Assembly: GCA_951406725.2 (NCBI GenBank)
Contig: OX597818.1
Location: 558,001 to 622,000 of the forward strand
From: Octopus vulgaris
Lineage: Eukaryota
Length of the DNA stretch: 64,000 nt
Direction of reading: 5' to 3'
The notes beneath the pieces were generated by a model that ran no database searches, was not told the origin of the DNA, and saw only the letters and a list, made by a program, of their open reading frames with translations. A program made the translations under genes and the position numbers. Of this stretch, positions 1 through 64,000 are shown piece by piece. How positions within the stretch are numbered: position 1 is the stretch's first letter; each line of letters begins with the position of its first letter.

Positions 1-1014
1 ACCAATCCCTTATCTGGGAATCGATGCAGAAACTGGAGATTGACGAATGGTTAATAAGGGCTGTACAGGCCCTATACAGAGAGGCCATTAGTAAGGTTAG
101 GATTGGCAATGAGTATAATGAAGAATTCCAGGTAGAAGTAGGTGGGGGTGGATGCTCAGAGAGTGTTACCACTAGAATAAGAATAGCCTGGGCAAAGTTT
201 AGAAAGCTTCTACTCCTACTGGTGACAAAGGGTCTCTCGCTCAGAGTGAAAGGTAGATTGTACGACGCATGTGTGCGAACTGCCAAGCTTCACGGCAGTG
301 AAACATGGGCTGTGACTGCAGGGGACATGCATAGGCTTGAAAGAAATGAAGCTAGCATGATCTGCTGGATGTGTAATGTCAGTGTGCATACACGACAGAG
401 TTGTAAGCGCCCTGAGAGAAGTGTTGGATATATGAAGCATCAGATGTGGCGTGCAAGAGAGACGTTGCACTGGTATGGTCATGTATATGGATGGATGAAG
501 TGTGATGAAGTGCAACTCCCAAACAGTTGAAGGAATCCGGGGTAGAGGTAGACCCAGGAAGACATGAGATGAGATGATGAAAGACCGAGACCTTTGGAGA
601 TATGCTGTGACTGAGAAGACCCGACAAATAAAGTGAGTTCACAGCTGTATCTTACACCAGTTTCGCATAACCAGCCTCAGCCCATTCAAAAGTACTTTGG
701 ATGGTAGAGCAACCTGCTCTGCTTTGATCGTAGGGTGACCTGCTGTGCTGGAGGGGACCCAATGAGTCAAGTACATCAACATCAAAATAAAAATCAAATG
801 GAAATTGTAGTTGTGATACCCATGCCGATGGCATGTAAAAAGCACCCACTACACTCACAGAGTGGTTGGCATTAGGAATGGCATCAAGCTGTAGAAACAC
901 TACCAGATCAGACTGGATCCTGGTGCAGCCTCCTGACTTCCCAGACCCCAGTCAAACCATCCAACTCATGCTAGCATGGAAAACGGACGTTAAACAATGA
1001 TGATGATGATGATG

Positions 1015-1016
<2 letters not shown>
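1..1016 (+). mobile_element. RTE-clade LINE 3' fragment, internally deleted, with 3'UTR and (GAT)n tail
   Basis: The translation (KLEIDEWLIRAV...LVTKGLSLRVKGRLYDACVRTAKLHGSETW) matches the C-terminal part of the RTE ORF at 46935-48908. It ends with the shared 3' terminus ...CATGCTAGCATGGAAAACGGACGTTAAAC-(GAT)n. Confidence 0.92.
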
Positions 1017-1050
<34 letters not shown>

Positions 1051-2269
1051 CCAATTAATACATAAAGTTATAGATAGGTAGGGCTGTTGCAAGCGTGTAG
1101 AAGTTTCAATGTTAATCCTCTGGTCATTCAGTATCTGCCCAGGTTACATCTTCAGGCTACTCAGGGTGCCACTGTGTGACTGTTAAACCTGAAATAGCAG
1201 ACAATCCCACCCCCCTTCAAAATCTCAATCTACTGAATTATAAAAATGTAATGACAATGTAGTCTTGCATACACTTAAAAAAGACATGGTAGTCATAGCA
1301 ATGTCTTTATTCAGGAGTTTGCTTAATGCAAGACTAAGAGAGTGCAGAGATGGTAGGGTTATCAATAATATCCCTTCTCTCTGTTACCCATCATCACTTT
1401 AAGTGATCTCCTCCCCCATCCAGAATATCAGTAATAAAACTTTTTTTCTTACATATCTCCATTCTCTCACCCTCTACTTGTCTTTCACTTATCTATACCT
1501 CTTAACCATCTATACCACTCTCTTTTTCTCTCTCTGTCTTGTCTCCCTTACCCTCTGCCCTCTCTCTCTGTTATTCTCCCCCCTCATCCATCTATCCATA
1601 CACTAACCAGGTCAAGAAAACAACAAAAATATATTCACATCAAAACAAAAACTCCAATTTTTTTTGTATTGGTATTTTGGCAAGAAAATAAGAAACCTTA
1701 ATAAAGACAGAAGAGGGAGACCTTTCTAGAGCCCTTAAGACATTGGAGGAGAAGATAAGATTAAATATAAATATCAAAGCAAGATGGGGAGGAGTAAACC
1801 CTTAAGGACCAGAAGAAAAAAAACTAAAAGAAAAAAAAAGCAAGATTAAACTAACAAAGTTGGCAGTTGGAGGGAAGGGTATTCTTAATTAGGTGTTGTA
1901 AGGAAACTGATGTTGTAAGTAACACACACAAACAAAATTTGTCTAAGGGTGGTATTGCTATATATCTTCTGTCCATAAAACTCCACAACTTTGGTACTTC
2001 TGAAATAAAGAGATTAGGGAACAAAAAAATACCTGGTTCCAGGGCTATGTCAGCACATATTGATATGGTAAATTTGTTTTCTTTCTATAACACCCAACCT
2101 AAGGTTCTGTTAATCCTATATTATATGTCAATAACCTAATCCCACAAGACGGTGTAGTTTAAGGCCCAATTGATAAAGTATAAAATAGGGTTTAAGATAG
2201 GGAAGAATGTAGGGAATTCAAATGTTTAATTGGGTTTTCATTTCTACGCAGGGTCTGTAGGAACCTTGT

Positions 2270-2460
2270 GATGAGTATTCAAAATGCTAGAAATAGCAGT
2301 CAAATCACCTTCAAATCATAGGCCACCATCTTTTAAAAGAGTGGTTACATTGGATTTTGTATTCCTAGACACCACTAAAAATGGGATGGCTGTTGCTAGA
2401 ATGTTTTTGACCGTAAGTCTGGTGGATCTAAGCTTGACCTAGGGCAAATCAACAAAAAGC
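2270..2460 (+). repeat. Old dispersed repeat family of unknown class, core CCTGCTAGAAATAGCAGCCAAATC
   Basis: Similar diverged segments occur at ~1180-1340, ~3545-3725, ~10425-10455 and ~15970-16085, and on the minus strand at ~33735-33875 (duplicated at ~42855-42995). Confidence 0.6.
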
Positions 2461-2530
2461 ATTTTAAAACAACCAAATATCACTGAACTCTCTTATAACA
2501 ATAAGGGATAATCTAGCGGCAGTAAACAGG

Positions 2531-2597
2531 TTAGAGATATCCACTTCTTCGATTGAGTGCAAATCCCTTCCAAGTAACATTACCATTTATCTGGTTC
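2531..2597 (-). CDS. Candidate terminal coding exon of an unidentified host gene: (W)NQINGNVTWKGFALNRRSGYL*
   Basis: Minus-strand pyrimidine tract GTTTTGTTTTGTCTCTTTTC...TTATAG|G. The phase-2 start completes the TG left by the 5920-6014 exon to give Trp, and the frame runs to TAA at 2531-2533. Confidence 0.45.
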
Positions 2598-3153
2598 CTA
2601 TAACTCAAAGGTAATTGAAAAGAGACAAAACAAAACTTTTTATCCAAACACCTATTTTCATACAAATTTATTTCAACTGTAAACTTGATATAGAGACAGA
2701 AAAAATCTATTTTATATTTCATTGAATCAAATATAATCTAAAAAGACTGTAATTGCATTTAATCACTTTAGTAAGAGGTTTCAGTGATTTAACTATATTT
2801 TAATGAATAAAGTTAATTGTATATAATCAATAAAAACATTTTTGTTGATGCAAAATGCAGGCTATTTCAGAAGGTTACATTTAAGGCCTGGGTTTCCTGT
2901 CCCTCAGCTAATCTTTTGACAACTTGGACATCATTAAGTTTACATCTTGTTTCAGTAATTATGCTGTGCTCTCAAAACAAAATACAATACTTGCTTCAAT
3001 CCACTAATTAGAAATGGGAAAGATAACCATTTCTAAAACTTAACTTTCACTATATGCAGATATCCAAATATTTAAAACAAAAATTTTGTGTACCATTGTC
3101 CCACCCATGCCAGCATGGAAGGTGGACGTTAAACGATAATAAATAAATAATTA

Positions 3154-3385
3154 AGGCAGTGAGCTGGCAGAACCGTTAGCACGACGGGCGAAATGCATAG
3201 CCATATTTCGTCTGCCGTTATGTTCTGAGTTCAAATTCCGCCGAGGTCGACTTTGCCTTTCATCCTTTCAGGGTCGATAAATTAAGTACCAGTTACACAC
3301 TGGGGATCGATATAATCGACTTAATCCGTTTGTCTGTCCTTGTTTGTCCCCTCTATATTTAGCCCCTTGTGGGTAATAAAGAAAC
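3154..3385 (+). mobile_element. tRNA-derived SINE, family A, well-preserved copy
   Basis: A-box-like TGGCAGAACCGTTAG and B-box GAGTTCAAATTCC, followed by the central domain GCCTTTCATCCTTTCAGGGTCGATAAATTAAGTACCAG (resembles the Meta-type SINE domain, from recall). Many relatives in the window. Confidence 0.88.
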
Positions 3386-3956
3386 AGATAATAAATAATG
3401 ATGATATGTGCACTCAATAATAACAACGGTGAGACAGTAGACTATGAACAATGGTCAAGGATTCAAGTCTTGATAGAGTCATTGTATTGCAGCATCTCAG
3501 AACAACACATAACTCTGTTTTGTTTGACAAGGGAACTTTTTCATGATACTCAACCTGCTAGAAATAGCAACCAAGTATTTTTCAAATAACATTCTCACAT
3601 TTTGCAAAATAAGACACATTGAATACTGAATTCCTAGAAATTCTTAAAAGGACATGATGTTGCTGACTGGAACATTTGACTACAGATCAGTTGAATCAGA
3701 GTTAACTTGTGGGTAAACAACAACATAATTCTGCCTGGGATGATCACCGATTCCTCTTCTTCCAGTTCACAACTTAATGGTAGAAATTATAAACTACAGT
3801 AAAAAAAATTAATATAAAAGTAATAAAAAAAACTAGCTCCAATAGTGAAATGTCAACTTTAGTAAAACTGAAAATTTTCCCACATGATAGAAGACATGGA
3901 GTAAAAGAACATGTTAACATAGTAATATCAAGTCTTTCATTTTACCTCCAATCATT

Positions 3957-4168
3957 TTTAGCCCTTTTGTTCAAATTTCTCTTGAAATATATTGCCTTTG
4001 TTTCAATTGATTTCGAAAATAATGATGTATTTAGTAAAATAAATTTGTAATTTTTAAACTGATCAATGAAACGTAAGTTAACATGGAATTTTAATGGGAG
4101 TTTTTAAAACAGCAACTTTATATCAGAGAACCAGGGAGGTCATAGCAAGTTGGTGTCAAAAGCATCAA
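3957..4168. mobile_element. Degenerate piggyBac-like MITE
   Basis: Ends TTAGCCCTTTTG... and ...GTCAAAAGCATCAA resemble TTAA-CCCTTT...AAAGGG-TTAA. Related sequence lies at ~11030-11172 (-) and ~11940-12146, the latter ending AAAAGGATTAA. Confidence 0.4.
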
Positions 4169-4407
4169 ACAGGAAGAAAATAAATATATGACAATAAAAG
4201 TTTCACCTCTTTCAAACAATAACTAGTTTTGTTTTTATATCAATTTCACCTTGGCAAAGACTTTGAGAGAGACCAACTCCAAATGATAATTTCTATTTCA
4301 GAAATTCCTGAAACCACATGCTATTTCCTAAAGCAAATTTTAATTGATAGAAATAATGAACCAATTCTTTCAGTACCCTCCCAAATAGTAATTTCCATAA
4401 TTAAGCA

Positions 4408-4678
4408 TCGCCTGGCCCCGTGCCGGTGACACGTAAAAGCACCATCCGTTCGTGGCCGTTCGCCAGCTCTGTCTGGCACCTGTGCAGGTGGCACGTAAAA
4501 AACACCCACTACACTCGCGGAGTGGTTGGCGTTAGGAAGGGCATCCAGCCGTAGAAACACTGCCAGATCTGACTGGGCCTGACGAAGCCTTCCAGCTTCA
4601 CAGACCCCAGTTGACCCGTCCAACCCATGCTAGCATGGAAAACGGACGCTAAACGATGATGATGATGATGATGATGAT
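4408..4678 (+). mobile_element. 5'-truncated RTE 3'UTR fragment with (GAT)n tail
   Basis: Closely matches 49400-49700 (GGCACGTAAAAA..CACCCACTACACTCGCGGAGTGGTTGGCGTTAGGAAGGGCATCCAGC). Confidence 0.9.
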
Positions 4679-5504
4679 GCTACTGTGGATATGTGAATAT
4701 GACAACTGTCTCTTAAAACAGCAATATTTCTGCAAAAGAATGTATAATTATAAATTCCTAATTATATTTTGCTGTTTCTTATATAAATGACTTTTTTCTT
4801 CATGATAAGATGTATTTTTATTCCTCACTCCTAATAAAAAGTGTCATACACTTCCTGCTGCTTCACATTGCTATTCAGAATCATCCACAACTAACTTACA
4901 ATCTCCTTTCAGAAATATACTTTTAGATATCACTCATTAAATTGTATAATCACCAAGCCCAGGAGCATGTGTTAAACATGATGGCCTTTGTGGACTGGGT
5001 AGAAGTATAAACTAGATCTTTGTTGCCAGATAATTATTCCTAAAAAGCCTACTCAGAATGTAGGGCAAAGTAAATGGATAAAGGGGTCAATATATATTAT
5101 TAAATCAACTTTGTTGGCAAAGTTCAAAAGCATAATTTGTGTACAGGAATTTGTAGAAAAACTTCATCCACATTGTGTGAGTGTATGTGTGTGTGTTATG
5201 TTTTAAAAAAAAAAACCTTTGAGCAATACAGGTAAGAAGTTACACAAAATATGTAAGGTGATATCAAAAACAAAGAGAAAAAATATTGTATTAGCTTACA
5301 TAGATTGTTTAATGTTTCAACATCTTAGAAAAGATGTTCCTTATCAAATATAAATAAACTAATCCTGGACAGCCACTGACAACACCTTTCTCCTAACCCT
5401 TGGATAATTTTCTTTCTTATATTTGATAAGTGGAATCTCTAAAAATATTATAAGATCATTAAACAACTTATGTAAGGTAATACATTTTCTCTTTGTTTTC
5501 ATTA

Positions 5505-5680
5505 GACAGATGTATGGATGAATAGATGGGTAGAGAATAGAAGATGGATGGATGGACAGAAAAGATGGGTGGATAGACTGAGTAGATGGGTGGATAGACT
5601 GAGTAGATGGGAGGATAGACTGAGTAGATGGGAGGATAGACTGAGTAGATAGATGATAGGTAGAGAGGATGGATGGATTG
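5505..5680. repeat. GATG/GATA-rich tract with a 21-bp minisatellite (GATGGGWGGATAGACTGAGTA, ~4 copies)
   Basis: Direct tandem units are visible at ~5565-5650. Confidence 0.85.
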
Positions 5681-5919
5681 GTTTAGGTAGATTATTAACA
5701 TAACATAGCCCAATTAAGTAAAAATCCTAAGATTAAGAACAGAGATAGAAATTTTCAAAATGAATACATAGTTTTTGAGGAAAAAAAAAACAATGTATTA
5801 GTTGCAAAACCCTTCAACATTGTTCATAACATTAGGACAAACACATACATATATTTGAAAAGTTATATCAACTCAGTATGTATAGACAAAGTGAAGAGGA
5901 AATAAGCAACATCTCTTAC

Positions 5920-6014
5920 CATATGGACTCATAAGCTTCTTTTTCATTGGTTGAGATAATAAGATCCCTAAGGTGGGCTGATTTGACTCTTTGAAACCAG
6001 TGGTAATCACAACT
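5920..6014 (-). CDS. Candidate internal coding exon: SCDYHWFQRVKSAHLRDLIISTNEKEAYESI(W)
   Basis: Acceptor TGTTTTTCGTTAG| and donor ATG|GTAAGA. The 95-bp exon is open (phase 0 in, phase 2 out), lies in non-repetitive sequence and joins in frame with both neighbouring candidates. Confidence 0.55.
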
Positions 6015-6294
6015 CTAACGAAAAACATTTTACAAAATATATGAAGCTGAGGTGGAATGGGCAATCTAAATACTGCCGTGAGTTGGAAGCAGCCTGTAGG
6101 ACATATATTCAACCTCTCTGACTAACAGTTCCAGACCTATGAGTCATGACCCAAAATATACTGCAGTATAATTCTAAATGGGTCATGAAGAAAAAATCTT
6201 TTACATTTGAAATATCCATAAATATGTTGAGGGTTACATCACATCATTTATATAATGTAGCAGTTATTTTAGTTAATACATTCAAATTGCTACT

Positions 6295-6597
6295 GAAAGA
6301 GCTGAAGAGGGAAATCAGGAAACTATGGAGAATCAAAACTTAGAAGTAGTACTGATTGTGGTTGGTACACTGGGAGCAGTTAATAAAAGGTTGGGTGCCT
6401 GACTTGAGAAGCTAGGAATTACCATCAGGACAGGAGTGTTGCAGAAAACAACCTTGTTAGGAACAGGAAGGATTCTAAGAAGGGTGTTAGAAAGTTGAAA
6501 GAGAAGGAATGACCCAAAGGACCTTTGAACATTGGATATGGCTCGCTCATTTGGTACAGTGTCAGTATTAATATCTGCTAGAACAAAAGTGTTGTGG

Positions 6598-6625
<28 letters not shown>
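6295..6625 (+). mobile_element. R4/Dong-like (restriction-like endonuclease) non-LTR retrotransposon 3' end with (TAA)n tail
   Basis: Disrupted translation LKREIRKLWRI/EVVLIVVGTLGAV...LQKTTLLGTGRILRRVLES*, typical of RLE-clade C-termini. A short UTR follows, then (TAA)n. Confidence 0.8.
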
Positions 6626-6628
<3 letters not shown>

Positions 6629-6631
6629 TAA

Positions 6632-7068
6632 TTTCTACTATAGGCACAAGGCCTGAAATTCTGGGGGAGGGGACTAGTCAATTACATCAACCCCAGTGTT
6701 TCACTGGTACTTAATTTATTGACCCTGAAAGGATGAAAGGTAAAGTTGACCTTGGCAGAATATGAACTCAGAATGTAAAGACGGATGAAATGCTGAAGCA
6801 TTTTGTCTGGTATACTAACAATTCTGCCAGCTTGCTGCCTTAATAATAATAATAATCTTTTCTACTATGGGTACAAGGCCTGAAATTTTGGGGGAGGGGG
6901 CTAATTGATTACATCAACTCCAATGTGTAACTGGTACTTATTTCATCGACCCCCAAAAGGATGAAAGGCAAAGTCAACCTTGGTAGAATTTGAACTCAGA
7001 ACATAAAGACAGGCAAAATACTGCTGAACATTTTGCCCAGCATGCTAAATTTTTGCACACTTGCAGCC

Positions 7069-7115
<47 letters not shown>

Positions 7116-7315
7116 CCTTTATACTAAAAGCACAAAGCCTGAAATCAGTGGGGAGGGAACTAGTTGATTACATTGACCCCAATGATTCACCGTTACTTAA
7201 TTTATCAAGCCCAAAAGTATGAAAGGCAAAGTCAATCTCAGCAGAATTTGAACTCAGAATGTAGCAACGAGTGAAATACTGCTAAGCATTTCGTCCAGCG
7301 TACTAATGATTCTGC
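6632..7315 (-). mobile_element. Tandem array of three family-A SINEs separated by (TAA)n; the third copy is split by a DNA transposon and its head resumes at 8661-8683
   Basis: Three diverged repeats start CTTTCTACTATAGGCACAAGGCCTGAAAT at ~6632, ~6857 and ~7116, each containing the reverse B-box GAATTTGAACTCAGAA. Confidence 0.88.
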
Positions 7316-8660
7316 GGATCTTTTCAATTCTGAAGCCAGGACCACAGATCTTTCTACTTAACTAAATAATCTGAAACTTCGTATGCTGATAGAGTCTAGC
7401 AAAACAAGACACAGGTTGGAACTAGTTTATTTGAGAAAAATCTATTTTATGACTTTAATCGTAGATTAAAACTGCGAATTTTAACCAATCAGATTGTTTG
7501 TTTTCATGTGTAAAACTTGACTGCATTCTATTAGTGTGACGTAGAAAGCGCTTTTGTGACGTACTAACGTTCGGAAAACTGTAAACAAACACAGAACGTA
7601 ACGGCAGACGAAATACGGCTACGCATTTCGCCCGGCGTGCTAACGTTTCTGCCAGCTCTTTGCTTTTTTAATATTAAATTTCGGCGAAGTTTCGCTTGTC
7701 GTAGCACAAGTTTTCCGTCGATTTCCGTAAAAAACTTTTATTTTTTTACATTAGTAATGAGAGCGAAAGAGACTAAGAGGAAGCGATTTTATGACGAGGG
7801 AAGTTTGTCTTTGAAGTTACCGTCTAGGGGAAGCATTGATGTACATGTGTGTGTGTGTTTGATGGGGTGTGGGAGACAGTATGTTGTGTAAGTGAAGTGC
7901 TTCTGTTAGTGTGTGTGAAGAGACAGAGAGAGTAATGTGTGAAAGAGAGAGATAACTGAAATTTTTTACTCGGTGTATGTGTATATGTATGTCTGCATGT
8001 ATGTGTGTATGTATGTGTAAGTATGTATCTATGTATGTATGGCCGATTCATCGTAATTACGATGAATCGGCCATACATACATAGATACACACACACATAT
8101 ACATACATACACACACACACATACATGCAGACATACATATACACATACACCGAGTAAAAAATTTCAGTTATCTCTCTCTTTCACACATTACTCTCTCTGT
8201 CTCTTCACACACACTAACAGAAGCACTTCACTTACACAACATACTGTCTCCCACACCCCATCAAACACACACACACATGTACATCAATGCTTCCCCTAGA
8301 CGGTAACTTCAAAGACAAACTTCCCTCGTCATAAAATCGCTTCCTCTTAGTCTCTTTCGCTCTTATTACTTATGTAAAAATAAAACGAAAGCAAGTACTA
8401 ACTTGTTTACATTTAAGATGTTTAATACGTCACGAAATTGGTGGTCGAGACGGAGTAAATAAAATAAAGCCGAATGACGGAATATCATTGGTTAAAATTC
8501 TAATTATTAAACAACGTTAAACTTAGAAGTTACAATTCCGTTTTCATTCTGGTTTACAATTAAGTTTACTTTTGACACATTCTACCAGTATACGAAGTTT
8601 CAAATTGTTTGGTTCAGTAGGAAAAATTTGAAAAAACTGGCTTCAGAATAGAAAAGATCC
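7316..8660. mobile_element. Non-autonomous TIR DNA transposon (Mutator-like or Merlin-like) with a large internal palindrome
   Basis: Terminal 24-bp inverted repeats GGATCTTTTCAATTCTGAAGCCAG / CTGGCTTCAGAATAGAAAAGATCC (1 mismatch), with degenerate symmetry continuing ~270 bp. Exact 8-bp TSD GATTCTGC at 7308-7315 and 8661-8668; removing the element restores the SINE. Confidence 0.93.
7743..8380. repeat. Near-perfect spacerless palindrome with ~315-325 bp arms
   Basis: Centre GGCCGATTCATCGTAA|TTACGATGAATCGGCC at 8056/8057. The arms are reverse complements except in the (TG/TATG)n tract and a few outer bases. Confidence 0.97.
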
Positions 8661-8708
8661 GATTCTGCCAGCTCACTGCTTTAAAAATAATAATAATAAT
8701 AATAACAG

Positions 8709-8860
8709 CTTCTAATTCTGGCACAATGACAGTGATTTTGAAGGGAATGAATTACTTGATGCCATCAACCCCAGTACTTGACTGATATTTTATTTTATCA
8801 ACGCTGGAAGGTAGAATGACAAAGTTAACCTTGAAGGTATTTGAACGCAGAACATAAAGC
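8709..8860 (-). mobile_element. Degraded family-A SINE
   Basis: CCCCAGTACTTGACTGATATTTTATTTTATCAAC...GAAGGTATTTGAACGCAGAAC matches the family-A reverse strand. Confidence 0.7.
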
Positions 8861-9055
8861 ACAGGATTTCAAGAGTTAGTAGTTGCCACTGTAACTACCA
8901 CTGCTCCTCTGTAACCATCACCATGACTTTTCTCTCTCTGCTTCTCTATTAATATTTCAACATAAAACTGTATACATTGTACGAGTAGTAAGAGTAGTGA
9001 AGAAAATGTAAGATGCCAGTGATAAAGCTGTCAGTCACCATATATCATCATTTAC

Positions 9056-9154
9056 TGTGGTACAGTAATATAAAACTAAATCCACTTGAAAAAATATTTC
9101 AGAAGATATTTTAATACACTCCTTCCAGACTAAAGAGCATTTCTCTTCTTCAAT
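9056..9154 (-). CDS. Candidate internal coding exon: IEEEKCSLVWKECIKISSEIFFQVDLVLYYCTT
   Basis: Strong T-rich tract ending TTTAAG|, then a 99-bp open frame. The donor ACA|GTAAAT (phase 0) fits the 5920-6014 exon; an alternative donor ATG|GTGACT at 9039 (phase 2) fits the 2597 exon. Both donors are weak. Confidence 0.4.
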
Positions 9155-9486
9155 CTTAAAAAAAAATAAAGAATTCTGATGTGTGTGTGTGTATGTATGT
9201 ACTGTGTGTGTGTGCAAATATATATTGGTGTGCATGTATATGTGTGCTGTGTATGTATTGTTGTATATGTGGATGCCTATGTATATGGTGTGTGAGATAA
9301 TGTGTGTACACCCTGGTTTTAAATCTATGTTTTGATATCAGCATAGGCTGGACAGATCTTCCTGTATCAGATCATCCTGGTTCATTCTTTTGTTTCCAAT
9401 ATTACTGTTTTCTTTGAGAATATCTGGCTAGAGTGTTTTTAGCACTTTGTACTGTCTCCATTGTTAATATTACTGCACCAGAATAA

Positions 9487-9875
9487 GGCAACAAGCTGGT
9501 AGAATTGTTGGCATGCTGACAAAATGCTTAGTGGCATTTTGTCCACCTTTATGTTCTGAGTTCAAACTGACTTTGCCTTTCATCTTTCAGGGTCAATAAA
9601 ATAAGTACCAGTTGAACACCAGGGTTGATGTAATTGACTTAAGCCCTCCCCAAAATTGCTGACCTTGAGCCAAAATTTGAAAGCTGGCAGAATCATTAAC
9701 ATGCCAGGCAAAATGCTTAGCAGCATTTCATCCACCTACACAATCTGAGTTCAAATTCTGCTAAGGTTGATTTTGCCTTTCAACCTTTTAGGGTTGATAA
9801 AATAAATACCAGTTCAACACTAGGGCTGATGTAATTGACTTGAGATTGCTGATCTTGTGCCAAACATTGAACCAA
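9487..9875 (+). mobile_element. Two tandem family-A SINEs
   Basis: Two units of GCTGGCAGAAT...GAGTTCAAA...GCCTTTCA.C...GGGT.GATAAAATAA.TACCAG. Confidence 0.85.
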
Positions 9876-10097
9876 TATTACTATGCCAGAATGGACCAGG
9901 TATGTTTATGATGAAACCAAAACTAGAACTACCTTTACAGTGTTTTCACTGTCTCCTCAAAGCTACAGACTCTATAAGCAAATTAATCACACACCAACAC
10001 AAAATTAGTGCACCCAGGAAATTAGAGATTAGCCTATCGAATACAAATTTCTAAGGGGCTTTTTAACGGCAGTTTTATGATTATAAAAACAGTAGTC

Positions 10098-10202
10098 TGT
10101 GGCAGGGAATATTTCTTGATCCCTATTCCTAACAGAACTGAGACATCATCATCATGTCGCATTTCTGTTAGGGATAGGGATCAAGGAATATTCCCTGCCA
10201 CA
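10098..10202. repeat. 105-bp hairpin (MITE-like) with TGT...ACA ends
   Basis: TGTGGCAGGGAATATTTCTTGATCCCTATTCCTAACAGAA pairs with TTCTGTTAGGGATAGGGATCAAGGAATATTCCCTGCCACA. Confidence 0.9.
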
Positions 10203-11466
10203 TAACAAAATACCAGCTATAAATTTGAACTCATGACCCATGAGTAACCAGTTCAACATCTTATAGACTGAGTCATCTGGTGATATAGAGCCTTCTTAAT
10301 GTTATCCCAACTTGAGTCCCTTTTAAGCAAGTCAACATTTTAAGGACAACAAGGGTTTATTTACCATGACAAGCTGGACTAAACAAGCTTACTTTCTGAA
10401 GCCAAAGAGGGAGTCTCTATATATGGTTCAACCTATTAGAAATAGCAGCCAAATCTGAGGTGCAATCAAAATGGTCCAAAATGTTTAAAACTTTCCTATA
10501 GGATAATAGTTTTCAACTATCAATAACCATACCTAAAAATTTACCTCACTGGCCATGGTACCACCTCTGTGCACACAACATAAAATAATATGCACAATAC
10601 ACACTTATGCTCTGCAACACAAACATAACAGAACATATACGCATACACAACAGAGAACACACACAATACAGTAAACAAAGACATAAAAACAAATAAATCT
10701 GTCAAATTTAGAGAAAATTATTTCAGTTGTTTAACTAACTCGGCTATCTGTCATTTAATTTTCAGAATAAGTGGCTGAGTATTCCACAGACATATGTACT
10801 TTTAATTTGATTTTTAGGTTGAATCAATGACACATCGTAGGACAAAGATGGATGTTTGATGTTTAAACCAATGGGCTTGCAAACGTTTACTATAGGCTAG
10901 TATTTTTTTACCTAAAGCAAAAAATATGGTAAAAGACTACTAGTCTAAAATGCCAAACAATGGAACTGAACCTGAGACCTTATGATTGGAGACTTTCCCA
11001 ATTCTATGGTACAAATTTCTTTCTTTAAAGTGATCTAAATCTAAATCCTGATTTATGTCACAAACATTAACCTGATAATGACAAAGTTATTTTATTAAAT
11101 TCTTCATTAGTATAAAAATTAATTGAAATAAAAGCAGTGTATTTCAACAAGAATACAGTCATGAAAAGGTCACAATATTCTTAGCCATCCAGACATACCT
11201 ACATCTACAAGTACAACAGGAAAACATATAATAGAATACAGGATTTAGAGGTTAAGTCATCAGATATAGGTATGGTGGTGTATCAGACAATAGAATATAA
11301 ACTGCAAATCAGGAGTCAGCAACAAATGGTTCAACAAGATCTTTTCTGTAGACTTCAGACCTTTTCTTAAAGTTTTCTGGATTTGGAACAGTCGATGGTT
11401 TTTGTGTCATGATTTGTTTAATTTTTGCTTACATAGGTATTACCAATGATGGAAGTTGAAGGATTA

Positions 11467-11935
11467 TCATCATCATCATTTTAATATCAGTTTTTTCATG
11501 CTTGCAATGATTAGGTGAAATGTGTTTATGCAGATTTTCAACAGCCAGATGCCTTTTTTGTTGCCAGCCTTTAACTGTTTCCAAGTAAAGGAATATTTTC
11601 CCATGGTCAGACAGGTTTGCACAGGACATTAAAAACAAACAATACAGTGGCACTTGTTTACAACTGTTGTGTAATGTCAACATAAGGAAACACAAATTAC
11701 AAACTCGCATGCATGTACACACAAACAAGGGAAGGTAACAAACATGCACAAGTGTGTGTATGCATAAATACACAATGATGGCCTTCTTTCAGTTACCATC
11801 CACCAAATCTATTCACAAGACTGGAGATATAGTAGAAATCATTTATCCAAAGTTTCACAAAGTAGGACTTGCATAAGTTGCGGAAGAATTTAACTGTCTT
11901 AGGAACACATTTCTTATTGAAATACATAGCCAATA
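11467..11935 (-). mobile_element. Degraded family-B SINE with RTE-type tail
   Basis: (CAT)n tail, reverse RTE 3' motif, internal CA repeat, then CTTCTTTCAGTTACCATCCACCAAATCTATTCACAAG. Confidence 0.7.
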
Positions 11936-12500
11936 AGATTCAAAACCAATAATTTGAAAGGATTAAGTAAAATAATTAATTTATCCATCTTGCATTCTGG
12001 TGTTTGGAATATAAAATGTTGTCACAAAAAAATTCTGATGGAAAGTTTTCATTTGAATACGAACATTTTTGGAAAAAAAAAATGGAGGTTATCTATAATA
12101 GACCAACTGGGATTGAACTCAGATAGGTTGATATGAAAAGGATTAAGAAAGGTGAGTAAGTGGTTAAGAAGTTTACCTTATAGCTATGGTTGCTCCAATA
12201 CCTTACGGGTGAAATTTGGTAAACAAACCTCAAATGTCTTGTAACTCTCTAAAAGGATGTAACCCAATCTTAGGTGACATCCTACAAATAGAGGTCAATA
12301 AAATAAGTACCAAACTAAATACTGGGGGAGTCACTATAATCGAGTAAAACCCTTGAAAGTGGTGTCCCATCATGGTTATAATCCAATTTTGAATTTTAGA
12401 AATACTGGGACTAATATACAGAATAAAAGAATGGTATTTGATCAGCAGACACATAAGGAGGAGGAGAACAATAACAACAAAAACGGGTTAATGGATGAGA

Positions 12501-12666
12501 CAGTAGTGTAGTTGGGGGGGGGGGGGGCACTCCATTCTTCGCAACACTTTCATAGGGTTGACACATTTGAGTCTACTGTATGAATCTGTATAGGTGGCAT
12601 GGGACAAAGGGAAGGTAACAAACTTAAGTGCTGCCCTGGATGGCACAACCTCTAGCTATGCCACTG
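12501..12666. mobile_element. Probable hAT-type MITE
   Basis: Ends CAGTAGTGTAGTTGG and CTCTAGCTATGCCACTG (reverse complement CAGTGGCATAGCTAGAG). Flanks GGATGAGA / GGATGTCT match at 5 of 8 positions, a possible decayed TSD. Confidence 0.5.
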
Positions 12667-13034
12667 GGATGTCTATAACCAACTCAAATGATATAGACTT
12701 AATGAGCACAGTATATGAATACAGAAGAGTACAGTGTATAAATATGTACCAAAAGGACAGTGTAAATACTTTATGTACGATACATTTACATTATGTCTAT
12801 CTTTCACCAATGCATATCTGTGAAGGGTGTAGATGTCAATAAGAAACTGAAAAACTGGTGATACAACTGTGAATAGCTCTGACAGTCATGAACAGTTCAG
12901 CCAAGGGTAAAACCCAGAGTAGACTGTCACTGTTTGATATAGTAAATATATCTATCCACTCAATGAATCACATAGAATTATGATTGCCAATATATTTTAA
13001 TTACTTCAAAAATCTCATATTATTACATATATAT

Positions 13035-13193
13035 TTGTGGATATGTAGTTGAGAAATTTGCTTCCAAACCACATAATTTGGGTCAACTGTGTGGTACTTG
13101 GACAAGTGTCTTCTATTACAGCCCTAAGCTGACCAAAGCCTTGTGAGTGGATTTGTAAACAAAAGCTGTAAGAGGCCCATCATGTATGCACAT

Positions 13194-13226
<33 letters not shown>

Positions 13227-13470
13227 AGAGAGAGACAGACAGACAGTTTTAGTGTCTCCTTGTCATGACATTACATGATAGCTATCAACAAATGTCCCTT
13301 CGTACAAGCAGTGTCCTTTGTTTCTAATGACTGGGAACATATCTGGCAAAAGGGAAATATTATCTTATTTGGTGAGGGTTGGTGACAAGAATGGCATCTG
13401 GCTGCAAAAAATCTGCCTCAATGAATTCTGTTCAAAGCTTGCAAAGTGTTAAAATAATGATGATGATGAT
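13035..13470 (+). mobile_element. Family-B SINE (tRNA head, CORE-like domain, internal microsatellite) with RTE-derived tail and (GAT)n
   Basis: GGACAAGTGTCTTCTATT..GCTGACCAAAGCCTTGTGAGTGGATTTG, then (TG)n, then GGTTGGTGACAAGAATGGCATCTGGCTG and (GAT)n. Confidence 0.8.
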
Positions 13471-13870
13471 GTCGATATCATATTGATCATTAGTATTGTC
13501 ATTTTACATCCATTTTTCCATGCTGTCACGGGTTGGACAGAGGTCATCATGGTTTGAGTCAGTTCTTATTATTATTGTTGTCTTGAATGGATCATGGACC
13601 ACATCTTTCTCATACATTGCATTTACAACATGATTTCTATGATTGGATACTGCCCCAAACATCAACCACTTTAAAGAATGTACTGAGAGTATTTTATTAT
13701 AGCACTAACATCACAAGGGTTACCGTGTACCCTGTAAGACTAAAGACTCCTCTCTCCCATTTGTCATCACCTTTGTTGAGTCCATTGACAGAGTCACAAG
13801 CAATGCTTTCTTCATATTTAGCTTTAAAAAAACATTAAAAAATGATATTGAATTATATTCCGAGACTTAC

Positions 13871-13915
13871 CAACAGTTACAAAAACTCTTGGAAAAGACT
13901 TATCAGATAGGATGC
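13871..13915 (-). CDS. Possible 45-bp symmetric microexon: (G)ILSDKSFPRVFVTV
   Basis: Strong donor TTG|GTAAGT but weaker acceptor TTTTGTGTCACTTTCTAAG|. Open only as a phase 1-1 exon. Confidence 0.25.
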
Positions 13916-16309
13916 CTTAGAAAGTGACACAAAACCCCTCCGCAAAACTCAAACTATTTGTGATCAACTGAATTTCAACTAATGCTATGTGTTAAGTGAT
14001 TCAGGATTCTGCAGATATGTGTCTCTTTAATGTAATCTTGAACTAAATCAGCAGGCCATAAAGGGACATAGCTGGGCCTTCTAATTAAAGAAAAGAGAGA
14101 GGAGTGGGAAAGAGGAACTTATCCCTGAAATAGATTGATAGTTTATTGATCCTGAAAAAAAAAAAAAAAATGAAAGGCAAACTGACCATTTGGACTCAGA
14201 ATGAAGAAGCAAAATAAAAACTGTAAGGGATACAATGATGTTTTTAACAATTCTAACAATTCACTGCCTTCGTTTAACAGTGTTGGCTATATATGTGTTT
14301 GTGTCTGTATATGAATGTCTGTATGTGTGTGTTTGCATGTATCTGTATGCGTGTATATGTGTGTGCTTGTATGTGTCTATGGGTGTTTGTATCTGTGGAT
14401 GCACACATTATCAAATCAGGTTTATGTTATTGTCCACTGTAAAGTTCTGCCCTAATTCCTTCTTAAATGAAAACACACACATACTCTTACACATACATAA
14501 TCAGATGTGTGTGTGTGTGTGTGTGTGCATGCATGTTTTTCTAGTAACATTACCAGTGACTCCAAGAGAGTCACGGTCACAAGAGATTTAGATATGGCCC
14601 CAGGCTGAAAAGAATAAACATATCTTCTTTGTTTTTTAATTCTCAAAATGTAATGGGTGACAGAAAATAGCATCATGGGTAGGGGAGGGATGTAAAGAAG
14701 AAAGTTAAAATAAGCCATAGGTCTGACTGAGTGGAATAACAACAACAAGTAAATATTTCAAATACAAACCAAAACATAGCAAAATGTCTATGTTAGTGGG
14801 GTATCATCTAATGTAAAGTCTTCTCACAACAAACTTTGGATTGTCATAGAATAAAGAAAGTGTATGTAAAGAAATACACACACACACATACCTACGTAAT
14901 GAAAATAAAAATGGCACAGCAGTAAACTTCAACAATGGCAACCATATGACTATTAAAACTATGCTAACCACCCACTCATCTTAGTTGTTTGTTTATCTTT
15001 ATTCATATGTTGTCTTCCCTTTGGAAATATGACTGCAATGAAGCAAAGTGTGCAATAATAGACCAAATGACTGAAGATTAACCATAAAATATATCAAAAG
15101 AGCTTCTTGGAACTAAGCTGGCTTTGGTCAGGAATCAAAGTCTTAGAAATTAAATGCTGAGCGACATAAGCAAAACATAATTAATTTTTAAATGTTCTAC
15201 TGTATATAGATGCCAATATTTGGGTGTTTATGTATGTAAGAGTGTGTGTGTGTGTACACACTCGTACAAACAGAAACACACTTGTACACACATAAACACA
15301 CTCATGCATACACAAACATATGAATGTATTTATGCCCCCTTAAGTGTGTATGTACATAAATGTAGGAGTAAAAGAGCACTTCCTCTACTTCCTGTTTAAT
15401 CTTCTTTCCTCAAAATTTATAACAGAAGCTCATAGGATTGACTGACTCCCCCACCCCCTCAACAACTACCATCCACCATAAAATAGGTTCTTCAAACAAA
15501 CTTATTTCATGTTAAAAATAGCTGGGTTTTCAATTAACCCTCTCTGACATAAACATATAAAAGTCTGTTCTACATTTTAGCAACCAAATATGGCAGGATT
15601 TGGACTTGAACTGTAAAGGACTGCAACTATACACCAATAACATGAGATAAACTGAAAAACTTGCCAAGCAGCAAAGACAACATGTAATAAAGAAACATAT
15701 TATGTAACATGTAAAAATAATAAATCACTATAGTAACAAATAGATATCTGAATCAAACAAAATAAAATATATAAATTCATATGAGATCCACTGACTATTT
15801 CAGATTTCATAAGAATAACATAAGTTTTGTTTCTAGCTTTTAGTTTCAAGTAGATATTGTTGTTATTGTTTAATGGCAATAATAATAAAAATTAGTAACA
15901 GGACTAGTAATGTGAAAAAATATAGTTTCAAATACTTTATTGATTAATAAGGCTTCTTCCTAAAGATATTCATATTGGATAATGTAGTACAAGACTCATG
16001 ACATTGTAAAAAAATGACAAAGCAGTTACATCTGGACTGATCTTGATCAATCAATGTTGATATGAAGTTAAACAACTACAGCAACAAAATGGACAGTATT
16101 TGATGTGAAAATACTGTGGGGAATTGATGCAGAGATATTTATGCATTTCTCCAAATTTAATTACCAACTGTGTACAAGCACCCTAATTGGGAATTGAAAT
16201 TATGCTGAAAGTTACATTTTATAAAACTTACAAGTCAAAAGAAAACACATGGAAGATAATAGAAATAATAAATGGAGAAAATGTTGACACCATCATCATT
16301 TTACATGCA

Positions 16310-16612
16310 TTTGTTGCATGGTTGAGAAGCTTACTTCTCAACCATGTGGTTTTGGGTTCATTCACTCTGCACAGCACCCTGGTCAAGTGTTTTCCACTAT
16401 AAAACTGGGCTGACTAAAGATTTGTGAGAGGATCTTGAAGATCGAAACTGAATGAAGCCCACAGGATATGTGTATGTGTGCATATGAATGTGTTTGTGTC
16501 CTTGTCTTGACACTAGGTGATGGTTGTAAACAGCTATCAATGTCATTCATATAAGTGATGTTCATTTCCAGTTTTCCATAATAAAAAAAAGCATGTCGGA
16601 TATGCATTGTGT
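16310..16612 (+). mobile_element. Family-B SINE, 3'-truncated
   Basis: TGGTTGAGAAGCTTACTTCTCAACCATGTGGTTTTGGGTTCA...CACCCTGGTCAAGTGTTTTCCACTATA. Confidence 0.75.
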
Positions 16613-17229
16613 GCAAAAGAGATCTAGATGGAGAAGTAGATGCCGTTGTAGCAGAAACAGACTATCTGTGTGTTAAAGCCATTGTTTTATAAGCCAAGTC
16701 ACCTCATTTAGGATGTGATTCTGGAGGTTTTTGTATCACAATAACAGTTTCTGACCAGATATATTAGCAGTACTCCACTCTACATTATACATGAGTATCA
16801 GTATGTGAATATACTCTACTCTCTACATTGTAATTGAGTACCAGTATGTGAATGTACACCAATAGTAATTGCTAAGAACTGAAGTATTTTATGGTCTTGA
16901 AGAGTAAGTGGTCTTTGTGAAGTAGTTTTGGTAATGTTTTTATCATGTGGAGTTGCCATGAGAGATCAAACATTGTAATAAGTACAATTTATAGAGACTT
17001 TGAGGGTCTTAAAGGAAATATGCTATAACACTTTTTTTTTGATAGGTTTAGTGGGTGTACTTCAGTGACATTAAAGAAAAGGTGTTTTTCATCTCCCCAT
17101 TGAAGACTATTTTCAAAACTCTTATTCATGAATGCAGTAAATTAAAGATGCCATCCAAACAAAGGAAGAGACTAACAAAGCTTGGCTTGTAAACAAGTAC
17201 CTCCTTTGTGCTTGCTGTGCACTGAGGTA

Positions 17230-18035
17230 TAAAAAGTTGCAGCAGAGACAGAAGAAACATTCAAGGTTAAATCATGGGAAGACTTTGGGATTAAGCTAGA
17301 CTGACTTTAGATGAGCAATAAAGCATTCTGGCAGACTAACTGCCAACTTTGAAACAAGAAGTCCTGTTCCATACCAACCATTAAGAACTCAGCTGAGGTT
17401 CTTCTCAACACTGTGAAGAGCAGCCTTAGGAGGTGGAGGGAATACTTTACTTATCTCCTAAATCCAGGGACAATGCAATTCTCTAGTGGATGCAAGGTGC
17501 ATCTAGGAGCAAAACTAACTTCATAGAGGCTGAAGTCATCGGAGCAATTAAAGTGCTCAAATGTAGTAAAGCCACCTGGGAAGAAGAAACTTGGCAGATA
17601 TTAAAAGCAAATTTGCTATCTTCGATCCAGTTTTTGTGCCTATCCTTGCCTATAGTTGTGAATGTTGGGTAATGATAACGAACACAAGCAACTGGAATGG
17701 GATTCCTCCAAAGGATCTCTAGAGTAGCATTACTTGACGTAGTGTGTAGCTTGAAGATCATAGAGTCTCTCCAGGTTGAGCCCCTCTGCATTGAGAAGTT
17801 ACAGCTTCAATACTGCACACATGATTAAAATGTCTCAAGAAAGAATCACAAGACAGACTTAGAAGTAGACCAAGAAAGAGATGGTTATAATATCCCTAGT
17901 CTCAGTTAGTCATACTTGGGAATCCAGTCAGAAAGTGTAATGACAACTGCTTCTAATAGGACCCTATGGAGAAGGTGCCTGATGACTCTGCCTCCACAAC
18001 CCTTTCAGGAACAGGAGGCAGAAAAAATAAATGGA
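17230..18035 (+). mobile_element. Old, internally deleted RTE-like LINE relic
   Basis: Broken translation KSWEDFG...KAFWQT...LRRWREYFTYLLNP...EAEVIGAIKVLK, jumping to the post-RT region (TQATGMGFLQRISRVALLDVVCS...). Confidence 0.65.
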
Positions 18036-18439
18036 TGGAGAGATAAATGCAAGGAAGGTTTAACGTGTATGGATGATGCTTGCCAACAGAGGCTAAGGAA
18101 AATGAAGGCTGGTGTCATCATCATATGTGTATGTTGTTAAAAGTGGCAGTGAGAAAGTTTTTAATGTATAACCATAAAAGCATGGAAGACAAAACAAACC
18201 TCGAGGCACACCACGGTTAAAAGCATGCGGATTAGAGAACAGATATTGCAATGAAGATCACTGAAAAGAAATCTTTGATCTAAGAGGTGTGATTTTAGTG
18301 GAACTCAGGAACTGGGCAAACAGCTTAGATAGGAGGTTCTGATACCAAACATGGTTGAATGTTAACCGTTTTTTATTTGTTTTTTTTTTTATTGGGTTCA
18401 GATGGGAGTGTATTGGTCTCACTGAAGTTTTCAAATATA

Positions 18440-19030
18440 AAGGATATCACTGATGAGTGACACTGGAGAGTAAGGACTGTGGTGAGTGGCATAGGAGAGT
18501 AAGGACATCAGTGGTGAGTGACACTGGAGAGCAAGGACATCAGTGGTGAGTGACACAGGAGAGTAAGAACATCAGTAGTGAGTGACACAGGAGAGTAAGG
18601 ACATCAGTGGTGAGTGACACAGGAGAGTAAGGACATCAGTGGTGAGTGACACAGGAAAGTAAGGACATCAGTGGTGAGTGACACAGGAGAGTAAGGACAT
18701 CAGTGGTGAGTGACACAGGAAAGTAAGGACATCAGTGGTGAGTGACACTGGAGAGTAAGGACATCAGTGGTGACACAGGAGAGTAAGGACATCAGTGGTG
18801 AGTGACACAGGAGAGTAAAGACATCAGTGGTGAGTGATACAGGAGAGTAAGGACATCAGTGGTGAGTGACACTGGAGAGTAAGGACATCAGTGGTGAGTG
18901 ACACTGGAGAGTAAGGACATCAGTGGTGAGTGACACAGGAGAGTAAGGACATCAGTGGTGAGTGACACAGGAGAGTAAGGACATCAGTGGTGAGTGACAC
19001 AGGAGATCAAGGACAACAATGGTGACACAG
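18440..19030. repeat. 32-bp minisatellite (GTGACACAGGAGAGTAAGGACATCAGTGGTGA), ~18 copies
   Basis: Head-to-tail units with a 32-bp period and no spacers; ends are degenerate and some units are 4 bp shorter. Confidence 0.97.
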
Positions 19031-20059
19031 GGGAACAATTCTCCAGTAGATGTGGCTCTAATGAATCTAGATCATTGATCACTGAGAAAGAAGGGTGATT
19101 AAAGATCATGACACTGATTATTTATAACTGCCTCCGTTAATCCTAGATTAGTCATGGTTGAGCAGAACAACGTATTTCCATACTGATCATTCATCTTGTA
19201 CCAAGGACTTTATTGTCAAATATTTCATTTCATTTTTAAGATGTGATTTGAGAGAGATTCAGGTGCTTGGAGTGATCACTAAGTTGATCCACAGCATTGA
19301 GGCTTTCTCATTGACTCACATTTGAGATGCTTTAACATGTGATAATCATTATTATTCTTTTTATAACTTACTTTAATAACTACAAGTATATATTGGTACA
19401 TACACATACATCAATGTGTATATGTGTGTTTGCACACTCATGTGATGAATAGATGGAGAGGAAGTCAACATAGAAGAAAAAGATAATGAAAACAGAGAAA
19501 AAGTGAGAGAGATGAAAGAGGGAGATAGGTGTGGTGCATATATATTAATATTTATATGTGTGCGTGTGCACGTGCGTGCGTGAGTACATGTATATACATA
19601 TATGTAAGATGAACATTTATCTGAACAATATATTTATTCTGTTCCAGATAATGGATTCACTTAACAATTAAGGCCACAACATTCCAGAAATAATTCAGTA
19701 ACAGGAACAATGTGGATAAAGAATTTCACAAGAGACACCAGGCATAACACACCCATTATATCAACTTTTTCAATGCAAGTGAATTCATATGATTAGGTCT
19801 TTCACATTCTGGTTGTCCTTTCTGTGAAAGCTCCATTCACTATGATAAAAGGTGTCAAACAAGAGAACAACTACTCATACAGCTAACTACGCAATCTTTG
19901 CTATTACACATTCGAAACCCATAGCCTAATTGTCTGACACACACATTTACATAATTTATCTAAATTTAACTATAGTCATGCTTTTAGTTACTATGTCTTT
20001 AGCTATATAACTTAAGTGGTAATTCATGATGAAAACAGAAATAAACTTTTCTATGTATA

Positions 20060-21086
20060 CAGAGTGCAATGGGTAGATTGTCACCATTTTATCTTTATAA
20101 ATTTTGCGCATTGCTCGTTTTTGATTTTGTCGACAACACAGTATAGTAGGATCAGTTGGGCACCATCTGTGAGAAAAACAGCAGTATAATGCAATTCACT
20201 CTGCCAGAAATTTGGAAACAACATGCTGTTACTGCTTGGCATTTGCACTGGAAGCTCCAGTACGAATATTTCAGTGTGTTTAGGTGTCAATCTGAGGACA
20301 TGCAATGAAAGTGATAAAAATCATACATCTAGCCAATATAATGGTGTTTGGAGTGATCACTAGTGATGGTGATGTTTATGCCTCCGTTCATCTTCACACT
20401 TGGCCTCACACTCAACACAGAGGCATACCTCAAGTGCTTGGACGAGGTAGTGCTTGGACAAGGTGGTGCTGCCCTGGGTCAAGAGGGTGGCTGCTGGAAG
20501 GCTCTATCTCTGGCAACAAGACTCTGCACCATACCACACAAGCAAGAGAATCCAGTCATGGCTGTCAGACAATTTCTGAAACCACATCACCCCTAACATC
20601 TGGCCACCTAACTCCCCAGATTGCAACCCCCTTGATTACAATGTGTGGGATGCAAGAGACCAACAAAACTCCTTGTAACACCAAAGATGAACTGAAGGCA
20701 AGGATTATGGCAACATTCACCAATTTAAATAAGGAAATTATCCAGAAGAGTTGCAGGAGGTCCCAAAGTTATCTGAAGGCCATGGTTGAAGCCAATGGTG
20801 ATTTCATTGAATAAATTTACTCTTTAGTATATCAAGATACTTTTATGTAATTTTGGTAAATATATCTGTTAAAATGAGATGTCAATGTTATTTTCATTTT
20901 TGCGTAATTTAGACTGTAGTAGTTCACCACTGTGAGTACTTTGCTTTTGGTCAAATCAACATTAACAGGTTACTTGCAATGCAGGACATGAAAAATAAAG
21001 AGTTATTTGTTAACCAATGTTTTATTCCCTAATTGACTGAATGATATTCACATACTTCAAGACGACAGTTTATTCACTGCACCCTG
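20060..21086 (+). mobile_element. Tc1/mariner-superfamily transposon, DD37D (maT/Bmmar1-like), internally deleted
   Basis: TA|CAGAGTGCAATGGGTAGATTGTC ... GACAGTTTATTCACTGCACCCTG|TA. Transposase relic IMVFGVITSDG...WQQDSAPYH...WPPNSPDCNPLDY, with 37 codons between the last two catalytic Asp. Confidence 0.92.
20305..20814 (+). pseudogene. DD37D transposase catalytic-domain pseudogene
   Basis: Frameshifts (including a 16-bp tandem duplication at ~20434-20465), an in-frame TGA, and the C-terminus ...KAMVEANGDFIE*. Confidence 0.88.
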
Positions 21087-21094
21087 TATATGAT

Positions 21095-21132
<38 letters not shown>

Positions 21133-21449
21133 ACACAACTCTTAACTCTTACTTTATGACTTTCAATGGGATTTAAAATATATACATACACATGTATTGA
21201 GTTCTATATCTCCTGATTGCTCCATTAAACTTCTCTCTCCCTCTCTCATACACACACACACCCTCACTTTAGTGGTAACAAATAAGAAAAAGTATTCAGT
21301 ACTGGAAGTGAAGTGGAAATAATTCAGTCAACCAGAACTTAACTGGCTACAAGTTTCCACAAATGCTGTTACACCTGTTTCATTATCATTATCTTTTAAT
21401 GCCCATCTTTAATGTTGGTATGGACTGGAGTATATACATACATATATAT

Positions 21450-21706
21450 TTCGTTTTCGTCTCTTGTATTTACATCCGTCTCGTGCGTTCACATTCCTGT
21501 CTTCTACCAAGAAATCTAATGCTTACAGCTTAGTTTTTTCTTGGGGCTGGCGAGTTGGAGCAAATATCAGAATTGAACAGCCGAAATTTGCTATGATGAT
21601 TCGGTGTCTGACTGAAGATTGAAGGCTTCGAATGATTTGTCTGTGTTCCGTGTTCGTCCCTTCCTGTATTTCACGTTCATTATATATAAAAACATTTATT
21701 CTTATG
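21450..21706. repeat. CpG-retaining ~250-bp element flanked by (TA)n; possibly a Penelope pseudo-LTR
   Basis: Composition differs from the flanks and it is bounded by TA repeats on both sides. The class assignment is inference only. Confidence 0.35.
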
Positions 21707-23876
<2,170 letters not shown>

Positions 23877-26041
23877 CCTTAAATCCTTAAATCCTTAAAA
23901 ATGTTTTAGCCCGAAGGCCGCGGCCATGCTGGGGCACCACCGCTGAATGAGCCACACTAGTTTGTGAATCCACCTCTGATACGTGGCACTTGATCAACAA
24001 GGGAGTTCGATGCTGCTGCCCGCATCCGTGTCTCCTGTCGTGAGGTAGGTTCATCTGGGACTCCCAACAAGAAGAGATCCAGTTTAGTTTTAAAGAAACC
24101 CACATCCACACCATGTAAGTCTCTCAGGCATTTAGGGAGGATGTTGAAAAGCTGTGGTCCTCTGAAACCCAAGCTGTTGCAGTATCTGGACCTGTATTTT
24201 GATGGTGATGTTGGAATCCTTGGCACCACGCAGCGGCGCCCCGTTCTGCGGTTGGAGTAACTTTGAATGCCAAAGTTTGGGACAAGACCCTCCAGGATTT
24301 TCCAGATGTATATTACTGCATATCTCCCGCCTCCGCTCCAGGGAGAAGAGGTTTAATACCTTCAGTCTTTCCCAGTAGCTGACATTTTGCATTGAGACGA
24401 TTTTCTTTGTGTAGCTTCTCTGAGTTGCTTCGAGTTCTGCTGTTTGTTTTATATTGTGTGGTGACCAAAGTTGGGAGCAGTAGTCCAAGCGGCTGAGGAC
24501 AAATGTTTTCCATAGGACCATCAGTGTCTCCTTCTCTCTTGTTCTGAAAGTTCGGAGAATCCATCCAGCTAGCCGTCTGCATTTTATCACCAGATTAGCA
24601 ATATGCATTTGGAAAGATGCATCATTGCTCATGTCAATGCCCAGGTCACGCACTGATTTTGACTCAGGGATTGCAATTCTTCCTGGGCCAGTGTATCCAG
24701 TCTTCACGTCATTTACCTTTGTGTGCCAGTAGCGCAGGGCCTGGAACTTACCTGCATTAAACTGCATGTTGTTGTCCTCAGCCCACCTGTATATTGTGTC
24801 CAGCTCATGTTGCAGATGCGCAATATTTTCAGGGTTCTGTATTGCGTGGGAGACCTTTGTGTCATCTGCATAGCTAGCAAGGGTGGTCATCGTAGCAACT
24901 GAAGGCATGTCTGAAAGGGCCACTATGAACATCAGTGGCCCCAAGACAGTGCCCTGTGGGACACCGCTTGTTATTTGCGTTTCCCTGGAGGTGGCTCCAT
25001 TGCTCACAACTGCCTGTTTTCTGTCTTTTAGGAAGTTGTGCAGCCACTCTCCAAGTTTCCCGCCTATGCCGAGACCACGCAGTTTGTGACAGATCATACC
25101 ATGGTCGACTTTATCAAAGGCTTTTGCAAAGTCAAGATATATTACATCCACATTTGAGCCATTTAGTAGCTGTTTCAACACCCAGTCATAGTGTTGCAGG
25201 AGCTGTGTTAGGCAGCCTCTACCTGGTCGAAATCCATGCTGGGTGTCAGACAGTAAGTCATTTTCTTCAAGGAACATGATTAGTTTCTTACGGACTATTC
25301 GTTCCATGACTTTGCTGATGTGTGAGGTCAGAGAGATAGGCCTATAATTTTTAGCATCTGCTCTGCTACCTCCCTTATGGATAGGGCATATTACCCCCTC
25401 TTTCAGTTTGACTGGGAGCTTACCACTTGCAAGAAAGCTCTGAAAAAGAAGCTGTAGCGGTTTTGCAAGGGCTCGTTTGCACGATTTGAGAAGGATCGCT
25501 GGGAATCCATCAGGTCCAGCAGCTGAGTTTGTGTCAATCTCATCAATGGCTAGTGTGATATCATCTTCTTCGATGTTGATGTACTCAATTTTTGTCTCTT
25601 TGGCCGCTGGTAAAGTGGCAAAGAATTCTTCTGGGTTGTTTACTTGCCTATGTCCTAGAGCTGTAGTGAATACACTTTGGAACTGTTCGTTCAGTATTTC
25701 ACTTATCCTCGTGGGATTTCCTGTGAGAGAGCCATCTTTTTGGAAGAGAGGTCCTATTCTCTGGTGCACTGTGGCTGTCTCTTTGGCAAACTTAAAGAAA
25801 GCTTTAGGGTTTGATTTTATATTTTCTATTACCCAAGCTTCTTTATCTGCTCTCTCCTTTTCATGGGACTGATGTAGACTTTTCTCAGTTTCCATTAGCA
25901 TTCTTTCGAGCCGAGACTTCTCACCACTTTTGGTGTGCTTGCTCAGGCGGTTTGCAATCCTTGTCCGTCGTCTCATAAGAATCCTCCTTTCTCTAGGGAT
26001 CCTGTTTTTATTCTTGTGTGTGCTGGCCCTGCACATTGGGA
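23877..26041 (-). mobile_element. CR1/L2-group LINE, 5'-truncated, with a complete RT domain and (TTTAAGGA)n tail
   Basis: Motifs [39 protein letters not shown] and YADD (24861-24872). One frameshift near 24325; the C-terminus continues in ORF 23957-24229. Short 3'UTR and an 8-mer tail. Confidence 0.95.
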
Positions 26042-28902
<2,861 letters not shown>

Positions 28903-29429
28903 CTTGCCTCGCCTCGTATTGCATTTTCTGTATAATTTATTAGTTATTGTTGACCATCGGTTTCCGGCCTCGTGTCTCGCTAAATACAGAATAGATATTA
29001 AGTTTCTCCATACAGGGTTTTTTCAATGGCGGCCGATTTTCGCGGGGTTCCACTATTCCCTTCTCTGTCTCTCTCCCTCTTTTACGTTGTCTGCCCTCCC
29101 CCTCTTCCTTTCCCCCCTTCCATTGCTAAGAGCATTTTTAAGCCAGCCCGTCAAGTTCAACCTTCGCATATTCCCGGTGCACCCGCCCTTGCCCACCCCC
29201 ACCACCAATACCGGATATCTCTATATTTTTGCTCCATCTATACCGTATGTCGCTTCTCCCACCACCATTATAGGTGTCTACTCTTCGAACCCCCCTCTTC
29301 AATACGCTATTTCACCATGCATTACCCCTCTCGTGATATCCTACGTTCTACTTGTCTAGAACCTGTCATCGTTTCTCCGAACACCCCTCCCCACTGGTGC
29401 TCCCCTATATTTCTGCACCATCCCTCCAC

Positions 29430-29736
29430 AAAAAGCACCATCCGAACGTGGCCGATGCCAGCACCGCCCCGACTGGCTCCTGTGCAGGTGGCACATAAAA
29501 AGCACCAACTGACCGTGGCCGATGCCAGACCCCTCTGGCACTTGTGCAGGTGGCACGTAAAAAGCACCCACTACACTCGCGGAGTGGTTGGCGTTAGGAA
29601 GGGCATCCAGCTGTAGAAACACTGCCAGACCAGACTGGAGCCTGGGGCAGCCCTGGCTCCCCAGACCCCGGTCGAAACCGTCCAACCCGTGCTAGCGCGG
29701 AAAACGGACGTTAAACGATGATGATGATGATGATGA
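29430..29736 (+). mobile_element. RTE 3'UTR fragment with (GAT)n tail (duplicated at ~38543-38850)
   Basis: AAAAAGCACC subrepeats and the shared RTE 3' terminus. Confidence 0.9.
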
Positions 29737-29747
29737 TATATATATAC

Positions 29748-30027
29748 ACAAAATTTAGAGGAATGACCACTAATAGTGGACAGCCTGTATGCTAGATATA
29801 GACATCAAACTCGTCATTTACCATGAAGAATGTGTTTCTTGAGAACACATTCTTCATGGTAAATGACTAGTTTGACGTCTATATCTAGCATACAAGCTGT
29901 CCCCTATTAGTGGTCATTCCTCTAAATTTTGTATGTATAAAATTTTTAATCTTCGGATTTTTAAAAAATATGCTAGACCACTGGTTTTAATTGATTAATA
30001 TCAATTTCTACCCTTATTTAATCTTAT
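29748..30027. mobile_element. Fold-back element (185-bp hairpin 29748-29932 plus unpaired extension) flanked by (TA)n; probably an inverted Penelope-like terminal repeat (duplicated at ~38862-39141)
   Basis: ~90-bp arms around GAAGAATGTGTT-TCTTGAG-AACACATTCTTC. The class is inferred from the architecture. Confidence 0.6.
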
Positions 30028-31170
30028 ATATATATATATATATATATATAAATGTAGCAGGCATGAACAGCATGCCTAGGATATCTCAGTGTATTTAGTG
30101 GGACATCCCCTTCTTTATGCATAGACTTGATGTGATACAAACTGCATGCATTGATGCACAAAATCCAACCTATAATGGACAGCTGCAGGATGGGTTGAAA
30201 CAATTATCACACTATTTTTCATTTTTATAATCAATTATTATCAATAATATTAATACGCTTAGTTTTGTTTGTTTTTGTATGTACCTGTGGTGTGTGTCAC
30301 ACTTACTTCAAAGGAAGAAGTGAGTGGAGAAATGAGTGGCAAAGCAAGAGAGAGGAAGACAGAGAGGAAGTAAGAGATAGAGTGAGAGAGAAAGAGAGAG
30401 ATTGAAAGAGACAGTGAGTGGTAACAGCATTCATTTTGTGTTTTTAAATGTTTATCACATCGCAAGAAAAGTAGGTACATACACACATTTTTAAATTAAA
30501 AGCGGGAGAGAGGATGGACACAGTGGAAGTGAAAGAGAAAGAGAGAAAGTGAGAGAGACAGTAGATACATAGATCCAGAGAAAAGGTGATACATAGATAC
30601 ATAGACACAGCAAATATTGCTTGTCATTTTCACTTTTCATTACCACACCAAGATAAAATTAACTCGCAAGTGGCTAAGTACTCCAGACATGCATATCATT
30701 AATGTAGCTCTCAGGGAGATTCAGTTTTACACAGAATATGACAAAGCTGGCCCCTTTGAATTTACAGCTACAACTCATTTTGACCAACTGAGTGGACTAG
30801 AGCAAAATAAACCTGCAAGTGGTTGGAAGAAAATGAAAAAAAGATCCTATATGGAGCAGGAAAATCTTATTAGTCGTTAGGGTCACTATGGGTGTTAATC
30901 CAGTCCTAACAGTGGCATCTGTGGGTCTCACAGATCTGTAGGCCAAGCCCCCAGATAAACACCAATGCGCAGGCTGTTATCAAACTGAGTGTGAGTCAAG
31001 GGCGAATACACAACAGAATAGCAATTATTTCGTCTTAGCTTTCACTGCTTATATTAAACACATTTTTGCCTTACCATATGGAACATTTCTTTTTCTTTCA
31101 CTCTTTTTAAAAAATGGCACTCCATCAGTTAAGACAACGAGGTTCCTGTTTATCTGATCAATGGAGCAGT

Positions 31171-31379
31171 CTCTTTTACTCTTTTACTTGTTTCTGTCAT
31201 TTGACTGCAGCCATGCTGGAGCACCGCCTTTAGTCGAGCAACTCGACCCTGGCACTTATTCTTTGTAAGCCCAGTACTTATTCTATCGGTCTGTTTTGCC
31301 GAACCGCTAAGTGACGGGGACATAAACACACCAGCATCGGTTGTCAACCAATGCTAGGGGGACAAACACAGACACACAA

Positions 31380-31434
<55 letters not shown>

Positions 31435-31596
31435 TACGACGGGCTTCTTTCAGTTTCCGTCTACTAAATCCACTCACAAGGCTTTGGTCAGCCCGAGGCT
31501 ACAGTAGAAGACACTTGCCCAAGGTGCCATGCAGTGGGATTGAACCCGGAACCATGTGGTTGGTAAACAAGCTACTTACTACACAGCCACTCCTGC
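31171..31596 (-). mobile_element. Full-length family-B SINE with CR1/L2-type tail (duplicated at ~40289-40714)
   Basis: Reverse strand reads GCAGGAGTGGCTGTGTAGTAAG (A box), GGTTCAATCCC (B box), CORE-like CACCTTGGGCAAGTG, internal (TA)n(TG)n, and 3' GGTGCTCCAGCATGGCTGCAGTC...(GTAAAAGA)n. Confidence 0.92.
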
Positions 31597-31607
31597 TCAT
31601 AAAATTA

Positions 31608-31859
31608 ATGCACAAGTAGCTGAGTACTCCACAGACATGCATACCCTAAGTTAGTTCTCAGGGAGATTAAGCCTCACACAGAATGTGACAAGGCTGGCCC
31701 CTAAGAATTACAGTTACAACTCATTTTTGCCAGCTGAATAAACTGCAACAAGGTGAAGTAGAATACATTGCTCAAAAACACAGCACGCCACCCAGAATTG
31801 TACTCGTGAGTTTACAATAATGGGCCGAATACCCCTAACCACTGAGCCACGCACCTTCA
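31608..31859 (-). mobile_element. tRNA-derived SINE, family C (partial copies at ~30660-30810 and ~10765-10850; duplicated at ~40726-40977)
   Basis: Reverse strand starts TGAAGGTGCGTGGCTCAGTGGTTAGGG, followed by CAGCTGGCAAAAATGAG and a distinct 3' part. Confidence 0.75.
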
Positions 31860-32334
31860 GTCACTTAACTGTAGAGAAAAGGAGTGAAGTGATAGAAACA
31901 GAGAAAGGAAAGCCTCAGTCATTTACAATGACAGACTGAAATACAATTGATCTTTTCTCACTTCTTTACTTTTAACAATGAAGAAGAGAAAGTCTTTCAG
32001 GTGTTTACGTTTTTATTCTGGAAGTTCTAGAATGAGCGACTGTTAGTTCTCTCTTCTTTCCCACAACCCCAGTACTTATTCGACTTCTTTTATAGTATTT
32101 CATGTCTTTTAGTTGGGGGGAAAGACCATGTTCCTTTTTCAGGTACATTTAATGAATTCTCTACAAACGAGCCTCCCTCCCTCCCCTTTTATTTTCATAC
32201 AAAAACTAATGCAAATTTTGAACAGGGTATAGCTGTGAAAAGAGCCCAGAAAATTGGGTAATGCCCCCTACAAAATGGGTGAGGGAGAAAAGTTGCCAAC
32301 AGGTGACTACACGAAATTGAACTCTATATTTTAA

Positions 32335-32655
32335 AGAGTATCTTCTACAATAGCCTCGGGCTGACCAAAACCTTGTGAGTGAATTTGGTAGATGGAAACT
32401 GAAAGAAGCCCATCATATATATTATATATCTGCATGTGTGTGCTTGTATCTGTGTTTGTCCCCCAACCACCATTGTTTGACAACCAATGTTGGTGTGTTT
32501 GCATCCCCGTAATGCAGCTGTTTGGCAGAAGGGACTGATAGAATAAGCACCAGGCTTACAAGGAATAAGTCCAGGGGTTGATTTCGTTAACTAAAGGGTG
32601 GTGCTCCAGGATGGTCACCATCAAATGACTGAAACAAGTAAAAGAATAAAAGAAT
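32335..32655 (+). mobile_element. 5'-truncated family-B SINE with CR1/L2-type tail (duplicated at ~41455-41775)
   Basis: TCTTCTACAATAGCCTCGGGCTGACC...GGTGGTGCTCCAGGATGG...GAAACAAGTAAAAGAATAAAAGAATA. Confidence 0.85.
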
Positions 32656-33387
32656 ACCAGAAGAACATTCTGGTACCACTAAACAAAGAAGGTTCTTTAA
32701 ATATGTACGATGTATTTTAAGGCTAAATAGTAATTCTGTTTACATTTGCGTAACAGATATTTTGGTTAGATTATATAGTTATCGGTTTTTCGCTTCTTTC
32801 TATATTCTCTAAGTGTCACAATATAGAAACATTTCTCATGGCACCAGCACATAATTTGCAGATGCTTACACTTTTTGTTTTCCATGAATTTTTCACAGGG
32901 CCAGCTAGTCATTATTATTATTAAATAAGTTAATATTTAAGTGTTAGGTATGTTCCTAGTAGTATGCCAATAAAGCACATTCACTGCCTATGGCTAGATG
33001 CACCACAACTAGTTGTATAGTTTCCCATCTACAAGGGATTGATGCAGGATATGTCGAAATGATCATTGTGAACAATAATGTTTCCCGTGTATTCCATTTT
33101 CCATTTCTATCATTTGCTTTATATATATTTAATTACCATCAATATCATCATTATTTTAAAATTCACTTTCTTATGCTTACATGGGTCAAATAGTCGAAAC
33201 AGGGTTTCTATTGCTGGATACCTTTCCTGTCACCAAGCCTTATCTGTTTTCAAGCAAAGTAATATTTCCTCTTGGCCAAACATGTTTTTCATGGAAGACT
33301 GGAAACGAATACCACTACTTGCATATCAGTGACATTCATTTCCAACTATTGTGTGATGTCAAAACAAGGTCACTCACACACACACAT

Positions 33388-33435
<48 letters not shown>

Positions 33436-33991
33436 CTGAGTTCAACTATATAAATGCCTCATCAGCAATAACATATAACATCAAACTGAAACTAGTAGGA
33501 TCAATTCAGATTCTTGATATTCTTCTTTACTAATCTGATTAGAGCAATATATAATCTACAGCTTAAGATGTCATACACAAGACATCATATTTAATTTGTC
33601 TCTAATAGATATATATACTCACAGTACTCTTTGCTGTTGTTATTTACTGTTGTATATAATTTACAGCTTAAGATGTTGTACACAAGATATCGTATTTAGT
33701 TTTTCTTTAATAGTTATATACCTTCAGCAATCCCTGTTGTTGTTTTGCCTCAAGCCAGTCTTGACTGAACAGGCAAATGAGCAAAGGCTTTGCAACAATG
33801 GCTCTTTTATTAACATAGCATTCATTTTTTTAAAGATTGTACTATATGGTTTGAGATTTGGCTGTTATTTCAAATTGATTGGACAACCACATAAAGGCTC
33901 CTCAAAAAGTTTCCAGAATGTTTACAACCCTAGCACTTCATTACAAACTGTCTTGGTCATAATACTAATACTACTACAAATAATGATAAGC

Positions 33992-34587
33992 CTTTCTACT
34001 ATAGGCACAAGGCCTGAAATTTAGGGGGAAAGCGCTAGTTAATTACATCTATCCCAGTGCAAAACTGATACTTAATTTATCAACCCTGAAAGAACAAAAG
34101 GCAAAGTCTAACCTTAGCAGAATATGACCTCAGAACATAAAGACAGATTAAATGCCTCTAACCATTTTGTCCAGTGTGCTTCTTTCTACTATAGACACAA
34201 GACCTGAAATTTTGGAGTAGGGAGCTGGTCGACTACATTGACACCAATACTTAACTGATACTTATATTATTGACCCCAAACGAATGAAAAGGAACGTCAA
34301 CATCAGAGGAATAAAAATAGTAATGACTGATATTAAAATTTTGAAATAATTTTTAATAATTATATTACTGGGTTCAAATTTTGGCCTAAGGCCAGGAATT
34401 TCAGACAGGAGGGGTGGGTGGGGGTAAGTCGACCCCAGTATTCAATTGTTACTTATTTTATCAACCCTAAAAGGATGAAAGGCAAAATCAACCTTGGTGG
34501 AATTTGAACTCAGAATATAAAGACAGATGAAATGCTGTTAATCATTTTGCCCAGTGTGCTAGCGATTCTGCCAATTCACCGCCTTAA
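33992..34587 (-). mobile_element. Cluster of three family-A SINEs (duplicated at ~43113-43708)
   Basis: Same units as at 6632-7315. Confidence 0.82.
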
Positions 34588-35199
34588 CAACAACAGCAGC
34601 AACATCACCACCACCACCACCAATTTGTTAATTAAATCAATTTGTATGAAGTGTGGGTATTAGTGTCTGAATGTGATGTTGGCATCAAATGGGTGTGGCT
34701 AGCCTCTACGACATATTTGTTCTAAGAGAGAGAGAGAAAGACAGACAGAAAGAGATAAAAGATGATCTTGAATGACTTCAATTAATTAATCTGTTAATAA
34801 TTATTTCAAACAGTGGGATGGCTTTATATAGAGTATCAGAAGATAAACTGAATGTGTAGTATCTTCAATAGGGGTCAAAGCCAATTTCATCTAGAATTTT
34901 TTGATAGTATCAAATGCAATAATAGTGGTACCTTATGTTCAATCTTTTAATTACTTCCTGCTGATACAAGACTGAAGTAAAGTAAGACTAATATGCAATG
35001 CACATACTATGTACAACAATATAATTGAAGTCCAGGAGCTAGGTCCAGCATATGCCTGAAATCAAAATCTAGACAAAGAGTTCCATGAGAAAACACAAAT
35101 GTAGCCTAAGTAAGACAAAATCTCAGAGAACTTTAACCTCATCTTGACAGAAAATTATATACAACAGAATATAAGAAAATTCAAAGCAGCAAAGAAAAT

Positions 35200-36870
35200 T
35201 CTTAATGAGACATATTTGATGGAGCAGAAAAAAATATGTTGAAAAGCAAGATAAAAGAAATAGAGAATGTGCAGGAAAATCAGTAATCCAGACTGCTATG
35301 AGCCACAATTGATGAAGTTTTAGGGAGGAAGAAGATCAACTCTAATCTGATAAAAGCTAAAAGTGCTGAAAGAAAAGAGTAGCTCTTTGGAGGAAGCATT
35401 TCCAGAACCTAGCAAAGCCAAACCCTAATGGTTGCTGATGTCCAAATTTTAAAAAAATGTAACACACCTTCCCAATAGAAATTGGAGCACTTATAATGGA
35501 AGAATTAAAACTTGCTATCAAAGAAATAAAGAACAACAAGGCCCCCAGGGCTTGATGAGATTCCAGCTGAAGTTTGGAAAAGTAACAAATTAAGTGAACA
35601 ACTACTGGAGATTTACAATGAAAGAATTGAAGGAGATGTAGCAACGGTATGGAGACAGGGAGGGATCTTACCATTTTCAAAGAAAGGTAACTTAACATCT
35701 ATAGGAAACTAAAGAGGCAGCAGAAATTTATAAAATGCTCCCGAATAGAATAAGGCCTCATGTTCATTTGCTTCTACACAAACAACAAAATGGATTTTGG
35801 AAAAAGGAGAACAATAACAGCACAGATACTAGCACTAAGGTTATTCATTGAAGGTATCAAACCAAAACAGCTTCCAGTAGTACTGGCATTCATAGACTCT
35901 GAAAGACTTTTCACTCGATCCATAGTGATAAGGTAATGGATATCTTGGTTACTTATGGAACCCCAGGAAAATGGTCTTGGCTATTGAAGTAATCTACAAA
36001 GATATTCCTCTGAAGGTAGTACCTCTTGATGGCAACACTGAGTCCTTTGAAATTATGTCAGGAGTACTTCAAGCTGACATTCTTGCCCACTTCTTATTCA
36101 TAATAGCACTAGACTATATGAGGAAAAAAAATCATGAAACCTTTGGCTTTAGCTTACAACAAGCAGAACTTCTCACAGATACAAATTATATATTGATGAC
36201 AGTGTTATCTTAAACGATAAAACAAGCCCAACTGTTTTTATTGTGAGTTGAGTCCTGTACTTCACAGACTGGCTTACATACAAATGAGGTAAAAATTAAA
36301 TATATGGCTTATGACCAAGAAGATAGCTTCCAATTAACAATGAATAGTTATGAAATGGAAAAAGTTGATGATTTATTCTTATCTGAGATGATGGGCGAAT
36401 ACAAGTGAGGACAATAAAACTTGGAACATTAAATCTAAACAGATTTTAAGATTAGCTTCTTCCACGTAACAATAGAAACTGTGCTCTTATTTGACTGCAC
36501 TACATGGACTCTAACTAAGGAACTGGAAAAAAAACTAGAAGAAACACACAAGACTTGTAAGAGCAGCACTTATCAAATAACATTGACAGGTTCTCTATTG
36601 TAATCTTCCAAGAGTTACCACCACCATAAAGGAAAGAAGACTAGGATTCTGTGGACATTGTTCTCATGGCAAGGATGAAATAGTCAAATGCTGATGTGGG
36701 AATCAACACATGTAAAGTAACCTAAGAGCTGTCTCACCAGGACATTTATTGATCAACTGGTTGAAAACTTTGGTTGATTGAAGAGTGGTCTACAAAGAGC
36801 AATGCAGGAGAGGGAATTCTAGAGACAAGTGGTTGATGGTGCTTGTCTGCAGATAACATGATGATGAAGA
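35200..36870 (+). mobile_element. Highly decayed RTE-like LINE RT region (duplicated at ~44320-45993)
   Basis: Broken translation LWRKHFQNL, ELKLAIKEIKNNKAP, QQNGF, VLAFID, SGVLQADILAHFLFIIALDY, ERRLGFCGHC; ends in ATGATGATGA. Confidence 0.8.
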
Positions 36871-36899
36871 CTAACGGTGGGGGGAAGTCAATAAATCCT

Positions 36900-37190
36900 A
36901 CCAATACCTACATGTTACCATTAACACTACTATTAACAAAGCCCACACTACCTCTGACTACACTACCATTAACACTACTGACACTGCCATGAACACTACC
37001 ACAAACTAGACAACTACTGCCTAAAGTAAAATTTATACAGCCACTACTCACACAACCCATTACTCGACAATTAACACTAACACTATCCAAAGTGCATTAA
37101 CACTATGTCTACCTACATTGGTATTAACACTACCACACAACCATTAACACTGCTACTACAACCAATAATGCTATCAGCACTAGTCAATAT
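36900..37190. repeat. Degenerate CCATTAACACTA/ACT-rich tandem repeat (duplicated at ~46023-46313)
   Basis: Recurring CCATTAACACTAC motif. Confidence 0.7.
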
Positions 37191-37399
37191 ATGCACTGCC
37201 ACAATTTTTGAACATTTGTTTAAAATATTGCAAATTATCTAAATTAATGAAATTGATTTATTCTAGAGTGAATAATAAAAACTGATAATAACAATAAAAT
37301 TAATCTATTATTACAATTAGTCATAAATATCCAACAACAAAATGTTAAAAATTGTCATGTTTCATTAACATAATTTATACTGCCTGTAATAAATTCTTA

Positions 37400-38395
37400 A
37401 AAGAGAAAGATGGCTGCTTATAAATGCCAAAACCTTCCCAGGCGAAGAATGCACCCCACAACATAGACTGGTAGTTAGTGACTTTAGGATCAGGACTAAG
37501 AGGGCGACTAGAAGACGACCAACAAGGAGAAGAAGGGTCTGGAAGCTTAAAGACCCTGCGAATGGACAGAGATTTAGAGACATGATACTTGAAGCTTTTG
37601 ACGAAATGGAAGGGGGTATAGCTACACATGGGGTAGAAGACAACTGGACGCTTCTGAGGGACAACCTGCTGAAAGCCACTGACCAGATCTGTGGCTGGTG
37701 CAAAGTCCCCTTAAGACCCAAAATAACGTGGTGGTGGAACAATATTGTTGACAGGGCTATTAGACAAAAGAAACAGGCTTGGAAGGACTGGAAGAACGGT
37801 GGTAGCAGGAAGTGTATCAGACTGCCAGAAGGGAAGCTAGGAGACAGGTCTATCTAGCCAGAGGGGAAGCAGATAAGAAAAATTTGCCAATGTTCTGCGC
37901 TGTGAGGATGAAAGACTTGAGGTATTTCGTGTTGCAAGACAGTGTGTGAGAGAGAATCGTGACGTGGTAGGAGAGAAATGTGTTCGCAAGGATGACGGTT
38001 CACTTGCACTAAATGAGGATGCAAAGAGAGAGGCTTGGAGACGCCACTATGAAAGGTTGCTGAATGAGGAAAATGATTGGGATAAAGAGAGTCTGCCGAA
38101 TGTCGACCCAACAGAGGGACCAGCAATCCGAGTTAATAGTTCCTTAGTAGTTAAGGCAATTACAAGCATGAAAACATGGAAAGCCCCAGGCCCATCAGGA
38201 ATTACTGCAGAGATGCTCAAAATATCTGGTAGTGTCGGCTATAGCCTAGTCACCCGTATAGTTAACCAGGTGATACACGAAGGAGTCATACCCAATGACT
38301 GGTGTAGCAGCATAATAGTCAACTGCTACAAAGGTAAAGGTGACGCCCTAGATACAAATAACTACAGGGGTATCAAGCTGCTGGATCAGGTAATG
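37400..38395 (+). mobile_element. RTE LINE, partial duplicate of 46523-47519, cut by the gap
   Basis: Identical to the later copy apart from a homopolymer indel near 37880 and a T/C change near 38136. Confidence 0.93.
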
Positions 38396-38495
38396 NNNNN
38401 NNNNNNNNNNNNNNNNNNNNNNNNNNNNNNNNNNNNNNNNNNNNNNNNNNNNNNNNNNNNNNNNNNNNNNNNNNNNNNNNNNNNNNNNNNNNNNN
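38396..38495. other. Assembly gap (100 N)
   Basis: Run of exactly 100 n. Confidence 1.
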
Positions 38496-39136
38496 CCCTC
38501 CCCACTGGTGCTCCCCTATATTTCTGCACCATCCCTCCACATAAAAAGCACCATCCGAACGTGGCCGATGCCAGCACCGCCCCGACTGGCTCCTGTGCAG
38601 GTGGCACATAAAAAGCACCAACTGACCGTGGCCGATGCCAGACCCCTCTGGCACTTGTGCAGGTGGCACGTAAAAAGCACCCACTACACTCGCGGAGTGG
38701 TTGGCGTTAGGAAGGGCATCCAGCTGTAGAAACACTGCCAGACCAGACTGGAGCCTGGGGCAGCCCCTGGCTCCCCAGACCCCGGTCGAAACCGTCCAAC
38801 CCGTGCTAGCGCGGAAAACGGACGTTAAACGATGATGATGATGATGATGATATATATATACACAAAATTTAGAGGAATGACCACTAATAGTGGACAGCCT
38901 GTATGCTAGATATAGACATCAAACTCGTCATTTACCATGAAGAATGTGTTTCTTGAGAACACATTCTTCATGGTAAATGACTAGTTTGACGTCTATATCT
39001 AGCATACAAGCTGTCCCCTATTAGTGGTCATTCCTCTAAATTTTGTATGTATAAAATTTTTAATCTTCGGATTTTTAAAAAATATGCTAGACCACTGGTT
39101 TTAATTGATTAATATCAATTTCTACCCTTATTTAAT

Positions 39137-39171
<35 letters not shown>

Positions 39172-40497
39172 GTAGCAGGCATGAACAGCATGCCTAGGAT
39201 ATCTCAGTGTATTTAGTGGGACATCCCCTTCTTTATGCATAGACTTGATGTGATACAAACTGCATGCATTGATGCACAAAATCCAACCTATAATGGACAG
39301 CTGCAGGATGGGTTGAAACAATTATCACACTATTTTTCATTTTTATAATCAATTATTATCAATAATATTAATACGCTTAGTTTTGTTTGTTTTTGTATGT
39401 ACCTGTGGTGTGTGTCACACTTACTTCAAAGGAAGAAGTGAGTGGAGAAATGAGTGGCAAAGCAAGAGAGAGGAAGACAGAGAGGAAGTAAGAGATAGAG
39501 TGAGAGAGAAAGAGAGAGATTGAAAGAGACAGTGAGTGGTAACAGCATTCATTTTGTGTTTTTAAATGTTTATCACATCGCAAGAAAAGTAGGTACATAC
39601 ACACATTTTTAAATTAAAAGCGGGAGAGAGGATGGACACAGTGGAAGTGAAAGAGAAAGAGAGAAAGTGAGAGAGACAGTAGATACATAGATCCAGAGAA
39701 AAGGTGATACATAGATACATAGACACAGCAAATATTGCTTGTCATTTTCACTTTTCATTACCACACCAAGATAAAATTAACTCGCAAGTGGCTAAGTACT
39801 CCAGACATGCATATCATTAATGTAGCTCTCAGGGAGATTCAGTTTTACACAGAATATGACAAAGCTGGCCCCTTTGAATTTACAGCTACAACTCATTTTG
39901 ACCAACTGAGTGGACTAGAGCAAAATAAACCTGCAAGTGGTTGGAAGAAAATGAAAAAAAGATCCTATATGGAGCAGGAAAATCTTATTAGTCGTTAGGG
40001 TCACTATGGGTGTTAATCCAGTCCTAACAGTGGCATCTGTGGGTCTCACAGATCTGTAGGCCAAGCCCCCAGATAAACACCAATGCGCAGGCTGTTATCA
40101 AACTGAGTGTGAGTCAAGGGCGAATACACAACAGAATAGCAATTATTTCGTCTTAGCTTTCACTGCTTATATTAAACACATTTTTGCCTTACCATATGGA
40201 ACATTTCTTTTTCTTTCACTCTTTTTAAAAAATGGCACTCCATCAGTTAAGACAACGAGGTTCCTGTTTATCTGATCAATGGAGCAGTCTCTTTTACTCT
40301 TTTACTTGTTTCTGTCATTTGACTGCAGCCATGCTGGAGCACCGCCTTTAGTCGAGCAACTCGACCCTGGCACTTATTCTTTGTAAGCCCAGTACTTATT
40401 CTATCGGTCTGTTTTGCCGAACCGCTAAGTGACGGGGACATAAACACACCAGCATCGGTTGTCAACCAATGCTAGGGGGACAAACACAGACACACAA

Positions 40498-40552
<55 letters not shown>

Positions 40553-42506
40553 TACGACGGGCTTCTTTCAGTTTCCGTCTACTAAATCCACTCACAAGGC
40601 TTTGGTCAGCCCGAGGCTACAGTAGAAGACACTTGCCCAAGGTGCCATGCAGTGGGATTGAACCCGGAACCATGTGGTTGGTAAACAAGCTACTTACTAC
40701 ACAGCCACTCCTGCTCATAAAATTAATGCACAAGTAGCTGAGTACTCCACAGACATGCATACCCTAAGTTAGTTCTCAGGGAGATTAAGCCTCACACAGA
40801 ATGTGACAAGGCTGGCCCCTAAGAATTACAGTTACAACTCATTTTTGCCAGCTGAATAAACTGCAACAAGGTGAAGTAGAATACATTGCTCAAAAACACA
40901 GCACGCCACCCAGAATTGTACTCGTGAGTTTACAATAATGGGCCGAATACCCCTAACCACTGAGCCACGCACCTTCAGTCACTTAACTGTAGAGAAAAGG
41001 AGTGAAGTGATAGAAACAGAGAAAGGAAAGCCTCAGTCATTTACAATGACAGACTGAAATACAATTGATCTTTTCTCACTTCTTTACTTTTAACAATGAA
41101 GAAGAGGGAAAGTCTTTCAGGTGTTTACGTTTTTATTCTGGAAGTTCTAGAATGAGCGACTGTTAGTTCTCTCTTCTTTCCCACAACCCCAGTACTTATT
41201 CGACTTCTTTTATAGTATTTCATGTCTTTTAGTTGGGGGGAAAGACCATGTTCCTTTTTCAGGTACATTTAATGAATTCTCTACAAACGAGCCTCCCTCC
41301 CTCCCCTTTTTTTTCATACAAAAACTAATGCAAATTTTGAACAGGGTATAGCTGTGAAAAGAGCCCAGAAAATTGGGTAATGCCCCCTACAAAATGGGTG
41401 AGGGAGAAAAGTTGCCAACAGGTGACTACACGAAATTGAACTCTATATTTTAAAGAGTATCTTCTACAATAGCCTCGGGCTGACCAAAACCTTGTGAGTG
41501 AATTTGGTAGATGGAAACTGAAAGAAGCCCATCATATATATTATATATCTGCATGTGTGTGCTTGTATCTGTGTTTGTCCCCCAACCACCATTGTTTGAC
41601 AACCAATGTTGGTGTGTTTGCATCCCCGTAATGCAGCTGTTTGGCAGAAGGGACTGATAGAATAAGCACCAGGCTTACAAGGAATAAGTCCAGGGGTTGA
41701 TTTCGTTAACTAAAGGGTGGTGCTCCAGGATGGTCACCATCAAATGACTGAAACAAGTAAAAGAATAAAAGAATACCAGAAGAACATTCTGGTACCACTA
41801 AACAAAGAAGGTTCTTTAAATATGTACGATGTATTTTAAGGCTAAATAGTAATTCTGTTTACATTTGCGTAACAGATATTTTGGTTAGATTATATAGTTA
41901 TCGGTTTTTCGCTTCTTTCTATATTCTCTAAGTGTCACAATATAGAAACATTTCTCATGGCACCAGCACATAATTTGCAGATGCTTACACTTTTTGTTTT
42001 CCATGAATTTTTCACAGGGCCAGCTAGTCATTATTATTATTAAATAAGTTAATATTTAAGTGTTAGGTATGTTCCTAGTAGTATGCCAATAAAGCACATT
42101 CACTGCCTATGGCTAGATGCACCACAACTAGTTGTATAGTTTCCCATCTACAAGGGATTGATGCAGGATATGTCGAAATGATCATTGTGAACAATAATGT
42201 TTCCCGTGTATTCCATTTTCCATTTCTATCATTTGCTTTATATATATTTAATTACCATCAATATCATCATTATTTTAAAATTCACTTTCTTATGCTTACA
42301 TGGGTCAAATAGTCGAAACAGGGTTTCTATTGCTGGATACCTTTCCTGTCACCAAGCCTTATCTGTTTTCAAGCAAAGTAATATTTCCTCTTGGCCAAAC
42401 ATGTTTTTCATGGAAGACTGGAAACGAATACCACTACTTGCATATCAGTGACATTCATTTCCAACTATTGTGTGATGTCAAAACAAGGTCACTCACACAC
42501 ACACAT

Positions 42507-42556
<50 letters not shown>

Positions 42557-45500
42557 CTGAGTTCAACTATATAAATGCCTCATCAGCAATAACATATAAC
42601 ATCAAACTGAAACTAGTAGGATCAATTCAGATTCTTGATATTCTTCTTTACTAATCTGATTAGAGCAATATATAATCTACAGCTTAAGATGTCATACACA
42701 AGACATCATATTTAATTTGTCTCTAATAGATATATATACTCACAGTACTCTTTGCTGTTGTTATTTACTGTTGTATATAATTTACAGCTTAAGATGTTGT
42801 ACACAAGATATCGTATTTAGTTTTTCTTTAATAGTTATATACCTTCAGCAATCCCTGTTGTTGTTTTGCCTCAAGCCAGTCTTGACTGAACAGGCAAATG
42901 AGCAAAGGCTTTGCAACAATGGCTCTTTTATTAACATAGCATTCATTTTTTTAAAGATTGTACTATATGGTTTGAGATTTGGCTGTTATTTCAAATTGAT
43001 TGGACAACCACATAAAGGCTCCTCAAAAAGTTTCCAGAATGTTTACAACCCTAGCACTTCATTACAAACTGTCTTGGTCATAATACTAATACTACTACAA
43101 ATAATGATAAGCCTTTCTACTATAGGCACAAGGCCTGAAATTTAGGGGGAAAGCGCTAGTTAATTACATCTATCCCAGTGCAAAACTGATACTTAATTTA
43201 TCAACCCTGAAAGAACAAAAGGCAAAGTCTAACCTTAGCAGAATATGACCTCAGAACATAAAGACAGATTAAATGCCTCTAACCATTTTGTCCAGTGTGC
43301 TTCTTTCTACTATAGACACAAGACCTGAAATTTTGGAGTAGGGAGCTGGTCGACTACATTGACACCAATACTTAACTGATACTTATATTATTGACCCCAA
43401 ACGAATGAAAAGGAACGTCAACATCAGAGGAATAAAAATAGTAATGACTGATATTAAAATTTTGAAATAATTTTTAATAATTATATTACTGGGTTCAAAT
43501 TTTGGCCTAAGGCCAGGAATTTCAGACAGGAGGGGTGGGTGGGGGTAAGTCGACCCCAGTATTCAATTGTTACTTATTTTATCAACCCTAAAAGGATGAA
43601 AGGCAAAATCAACCTTGGTGGAATTTGAACTCAGAATATAAAGACAGATGAAATGCTGTTAATCATTTTGCCCAGTGTGCTAGCGATTCTGCCAATTCAC
43701 CGCCTTAACAACAACAGCAGCAACATCACCACCACCACCACCAATTTGTTAATTAAATCAATTTGTATGAAGTGTGGGTATTAGTGTCTGAATGTGATGT
43801 TGGCATCAAATGGGTGTGGCTAGCCTCTACGACATATTTGTTCTAAGAGAGAGAGAGAAAGACAGACAGAAAGAGATAAAAGATGATCTTGAATGACTTC
43901 AATTAATTAATCTGTTAATAATTATTTCAAACAGTGGGATGGCTTTATATAGAGTATCAGAAGATAAACTGAATGTGTAGTATCTTCAATAGGGGTCAAA
44001 GCCAATTTCATCTAGAATTTTTTGATAGTATCAAATGCAATAATAGTGGTACCTTATGTTCAATCTTTTAATTACTTCCTGCTGATACAAGACTGAAGTA
44101 AAGTAAGACTAATATGCAATGCACATACTATGTACAACAATATAATTGAAGTCCAGGAGCTAGGTCCAGCATATGCCTGAAATCAAAATCTAGACAAAGA
44201 GTTCCATGAGAAAACACAAATGTAGCCTAAGTAAGACAAAATCTCAGAGAACTTTAACCTCATCTTGACAGAAAATTATATACAACAGAATATAAGAAAA
44301 TTCAAAGCAGCAAAGAAAATTCTTAATGAGACATATTTGATGGAGCAGAAAAAAATATGTTGAAAAGCAAGATAAAAGAAATAGAGAATGTGCAGGAAAA
44401 TCAGTAATCCAGACTGCTATGAGCCACAATTGATGAAGTTTTAGGGAGGAAGAAGATCAACTCTAATCTGATAAAAGCTAAAAGTGCTGAAAGAAAAGAG
44501 TAGCTCTTTGGAGGAAGCATTTCCAGAACCTAGCAAAGCCAAACCCTAATGGTTGCTGATGTCCAAATTTTAAAAAAAATGTAACACACCTTCCCAATAG
44601 AAATTGGAGCACTTATAATGGAAGAATTAAAACTTGCTATCAAAGAAATAAAGAACAACAAGGCCCCCAGGGCTTGATGAGATTCCAGCTGAAGTTTGGA
44701 AAAGTAACAAATTAAGTGAACAACTACTGGAGATTTACAATGAAAGAATTGAAGGAGATGTAGCAACGGTATGGAGACAGGGAGGGATCTTACCATTTTC
44801 AAAGAAAGGTAACTTAACATCTATAGGAAACTAAAGAGGCAGCAGAAATTTATAAAATGCTCCCGAATAGAATAAGGCCTCATGTTCATTTGCTTCTACA
44901 CAAACAACAAAATGGATTTTGGAAAAAGGAGAACAATAACAGCACAGATACTAGCACTAAGGTTATTCATTGAAGGTATCAAACCAAAACAGCTTCCAGT
45001 AGTACTGGCATTCATAGACTCTGAAAGACTTTTCACTCGATCCATAGTGATAAGGTAATGGATATCTTGGTTACTTATGGAACCCCAGGAAAATGGTCTT
45101 GGCTATTGAAGTAATCTACAAAGATATTCCTCTGAAGGTAGTACCTCTTGATGGCAACACTGAGTCCTTTGAAATTATGTCAGGAGTACTTCAAGCTGAC
45201 ATTCTTGCCCACTTCTTATTCATAATAGCACTAGACTATATGAGGAAAAAAAAATCATGAAACCTTTGGCTTTAGCTTACAACAAGCAGAACTTCTCACA
45301 GATACAAATTATATATTGATGACAGTGTTATCTTAAACGATAAAACAAGCCCAACTGTTTTTATTGTGAGTTGAGTCCTGTACTTCACAGACTGGCTTAC
45401 ATACAAATGAGGTAAAAATTAAATATATGGCTTATGACCAAGAAGATAGCTTCCAATTAACAATGAATAGTTATGAAATGGAAAAAGTTGATGATTTATT

Positions 45501-47519
45501 CTTATCTGAGATGATGGGCGAATACAAGTGAGGACAATAAAACTTGGAACATTAAATCTAAACAGATTTTAAGATTAGCTTCTTCCACGTAACAATAGAA
45601 ACTGTGCTCTTATTTGACTGCACTACATGGACTCTAACTAAGGAACTGGAAAAAAAACTAGAAGAAACACACAAGACTTGTAAGAGCAGCACTTATCAAA
45701 TAACATTGACAGGTTCTCTATTGTAATCTTCCAAGAGTTACCACCACCATAAAGGAAAGAAGACTAGGATTCTGTGGACATTGTTCTCATGGCAAGGATG
45801 AAATAGTCAAATGCTGATGTGGGAATCAACACATGTAAAGTAACCTAAGAGCTGTCTCACCAGGACATTTATTGATCAACTGGTTGAAAACTTTGGTTGA
45901 TTGAAGAGTGGTCTACAAAGAGCAATGCAGGAGAGGGAATTCTAGAGACAAGTGGTTGATGGTGCTTGTCTGCAGATAACATGATGATGAAGACTAACGG
46001 TGGGGGGAAGTCAATAAATCCTACCAATACCTACATGTTACCATTAACACTACTATTAACAAAGCCCACACTACCTCTGACTACACTACCATTAACACTA
46101 CTGACACTGCCATGAACACTACCACAAACTAGACAACTACTGCCTAAAGTAAAATTTATACAGCCACTACTCACACAACCCATTACTCGACAATTAACAC
46201 TAACACTATCCAAAGTGCATTAACACTATGTCTACCTACATTGGTATTAACACTACCACACAACCATTAACACTGCTACTACAACCAATAATGCTATCAG
46301 CACTAGTCAATATATGCACTGCCACAATTTTTGAACATTTGTTTAAAATATTGCAAATTATCTAAATTAATGAAATTGATTTATTCTAGAGTGAATAATA
46401 AAAACTGATAATAACAATAAAATTAATCTATTATTACAATTAGTCATAAATATCCAACAACAAAATGTTAAAAATTGTCATGTTTCATTAACATAATTTA
46501 TACTGCCTGTAATAAATTCTTAAAAGAGAAAGATGGCTGCTTATAAATGCCAAAACCTTCCCAGGCGAAGAATGCACCCCACAACATAGACTGGTAGTTA
46601 GTGACTTTAGGATCAGGACTAAGAGGGCGACTAGAAGACGACCAACAAGGAGAAGAAGGGTCTGGAAGCTTAAAGACCCTGCGAATGGACAGAGATTTAG
46701 AGACATGATACTTGAAGCTTTTGACGAAATGGAAGGGGGTATAGCTACACATGGGGTAGAAGACAACTGGACGCTTCTGAGGGACAACCTGCTGAAAGCC
46801 ACTGACCAGATCTGTGGCTGGTGCAAAGTCCCCTTAAGACCCAAAATAACGTGGTGGTGGAACAATATTGTTGACAGGGCTATTAGACAAAAGAAACAGG
46901 CTTGGAAGGACTGGAAGAACGGTGGTAGCAGGAAGTGTATCAGACTGCCAGAAGGGAAGCTAGGAGACAGGTCTATCTAGCCAGAGGGGAAGCAGATAAG
47001 AAAAAATTTGCCAATGTTCTGCGCTGTGAGGATGAAAGACTTGAGGTATTTCGTGTTGCAAGACAGTGTGTGAGAGAGAATCGTGACGTGGTAGGAGAGA
47101 AATGTGTTCGCAAGGATGACGGTTCACTTGCACTAAATGAGGATGCAAAGAGAGAGGCTTGGAGACGCCACTATGAAAGGTTGCTGAATGAGGAAAATGA
47201 TTGGGATAAAGAGAGTCTGCCGAATGTCGACCCAACAGAGGGACCAGCAATCCGAGTTAACAGTTCCTTAGTAGTTAAGGCAATTACAAGCATGAAAACA
47301 TGGAAAGCCCCAGGCCCATCAGGAATTACTGCAGAGATGCTCAAAATATCTGGTAGTGTCGGCTATAGCCTAGTCACCCGTATAGTTAACCAGGTGATAC
47401 ACGAAGGAGTCATACCCAATGACTGGTGTAGCAGCATAATAGTCAACTGCTACAAAGGTAAAGGTGACGCCCTAGATACAAATAACTACAGGGGTATCAA
47501 GCTGCTGGATCAGGTAATG
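38496..47519 (+). repeat. Copy 2 of the ~9-kb duplication
   Basis: Starts at the gap edge, collinear with 29385-38395, and continues seamlessly into the rest of the RTE. Confidence 0.98.
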
Positions 47520-49700
47520 AAGGTTACGGAGAGGGTTATAGCCCAATTAATTAGAGAGAGAGTTAGCTTAGATGAGATGCAGTTTGGGTTCGTGCCAGGG
47601 AAAAGTACTACTGATGCTATATTCCTGTTAAGACAGCTGCAGGAGAAATACCTAGCCAAAGATAAGCCCCTGTACCTGGCTTTTGTTGACATGGAGAAAG
47701 CCTTTGACAGGGTCCCCCGATCCCTTATCTGGTGGTCAATGAGGAAACTAGGGATAGATGAATGGTTAGTGAGAGCTGTGCGAGCCATGTACAGAGACGC
47801 TGCTAGTAAGGTGAGGGTTGGCAACGAGTACAGTGAAGAATTCCGGGTAGAGGTTGGGGTCCACCAAGGTTCAGTCCTCAGTCCCCTCCTATTTATCATA
47901 GTCCTCCAGGCAATAACGGAGGAATTCAAGACAGGATGCCCCTGGGAGCTCCTCTATGCTGATGACCTTGCTCTAATTGCTGAGTCACTATCAGAACTCG
48001 AGGAGAAGTTTCAGGTGTGGAAACAAGGATTAGAATCGAAGGGACTTAGAATCAACCTAGCCAAAACCAAAGTTCTAATAAGTAGGAAGGTGGACCAATC
48101 ACAAACGACTTCAGGTAGATGGCCCTGCTCGATCTGTAAAAAAGGTGTAGGTAGAAACTCTATAAGGTGCACCAAGTGTAAGCTATGGACACATAAGAGG
48201 TGCAGCAATGTCAAAGGAAGGCTAACTAGGAAAATAGTTTTTGTCTGTGGCAGATGCTCAGGAGCAATAAACACTGGAAATGTGCAGAGACCAACTTCTA
48301 CCACGTTCCAGGGAGACAAACTAGAAGTAGTTGATAGCTTCCGCTACCTAGGTGACCAAGTCAGTAGTGGGGGTGGGTGTGCTGAAAGTGTAACTGCTAG
48401 AGTAAGAATAGCCTGGGCAAAGTTTAGAGAGCTCTTACCCCTGCTGGTGACAAAAGGCCTCTCGCTCAGAGTAAAAGGCAGACTGTATGATGCATGTGTA
48501 TGTACAGCCATGCTACATGGTAGTGAAACATGGGCCGTGACTGCTGAGGATATGCGTAAGCTCGCAAGAAATGAAGCCAGTATGCTCCGATGGATGTGTA
48601 ATGTCAGTGTTCATAATCGACAGAGTGTAAGTACCTTGAGAGAAAAGTTGAACCTAAGAAGCATCAGTTGTGGTGTGCAAGAGAGACGTCTGCGCTGGTA
48701 TGGTCATGTGACGAGAATGGCTGAAGATAGTTGTGTGCAAAAGTGCTACACCCTAGCAGTTGAGGGAACCTGTGGAAGAGGTAGACCCAGGAAAACCTGG
48801 GACGAGGTGGTGAAGCACGACCTTCGAACTTTAGGTCTCACCAAGGAAATGACTAGAGACCGAGACCTATGGAAGTATGCTGTGCGTGAGAAGACCCGGC
48901 AAGACTAGTGAGGTCATAACCCGTGGCCTCTACCTGCCAATCCCTAGCAGTGGAGGGAACCCATGGAAGAGGTAGACCCAGGAAAACCTGGGACGAGGTG
49001 GTGAAGCACGACCTTCGAACTTTAGGTCTCACTGAGGAAATGACCAGCGACCGAGACCTTTGGAAATATGCTGTGCGTGAAAAGACCAGGCAGGACAAGT
49101 GAGTCCAGCCCACTTATGCATGCCTTTCCTCCCTTGGACACACAAAGACCTGTTGAGGCAAGCGAAGTCAATATCGAACCTTATTCGACGACAGGCACCT
49201 ATGCCAACCCTCCTTTGCTTGCGAAGACCTGTTGGGGCAAGTGAAATCGAAATCGGAATCAAAATTGAACCAATCCTATGACTGGCACCCGGCAGATGCC
49301 AGGACCCCTGGACTGGAGATACGTAAAAAGCAATATCCGAATCGTGGCCGATGCCAGCGCCGCCTCGACTAGCTTCCGTGTCGGTGGAACGTAAAAAGCA
49401 CCATCCGAATCGTGGCCGAAGCCAGTGCCGCCTCGACTGGCTTCTGTACCGGTGGCACGTAAAATGCACCAATCCGACCGTGGCCGATGCCAGCCTTGCC
49501 TGGCACCAGTGCAGGTGGCACGTAAAAAGCACCTACTACACTCACGGAGTGGTTGGCGTTAGGAAGGGCATCCAGCTGTAGAAACATTGCCAGATAAGAC
49601 CGGAGCCTGGTGCAGCCTTCTGGCTTCCCAGATCCCCAGTCGAACCGTCCAACCCATGCTAGCATGGAGAACGGATGTTAAACGATGATGATGATGATGA
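46523..49700 (+). mobile_element. Young RTE-clade LINE, 5'-truncated at the end of the APE domain, with long 3'UTR and (GAT)n tail
   Basis: APE C-terminus (INAKTFPGEECTPQHRLVVSDF), a frameshift near 46935, an intact RT, 3'UTR subrepeats and tail. Confidence 0.96.
46935..48908 (+). CDS. RTE reverse transcriptase ORF remnant (657 open codons) with an inserted PHD-type zinc finger
   Basis: NYRGIKLL, QFGFVPGKSTTDAIF, AFVDMEKAFDRV, GVHQGSVLSP, YADD (47955-47966), FRYLG, GRGRPRKTW. No true start because the element is truncated. Confidence 0.9.
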   Translation: MYQTARREARRQVYLARGEADKKKFANVLRCEDERLEVFRVARQCVRENRDVVGEKCVRKDDGSLALNEDAKREAWRRHYERLLNEENDWDKESLPNVDPTEGPAIRVNSSLVVKAITSMKTWKAPGPSGITAEMLKISGSVGYSLVTRIVNQVIHEGVIPNDWCSSIIVNCYKGKGDALDTNNYRGIKLLDQVMKVTERVIAQLIRERVSLDEMQFGFVPGKSTTDAIFLLRQLQEKYLAKDKPLYLAFVDMEKAFDRVPRSLIWWSMRKLGIDEWLVRAVRAMYRDAASKVRVGNEYSEEFRVEVGVHQGSVLSPLLFIIVLQAITEEFKTGCPWELLYADDLALIAESLSELEEKFQVWKQGLESKGLRINLAKTKVLISRKVDQSQTTSGRWPCSICKKGVGRNSIRCTKCKLWTHKRCSNVKGRLTRKIVFVCGRCSGAINTGNVQRPTSTTFQGDKLEVVDSFRYLGDQVSSGGGCAESVTARVRIAWAKFRELLPLLVTKGLSLRVKGRLYDACVCTAMLHGSETWAVTAEDMRKLARNEASMLRWMCNVSVHNRQSVSTLREKLNLRSISCGVQERRLRWYGHVTRMAEDSCVQKCYTLAVEGTCGRGRPRKTWDEVVKHDLRTLGLTKEMTRDRDLWKYAVREKTRQD

Positions 49701-50579
49701 TAGTCCTTGGCAAGACAAAAGCAAATTCACAACCTTTCACTTTCCCTACTCATTTAAGTGGATTGAAAGGATGCAGAAAAAGAGAAGGGTCAAGAAGTTG
49801 CCATAGTCCTGCCTCATCTAGGAGTCGACCACTTCTTTCCAGTGTTGAAGCTATAAGAAAATGCACCCAGTACACTCTGTGAAGTGGTTGATGAAGGAAG
49901 AATATCCAGCTGTACACACACAAAAAAAAACCCAAAATAATTTGTTGAAGTACATACCATCAGAGAGAACAGTGGATCCCAATAAGACCTTACTCAAATC
50001 ATGAACTTTCAAACTCATACTAGCTTGGAAGGTAGATATAAATAATGATGATAATGACTGGCACAAATTCAGATACATTTTTAAAAGTATAATTAATTTT
50101 GGCTACTGTAGGTCAACCCAAGTCAGCATGGAGGCTGGACAGTAAATGCTGATGAAAACAATGATAATAATATTGGAATTTATTTTAAATGATGTAAAAC
50201 AAACACTGATTCTAGTGATATTTGAACTCAAGACAAAATTACTTACATTTAGCACCTTTATCCATTTTGCTGATGCTAATTATAATACTTATTACTTTTG
50301 GTACAAAGATAAAATTTTGTAGGGAAGGATACAATTGATAAAATGAATCCTAAGAATTTGTTCTGGTATTCTACCAGTTTTGATACTCAACAGCTTTTGT
50401 AATATCATTGATAATTAATTTTTTACACTGGTTGCAGGACAGAAATTTCAGTATATTACTGATACATATTTCAACATATCCAGATTATTTTAACATAGTG
50501 AGAACATGTTGAGCAAATGCATGTATATATTGGTCAACACTCTACTCTTTTTCCTTTGCAACTTCCTTTGTAGAAAAAA

Positions 50580-51371
50580 ATAATAACAAACTAAAAGGAA
50601 GTTGATGAAGCTAAATCATCCAAATCCAGTGAAAGTCGTAAATACTTGGGCAGCAGTTTTTGTAGACTGGACAAAATCTGAATTAGCAAACCTAACAGAA
50701 CCAGGAAGGAATTCAATATGAATAGAGTACTTCATCCTAAAGCTGGAGTAGCAAGATCATATTTACCTAAGAAGGAAGGTGGTAGAACACAGTATGGAGT
50801 TAGCTTGAGTAGATATAACCTCCTATGTAGGTAAGAGTGGCTAGTGTAACAGTAGCAGATAGAGAAGCCAAAATGCAAATGTAGTTAAAAACCGCAAAAA
50901 GAAAAAAGATTATCTAACTGGCAAGAGAAGGCTTTCCATGGTAGATTTTCAAAGATAGTTATAGAAAATAGTAATAGTGAGACATGGTTGTAGTTGCAGA
51001 AAGGAATGCTGAAAAAGGAGACAGAAAATTTGTTAATCGCAGTTCAAGATCAGCTACTGAGGACTAACTAGATAAAAGCCAAAACAGACAAAAATGAAGT
51101 AGATTCCCAATGTAACTTATGTAAATCAAAAGAGGAAAGTGTTACTCATATAGTAAGTGAATGTAGTATGCTAGCACAGAAAGAATACAAGAAAGGACAT
51201 GACAACCCAAGGACAATAATCCACTGAGAGTTATTTAGAAGGCTAGGATTTGGCCATACTGGTAAGTGGTATGAAGATGAACCTGGTAAAGTGCTAGAAA
51301 GTAAAAAGTATAAGATGTTGTGGGACTTTGACATTCAGCCTAACAAAGTAATAGAGGCTGGAAGGCCTAAT

Positions 51372-51403
<32 letters not shown>

Positions 51404-51426
51404 GATAGTAGTGGTAGTGGTGGTGA

Positions 51427-51465
<39 letters not shown>

Positions 51466-51733
51466 AAAGTGTTAGTAATTGACTTTACAGTCCCAAATGA
51501 TGAGAAAGTTAACATGAGAGGTATAGAGAAAATAGTGAAGTGCCACCGAGTTACAGGGGCTATGGAAAGTGAAGGTAAAATGTATCCCTGTAGTTATAGG
51601 TGCATTAAGAACAATTCCTAAAGATTTGAACGGATGGACAGAGGAAATAGGCATAAAACCTAGTTAAGTGTAGCTAAAGAAAACAGTATTATTAGGGACA
51701 ACTAAGATACTTAGGAAGGTTCTTGGCATCTAA
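50580..51733 (+). mobile_element. Decayed R4/Dong-like non-LTR retrotransposon (CCHC knuckle plus RLE domain)
   Basis: LHPKAGVARSYLPKKEGGR, KKETENLLIAVQDQLLRTN, CNLC...HIVSEC (~51111-51164), LWDFDIQ...RPN, VIDFTVP, IPVVIGAL, TVLLGTTKILRKVLGI*. Confidence 0.88.
51372..51465 (+). repeat. (TTG)n-(GTG)n-(GTA)n compound triplet repeat inside the RLE motif
   Basis: Directly visible between RPN and VIDF. Confidence 0.95.
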
Positions 51734-52639
51734 GTTTACTTGTTGTAGCCCAATATTAGAAATTTTTCCTAACAGTTGTGCATAAATGAAATAATAAAAA
51801 CATGCAAGTTCATATTTACTCCTTTCAATCATGTATTTCTTATTACTTGTGAACCTATCACCACTCCTAAGTAATACCATGGCAGGGGCCAATATCACTT
51901 GCTATGCCCCCTGAATGCTGCCTTTGTATTAAGCTGTCCCATGCACTGGGACACAAGCGTATGAGTAGGCTTTTTGCACACAGCTGTTGCCTGTGTTCAA
52001 ATTTCATTTCTCAGTCTTGAAGGTCAGACTGTACTTCCCTCTATATACAAAATGCAAACCCAAACATCAACCAAAGCTTCCCTTAATTGGTCTTTAGAAG
52101 GTACAGAGAAAACTTCCCATTCTCTTTGAGAGGTAAAATTAGATAAATTTTCACACTGCCACCTTTTAAATATATTCTTTCAGCAAGAAGATATACTTTT
52201 TATAGACATAATTTTGTCACTAGTCCATCTTAGAATGGAACTTTGCAAGAGATATGACCAGGATGAAACTGACTGTATGTGTGCACTTCTTAGTTGATGA
52301 TATTTGTGTCTGCATGACTGTCAACACAATGTCTGAAAACAAAATTTCTTACTTTTTTCTTAAACCATGTGTGTTATGCCTTATGTGTTTTTCTGCTTCG
52401 TGTTTTCAGAATTGCCTTTTTTTTTTCACCCCTTTTTGTTTTGCTTACTGGATGCCATTACAAATGAAGTCAAACCAGTAACAGACAGAAAAATAAGTTA
52501 AAATAAAATTCTTTTCCTTTTACAAACACAATGATATAAAAATACAACAAAAATATGGTAAAAATATTGAAGTTTCTTGTAAATCAGAAGACAGGAGATA
52601 ATATCCACACAACACCAAGTGGAAATAATTAAATACATT

Positions 52640-53000
52640 TAAGCATCATTGTCATCATCATTTTAACACTCACTTTTCTACAATGACATGGGTCAGACAA
52701 AATTCATTCGGGCAGATTTTCTATGGCTAAACATTCTTCCTATCATCCACCTCTACTTATTTCCAAGGAAGTTGATATTTCCTTTAGTTCTTCAAATACA
52801 AAATAGTCCAATGGCTTGAAATGCTTTCACAGAATATTACAAACAAATGACACCATTTGTGTAACTGTGGTATTTTTTTACATACAATGGGTTTCTTTCA
52901 GTTTCCATTTACCAAACCCACTCTCAAGGTTTTGCTCAGCTCGGAGCTATAACAGAAGACACTTGCACAAGATGCTATGTAGTGAGACAGAACATGAAGT
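52640..53000 (-). mobile_element. Degraded family-B SINE with RTE-type tail
   Basis: CATCATCATTTTAAC... through TTTCTTTCAGTTTCCATTTACCAAACCCACTCTCAAGG...GAAGACACTTGC. Confidence 0.7.
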
Positions 53001-53329
53001 ATGACGCTCACAAACTGGATTGATTGAGCATCTACAAAAACTGAAGATTGAGCATCTACAAAAAACAGCACCACTTGGAACAATGCAAATCCTCTGCAAA
53101 GATCATGAAATCTAAACAAAGTGTGCTTAGTTCACTGGTTGTGGGTAGCTGACACTTTGTTACATCTCTCAGTGTTAAATAATAATAATACTAAGCCTTT
53201 CTACTTTAGACACAATTTTGGGGGAGGGAGTAAGTCGATTACATTGACCCTAGTACTCAACCCCAAAAGGATGAAAGGCAAAGTCAAACTTGGCAGAATT
53301 TGAACTCAGAACCAAAGACAGATGTTCTA

Positions 53330-53772
53330 ACCAGTAGTATGAGTTCCAACTTTTACCGGTAGCAGAGAATAGTCAGGTGAGACTCACATGGGATATGCCA
53401 ATATATACAAAAAGCTGCAGCATAACCGACCAAATATCACTCTCCTACTGAAGGAGTCCAAAGAACGGACCTGCATCAAGATAGCTTTCCTTGCAGACCA
53501 AAACATTAAGATAGAAAATGAAAAAGTTGGGAAGTACCACAGAGCTTTAAAAGTGAGTGTAGTACCTATTGTGATCAATGCACTTGGAACCATCTCAAAT
53601 ATTCTGACATCAAAAAACTACAAATATCAAACTTTTCAGGAAGTACTGAGATAGCAGCAATACTTGGAACAGCAACTGTGCTGAGAAAAGCCTAACGTCT
53701 CTAAGCTACTGCATGAAGCTGTGACAGGACATAGACACAGACAAATCAGTTAAGTAAATAATAATAATAATA
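53330..53772 (+). mobile_element. R4/Dong-like RLE 3' fragment with (TAA)n tail, preceded by a family-A SINE piece (~53195-53325, -)
   Basis: HNRPNITLL...EKVGKY...VSVVPIVINALGTI...AAILGTATVLRKA*, then (TAA)n at ~53757. Confidence 0.78.
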
Positions 53773-55023
53773 TCTACATAAATAATTCCTTTATTAGATA
53801 AGGGGCACTACTATGCACTGTATACTTATTATATAGAGTATTGTCAATACAATACAATACCAAACACTGGTCAAGGCACACTGAGCTGTACTCAGCAATG
53901 CAGTGACAACATGCAGTGGAAATAAGATTAGTTACAAATAACAACAAAATGGTACCCTACGACTACAATTAGTACTGTGTATCTAAAAATCATACCCAAC
54001 ATCAACAAATTCTTCAAAACTACAAATGAAATTGTGATGATGCTAAAATAACTTAAACTTGGCAGAGTCTAACATTATTTCAATTGACAGCAAGGTATTT
54101 TACAAAGTTGATTTTTTATAGAATATCTTTTATTGAACCATCACACACAAGAAAAAGATAGATGTGATTTTAAATAGCTGATGAAGAGTCTCAGATTGAA
54201 TTGTCACACAGACATTATCAGAATCTCTTTAATTGAACTGTCACACAGAGGAGAGGGAAACACAAACATAGTAAAAGGGTATGTGATAAAACATATTTAA
54301 CCTGTCAATTCTAAGTCTTAATGGAAGCTCTGATTCCCCTTTTTTAGAATAAGATGGGATGAGTGAGGCAAGGTGCAACTCCTAACAGTCTTAAATGTTA
54401 AGTGCCAGTATTCCTTTTACAATAAAATAATGGTACAGATATTCCAGTGGAATAAGAACAGAATACATAGATATATTTGGGAATAAATTTATCCGTGTAT
54501 GTTTAATAACTATATAATTAACCTTGGTGTATAAATAGAGCATGCAATTGAAGACCAGCAAAGCTAAATTCTACACTGTTTCAGTACAGTTACTATGAAT
54601 GCATACATGCGAGCATGCATACATACACACACATGCGTATATATTGTTAGAGTTAACATGTTTATTTGCAATGTAAATATTTGAACAACAATAAAGTAAA
54701 CCCATTGAGATGGTGTGTTTTTTTAAAAAAAGTTTACATGTTGGCATCAATTTTCTTTTTAATCCATTTAAATTTTAGACAAGTACTAAAATATGAATAT
54801 TGGCTATATGTACTAAACTTTAAAAATATGGTGTGTACATACATACATGGTTGTGCATGTGTGTGTATACACACATACATACACACATGTGTATATATAT
54901 ATATATATATAGTAATGCCCTTAATATAAATAAATATAATTAAAAGGAAAAATTAAAAAAATTTTCCCTTATGAGGTTTTTCATACTAACTACTTGATAA
55001 TTTCTTATAAATATTTTATCCTA

Positions 55024-55063
<40 letters not shown>

Positions 55064-56339
55064 AACACGTGTTTGTTTCTATATATATATATATATACAC
55101 ACACACACATAAACACGTGTTTGTTTCTATATATATATATATATATATGGTAACACTCAAATAAAAGTACTAAACACTAGAAACACAAGCTCTATGAGAG
55201 TTGCTATTACTGGAATTATAAAATCTTACAAGAACAGAACCATAATGATAGTTTTACAAGAAATTGCTATACAGCTAGGTATATGATTGATTGCTTATAG
55301 GGGCAGAGAGATAACCAATGATCAACAAAATAGAAATATGAAAGAAAAAGGGGTAAAAATTGAAATGAAGAACTTACATAATCTTGAATTTGATGTGATG
55401 GAACTGTCAATATATATTGGTTATATTTACATTACAAGCTGTTCTTGAAACTCTCTTTTTTCAGAAAACATGGTTATTCAGAATTTGTTTGATTTAAACT
55501 AGAGATAGGTTACATAAAGGGTAACAACAACAATTGTGTAGTTTGATTACAAATTTTTGTTTGTTGTTGACTATAGTTAAAAGATCAGAGTAATAAGAGA
55601 GGCAGGCATCAAATGTTAAACAATTATATTACAAGACACATGAAACAACAAAATATCCTACATTTGAAATAATGATTATGAATTTGCAGACAACACACTT
55701 ACTTGATGGTCTATGATTGAGATGAATAGACACATTTAAAAATAATAAAGAGACTTGTGCTTGTTTGTTTTTTTGTTTTGTTTTACCTCAAGGACAATAC
55801 AAATAGATTTCATTGGCTTATTTAGCAAATGTACAGAAATGTCACAGCAAAGCAGAGAGATCAGCATTAAATTTAACATTCCAAAAAACTAGTAAGAATT
55901 CATGTCCTAACCAGAACATTTTACCAGATGAAAATAAAATATTTATAAAGAGAACAGTTTTTTAATAATACGCCCCCTGCCACACACACACACACACCGT
56001 CATTCATCCCCACCCCAAATCAGGTTCAGTCATGTTATGCTAAAATAAATAAATTCCACAAAGTGATGTGTTAAGTGATGATGTAGAAGTAAGTCTTCTA
56101 TTTCATGGATTACTCAGAAACAAGTGGGAGATGGGTGGAAGGAAAGACAACTTCTTGTGGTAGGATGTCATGCATCAAAATATCACAATATATTCGAACT
56201 GGAGATGTTATTCAAATGATGGCAGCGTGTACTCCCATTAAAGTACTTCAAGGAGCAAGGGAAGTGCAGTGGGAAACAGCATTTCAGGAATTCAAGTTAT
56301 CCTCAAACAGGAGACCTGATATGACATCCAGCACCTAAC

Positions 56340-56800
56340 GCATTGTTCACACACACACAAACCTTACATATCTAGTGGAACATGCTTGTTCCAACTCTCT
56401 CCAGCCACCTTCAGTATTCAATGTCCAAGTCTTACAACCATGCAATATTGACTTCATACACGAGCATCATACAATCTACTCTTTCATTCAAAGAGAGAAT
56501 CCCTCATTGCCAGCAAAAATAAGTTTTGTGAAAGTGTATTCTTATTCTGGTTACTGTCGGGGTACCTTCCTCCACAACTGATTATATTACCTATGTAACA
56601 AGAAGCTGTCAACTACTTCTAAGCATTGAAAAGTAAATAATCTACTGGTATTTAGACAGTTAACTACTCCTGTATATCTGTCATATACAAAGTCCTTACT
56701 CATTGTCAGCCTGCCAATGATCTCAGTACACTTGTATGCCTATAGATACCACCAGATACACAGCATACAATTCTTTCCTACGCCCTTTTTACATACCAAG
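56340..56800 (-). mobile_element. Old RTE relic
   Basis: Reverse strand AGAAGTAGTTGACAGCTTCTGTTACATAGGT and GATTGTATGATGCTCGTGTA resemble 48323-48500. Confidence 0.7.
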
Positions 56801-57374
56801 TACATTCATTTCCCTGAAAACAGCAGGGTCCTGTCTTCTTTCATGGTTATTTTTAATTTTTTAATCAATGATATTATTTCACACCAAAACTTCAAGTCAT
56901 TTTATGATCTAGCAGTTTTGAATTAAACTATATTTGCTGAAGAGGCACAAGAAGACCAAAACATGCCCTCAGTTGTCACATAGCTAGCAATAATCAAAGT
57001 CACGCATTATACATGTCTAATTTTAATTAAATTTCTGAGTTCTCTCCCTTGCTCCTTTTGAAAAGAATGTTCATTTACATTAATGGCTGTTGTTCTCATC
57101 ACAGTGTGGAATTTCACTTAATTAGAAATCCTTTGTCCCACACAGCATTAAACATGTTAGCCCACACTTAACTATTTATCCTTTATGCGAAAAGCACTCC
57201 TAGGAAATTTCCTGATAGTCTACCAGAATGTGTACCACTACATCAATTATGGCAGTCATTGTTGCTTAAACTGGAACATTCCAACTTTATAGAAATTAAA
57301 TTAAATTAAGTTTTTACAATGAATACAAAACTCAAGCTTAGAATCTGAAGTTAAGTTGGTACATAAATACTTAC

Positions 57375-57419
57375 CAAAACAGTTGAACATTTTTGTATTA
57401 TCACATGATTCTTTGTCAT
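57375..57419 (-). CDS. 45-bp symmetric microexon: (D/N/H/Y)DKESCDNTKMFNCF
   Basis: Branch-like CATTAAC and tract ACTTACTCTATTCTTTTCCAG|, donor TTG|GTAAGT, open in phase 1-1, unique sequence. Confidence 0.55.
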
Positions 57420-57918
57420 CTGGAAAAGAATAGAGTAAGTGTTAATGAATGAACATAAATCGAATTCATTTTTTATTACAATTAAATTTAAATAGATTTA
57501 TTTATATTTCATTTAAAGGTCATAAAAAGACCAGTAAAAATATTTAGCAATTTAGCAATACAAACACCTTTCTTCTGTAAATTCACAAATAAGTGCAGAA
57601 AGAATTAGTTCTAATCAACAGGTCAGAACAATAAATATAAACATTCTGAGTAAAAGAATGTGAAATACGTATTATTCAATGGAATTTTTTGAAACACTGA
57701 AATGACTCAAAAGTACTGTTCATATTATTATCAGTTTATGCGAATTTTCTTATAGAAGAATGCATTAAAAGAGTTTGTTGGGTTATATTGTTTACCAGTT
57801 GTATCTACCACACCATCAATACCACTACCAGCAACAATTACATAAAATTAACATGGAACAAGCTAGTTTTGTTTACTGTGGTTAAGCACCTTCTGGTTCT
57901 AGCAAAAATATTTTGCAG

Positions 57919-58218
57919 GAAGCTCCCCTTAGTGCTAACCACTCATGTGAAGCGAGAATAAGAAATTTTATTGTTGAAAGTATTACTTTCCCCAATTATG
58001 AACTCATAAACTCCATACAGAAAACAAGCTTTGTTCTCATATGTTTCTATGATTCTGAACCTTATTTTGATATAAACTATGTTGAAATTGGCTATAAAGA
58101 CTTTCAAGTAGCTAAAAATCTTATGAATAATTTACATGTTCCACTGAAGAGAAGTAAATATGAGATTATTCTGAGAGAAACTATTGTGCATTGTGTTAGA
58201 GTTGTGGGCTTACATTGA
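57919..58218 (+). CDS. Unassigned 99-codon ORF following a possible acceptor; candidate terminal exon or relic
   Basis: ATATTTTGCAG|GAA GCT CCC... open to TGA in AT-rich DNA. No recognisable motif, and it is on the opposite strand to the other exon candidates. Confidence 0.25.
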   Translation, partial: EAPLSANHSCEARIRNFIVESITFPNYELINSIQKTSFVLICFYDSEPYFDINYVEIGYKDFQVAKNLMNNLHVPLKRSKYEIILRETIVHCVRVVGLH

Positions 58219-59004
58219 CTATTATTCAAATTAATATGGCTAAAAGTGTGTCATTAATAGTGTCTTTCATACAAAGCTATTGACACAATTTCTTAGTAAC
58301 ATTTGCTAATAATGAAATATATTCTAGAAATAGTTATAATAGTGCCAAAAGTTAAATATATTTACTTGAAAAGAACACAAATATATATCTTCCTTGTGGA
58401 ATTATTTAGCCAGACCTGAATAATTTAAACCAGCCCTAAATGGAAAACAAAATAATGTTATTCAAATATTGTAACATCTTGGAGCATTTCATATTTAATA
58501 GTTTTTCTCTGCACCTTTTATACAACAGGAAAATATAGAAACTATATCCATGGGGAAAATAAAATCTACTCCATTTCTATGGTGCAGATGGCACAATAAA
58601 ATATACCCAGTCCATGTAGTAGTGTATTAGTAACAGGAAGAACATACAGCTGTAAAAATAAGGCAAAATGGAAGAAACTAATGAGAAGATATTGACTGTA
58701 AGATACAACACAGACAACTAGGAGGACAAGTATCTCCAAATTGATACAGTGTCGAAAGGACTCAGTAATCGTGCTACAGACCAATGATATGATAGTAGTG
58801 AGATACCATGTGACAAAGCCCTCTGCTAAGCCATGTCGAGCCAGTGTGGCAGAGTAAGCTCATCAAACCAGTGTGATCTCAAGCTCAAATGCCTATTCAT
58901 GAGACCATGGCTGGTGGAGAGAGCATGTTGAGGCCTTTGTCCTGCAGTGAACTAAACATAGGCAATCCAATCTAATCCATATCTTTCTCTCTTTTTTTTT
59001 TTTT

Positions 59005-59397
59005 CTCTTTTTACTTGTTTCAGTCATTTTGACTGCGGCTATGCTGGTGCACTGCCTTTAATTGAGCAACTCGACCCCGGCACTTATTCTTTGTAAGCCT
59101 AGTACTTATTCTATTGGTCTCTTTTGTCGAACCGCTAAGTGACGGGGACATAAACACACCAGCATCTGTTGTCAAGCAATGCTAGGGGGACAAACACAGA
59201 CACACAAACATACACGCACATACATATATATACATATATACGACGGGCTTCTTTCAGTTTCCGTCTACCAAATCCACTCACAAGGCTTTAGACGACCCGA
59301 GGCTATAGTAGAAGACACTTGCCCAAGGTGCCACGCAGTGGGACTGAACCTGGAACCATGTGGTTGGTAAACAAGCCACTTACCACACAGCCACTCC
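59005..59397 (-). mobile_element. Full-length family-B SINE with CR1/L2-type tail
   Basis: Highly similar to 31171-31596. Confidence 0.92.
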
Positions 59398-59683
59398 TTA
59401 TAAGCCATTTAAGAAACACACAAACCCATTAGATTCATTTCAACATTTAAATTTAATTTGTCAAATATTCTCATCGCTTTGAGACCACAACCTGTTCACT
59501 GACAAAATTCCGTGCTGCATTTTGTCAGTGAACAGGTCATTATAAATTAAATTTAAATGTCGAAATGAATCTAACGGGTTTGTGTGTTTCTTAAATGGCT
59601 TATAAACACGTTCCACGCTGCAAATGTTTTTGTTCCAGCACATGATCTCAGATCAGATCACTTGCTATGCAAGTACATCTCCA

Positions 59684-59690
<7 letters not shown>
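59398..59690. mobile_element. Fold-back element with nested inverted repeats, running into (TA)n; probably a Penelope-like terminal repeat
   Basis: Outer arms 59398-59459 / 59544-59605; inner hairpin 59490-59537 (ACCTGTTCACTGACAAAAT-N10-ATTTTGTCAGTGAACAGGT). Confidence 0.6.
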
Positions 59691-59721
<31 letters not shown>

Positions 59722-60629
59722 CAAGCAGTATATTACTGGTCAGAACATTACTGATTACACAGCAAAACTGACTACTCTTCAGATATGCTGACTTAAAGCA
59801 CATATTCTCTTTATGCATAAAAGACGATATGTACTTTTGGCCAGTATATCTGAAGAGACATCCATACTGCCAAGTGCAATTACTGGCGTGAAATCGTCTG
59901 CAACATTTTGTCCAGTTATTTGCCATGAGCAAATATACTGCTTGACAATGTAAAAATATAACTGCTCTATTTCTCTTTTAGAGTGTGTATTGTTTTTTAT
60001 TGATTTACAGATAACTGATGATATATGTATACCTTCACTCCTGTTCACCATTCATTAGATTTATCTCTACTTCTATCTCTCATCATCTGTTACTCTACTT
60101 TTACATTCTTATGACTACCTTCTCCCTGATGATTCACTATCCATCTCATCTGTTATGAGTATCCCATCACTACCATCTTATCTCATTCCTACCATCTTGT
60201 CTTCTTTTCAGCTACTCCTACCCATTCTTATATAATGTGGGATAGTCACGTATCTTCTCTACTGTAAGGCACTTCTGCTTGTCCTTGGCATAAAGTTACC
60301 TCTCTCCACTCTCAAATAGTCCCTGCCAAATATGTCGAGGGGGCTTTTCCCTGTTCTTGTTCTTTTCTGTTTTGCAATAACTTGGGAATCTCACCAGTGC
60401 CAGTGGTATGTATAAAGTACCCAGTACTTGCTGTAAAGTGGTTGGTGCTTGGTGCTTCGAAGGGCATCCAACCACAGAAACCATGACAAAGCTTACATAG
60501 AGCGTGTTGCAGGCCTGTAGCTCATTAGACCCTGTCAAACAATCCAACCCATACCAGCATCAAATGACAATGATGATGATGGTGATATAAGTCTCCTAGG
60601 TTTCAACACCTAGAGGCTGGCATTAACCA

Positions 60630-60810
60630 GAGATGCAAGCAAAGTGTGTAAAGATGTTTGCTAACCAGCAACATGGTTTCAGGTTCAGTTCCAATGTATG
60701 GAACCTTGTGCAAGTGTTTTCTACTATAGCTCCAGGCAACCAAATCCTTGCAAGTAGATTTGGTGGATGGAAACTGAAAGAAGCCTATGATATATATATA
60801 TATATGTGTA
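60630..60810 (+). mobile_element. Family-B SINE 5' half
   Basis: CATGGTTTCAGGTTCAGTTCC...CCTTGTGCAAGTGTTTTCTACTATAGC...GGAAACTGAAAGAAGCC(TA)n. Confidence 0.8.
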
Positions 60811-62254
60811 AGAGGAGGCGGATGAACAGCCCAGCTAAGGATGAAACTCAGAGTAGACTTAACTTTGATATATATACATCCTCTCCATTTTCTTCTGGTT
60901 TTTTTTTTCATTCTTCCTCCATTTTTCCCCTTTCAATACTTTCTATCAAAGAACATAGGTTCAAAACGTCAAAGACTTTTCCATTCTTCCTCAGTGTCGA
61001 ATTAATACACCTGCTTGTTGTTCTCTTACCTGTCTTCATCTTTTGCCTTCTGTAAATTTGAAATATATATATATATAGGTATGTGCCTATGCCCATATCT
61101 CCTTGTTTTCAGCAGCAAGGTGACTAAGAGGTAGGGTTCTCTAAGTGGTCATTCAATCATTACAGTCTAACATTTACAAAAACTTAGTAAGAACACATTA
61201 GCTAAATGTTGACTGAGGTAGACAGAGTCTCACAAAAAAAAAATGGCATGTCTGGAGTACCTTGAACCCTAAGTGTTACATGAGAACTGAGCCTGAACAA
61301 AACAACATAATTTACACCAACCTTAAAACATAATTTGTTTGAAACAAAAAAAACATCAAATAATTTCTAATCTCAACATTTTTATTTTCCTTTTTAAACA
61401 AAAAACATTAAGAGAAAAATAGTTATAGTTTTATAATTTAGAATAACAGAAACAAAAAATGGGCAAAAAGGAGCTATGAGTGAATTGCCAAAATCTATTT
61501 TTAAAGCTGTATGTATGTTACATAACTTGTTGACATAGACAGCTCTCCCTGCTGTGCTAGCTCCTTTACATCACTCACTTAAGAACTCTTCAGACTCAAT
61601 CAGCCCCTATTCATGTAACACGAGAAGGTCTCCAGGGAAGCTAGAAGACACTTTCTCCACAAATAATACAATATTAACATTTAAAGAAAATCCACATTAA
61701 AAAATAATCCCATAGAGCAATGACAGAAATCATTTCCATAATGTGTAGTTAATTAAACACTAATAATAACTCTAGACAAATAATTGAAAAGAATAGATTA
61801 AATATTTGCATTTAAATAAACATGTCCATGGAGTATGTGTCATGTCAGACAGGGACAGCTTAGAATTTACTGAATGTTTCACTTGAACAGTAGCAACAAC
61901 AAATAAATGAGCAAGCAAGCAAGCATGAGATTTCTTTTAATTGAAGGAACTTTGGTCAAATTGTGAAACACCAGTATACACAACATGATGAAAACTCTCA
62001 GATTCATTATTCTTGATATTTCAACAGCAAATGCATGTTGTGCAGCAGTCCAAGACACTATAACTGTCTGGCTACCTTCACTAATGCTACACTAATGGCC
62101 ATGTAAAATGTGGGAACTTTTTCTGCTACACCCTTTGAAATCTTCATGTGGTCAAGTGATTAGGGTGTTAGGTTTACAATCATAAAGTCATGAGTTCAAT
62201 TCCTGGATTGGACAGTGCATTATAGCCTTGAGTATGGCACTTTATATACCAATT

Positions 62255-62860
62255 CTGGTCATGTGTTGCAAATGCATGAGGACAGTTGTATGAAAAAGTG
62301 TCACACTCTAGCAGTTGAGGAAACCTGTGGAAGCAGTAAACCCAGGAAGACCTGGGATAAGGTGGTGTAGCACAAGCTTCGAACATTGGGCAATGACAAG
62401 TGACCGAGACTTTTGGAGATAGGCTGTGCTTAAGAAGACACGGCAAGCCAAGTGAGACCATAACCGTGGCCTATGCCAGTGCTATATAACCAGTCCATTT
62501 AAGAGTACCCTTCAATCACTGGACAATAAACTACACTTGCAAAGAAGTGTTGAGGCAAGTGAAATCATTGTTATGGTCGGTGACAGTACCACCTGATAAA
62601 AGCACCATTCAAGCATGATCATTGCCAGGGCTGCTGACTACCTCCCATACCCGCGGCATGTAAAAAACCACTATTCAAGTGCGATCGTTCCTGTGCAGGT
62701 GGCACATAAAAAGCACCATTTGAGTGTGGCCGATGCCAGTACCAACTGGTGGCAAGTAAAAAAAAAGCCCACTACATTCTTGTAGTGGTTGGCGTTAGGA
62801 AGGGCATCTAACTGTAGAAACTTTGCCAGATCAGATTGGAGATTGGTGCAGCCTAGTGGT
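62255..62860 (+). mobile_element. RTE LINE 3' fragment, older copy
   Basis: GGTCATGTG...GAAAAAGTGTCACACTCTAGCAGTTGAGG...CCCAGGAAGACCTGGG, UTR subrepeats, GTGGTTGGCGTTAGGAAGGGCATC. Confidence 0.88.
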
Positions 62861-62869
62861 ATTTGGAAA

Positions 62870-64000
62870 AGTTATACCCAATTTTATGAAGACAGGAAAT
62901 GTTACGTTCCTTAATGTTGTTAATAAGCGGAATTTTAACCTCAATTAGAAAAAAATTTCATTATACATAATAAACATTTTCTATTTTTATTATTGTACAC
63001 AGGTGCTGATATTAATATTTTCCAGTGTAAATTATAATTAATTCCCCCATCCTTAAGTTCCCATATGTAGCTACTTAACCCTGTAGAATTCCTCCTGTTT
63101 CTGTTTCTAAATGTATAGTTGTGATAATTAAGTCTCTGTTTCATATTGTTTTTTTTGTCACACCCACATATACCTTACTACCATATATACTCCTTTCTTA
63201 TGCAGTTATTATTAAATACACAATTATTACATATTCTACAATTACATGTTCTGCATTGCTGTACAGGGTTTATGTTGTTATACTATTATTTCTTTGGTTA
63301 TTGTTGATCCTAATAATGTTATTATTGCTTATACTATTATGATCATTAATGTTAGTACAATTACTATTATTTGCACTTCCATTGCTACTGTTTTTTTATT
63401 GTTGTTGTTGTTATTATTATTATTATTATAGTTGTTTTTATTATTTATCGTTGTATTACTTCTATTATCTTTTCTACTTAGAAGTTCAGTTTTCTATTGT
63501 TAATTGAGGTTATATGTTCGACTATATCCTATTCTTATTGTTTTGTTATTAATTATCTCCCAATATTTTTTTCCTTTTGCAAAATGTTTATTTATTAAAC
63601 TAAAAATTGCTTTTACTATGTTATTTTTGATTTGCATAGTGAAAGGGATTATTAGCCATAAAGTATCTATTTCGTTATTTCCCTTATATGGGTTACTTAT
63701 ATTATGTGTAAATTCTCTGTTATTCTTATTTTTATATTTAATCATACTCTCTTTGTTATAATTATTTCTATTATTACTAATGATTTTATTATTGTTATAA
63801 TCATTGTTGTTATTCTGTCTATCATTATTATTATTATTAATGGGTTGTCCTATCGTATTTATATTTCTTTTTTATTATTATTGTTATTTTTATATTTATC
63901 TTTGGTAGTGTTATATTTGTCTAAATTATGTGGGTTGGGGGTAGTTACTCTATCCTGACTATCATAGTTAATATTATTGGGGAGGTATTTAATTTTACCT
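62870..64000 (-). mobile_element. Penelope-like element (Neptune-type linker plus GIY-YIG endonuclease), decayed and running off the window edge
   Basis: WLIIPF...FSLINKHF...IINNKTIRIGYS linker, Cys cluster TCNCRICNNC, KVYVGVT, KQRLNYH...STGLSSYIWELK...WKIL..A..Y....KCLLC. Confidence 0.85.

Follow-up and report, generated by a model that had tools for sequence, protein, structure and literature searches.

We analysed a 64,000-nucleotide window of contig OX597818.1 of Octopus vulgaris, which carries a 1345-bp insert at 7316-8660 that starts with GG and ends with CC. The insert is bounded on either side by an identical 8-mer (7308-7315 and 8661-8668, + strand), i.e. an exact 8-bp target site duplication (TSD), for which the computed chance at this place is ∼1e-5. 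Its ends form 24-bp terminal inverted repeats (TIR) with one mismatch between left and right, the left core lying at 7316-7339 (+). A search with the 24-bp pattern returned two matches in the window versus none in 100 shuffles, and the window holds a single copy of the element. The insert splits a SINE of a TAA-tailed family, the 5′ part of which lies at 7116-7315 (+) and the 3′ end, with the TAA tail, at 8669-8700 (+). When the element and one TSD are removed, the SINE is restored and becomes collinear with all three neighbouring copies aligned. Four to five copies of this family stand head-to-tail at 6598-7315/8661-8860, one of them being the insertion target. None of the 10 frames of at least 50 aa within the element matches Pfam, and no transposase was found. 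The insert in the SINE is a cut-and-paste DNA transposon that is non-autonomous (gene-less). An earlier reading of the letters alone (the sequence-only reading) had proposed an insert of this size with 24-bp TIRs, an exact 8-bp TSD and a split SINE, had concluded that it arrived by transposition, and had noted that it encodes no transposase; the TSD, the TIR search, the restored SINE and the Pfam result bear out each of these claims.

Inwards of the termini, the outer arms extend as long, diverged TIRs at 7316-7587 (+) and 8403-8660 (−, the CC end). They are 78% alike over the first 91 columns and agree at 122 of 180 aligned letters (68%) over ∼185 bp. A weaker homology reaches further in, to 7587/8403, with scores attained by 0/500 and 1/500 shuffles, in agreement with the diverged outer TIRs of ∼270 bp described before. 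The best-paired block of the outer duplex is 7351-7404 (+), which pairs with 8570-8623. Next to the left TIR lies a feature that had been overlooked, a captured 3′ fragment of a SINE (7588-7677, +) present in the left arm only. It belongs to the same family as the target SINE and is 89% alike to the SINE copy at 3153-3231. It is followed by a one-sided continuation of the inner repeat (7678-7735, +), which has no mirror copy here.

The interior of the element is a spacerless palindrome of about 640 bp that occupies 7736-8385 and is centred on 8056|8057. Its left arm (7736-8056, +) contains a TGTA-type microsatellite at 7974-8041; its right arm (8057-8385, −) is connected to the right TIR by a short junction (8386-8402) that is variable among family members. 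The arms are identical over 249 bp (7760-8008), and a 33-bp stretch around the centre is also perfect, with differences starting in the microsatellite that flanks it. Apart from this microsatellite, the only differences between the arms lie in the outer 25 bp, where there are two substitutions and one small indel. The nearly perfect, spacerless palindrome of the sequence-only reading therefore stands, with 249 bp free of mismatches. Its statement that almost the whole element is self-complementary holds for the arms and has to be qualified for the rest. Most of the element is inverted repeat, with a predicted fold of −777 kcal/mol on the + strand and −762 on the − strand, and 79% of bases are paired in the predicted minus-strand fold; ∼230 bp (7588-7735, which includes the SINE fragment, 8386-8402, and gaps) have no self-complementarity. 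An Rfam search gave 18 matches, all below the gathering score and mostly to miRNA models on the microsatellite hairpin, which were rejected.

To place this copy in a wider context, we turned to public sequencing runs. Of the 24 runs listed, 20, from 9 studies and under 4 organism labels, contain 55-76% of the sampled words. None of the runs on record as containing it is listed as RNA, which carries no weight on expression. Seven of the 24 were compared, five as contigs (X1, X9, X13, X16, and X19) and two as raw reads (X21 and X22), with X13 compared on both stretches. The comparison covered the element on either side of 7968-8289, the stretch that contains the centre of the palindrome. Minus-strand contig records were read from the larger coordinate, which was checked on two X13 records ending at 8456 around one SNP; X1 was read to 80%, and summed contig depth was used as a weak hint, not as a copy number. 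At the left end, one X13 contig agrees with 7316-7617 except for 1 of 302 letters, and past 7316 it carries 30 letters of other sequence; in an X19 contig the match spans 7316-7489, with 58 letters of other sequence past 7316. At the opposite end, the match of an X13 contig to 8585-8660 is free of differences and gives way to 30 other letters past 8660. The match stops exactly at 7316 in 2/2 contig runs and at 8660 in 1/4 runs. Because three contigs from two runs leave the element at one of its termini and enter other flanks, the element belongs to a multi-site family. Loose ends at 8570-8614 in all four right-half runs belong to related TIR families, which share this stretch but have homologous, different ends, and these are far deeper than the arm of this subfamily. 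In X21 and X22, only 3 and 9 of 12.9 million raw reads each fall on the element stretch, all of them on SINE parts. These two runs share the species label of the best-matching run and have almost no SINE reads, so that label probably covers different organisms.

The same contigs bear on the history of the arms. The X13 contigs match both outer arms of the window at 527/528 letters, and the 68% likeness between left and right was therefore inherited from a parent element and gives no date for the present copy. The two apparent ages read earlier from the diverged outer and nearly perfect inner repeats thus cannot be taken as ages of this copy, the outer divergence being inherited. Since the left TIR and the SINE fragment are continuous in an X13 contig, the capture of this fragment preceded at least part of the spread of the family. 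Interiors vary within the family, as an X19 contig departs from the window sequence after 7573. As for the inner repeat, its commoner form carries ∼21 letters that are absent from both arms (13 X1 contigs, with a loose end behind 8371), which indicates that both arms come from one template. Relative to that commoner form, each arm has one private substitution, and both lie in the outer 20 of 269 positions (P ∼0.006). This pattern suggests an older duplication whose inner part was later re-copied or converted.

The junctions between inner arm and right TIR differ among sister copies. In X13 and X9, which come from different studies and carry different labels (2/4 runs), contigs join 8322 to 8402 via 27 other letters. 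Contigs starting at 8293 in both runs place a branch at 8322|8323, with one path leading into left-arm sequence and the other into the right TIR. This branch shows that sister copies hold the inner sequence inverted beside the right TIR, in a form in which the right arm ends at 8322. X16 has no such branch, and its window-type junction (8388-8401) is covered at the same figure as the right TIR; 227 inner letters of a 399-letter X16 contig have no assigned place. Cover of the window's own right junction (8388-8400) is close to nil in X13 and X9 and thin in X1, where the window-type junction stands at 340 versus 27,000-42,000 alongside. The left-type junction, with the one-sided continuation joined to the inner arm, is present in X9 and X16. 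No contig or read in the runs compared spans both arms or the centre, and the presence of both arms in one sister copy is therefore deduced from the branches of the graph; neither the run contigs nor the 64-kb window revealed a second full copy with its own TSD. Together, these junctions indicate that the family probably shares the palindrome, though with an edge that varies. The proposal that the element is mobile as a unit with the palindrome inside is thus probable, considering the other flanks at both termini and the sister copies in which inner arm and right TIR are joined, with the qualification that no single record spans both arms.

The termini offer some indication of the superfamily. 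The 5′-GG ends and the 8-bp TSD correspond to the definition of Merlin (8- or 9-bp TSD, PMC8101967), and the long TIRs with an 8-bp TSD to that of MULE (8-11-bp TSD, PMC6446971). Merlin elements, as described in the accessible part of the former source, resemble the element further in TIR length (24-462 bp), in imperfect TIRs with an unclear inner limit, and in internal tandem repeats. In contrast to them, the element has no linked DDE_Tnp_IS1595 transposase, and the start of its TIR is absent from 11 supplement files of that paper. MULE/Mutator elements, including Phantom and Spectre, share with it the long TIRs, the 8-11-bp TSD, and the capture of foreign DNA, and their TIR promoters and fold-back RNA are discussed in PMC6446971. 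Unlike them, the element again lacks a linked transposase, and most MULE groups in the part consulted of a table in that source have 9-bp TSDs. Merlin is abundant in O. bimaculoides, with 191 sequences (PMC8101967), and the recently active families counted in O. vulgaris include 2 Merlin, 21 Mutator, and 49 unclassified TIR families (PMC13282606, accessible part). Compared with the MuDR likeness drawn earlier, the end features slightly favour Merlin. The transposase that would mobilise the element through its GG…CC ends, and would come from elsewhere, is more probably of Merlin type, possibly of MULE type, and with little probability of another type. The 24-bp TIR pattern has no match in metagenome or viral contigs, and the inner-arm pattern none in metagenome contigs.

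In overall design, the element is of the foldback or extended-TIR type, a kind already known, and fits Galileo 2RT. As described in the parts consulted of PMC3573991 and PMC4168063, the Galileo 2T and 2RT elements of Drosophila are likewise non-autonomous TIR elements, consist almost entirely of inverted repeat and have 7-8-bp TSDs; they have recruited internal DNA or pieces of other transposable elements into both arms and exchanged interiors between subfamilies. On the other hand, Galileo is a member of the P superfamily and its TIRs are 98-100% alike within a copy, whereas the outer TIRs here are 68% alike and end in GG…CC, with one-sided cargo between outer TIR and inner palindrome and a centre without spacer. 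Whole-foldback MITEs (PALTA, PALTTAA, Mirza, Cele7, and Hairpin; PMC3814204, accessible part) are also gene-less and fold back over their whole length, but the present element is longer (1.35 kb), has an 8-bp TSD, and is built in two layers with SINE cargo. A literature search, with Repbase, Dfam and the O. vulgaris repeat library outside its scope, returned no description of this octopus family, which may already be catalogued.

The explanation that we consider probable, without regarding it as settled, is that the element is one copy of a multi-site, gene-less TIR family, that repair or conversion in a parent copy gave rise to its inverted interior, and that this interior is likely carried passively. 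A transposase supplied from elsewhere would move the element through its GG…CC ends. The parent would have acquired the SINE piece together with a piece of the commoner repeat that bears the microsatellite. Template switching while a gap was repaired is one way for this to happen, and it has been proposed as the origin of whole-hairpin MITEs (PMC3814204). An inverted copy of the acquired repeat piece may then have been made through fold-back or arm-to-arm repair. This has been proposed for whole-hairpin MITEs and for Galileo, where, in the published model, internal DNA is copied during repair that uses the other TIR, which generates a TIR1-F1-F1-TIR2 structure (PMC3573991), and where copies with another transposable element incorporated in both TIRs are reported (PMC4168063). 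Later re-copying or deletion would have shifted the palindrome edge, which lies at 7801/8322 in X13 and X9 and at about 7740/8385 here. Excision of MULE, hAT, and Transib elements leaves hairpin-sealed ends on the flanking DNA (PMC5499845), and by analogy we speculate that the zero-spacer centre could stem from copying through such a sealed end. A transcribed copy would yield an RNA duplex of >300 bp, most likely A-to-I edited rather than diced, and no host function would be required at any step. Seen this way, the element is an ordinary case of a gene-less transposon turning into a hairpin, in which the steps are legible as inherited asymmetric TIRs, SINE capture and a moving palindrome edge.

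Other origins of the palindrome have to be weighed against the same junctions. The inner block could be a mobile element in its own right (a head-to-head pair of Penelope type with a tail on one side, an independent palindromic MITE, or a Helentron-like repeat) that was nested in the transposon and then carried along. In Penelope elements, an inverted pLTR pair has head-to-head arms with a one-sided tail, and the hammerhead or the TSD can be absent; the one-sided extension at 7678-7735 resembles such a tail. In 5/5 contig runs (X1, X9, X13, X16, and X19), depth over the inner arm is also 5 to 200 times that of the TIR next to it, a weak measure that fits a nested element equally well. The related TIR families, however, are about as deep or deeper at 8570-8614, and the inner DNA may thus be their interior. 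Moreover, the block has no TSD longer than 6 bp around it (the 6-bp one is A-rich and chance-like) and no hammerhead core, either by pattern or among the 18 sub-threshold Rfam matches, and its right edge differs among sister copies. We therefore regard a nested element as unlikely. Formation of the palindrome at this locus only, by fold-back repair after the insertion of a copy from an otherwise non-palindromic family, is less probable still. It would account for 249 bp without mismatch and for a right junction that has no cover in X13 and hardly any in X9, but in the sister forms of those two runs the inner arm lies next to the right TIR in the orientation of the right arm, and X16 covers the window-type junction. 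At the 0.19% divergence seen relative to X13 contigs, zero differences in 249 bp has P ∼0.6, so the identity of the arms does not require an origin after insertion. It is highly improbable that the inner palindrome is a fold-back artefact of sequencing or assembly. The palindrome centre lies beyond the run comparison, and a further assembly problem is likely elsewhere in the window, namely a tandem duplication of 9.0 kb, 99.8% identical (29385-38395/38496-47519), across a 100-N gap, probably an assembly or haplotype duplication. Against an artefact, the arms differ in structured ways (microsatellite length and the two private substitutions), the sequence re-enters the right TIR of the family, the TSD and the remaining SINE, and both types of arm-to-flank junction occur in short-read contigs.

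The sequence-only reading had described the TIRs as mirror-image and promoter-like. Candidate motifs facing inwards are indeed present at the level of sequence. A CCAAT-box-like motif occurs in both TIRs (7483-7491 on +, mirrored at 8485-8493 on −, i.e. starting at 7483 and 8493), with 0.019 expected per 270 bp. TGACGT (CRE-like) motifs occur twice on the left, within 7537-7562 (at 7537 and 7557, +), and once in mirror position on the right (8427-8432, −, starting at 8432), with 0.025 expected per 270 bp. There is no TATA-type motif in the element, and these inward motifs could be sites for a transposase or a host factor instead of a promoter. A sigma-70 scan, irrelevant for an animal, gave 4 sites versus 4.3 expected and was set aside. 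The host intron from which a transcript had been envisaged is not demonstrable: 0/195 frames (116 + 79) reach the Pfam cut-off in a set without low-complexity frames, the region 21.6-28.9 kb, and those frames whose start lies in the duplicated stretch 38.4-47.4 kb. Three weak matches fall below threshold, and a long intron would be compatible with this result.

These findings leave little room for the earlier suggestion of a silencer like Mu killer, in which a hairpin transcript would be diced to siRNAs that silence its own transposon family. In its favour are the long predicted duplex, the inward CCAAT and TGACGT motifs in both TIRs and outer arms that consist of family sequence. Mu killer is likewise an inverted duplication within a TIR element, but it duplicates the transposase gene mudrA together with TIRA at a single locus, owes its transcript to read-through from a flanking gene, and acts in trans as a silencer (PMC3440606, accessible part). 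The perfect duplex of the octopus element is non-coding, with no transposase sequence duplicated, and no driving transcript, host gene or host exon was found (0/195 frames). In addition, a survey reports, in the part accessible and with caveats on sensitivity that leave rare cell types possible, no dedicated siRNA pathway in molluscs (PMC12479628), which speaks against endo-siRNAs there. A Mu-killer-like siRNA source is therefore unsupported here and, in our view, extremely unlikely.

The other proposed role, an ADAR substrate if transcribed, is plausible. ADAR prefers A:C mismatches and a 5′ U. The X19 sister-copy contig has 6 differences in 174 letters, and the four listed (7352, 7359, 7363, and 7367) are all T>C, i.e. 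A>G on the minus strand, inside the best-paired TIR duplex. Of the 56 adenosines in 7316-7489, just two, at 7363 and 7367, lie opposite a C in the predicted fold (P ∼0.004), and for the four sites a span of 16 bp has P ∼0.002; the 5′ neighbours of these sites (U, U, U, and A) are not significant (P 0.18). Speaking against editing, the right TIR also has C at the sites corresponding to 7363 and 7367, so that a genomic variant or a conversion tract would fit, and the RNA status of X19 is a guess, without matched DNA on that half. Furthermore, X13 lacks these changes and the X19 inner-arm contigs listed carry no substitutions. The arguments for and against RNA editing at these sites are about evenly balanced, and they provide one weak hint beside the precedent from palindromic DNA transposons. 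The palindromic Harbinger repeat of Xenopus, a self-folding DNA transposon that likewise forms dsRNA without an inverted neighbour, is a demonstrated ADAR target (PMC5625713, accessible part), whereas the evidence here is a four-site hint in one contig. In the same comparison, octopus is exceptionally rich in self-folding repeats and in hyper-editing, its repeats being unassigned there (PMC5625713). A bolder version, which we consider rather unlikely, is a self-transcribing mobile hairpin, with the 68%-alike TIRs, both of which retain inward CCAAT and CRE motifs, acting as convergent promoters and each insertion delivering an ADAR substrate in which the mismatch-rich outer duplex is selectively edited and the perfect inner duplex hyper-edited. 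If true, the family would seed RNA-editing sites across octopus genomes, and the X19 changes would be a first trace. The element will matter more if transcribed copies prove to be edited, given the high level of hyper-editing in octopus, and a young family with polymorphic insertions would allow the step from a new insertion to new editing sites to be tested directly.

The surroundings of the element are repeat-rich animal DNA. Four further palindromes of 80-210 bp are present (29741-29939, with a copy at 38855-39053; 59398-59605; 10098-10202; and 59775-59857), and hairpin-shaped repeats are therefore common in the window. Two inverted pairs (31172/32653 and 59221/60810) were considered as long-TIR elements and rejected, since each reads as a dispersed repeat present twice in opposite orientation and lacks a convincing TSD. 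TA-rich microsatellite arrays of 2-3 kb occupy 21703-23876 and 26043-28900, and between them, on the minus strand at ∼24100-26000, lies a reverse-transcriptase frame that by eye appears to be of LINE type. A 659-aa open frame at 46929-48908 likewise resembles, by eye, an RTE-type LINE reverse transcriptase.
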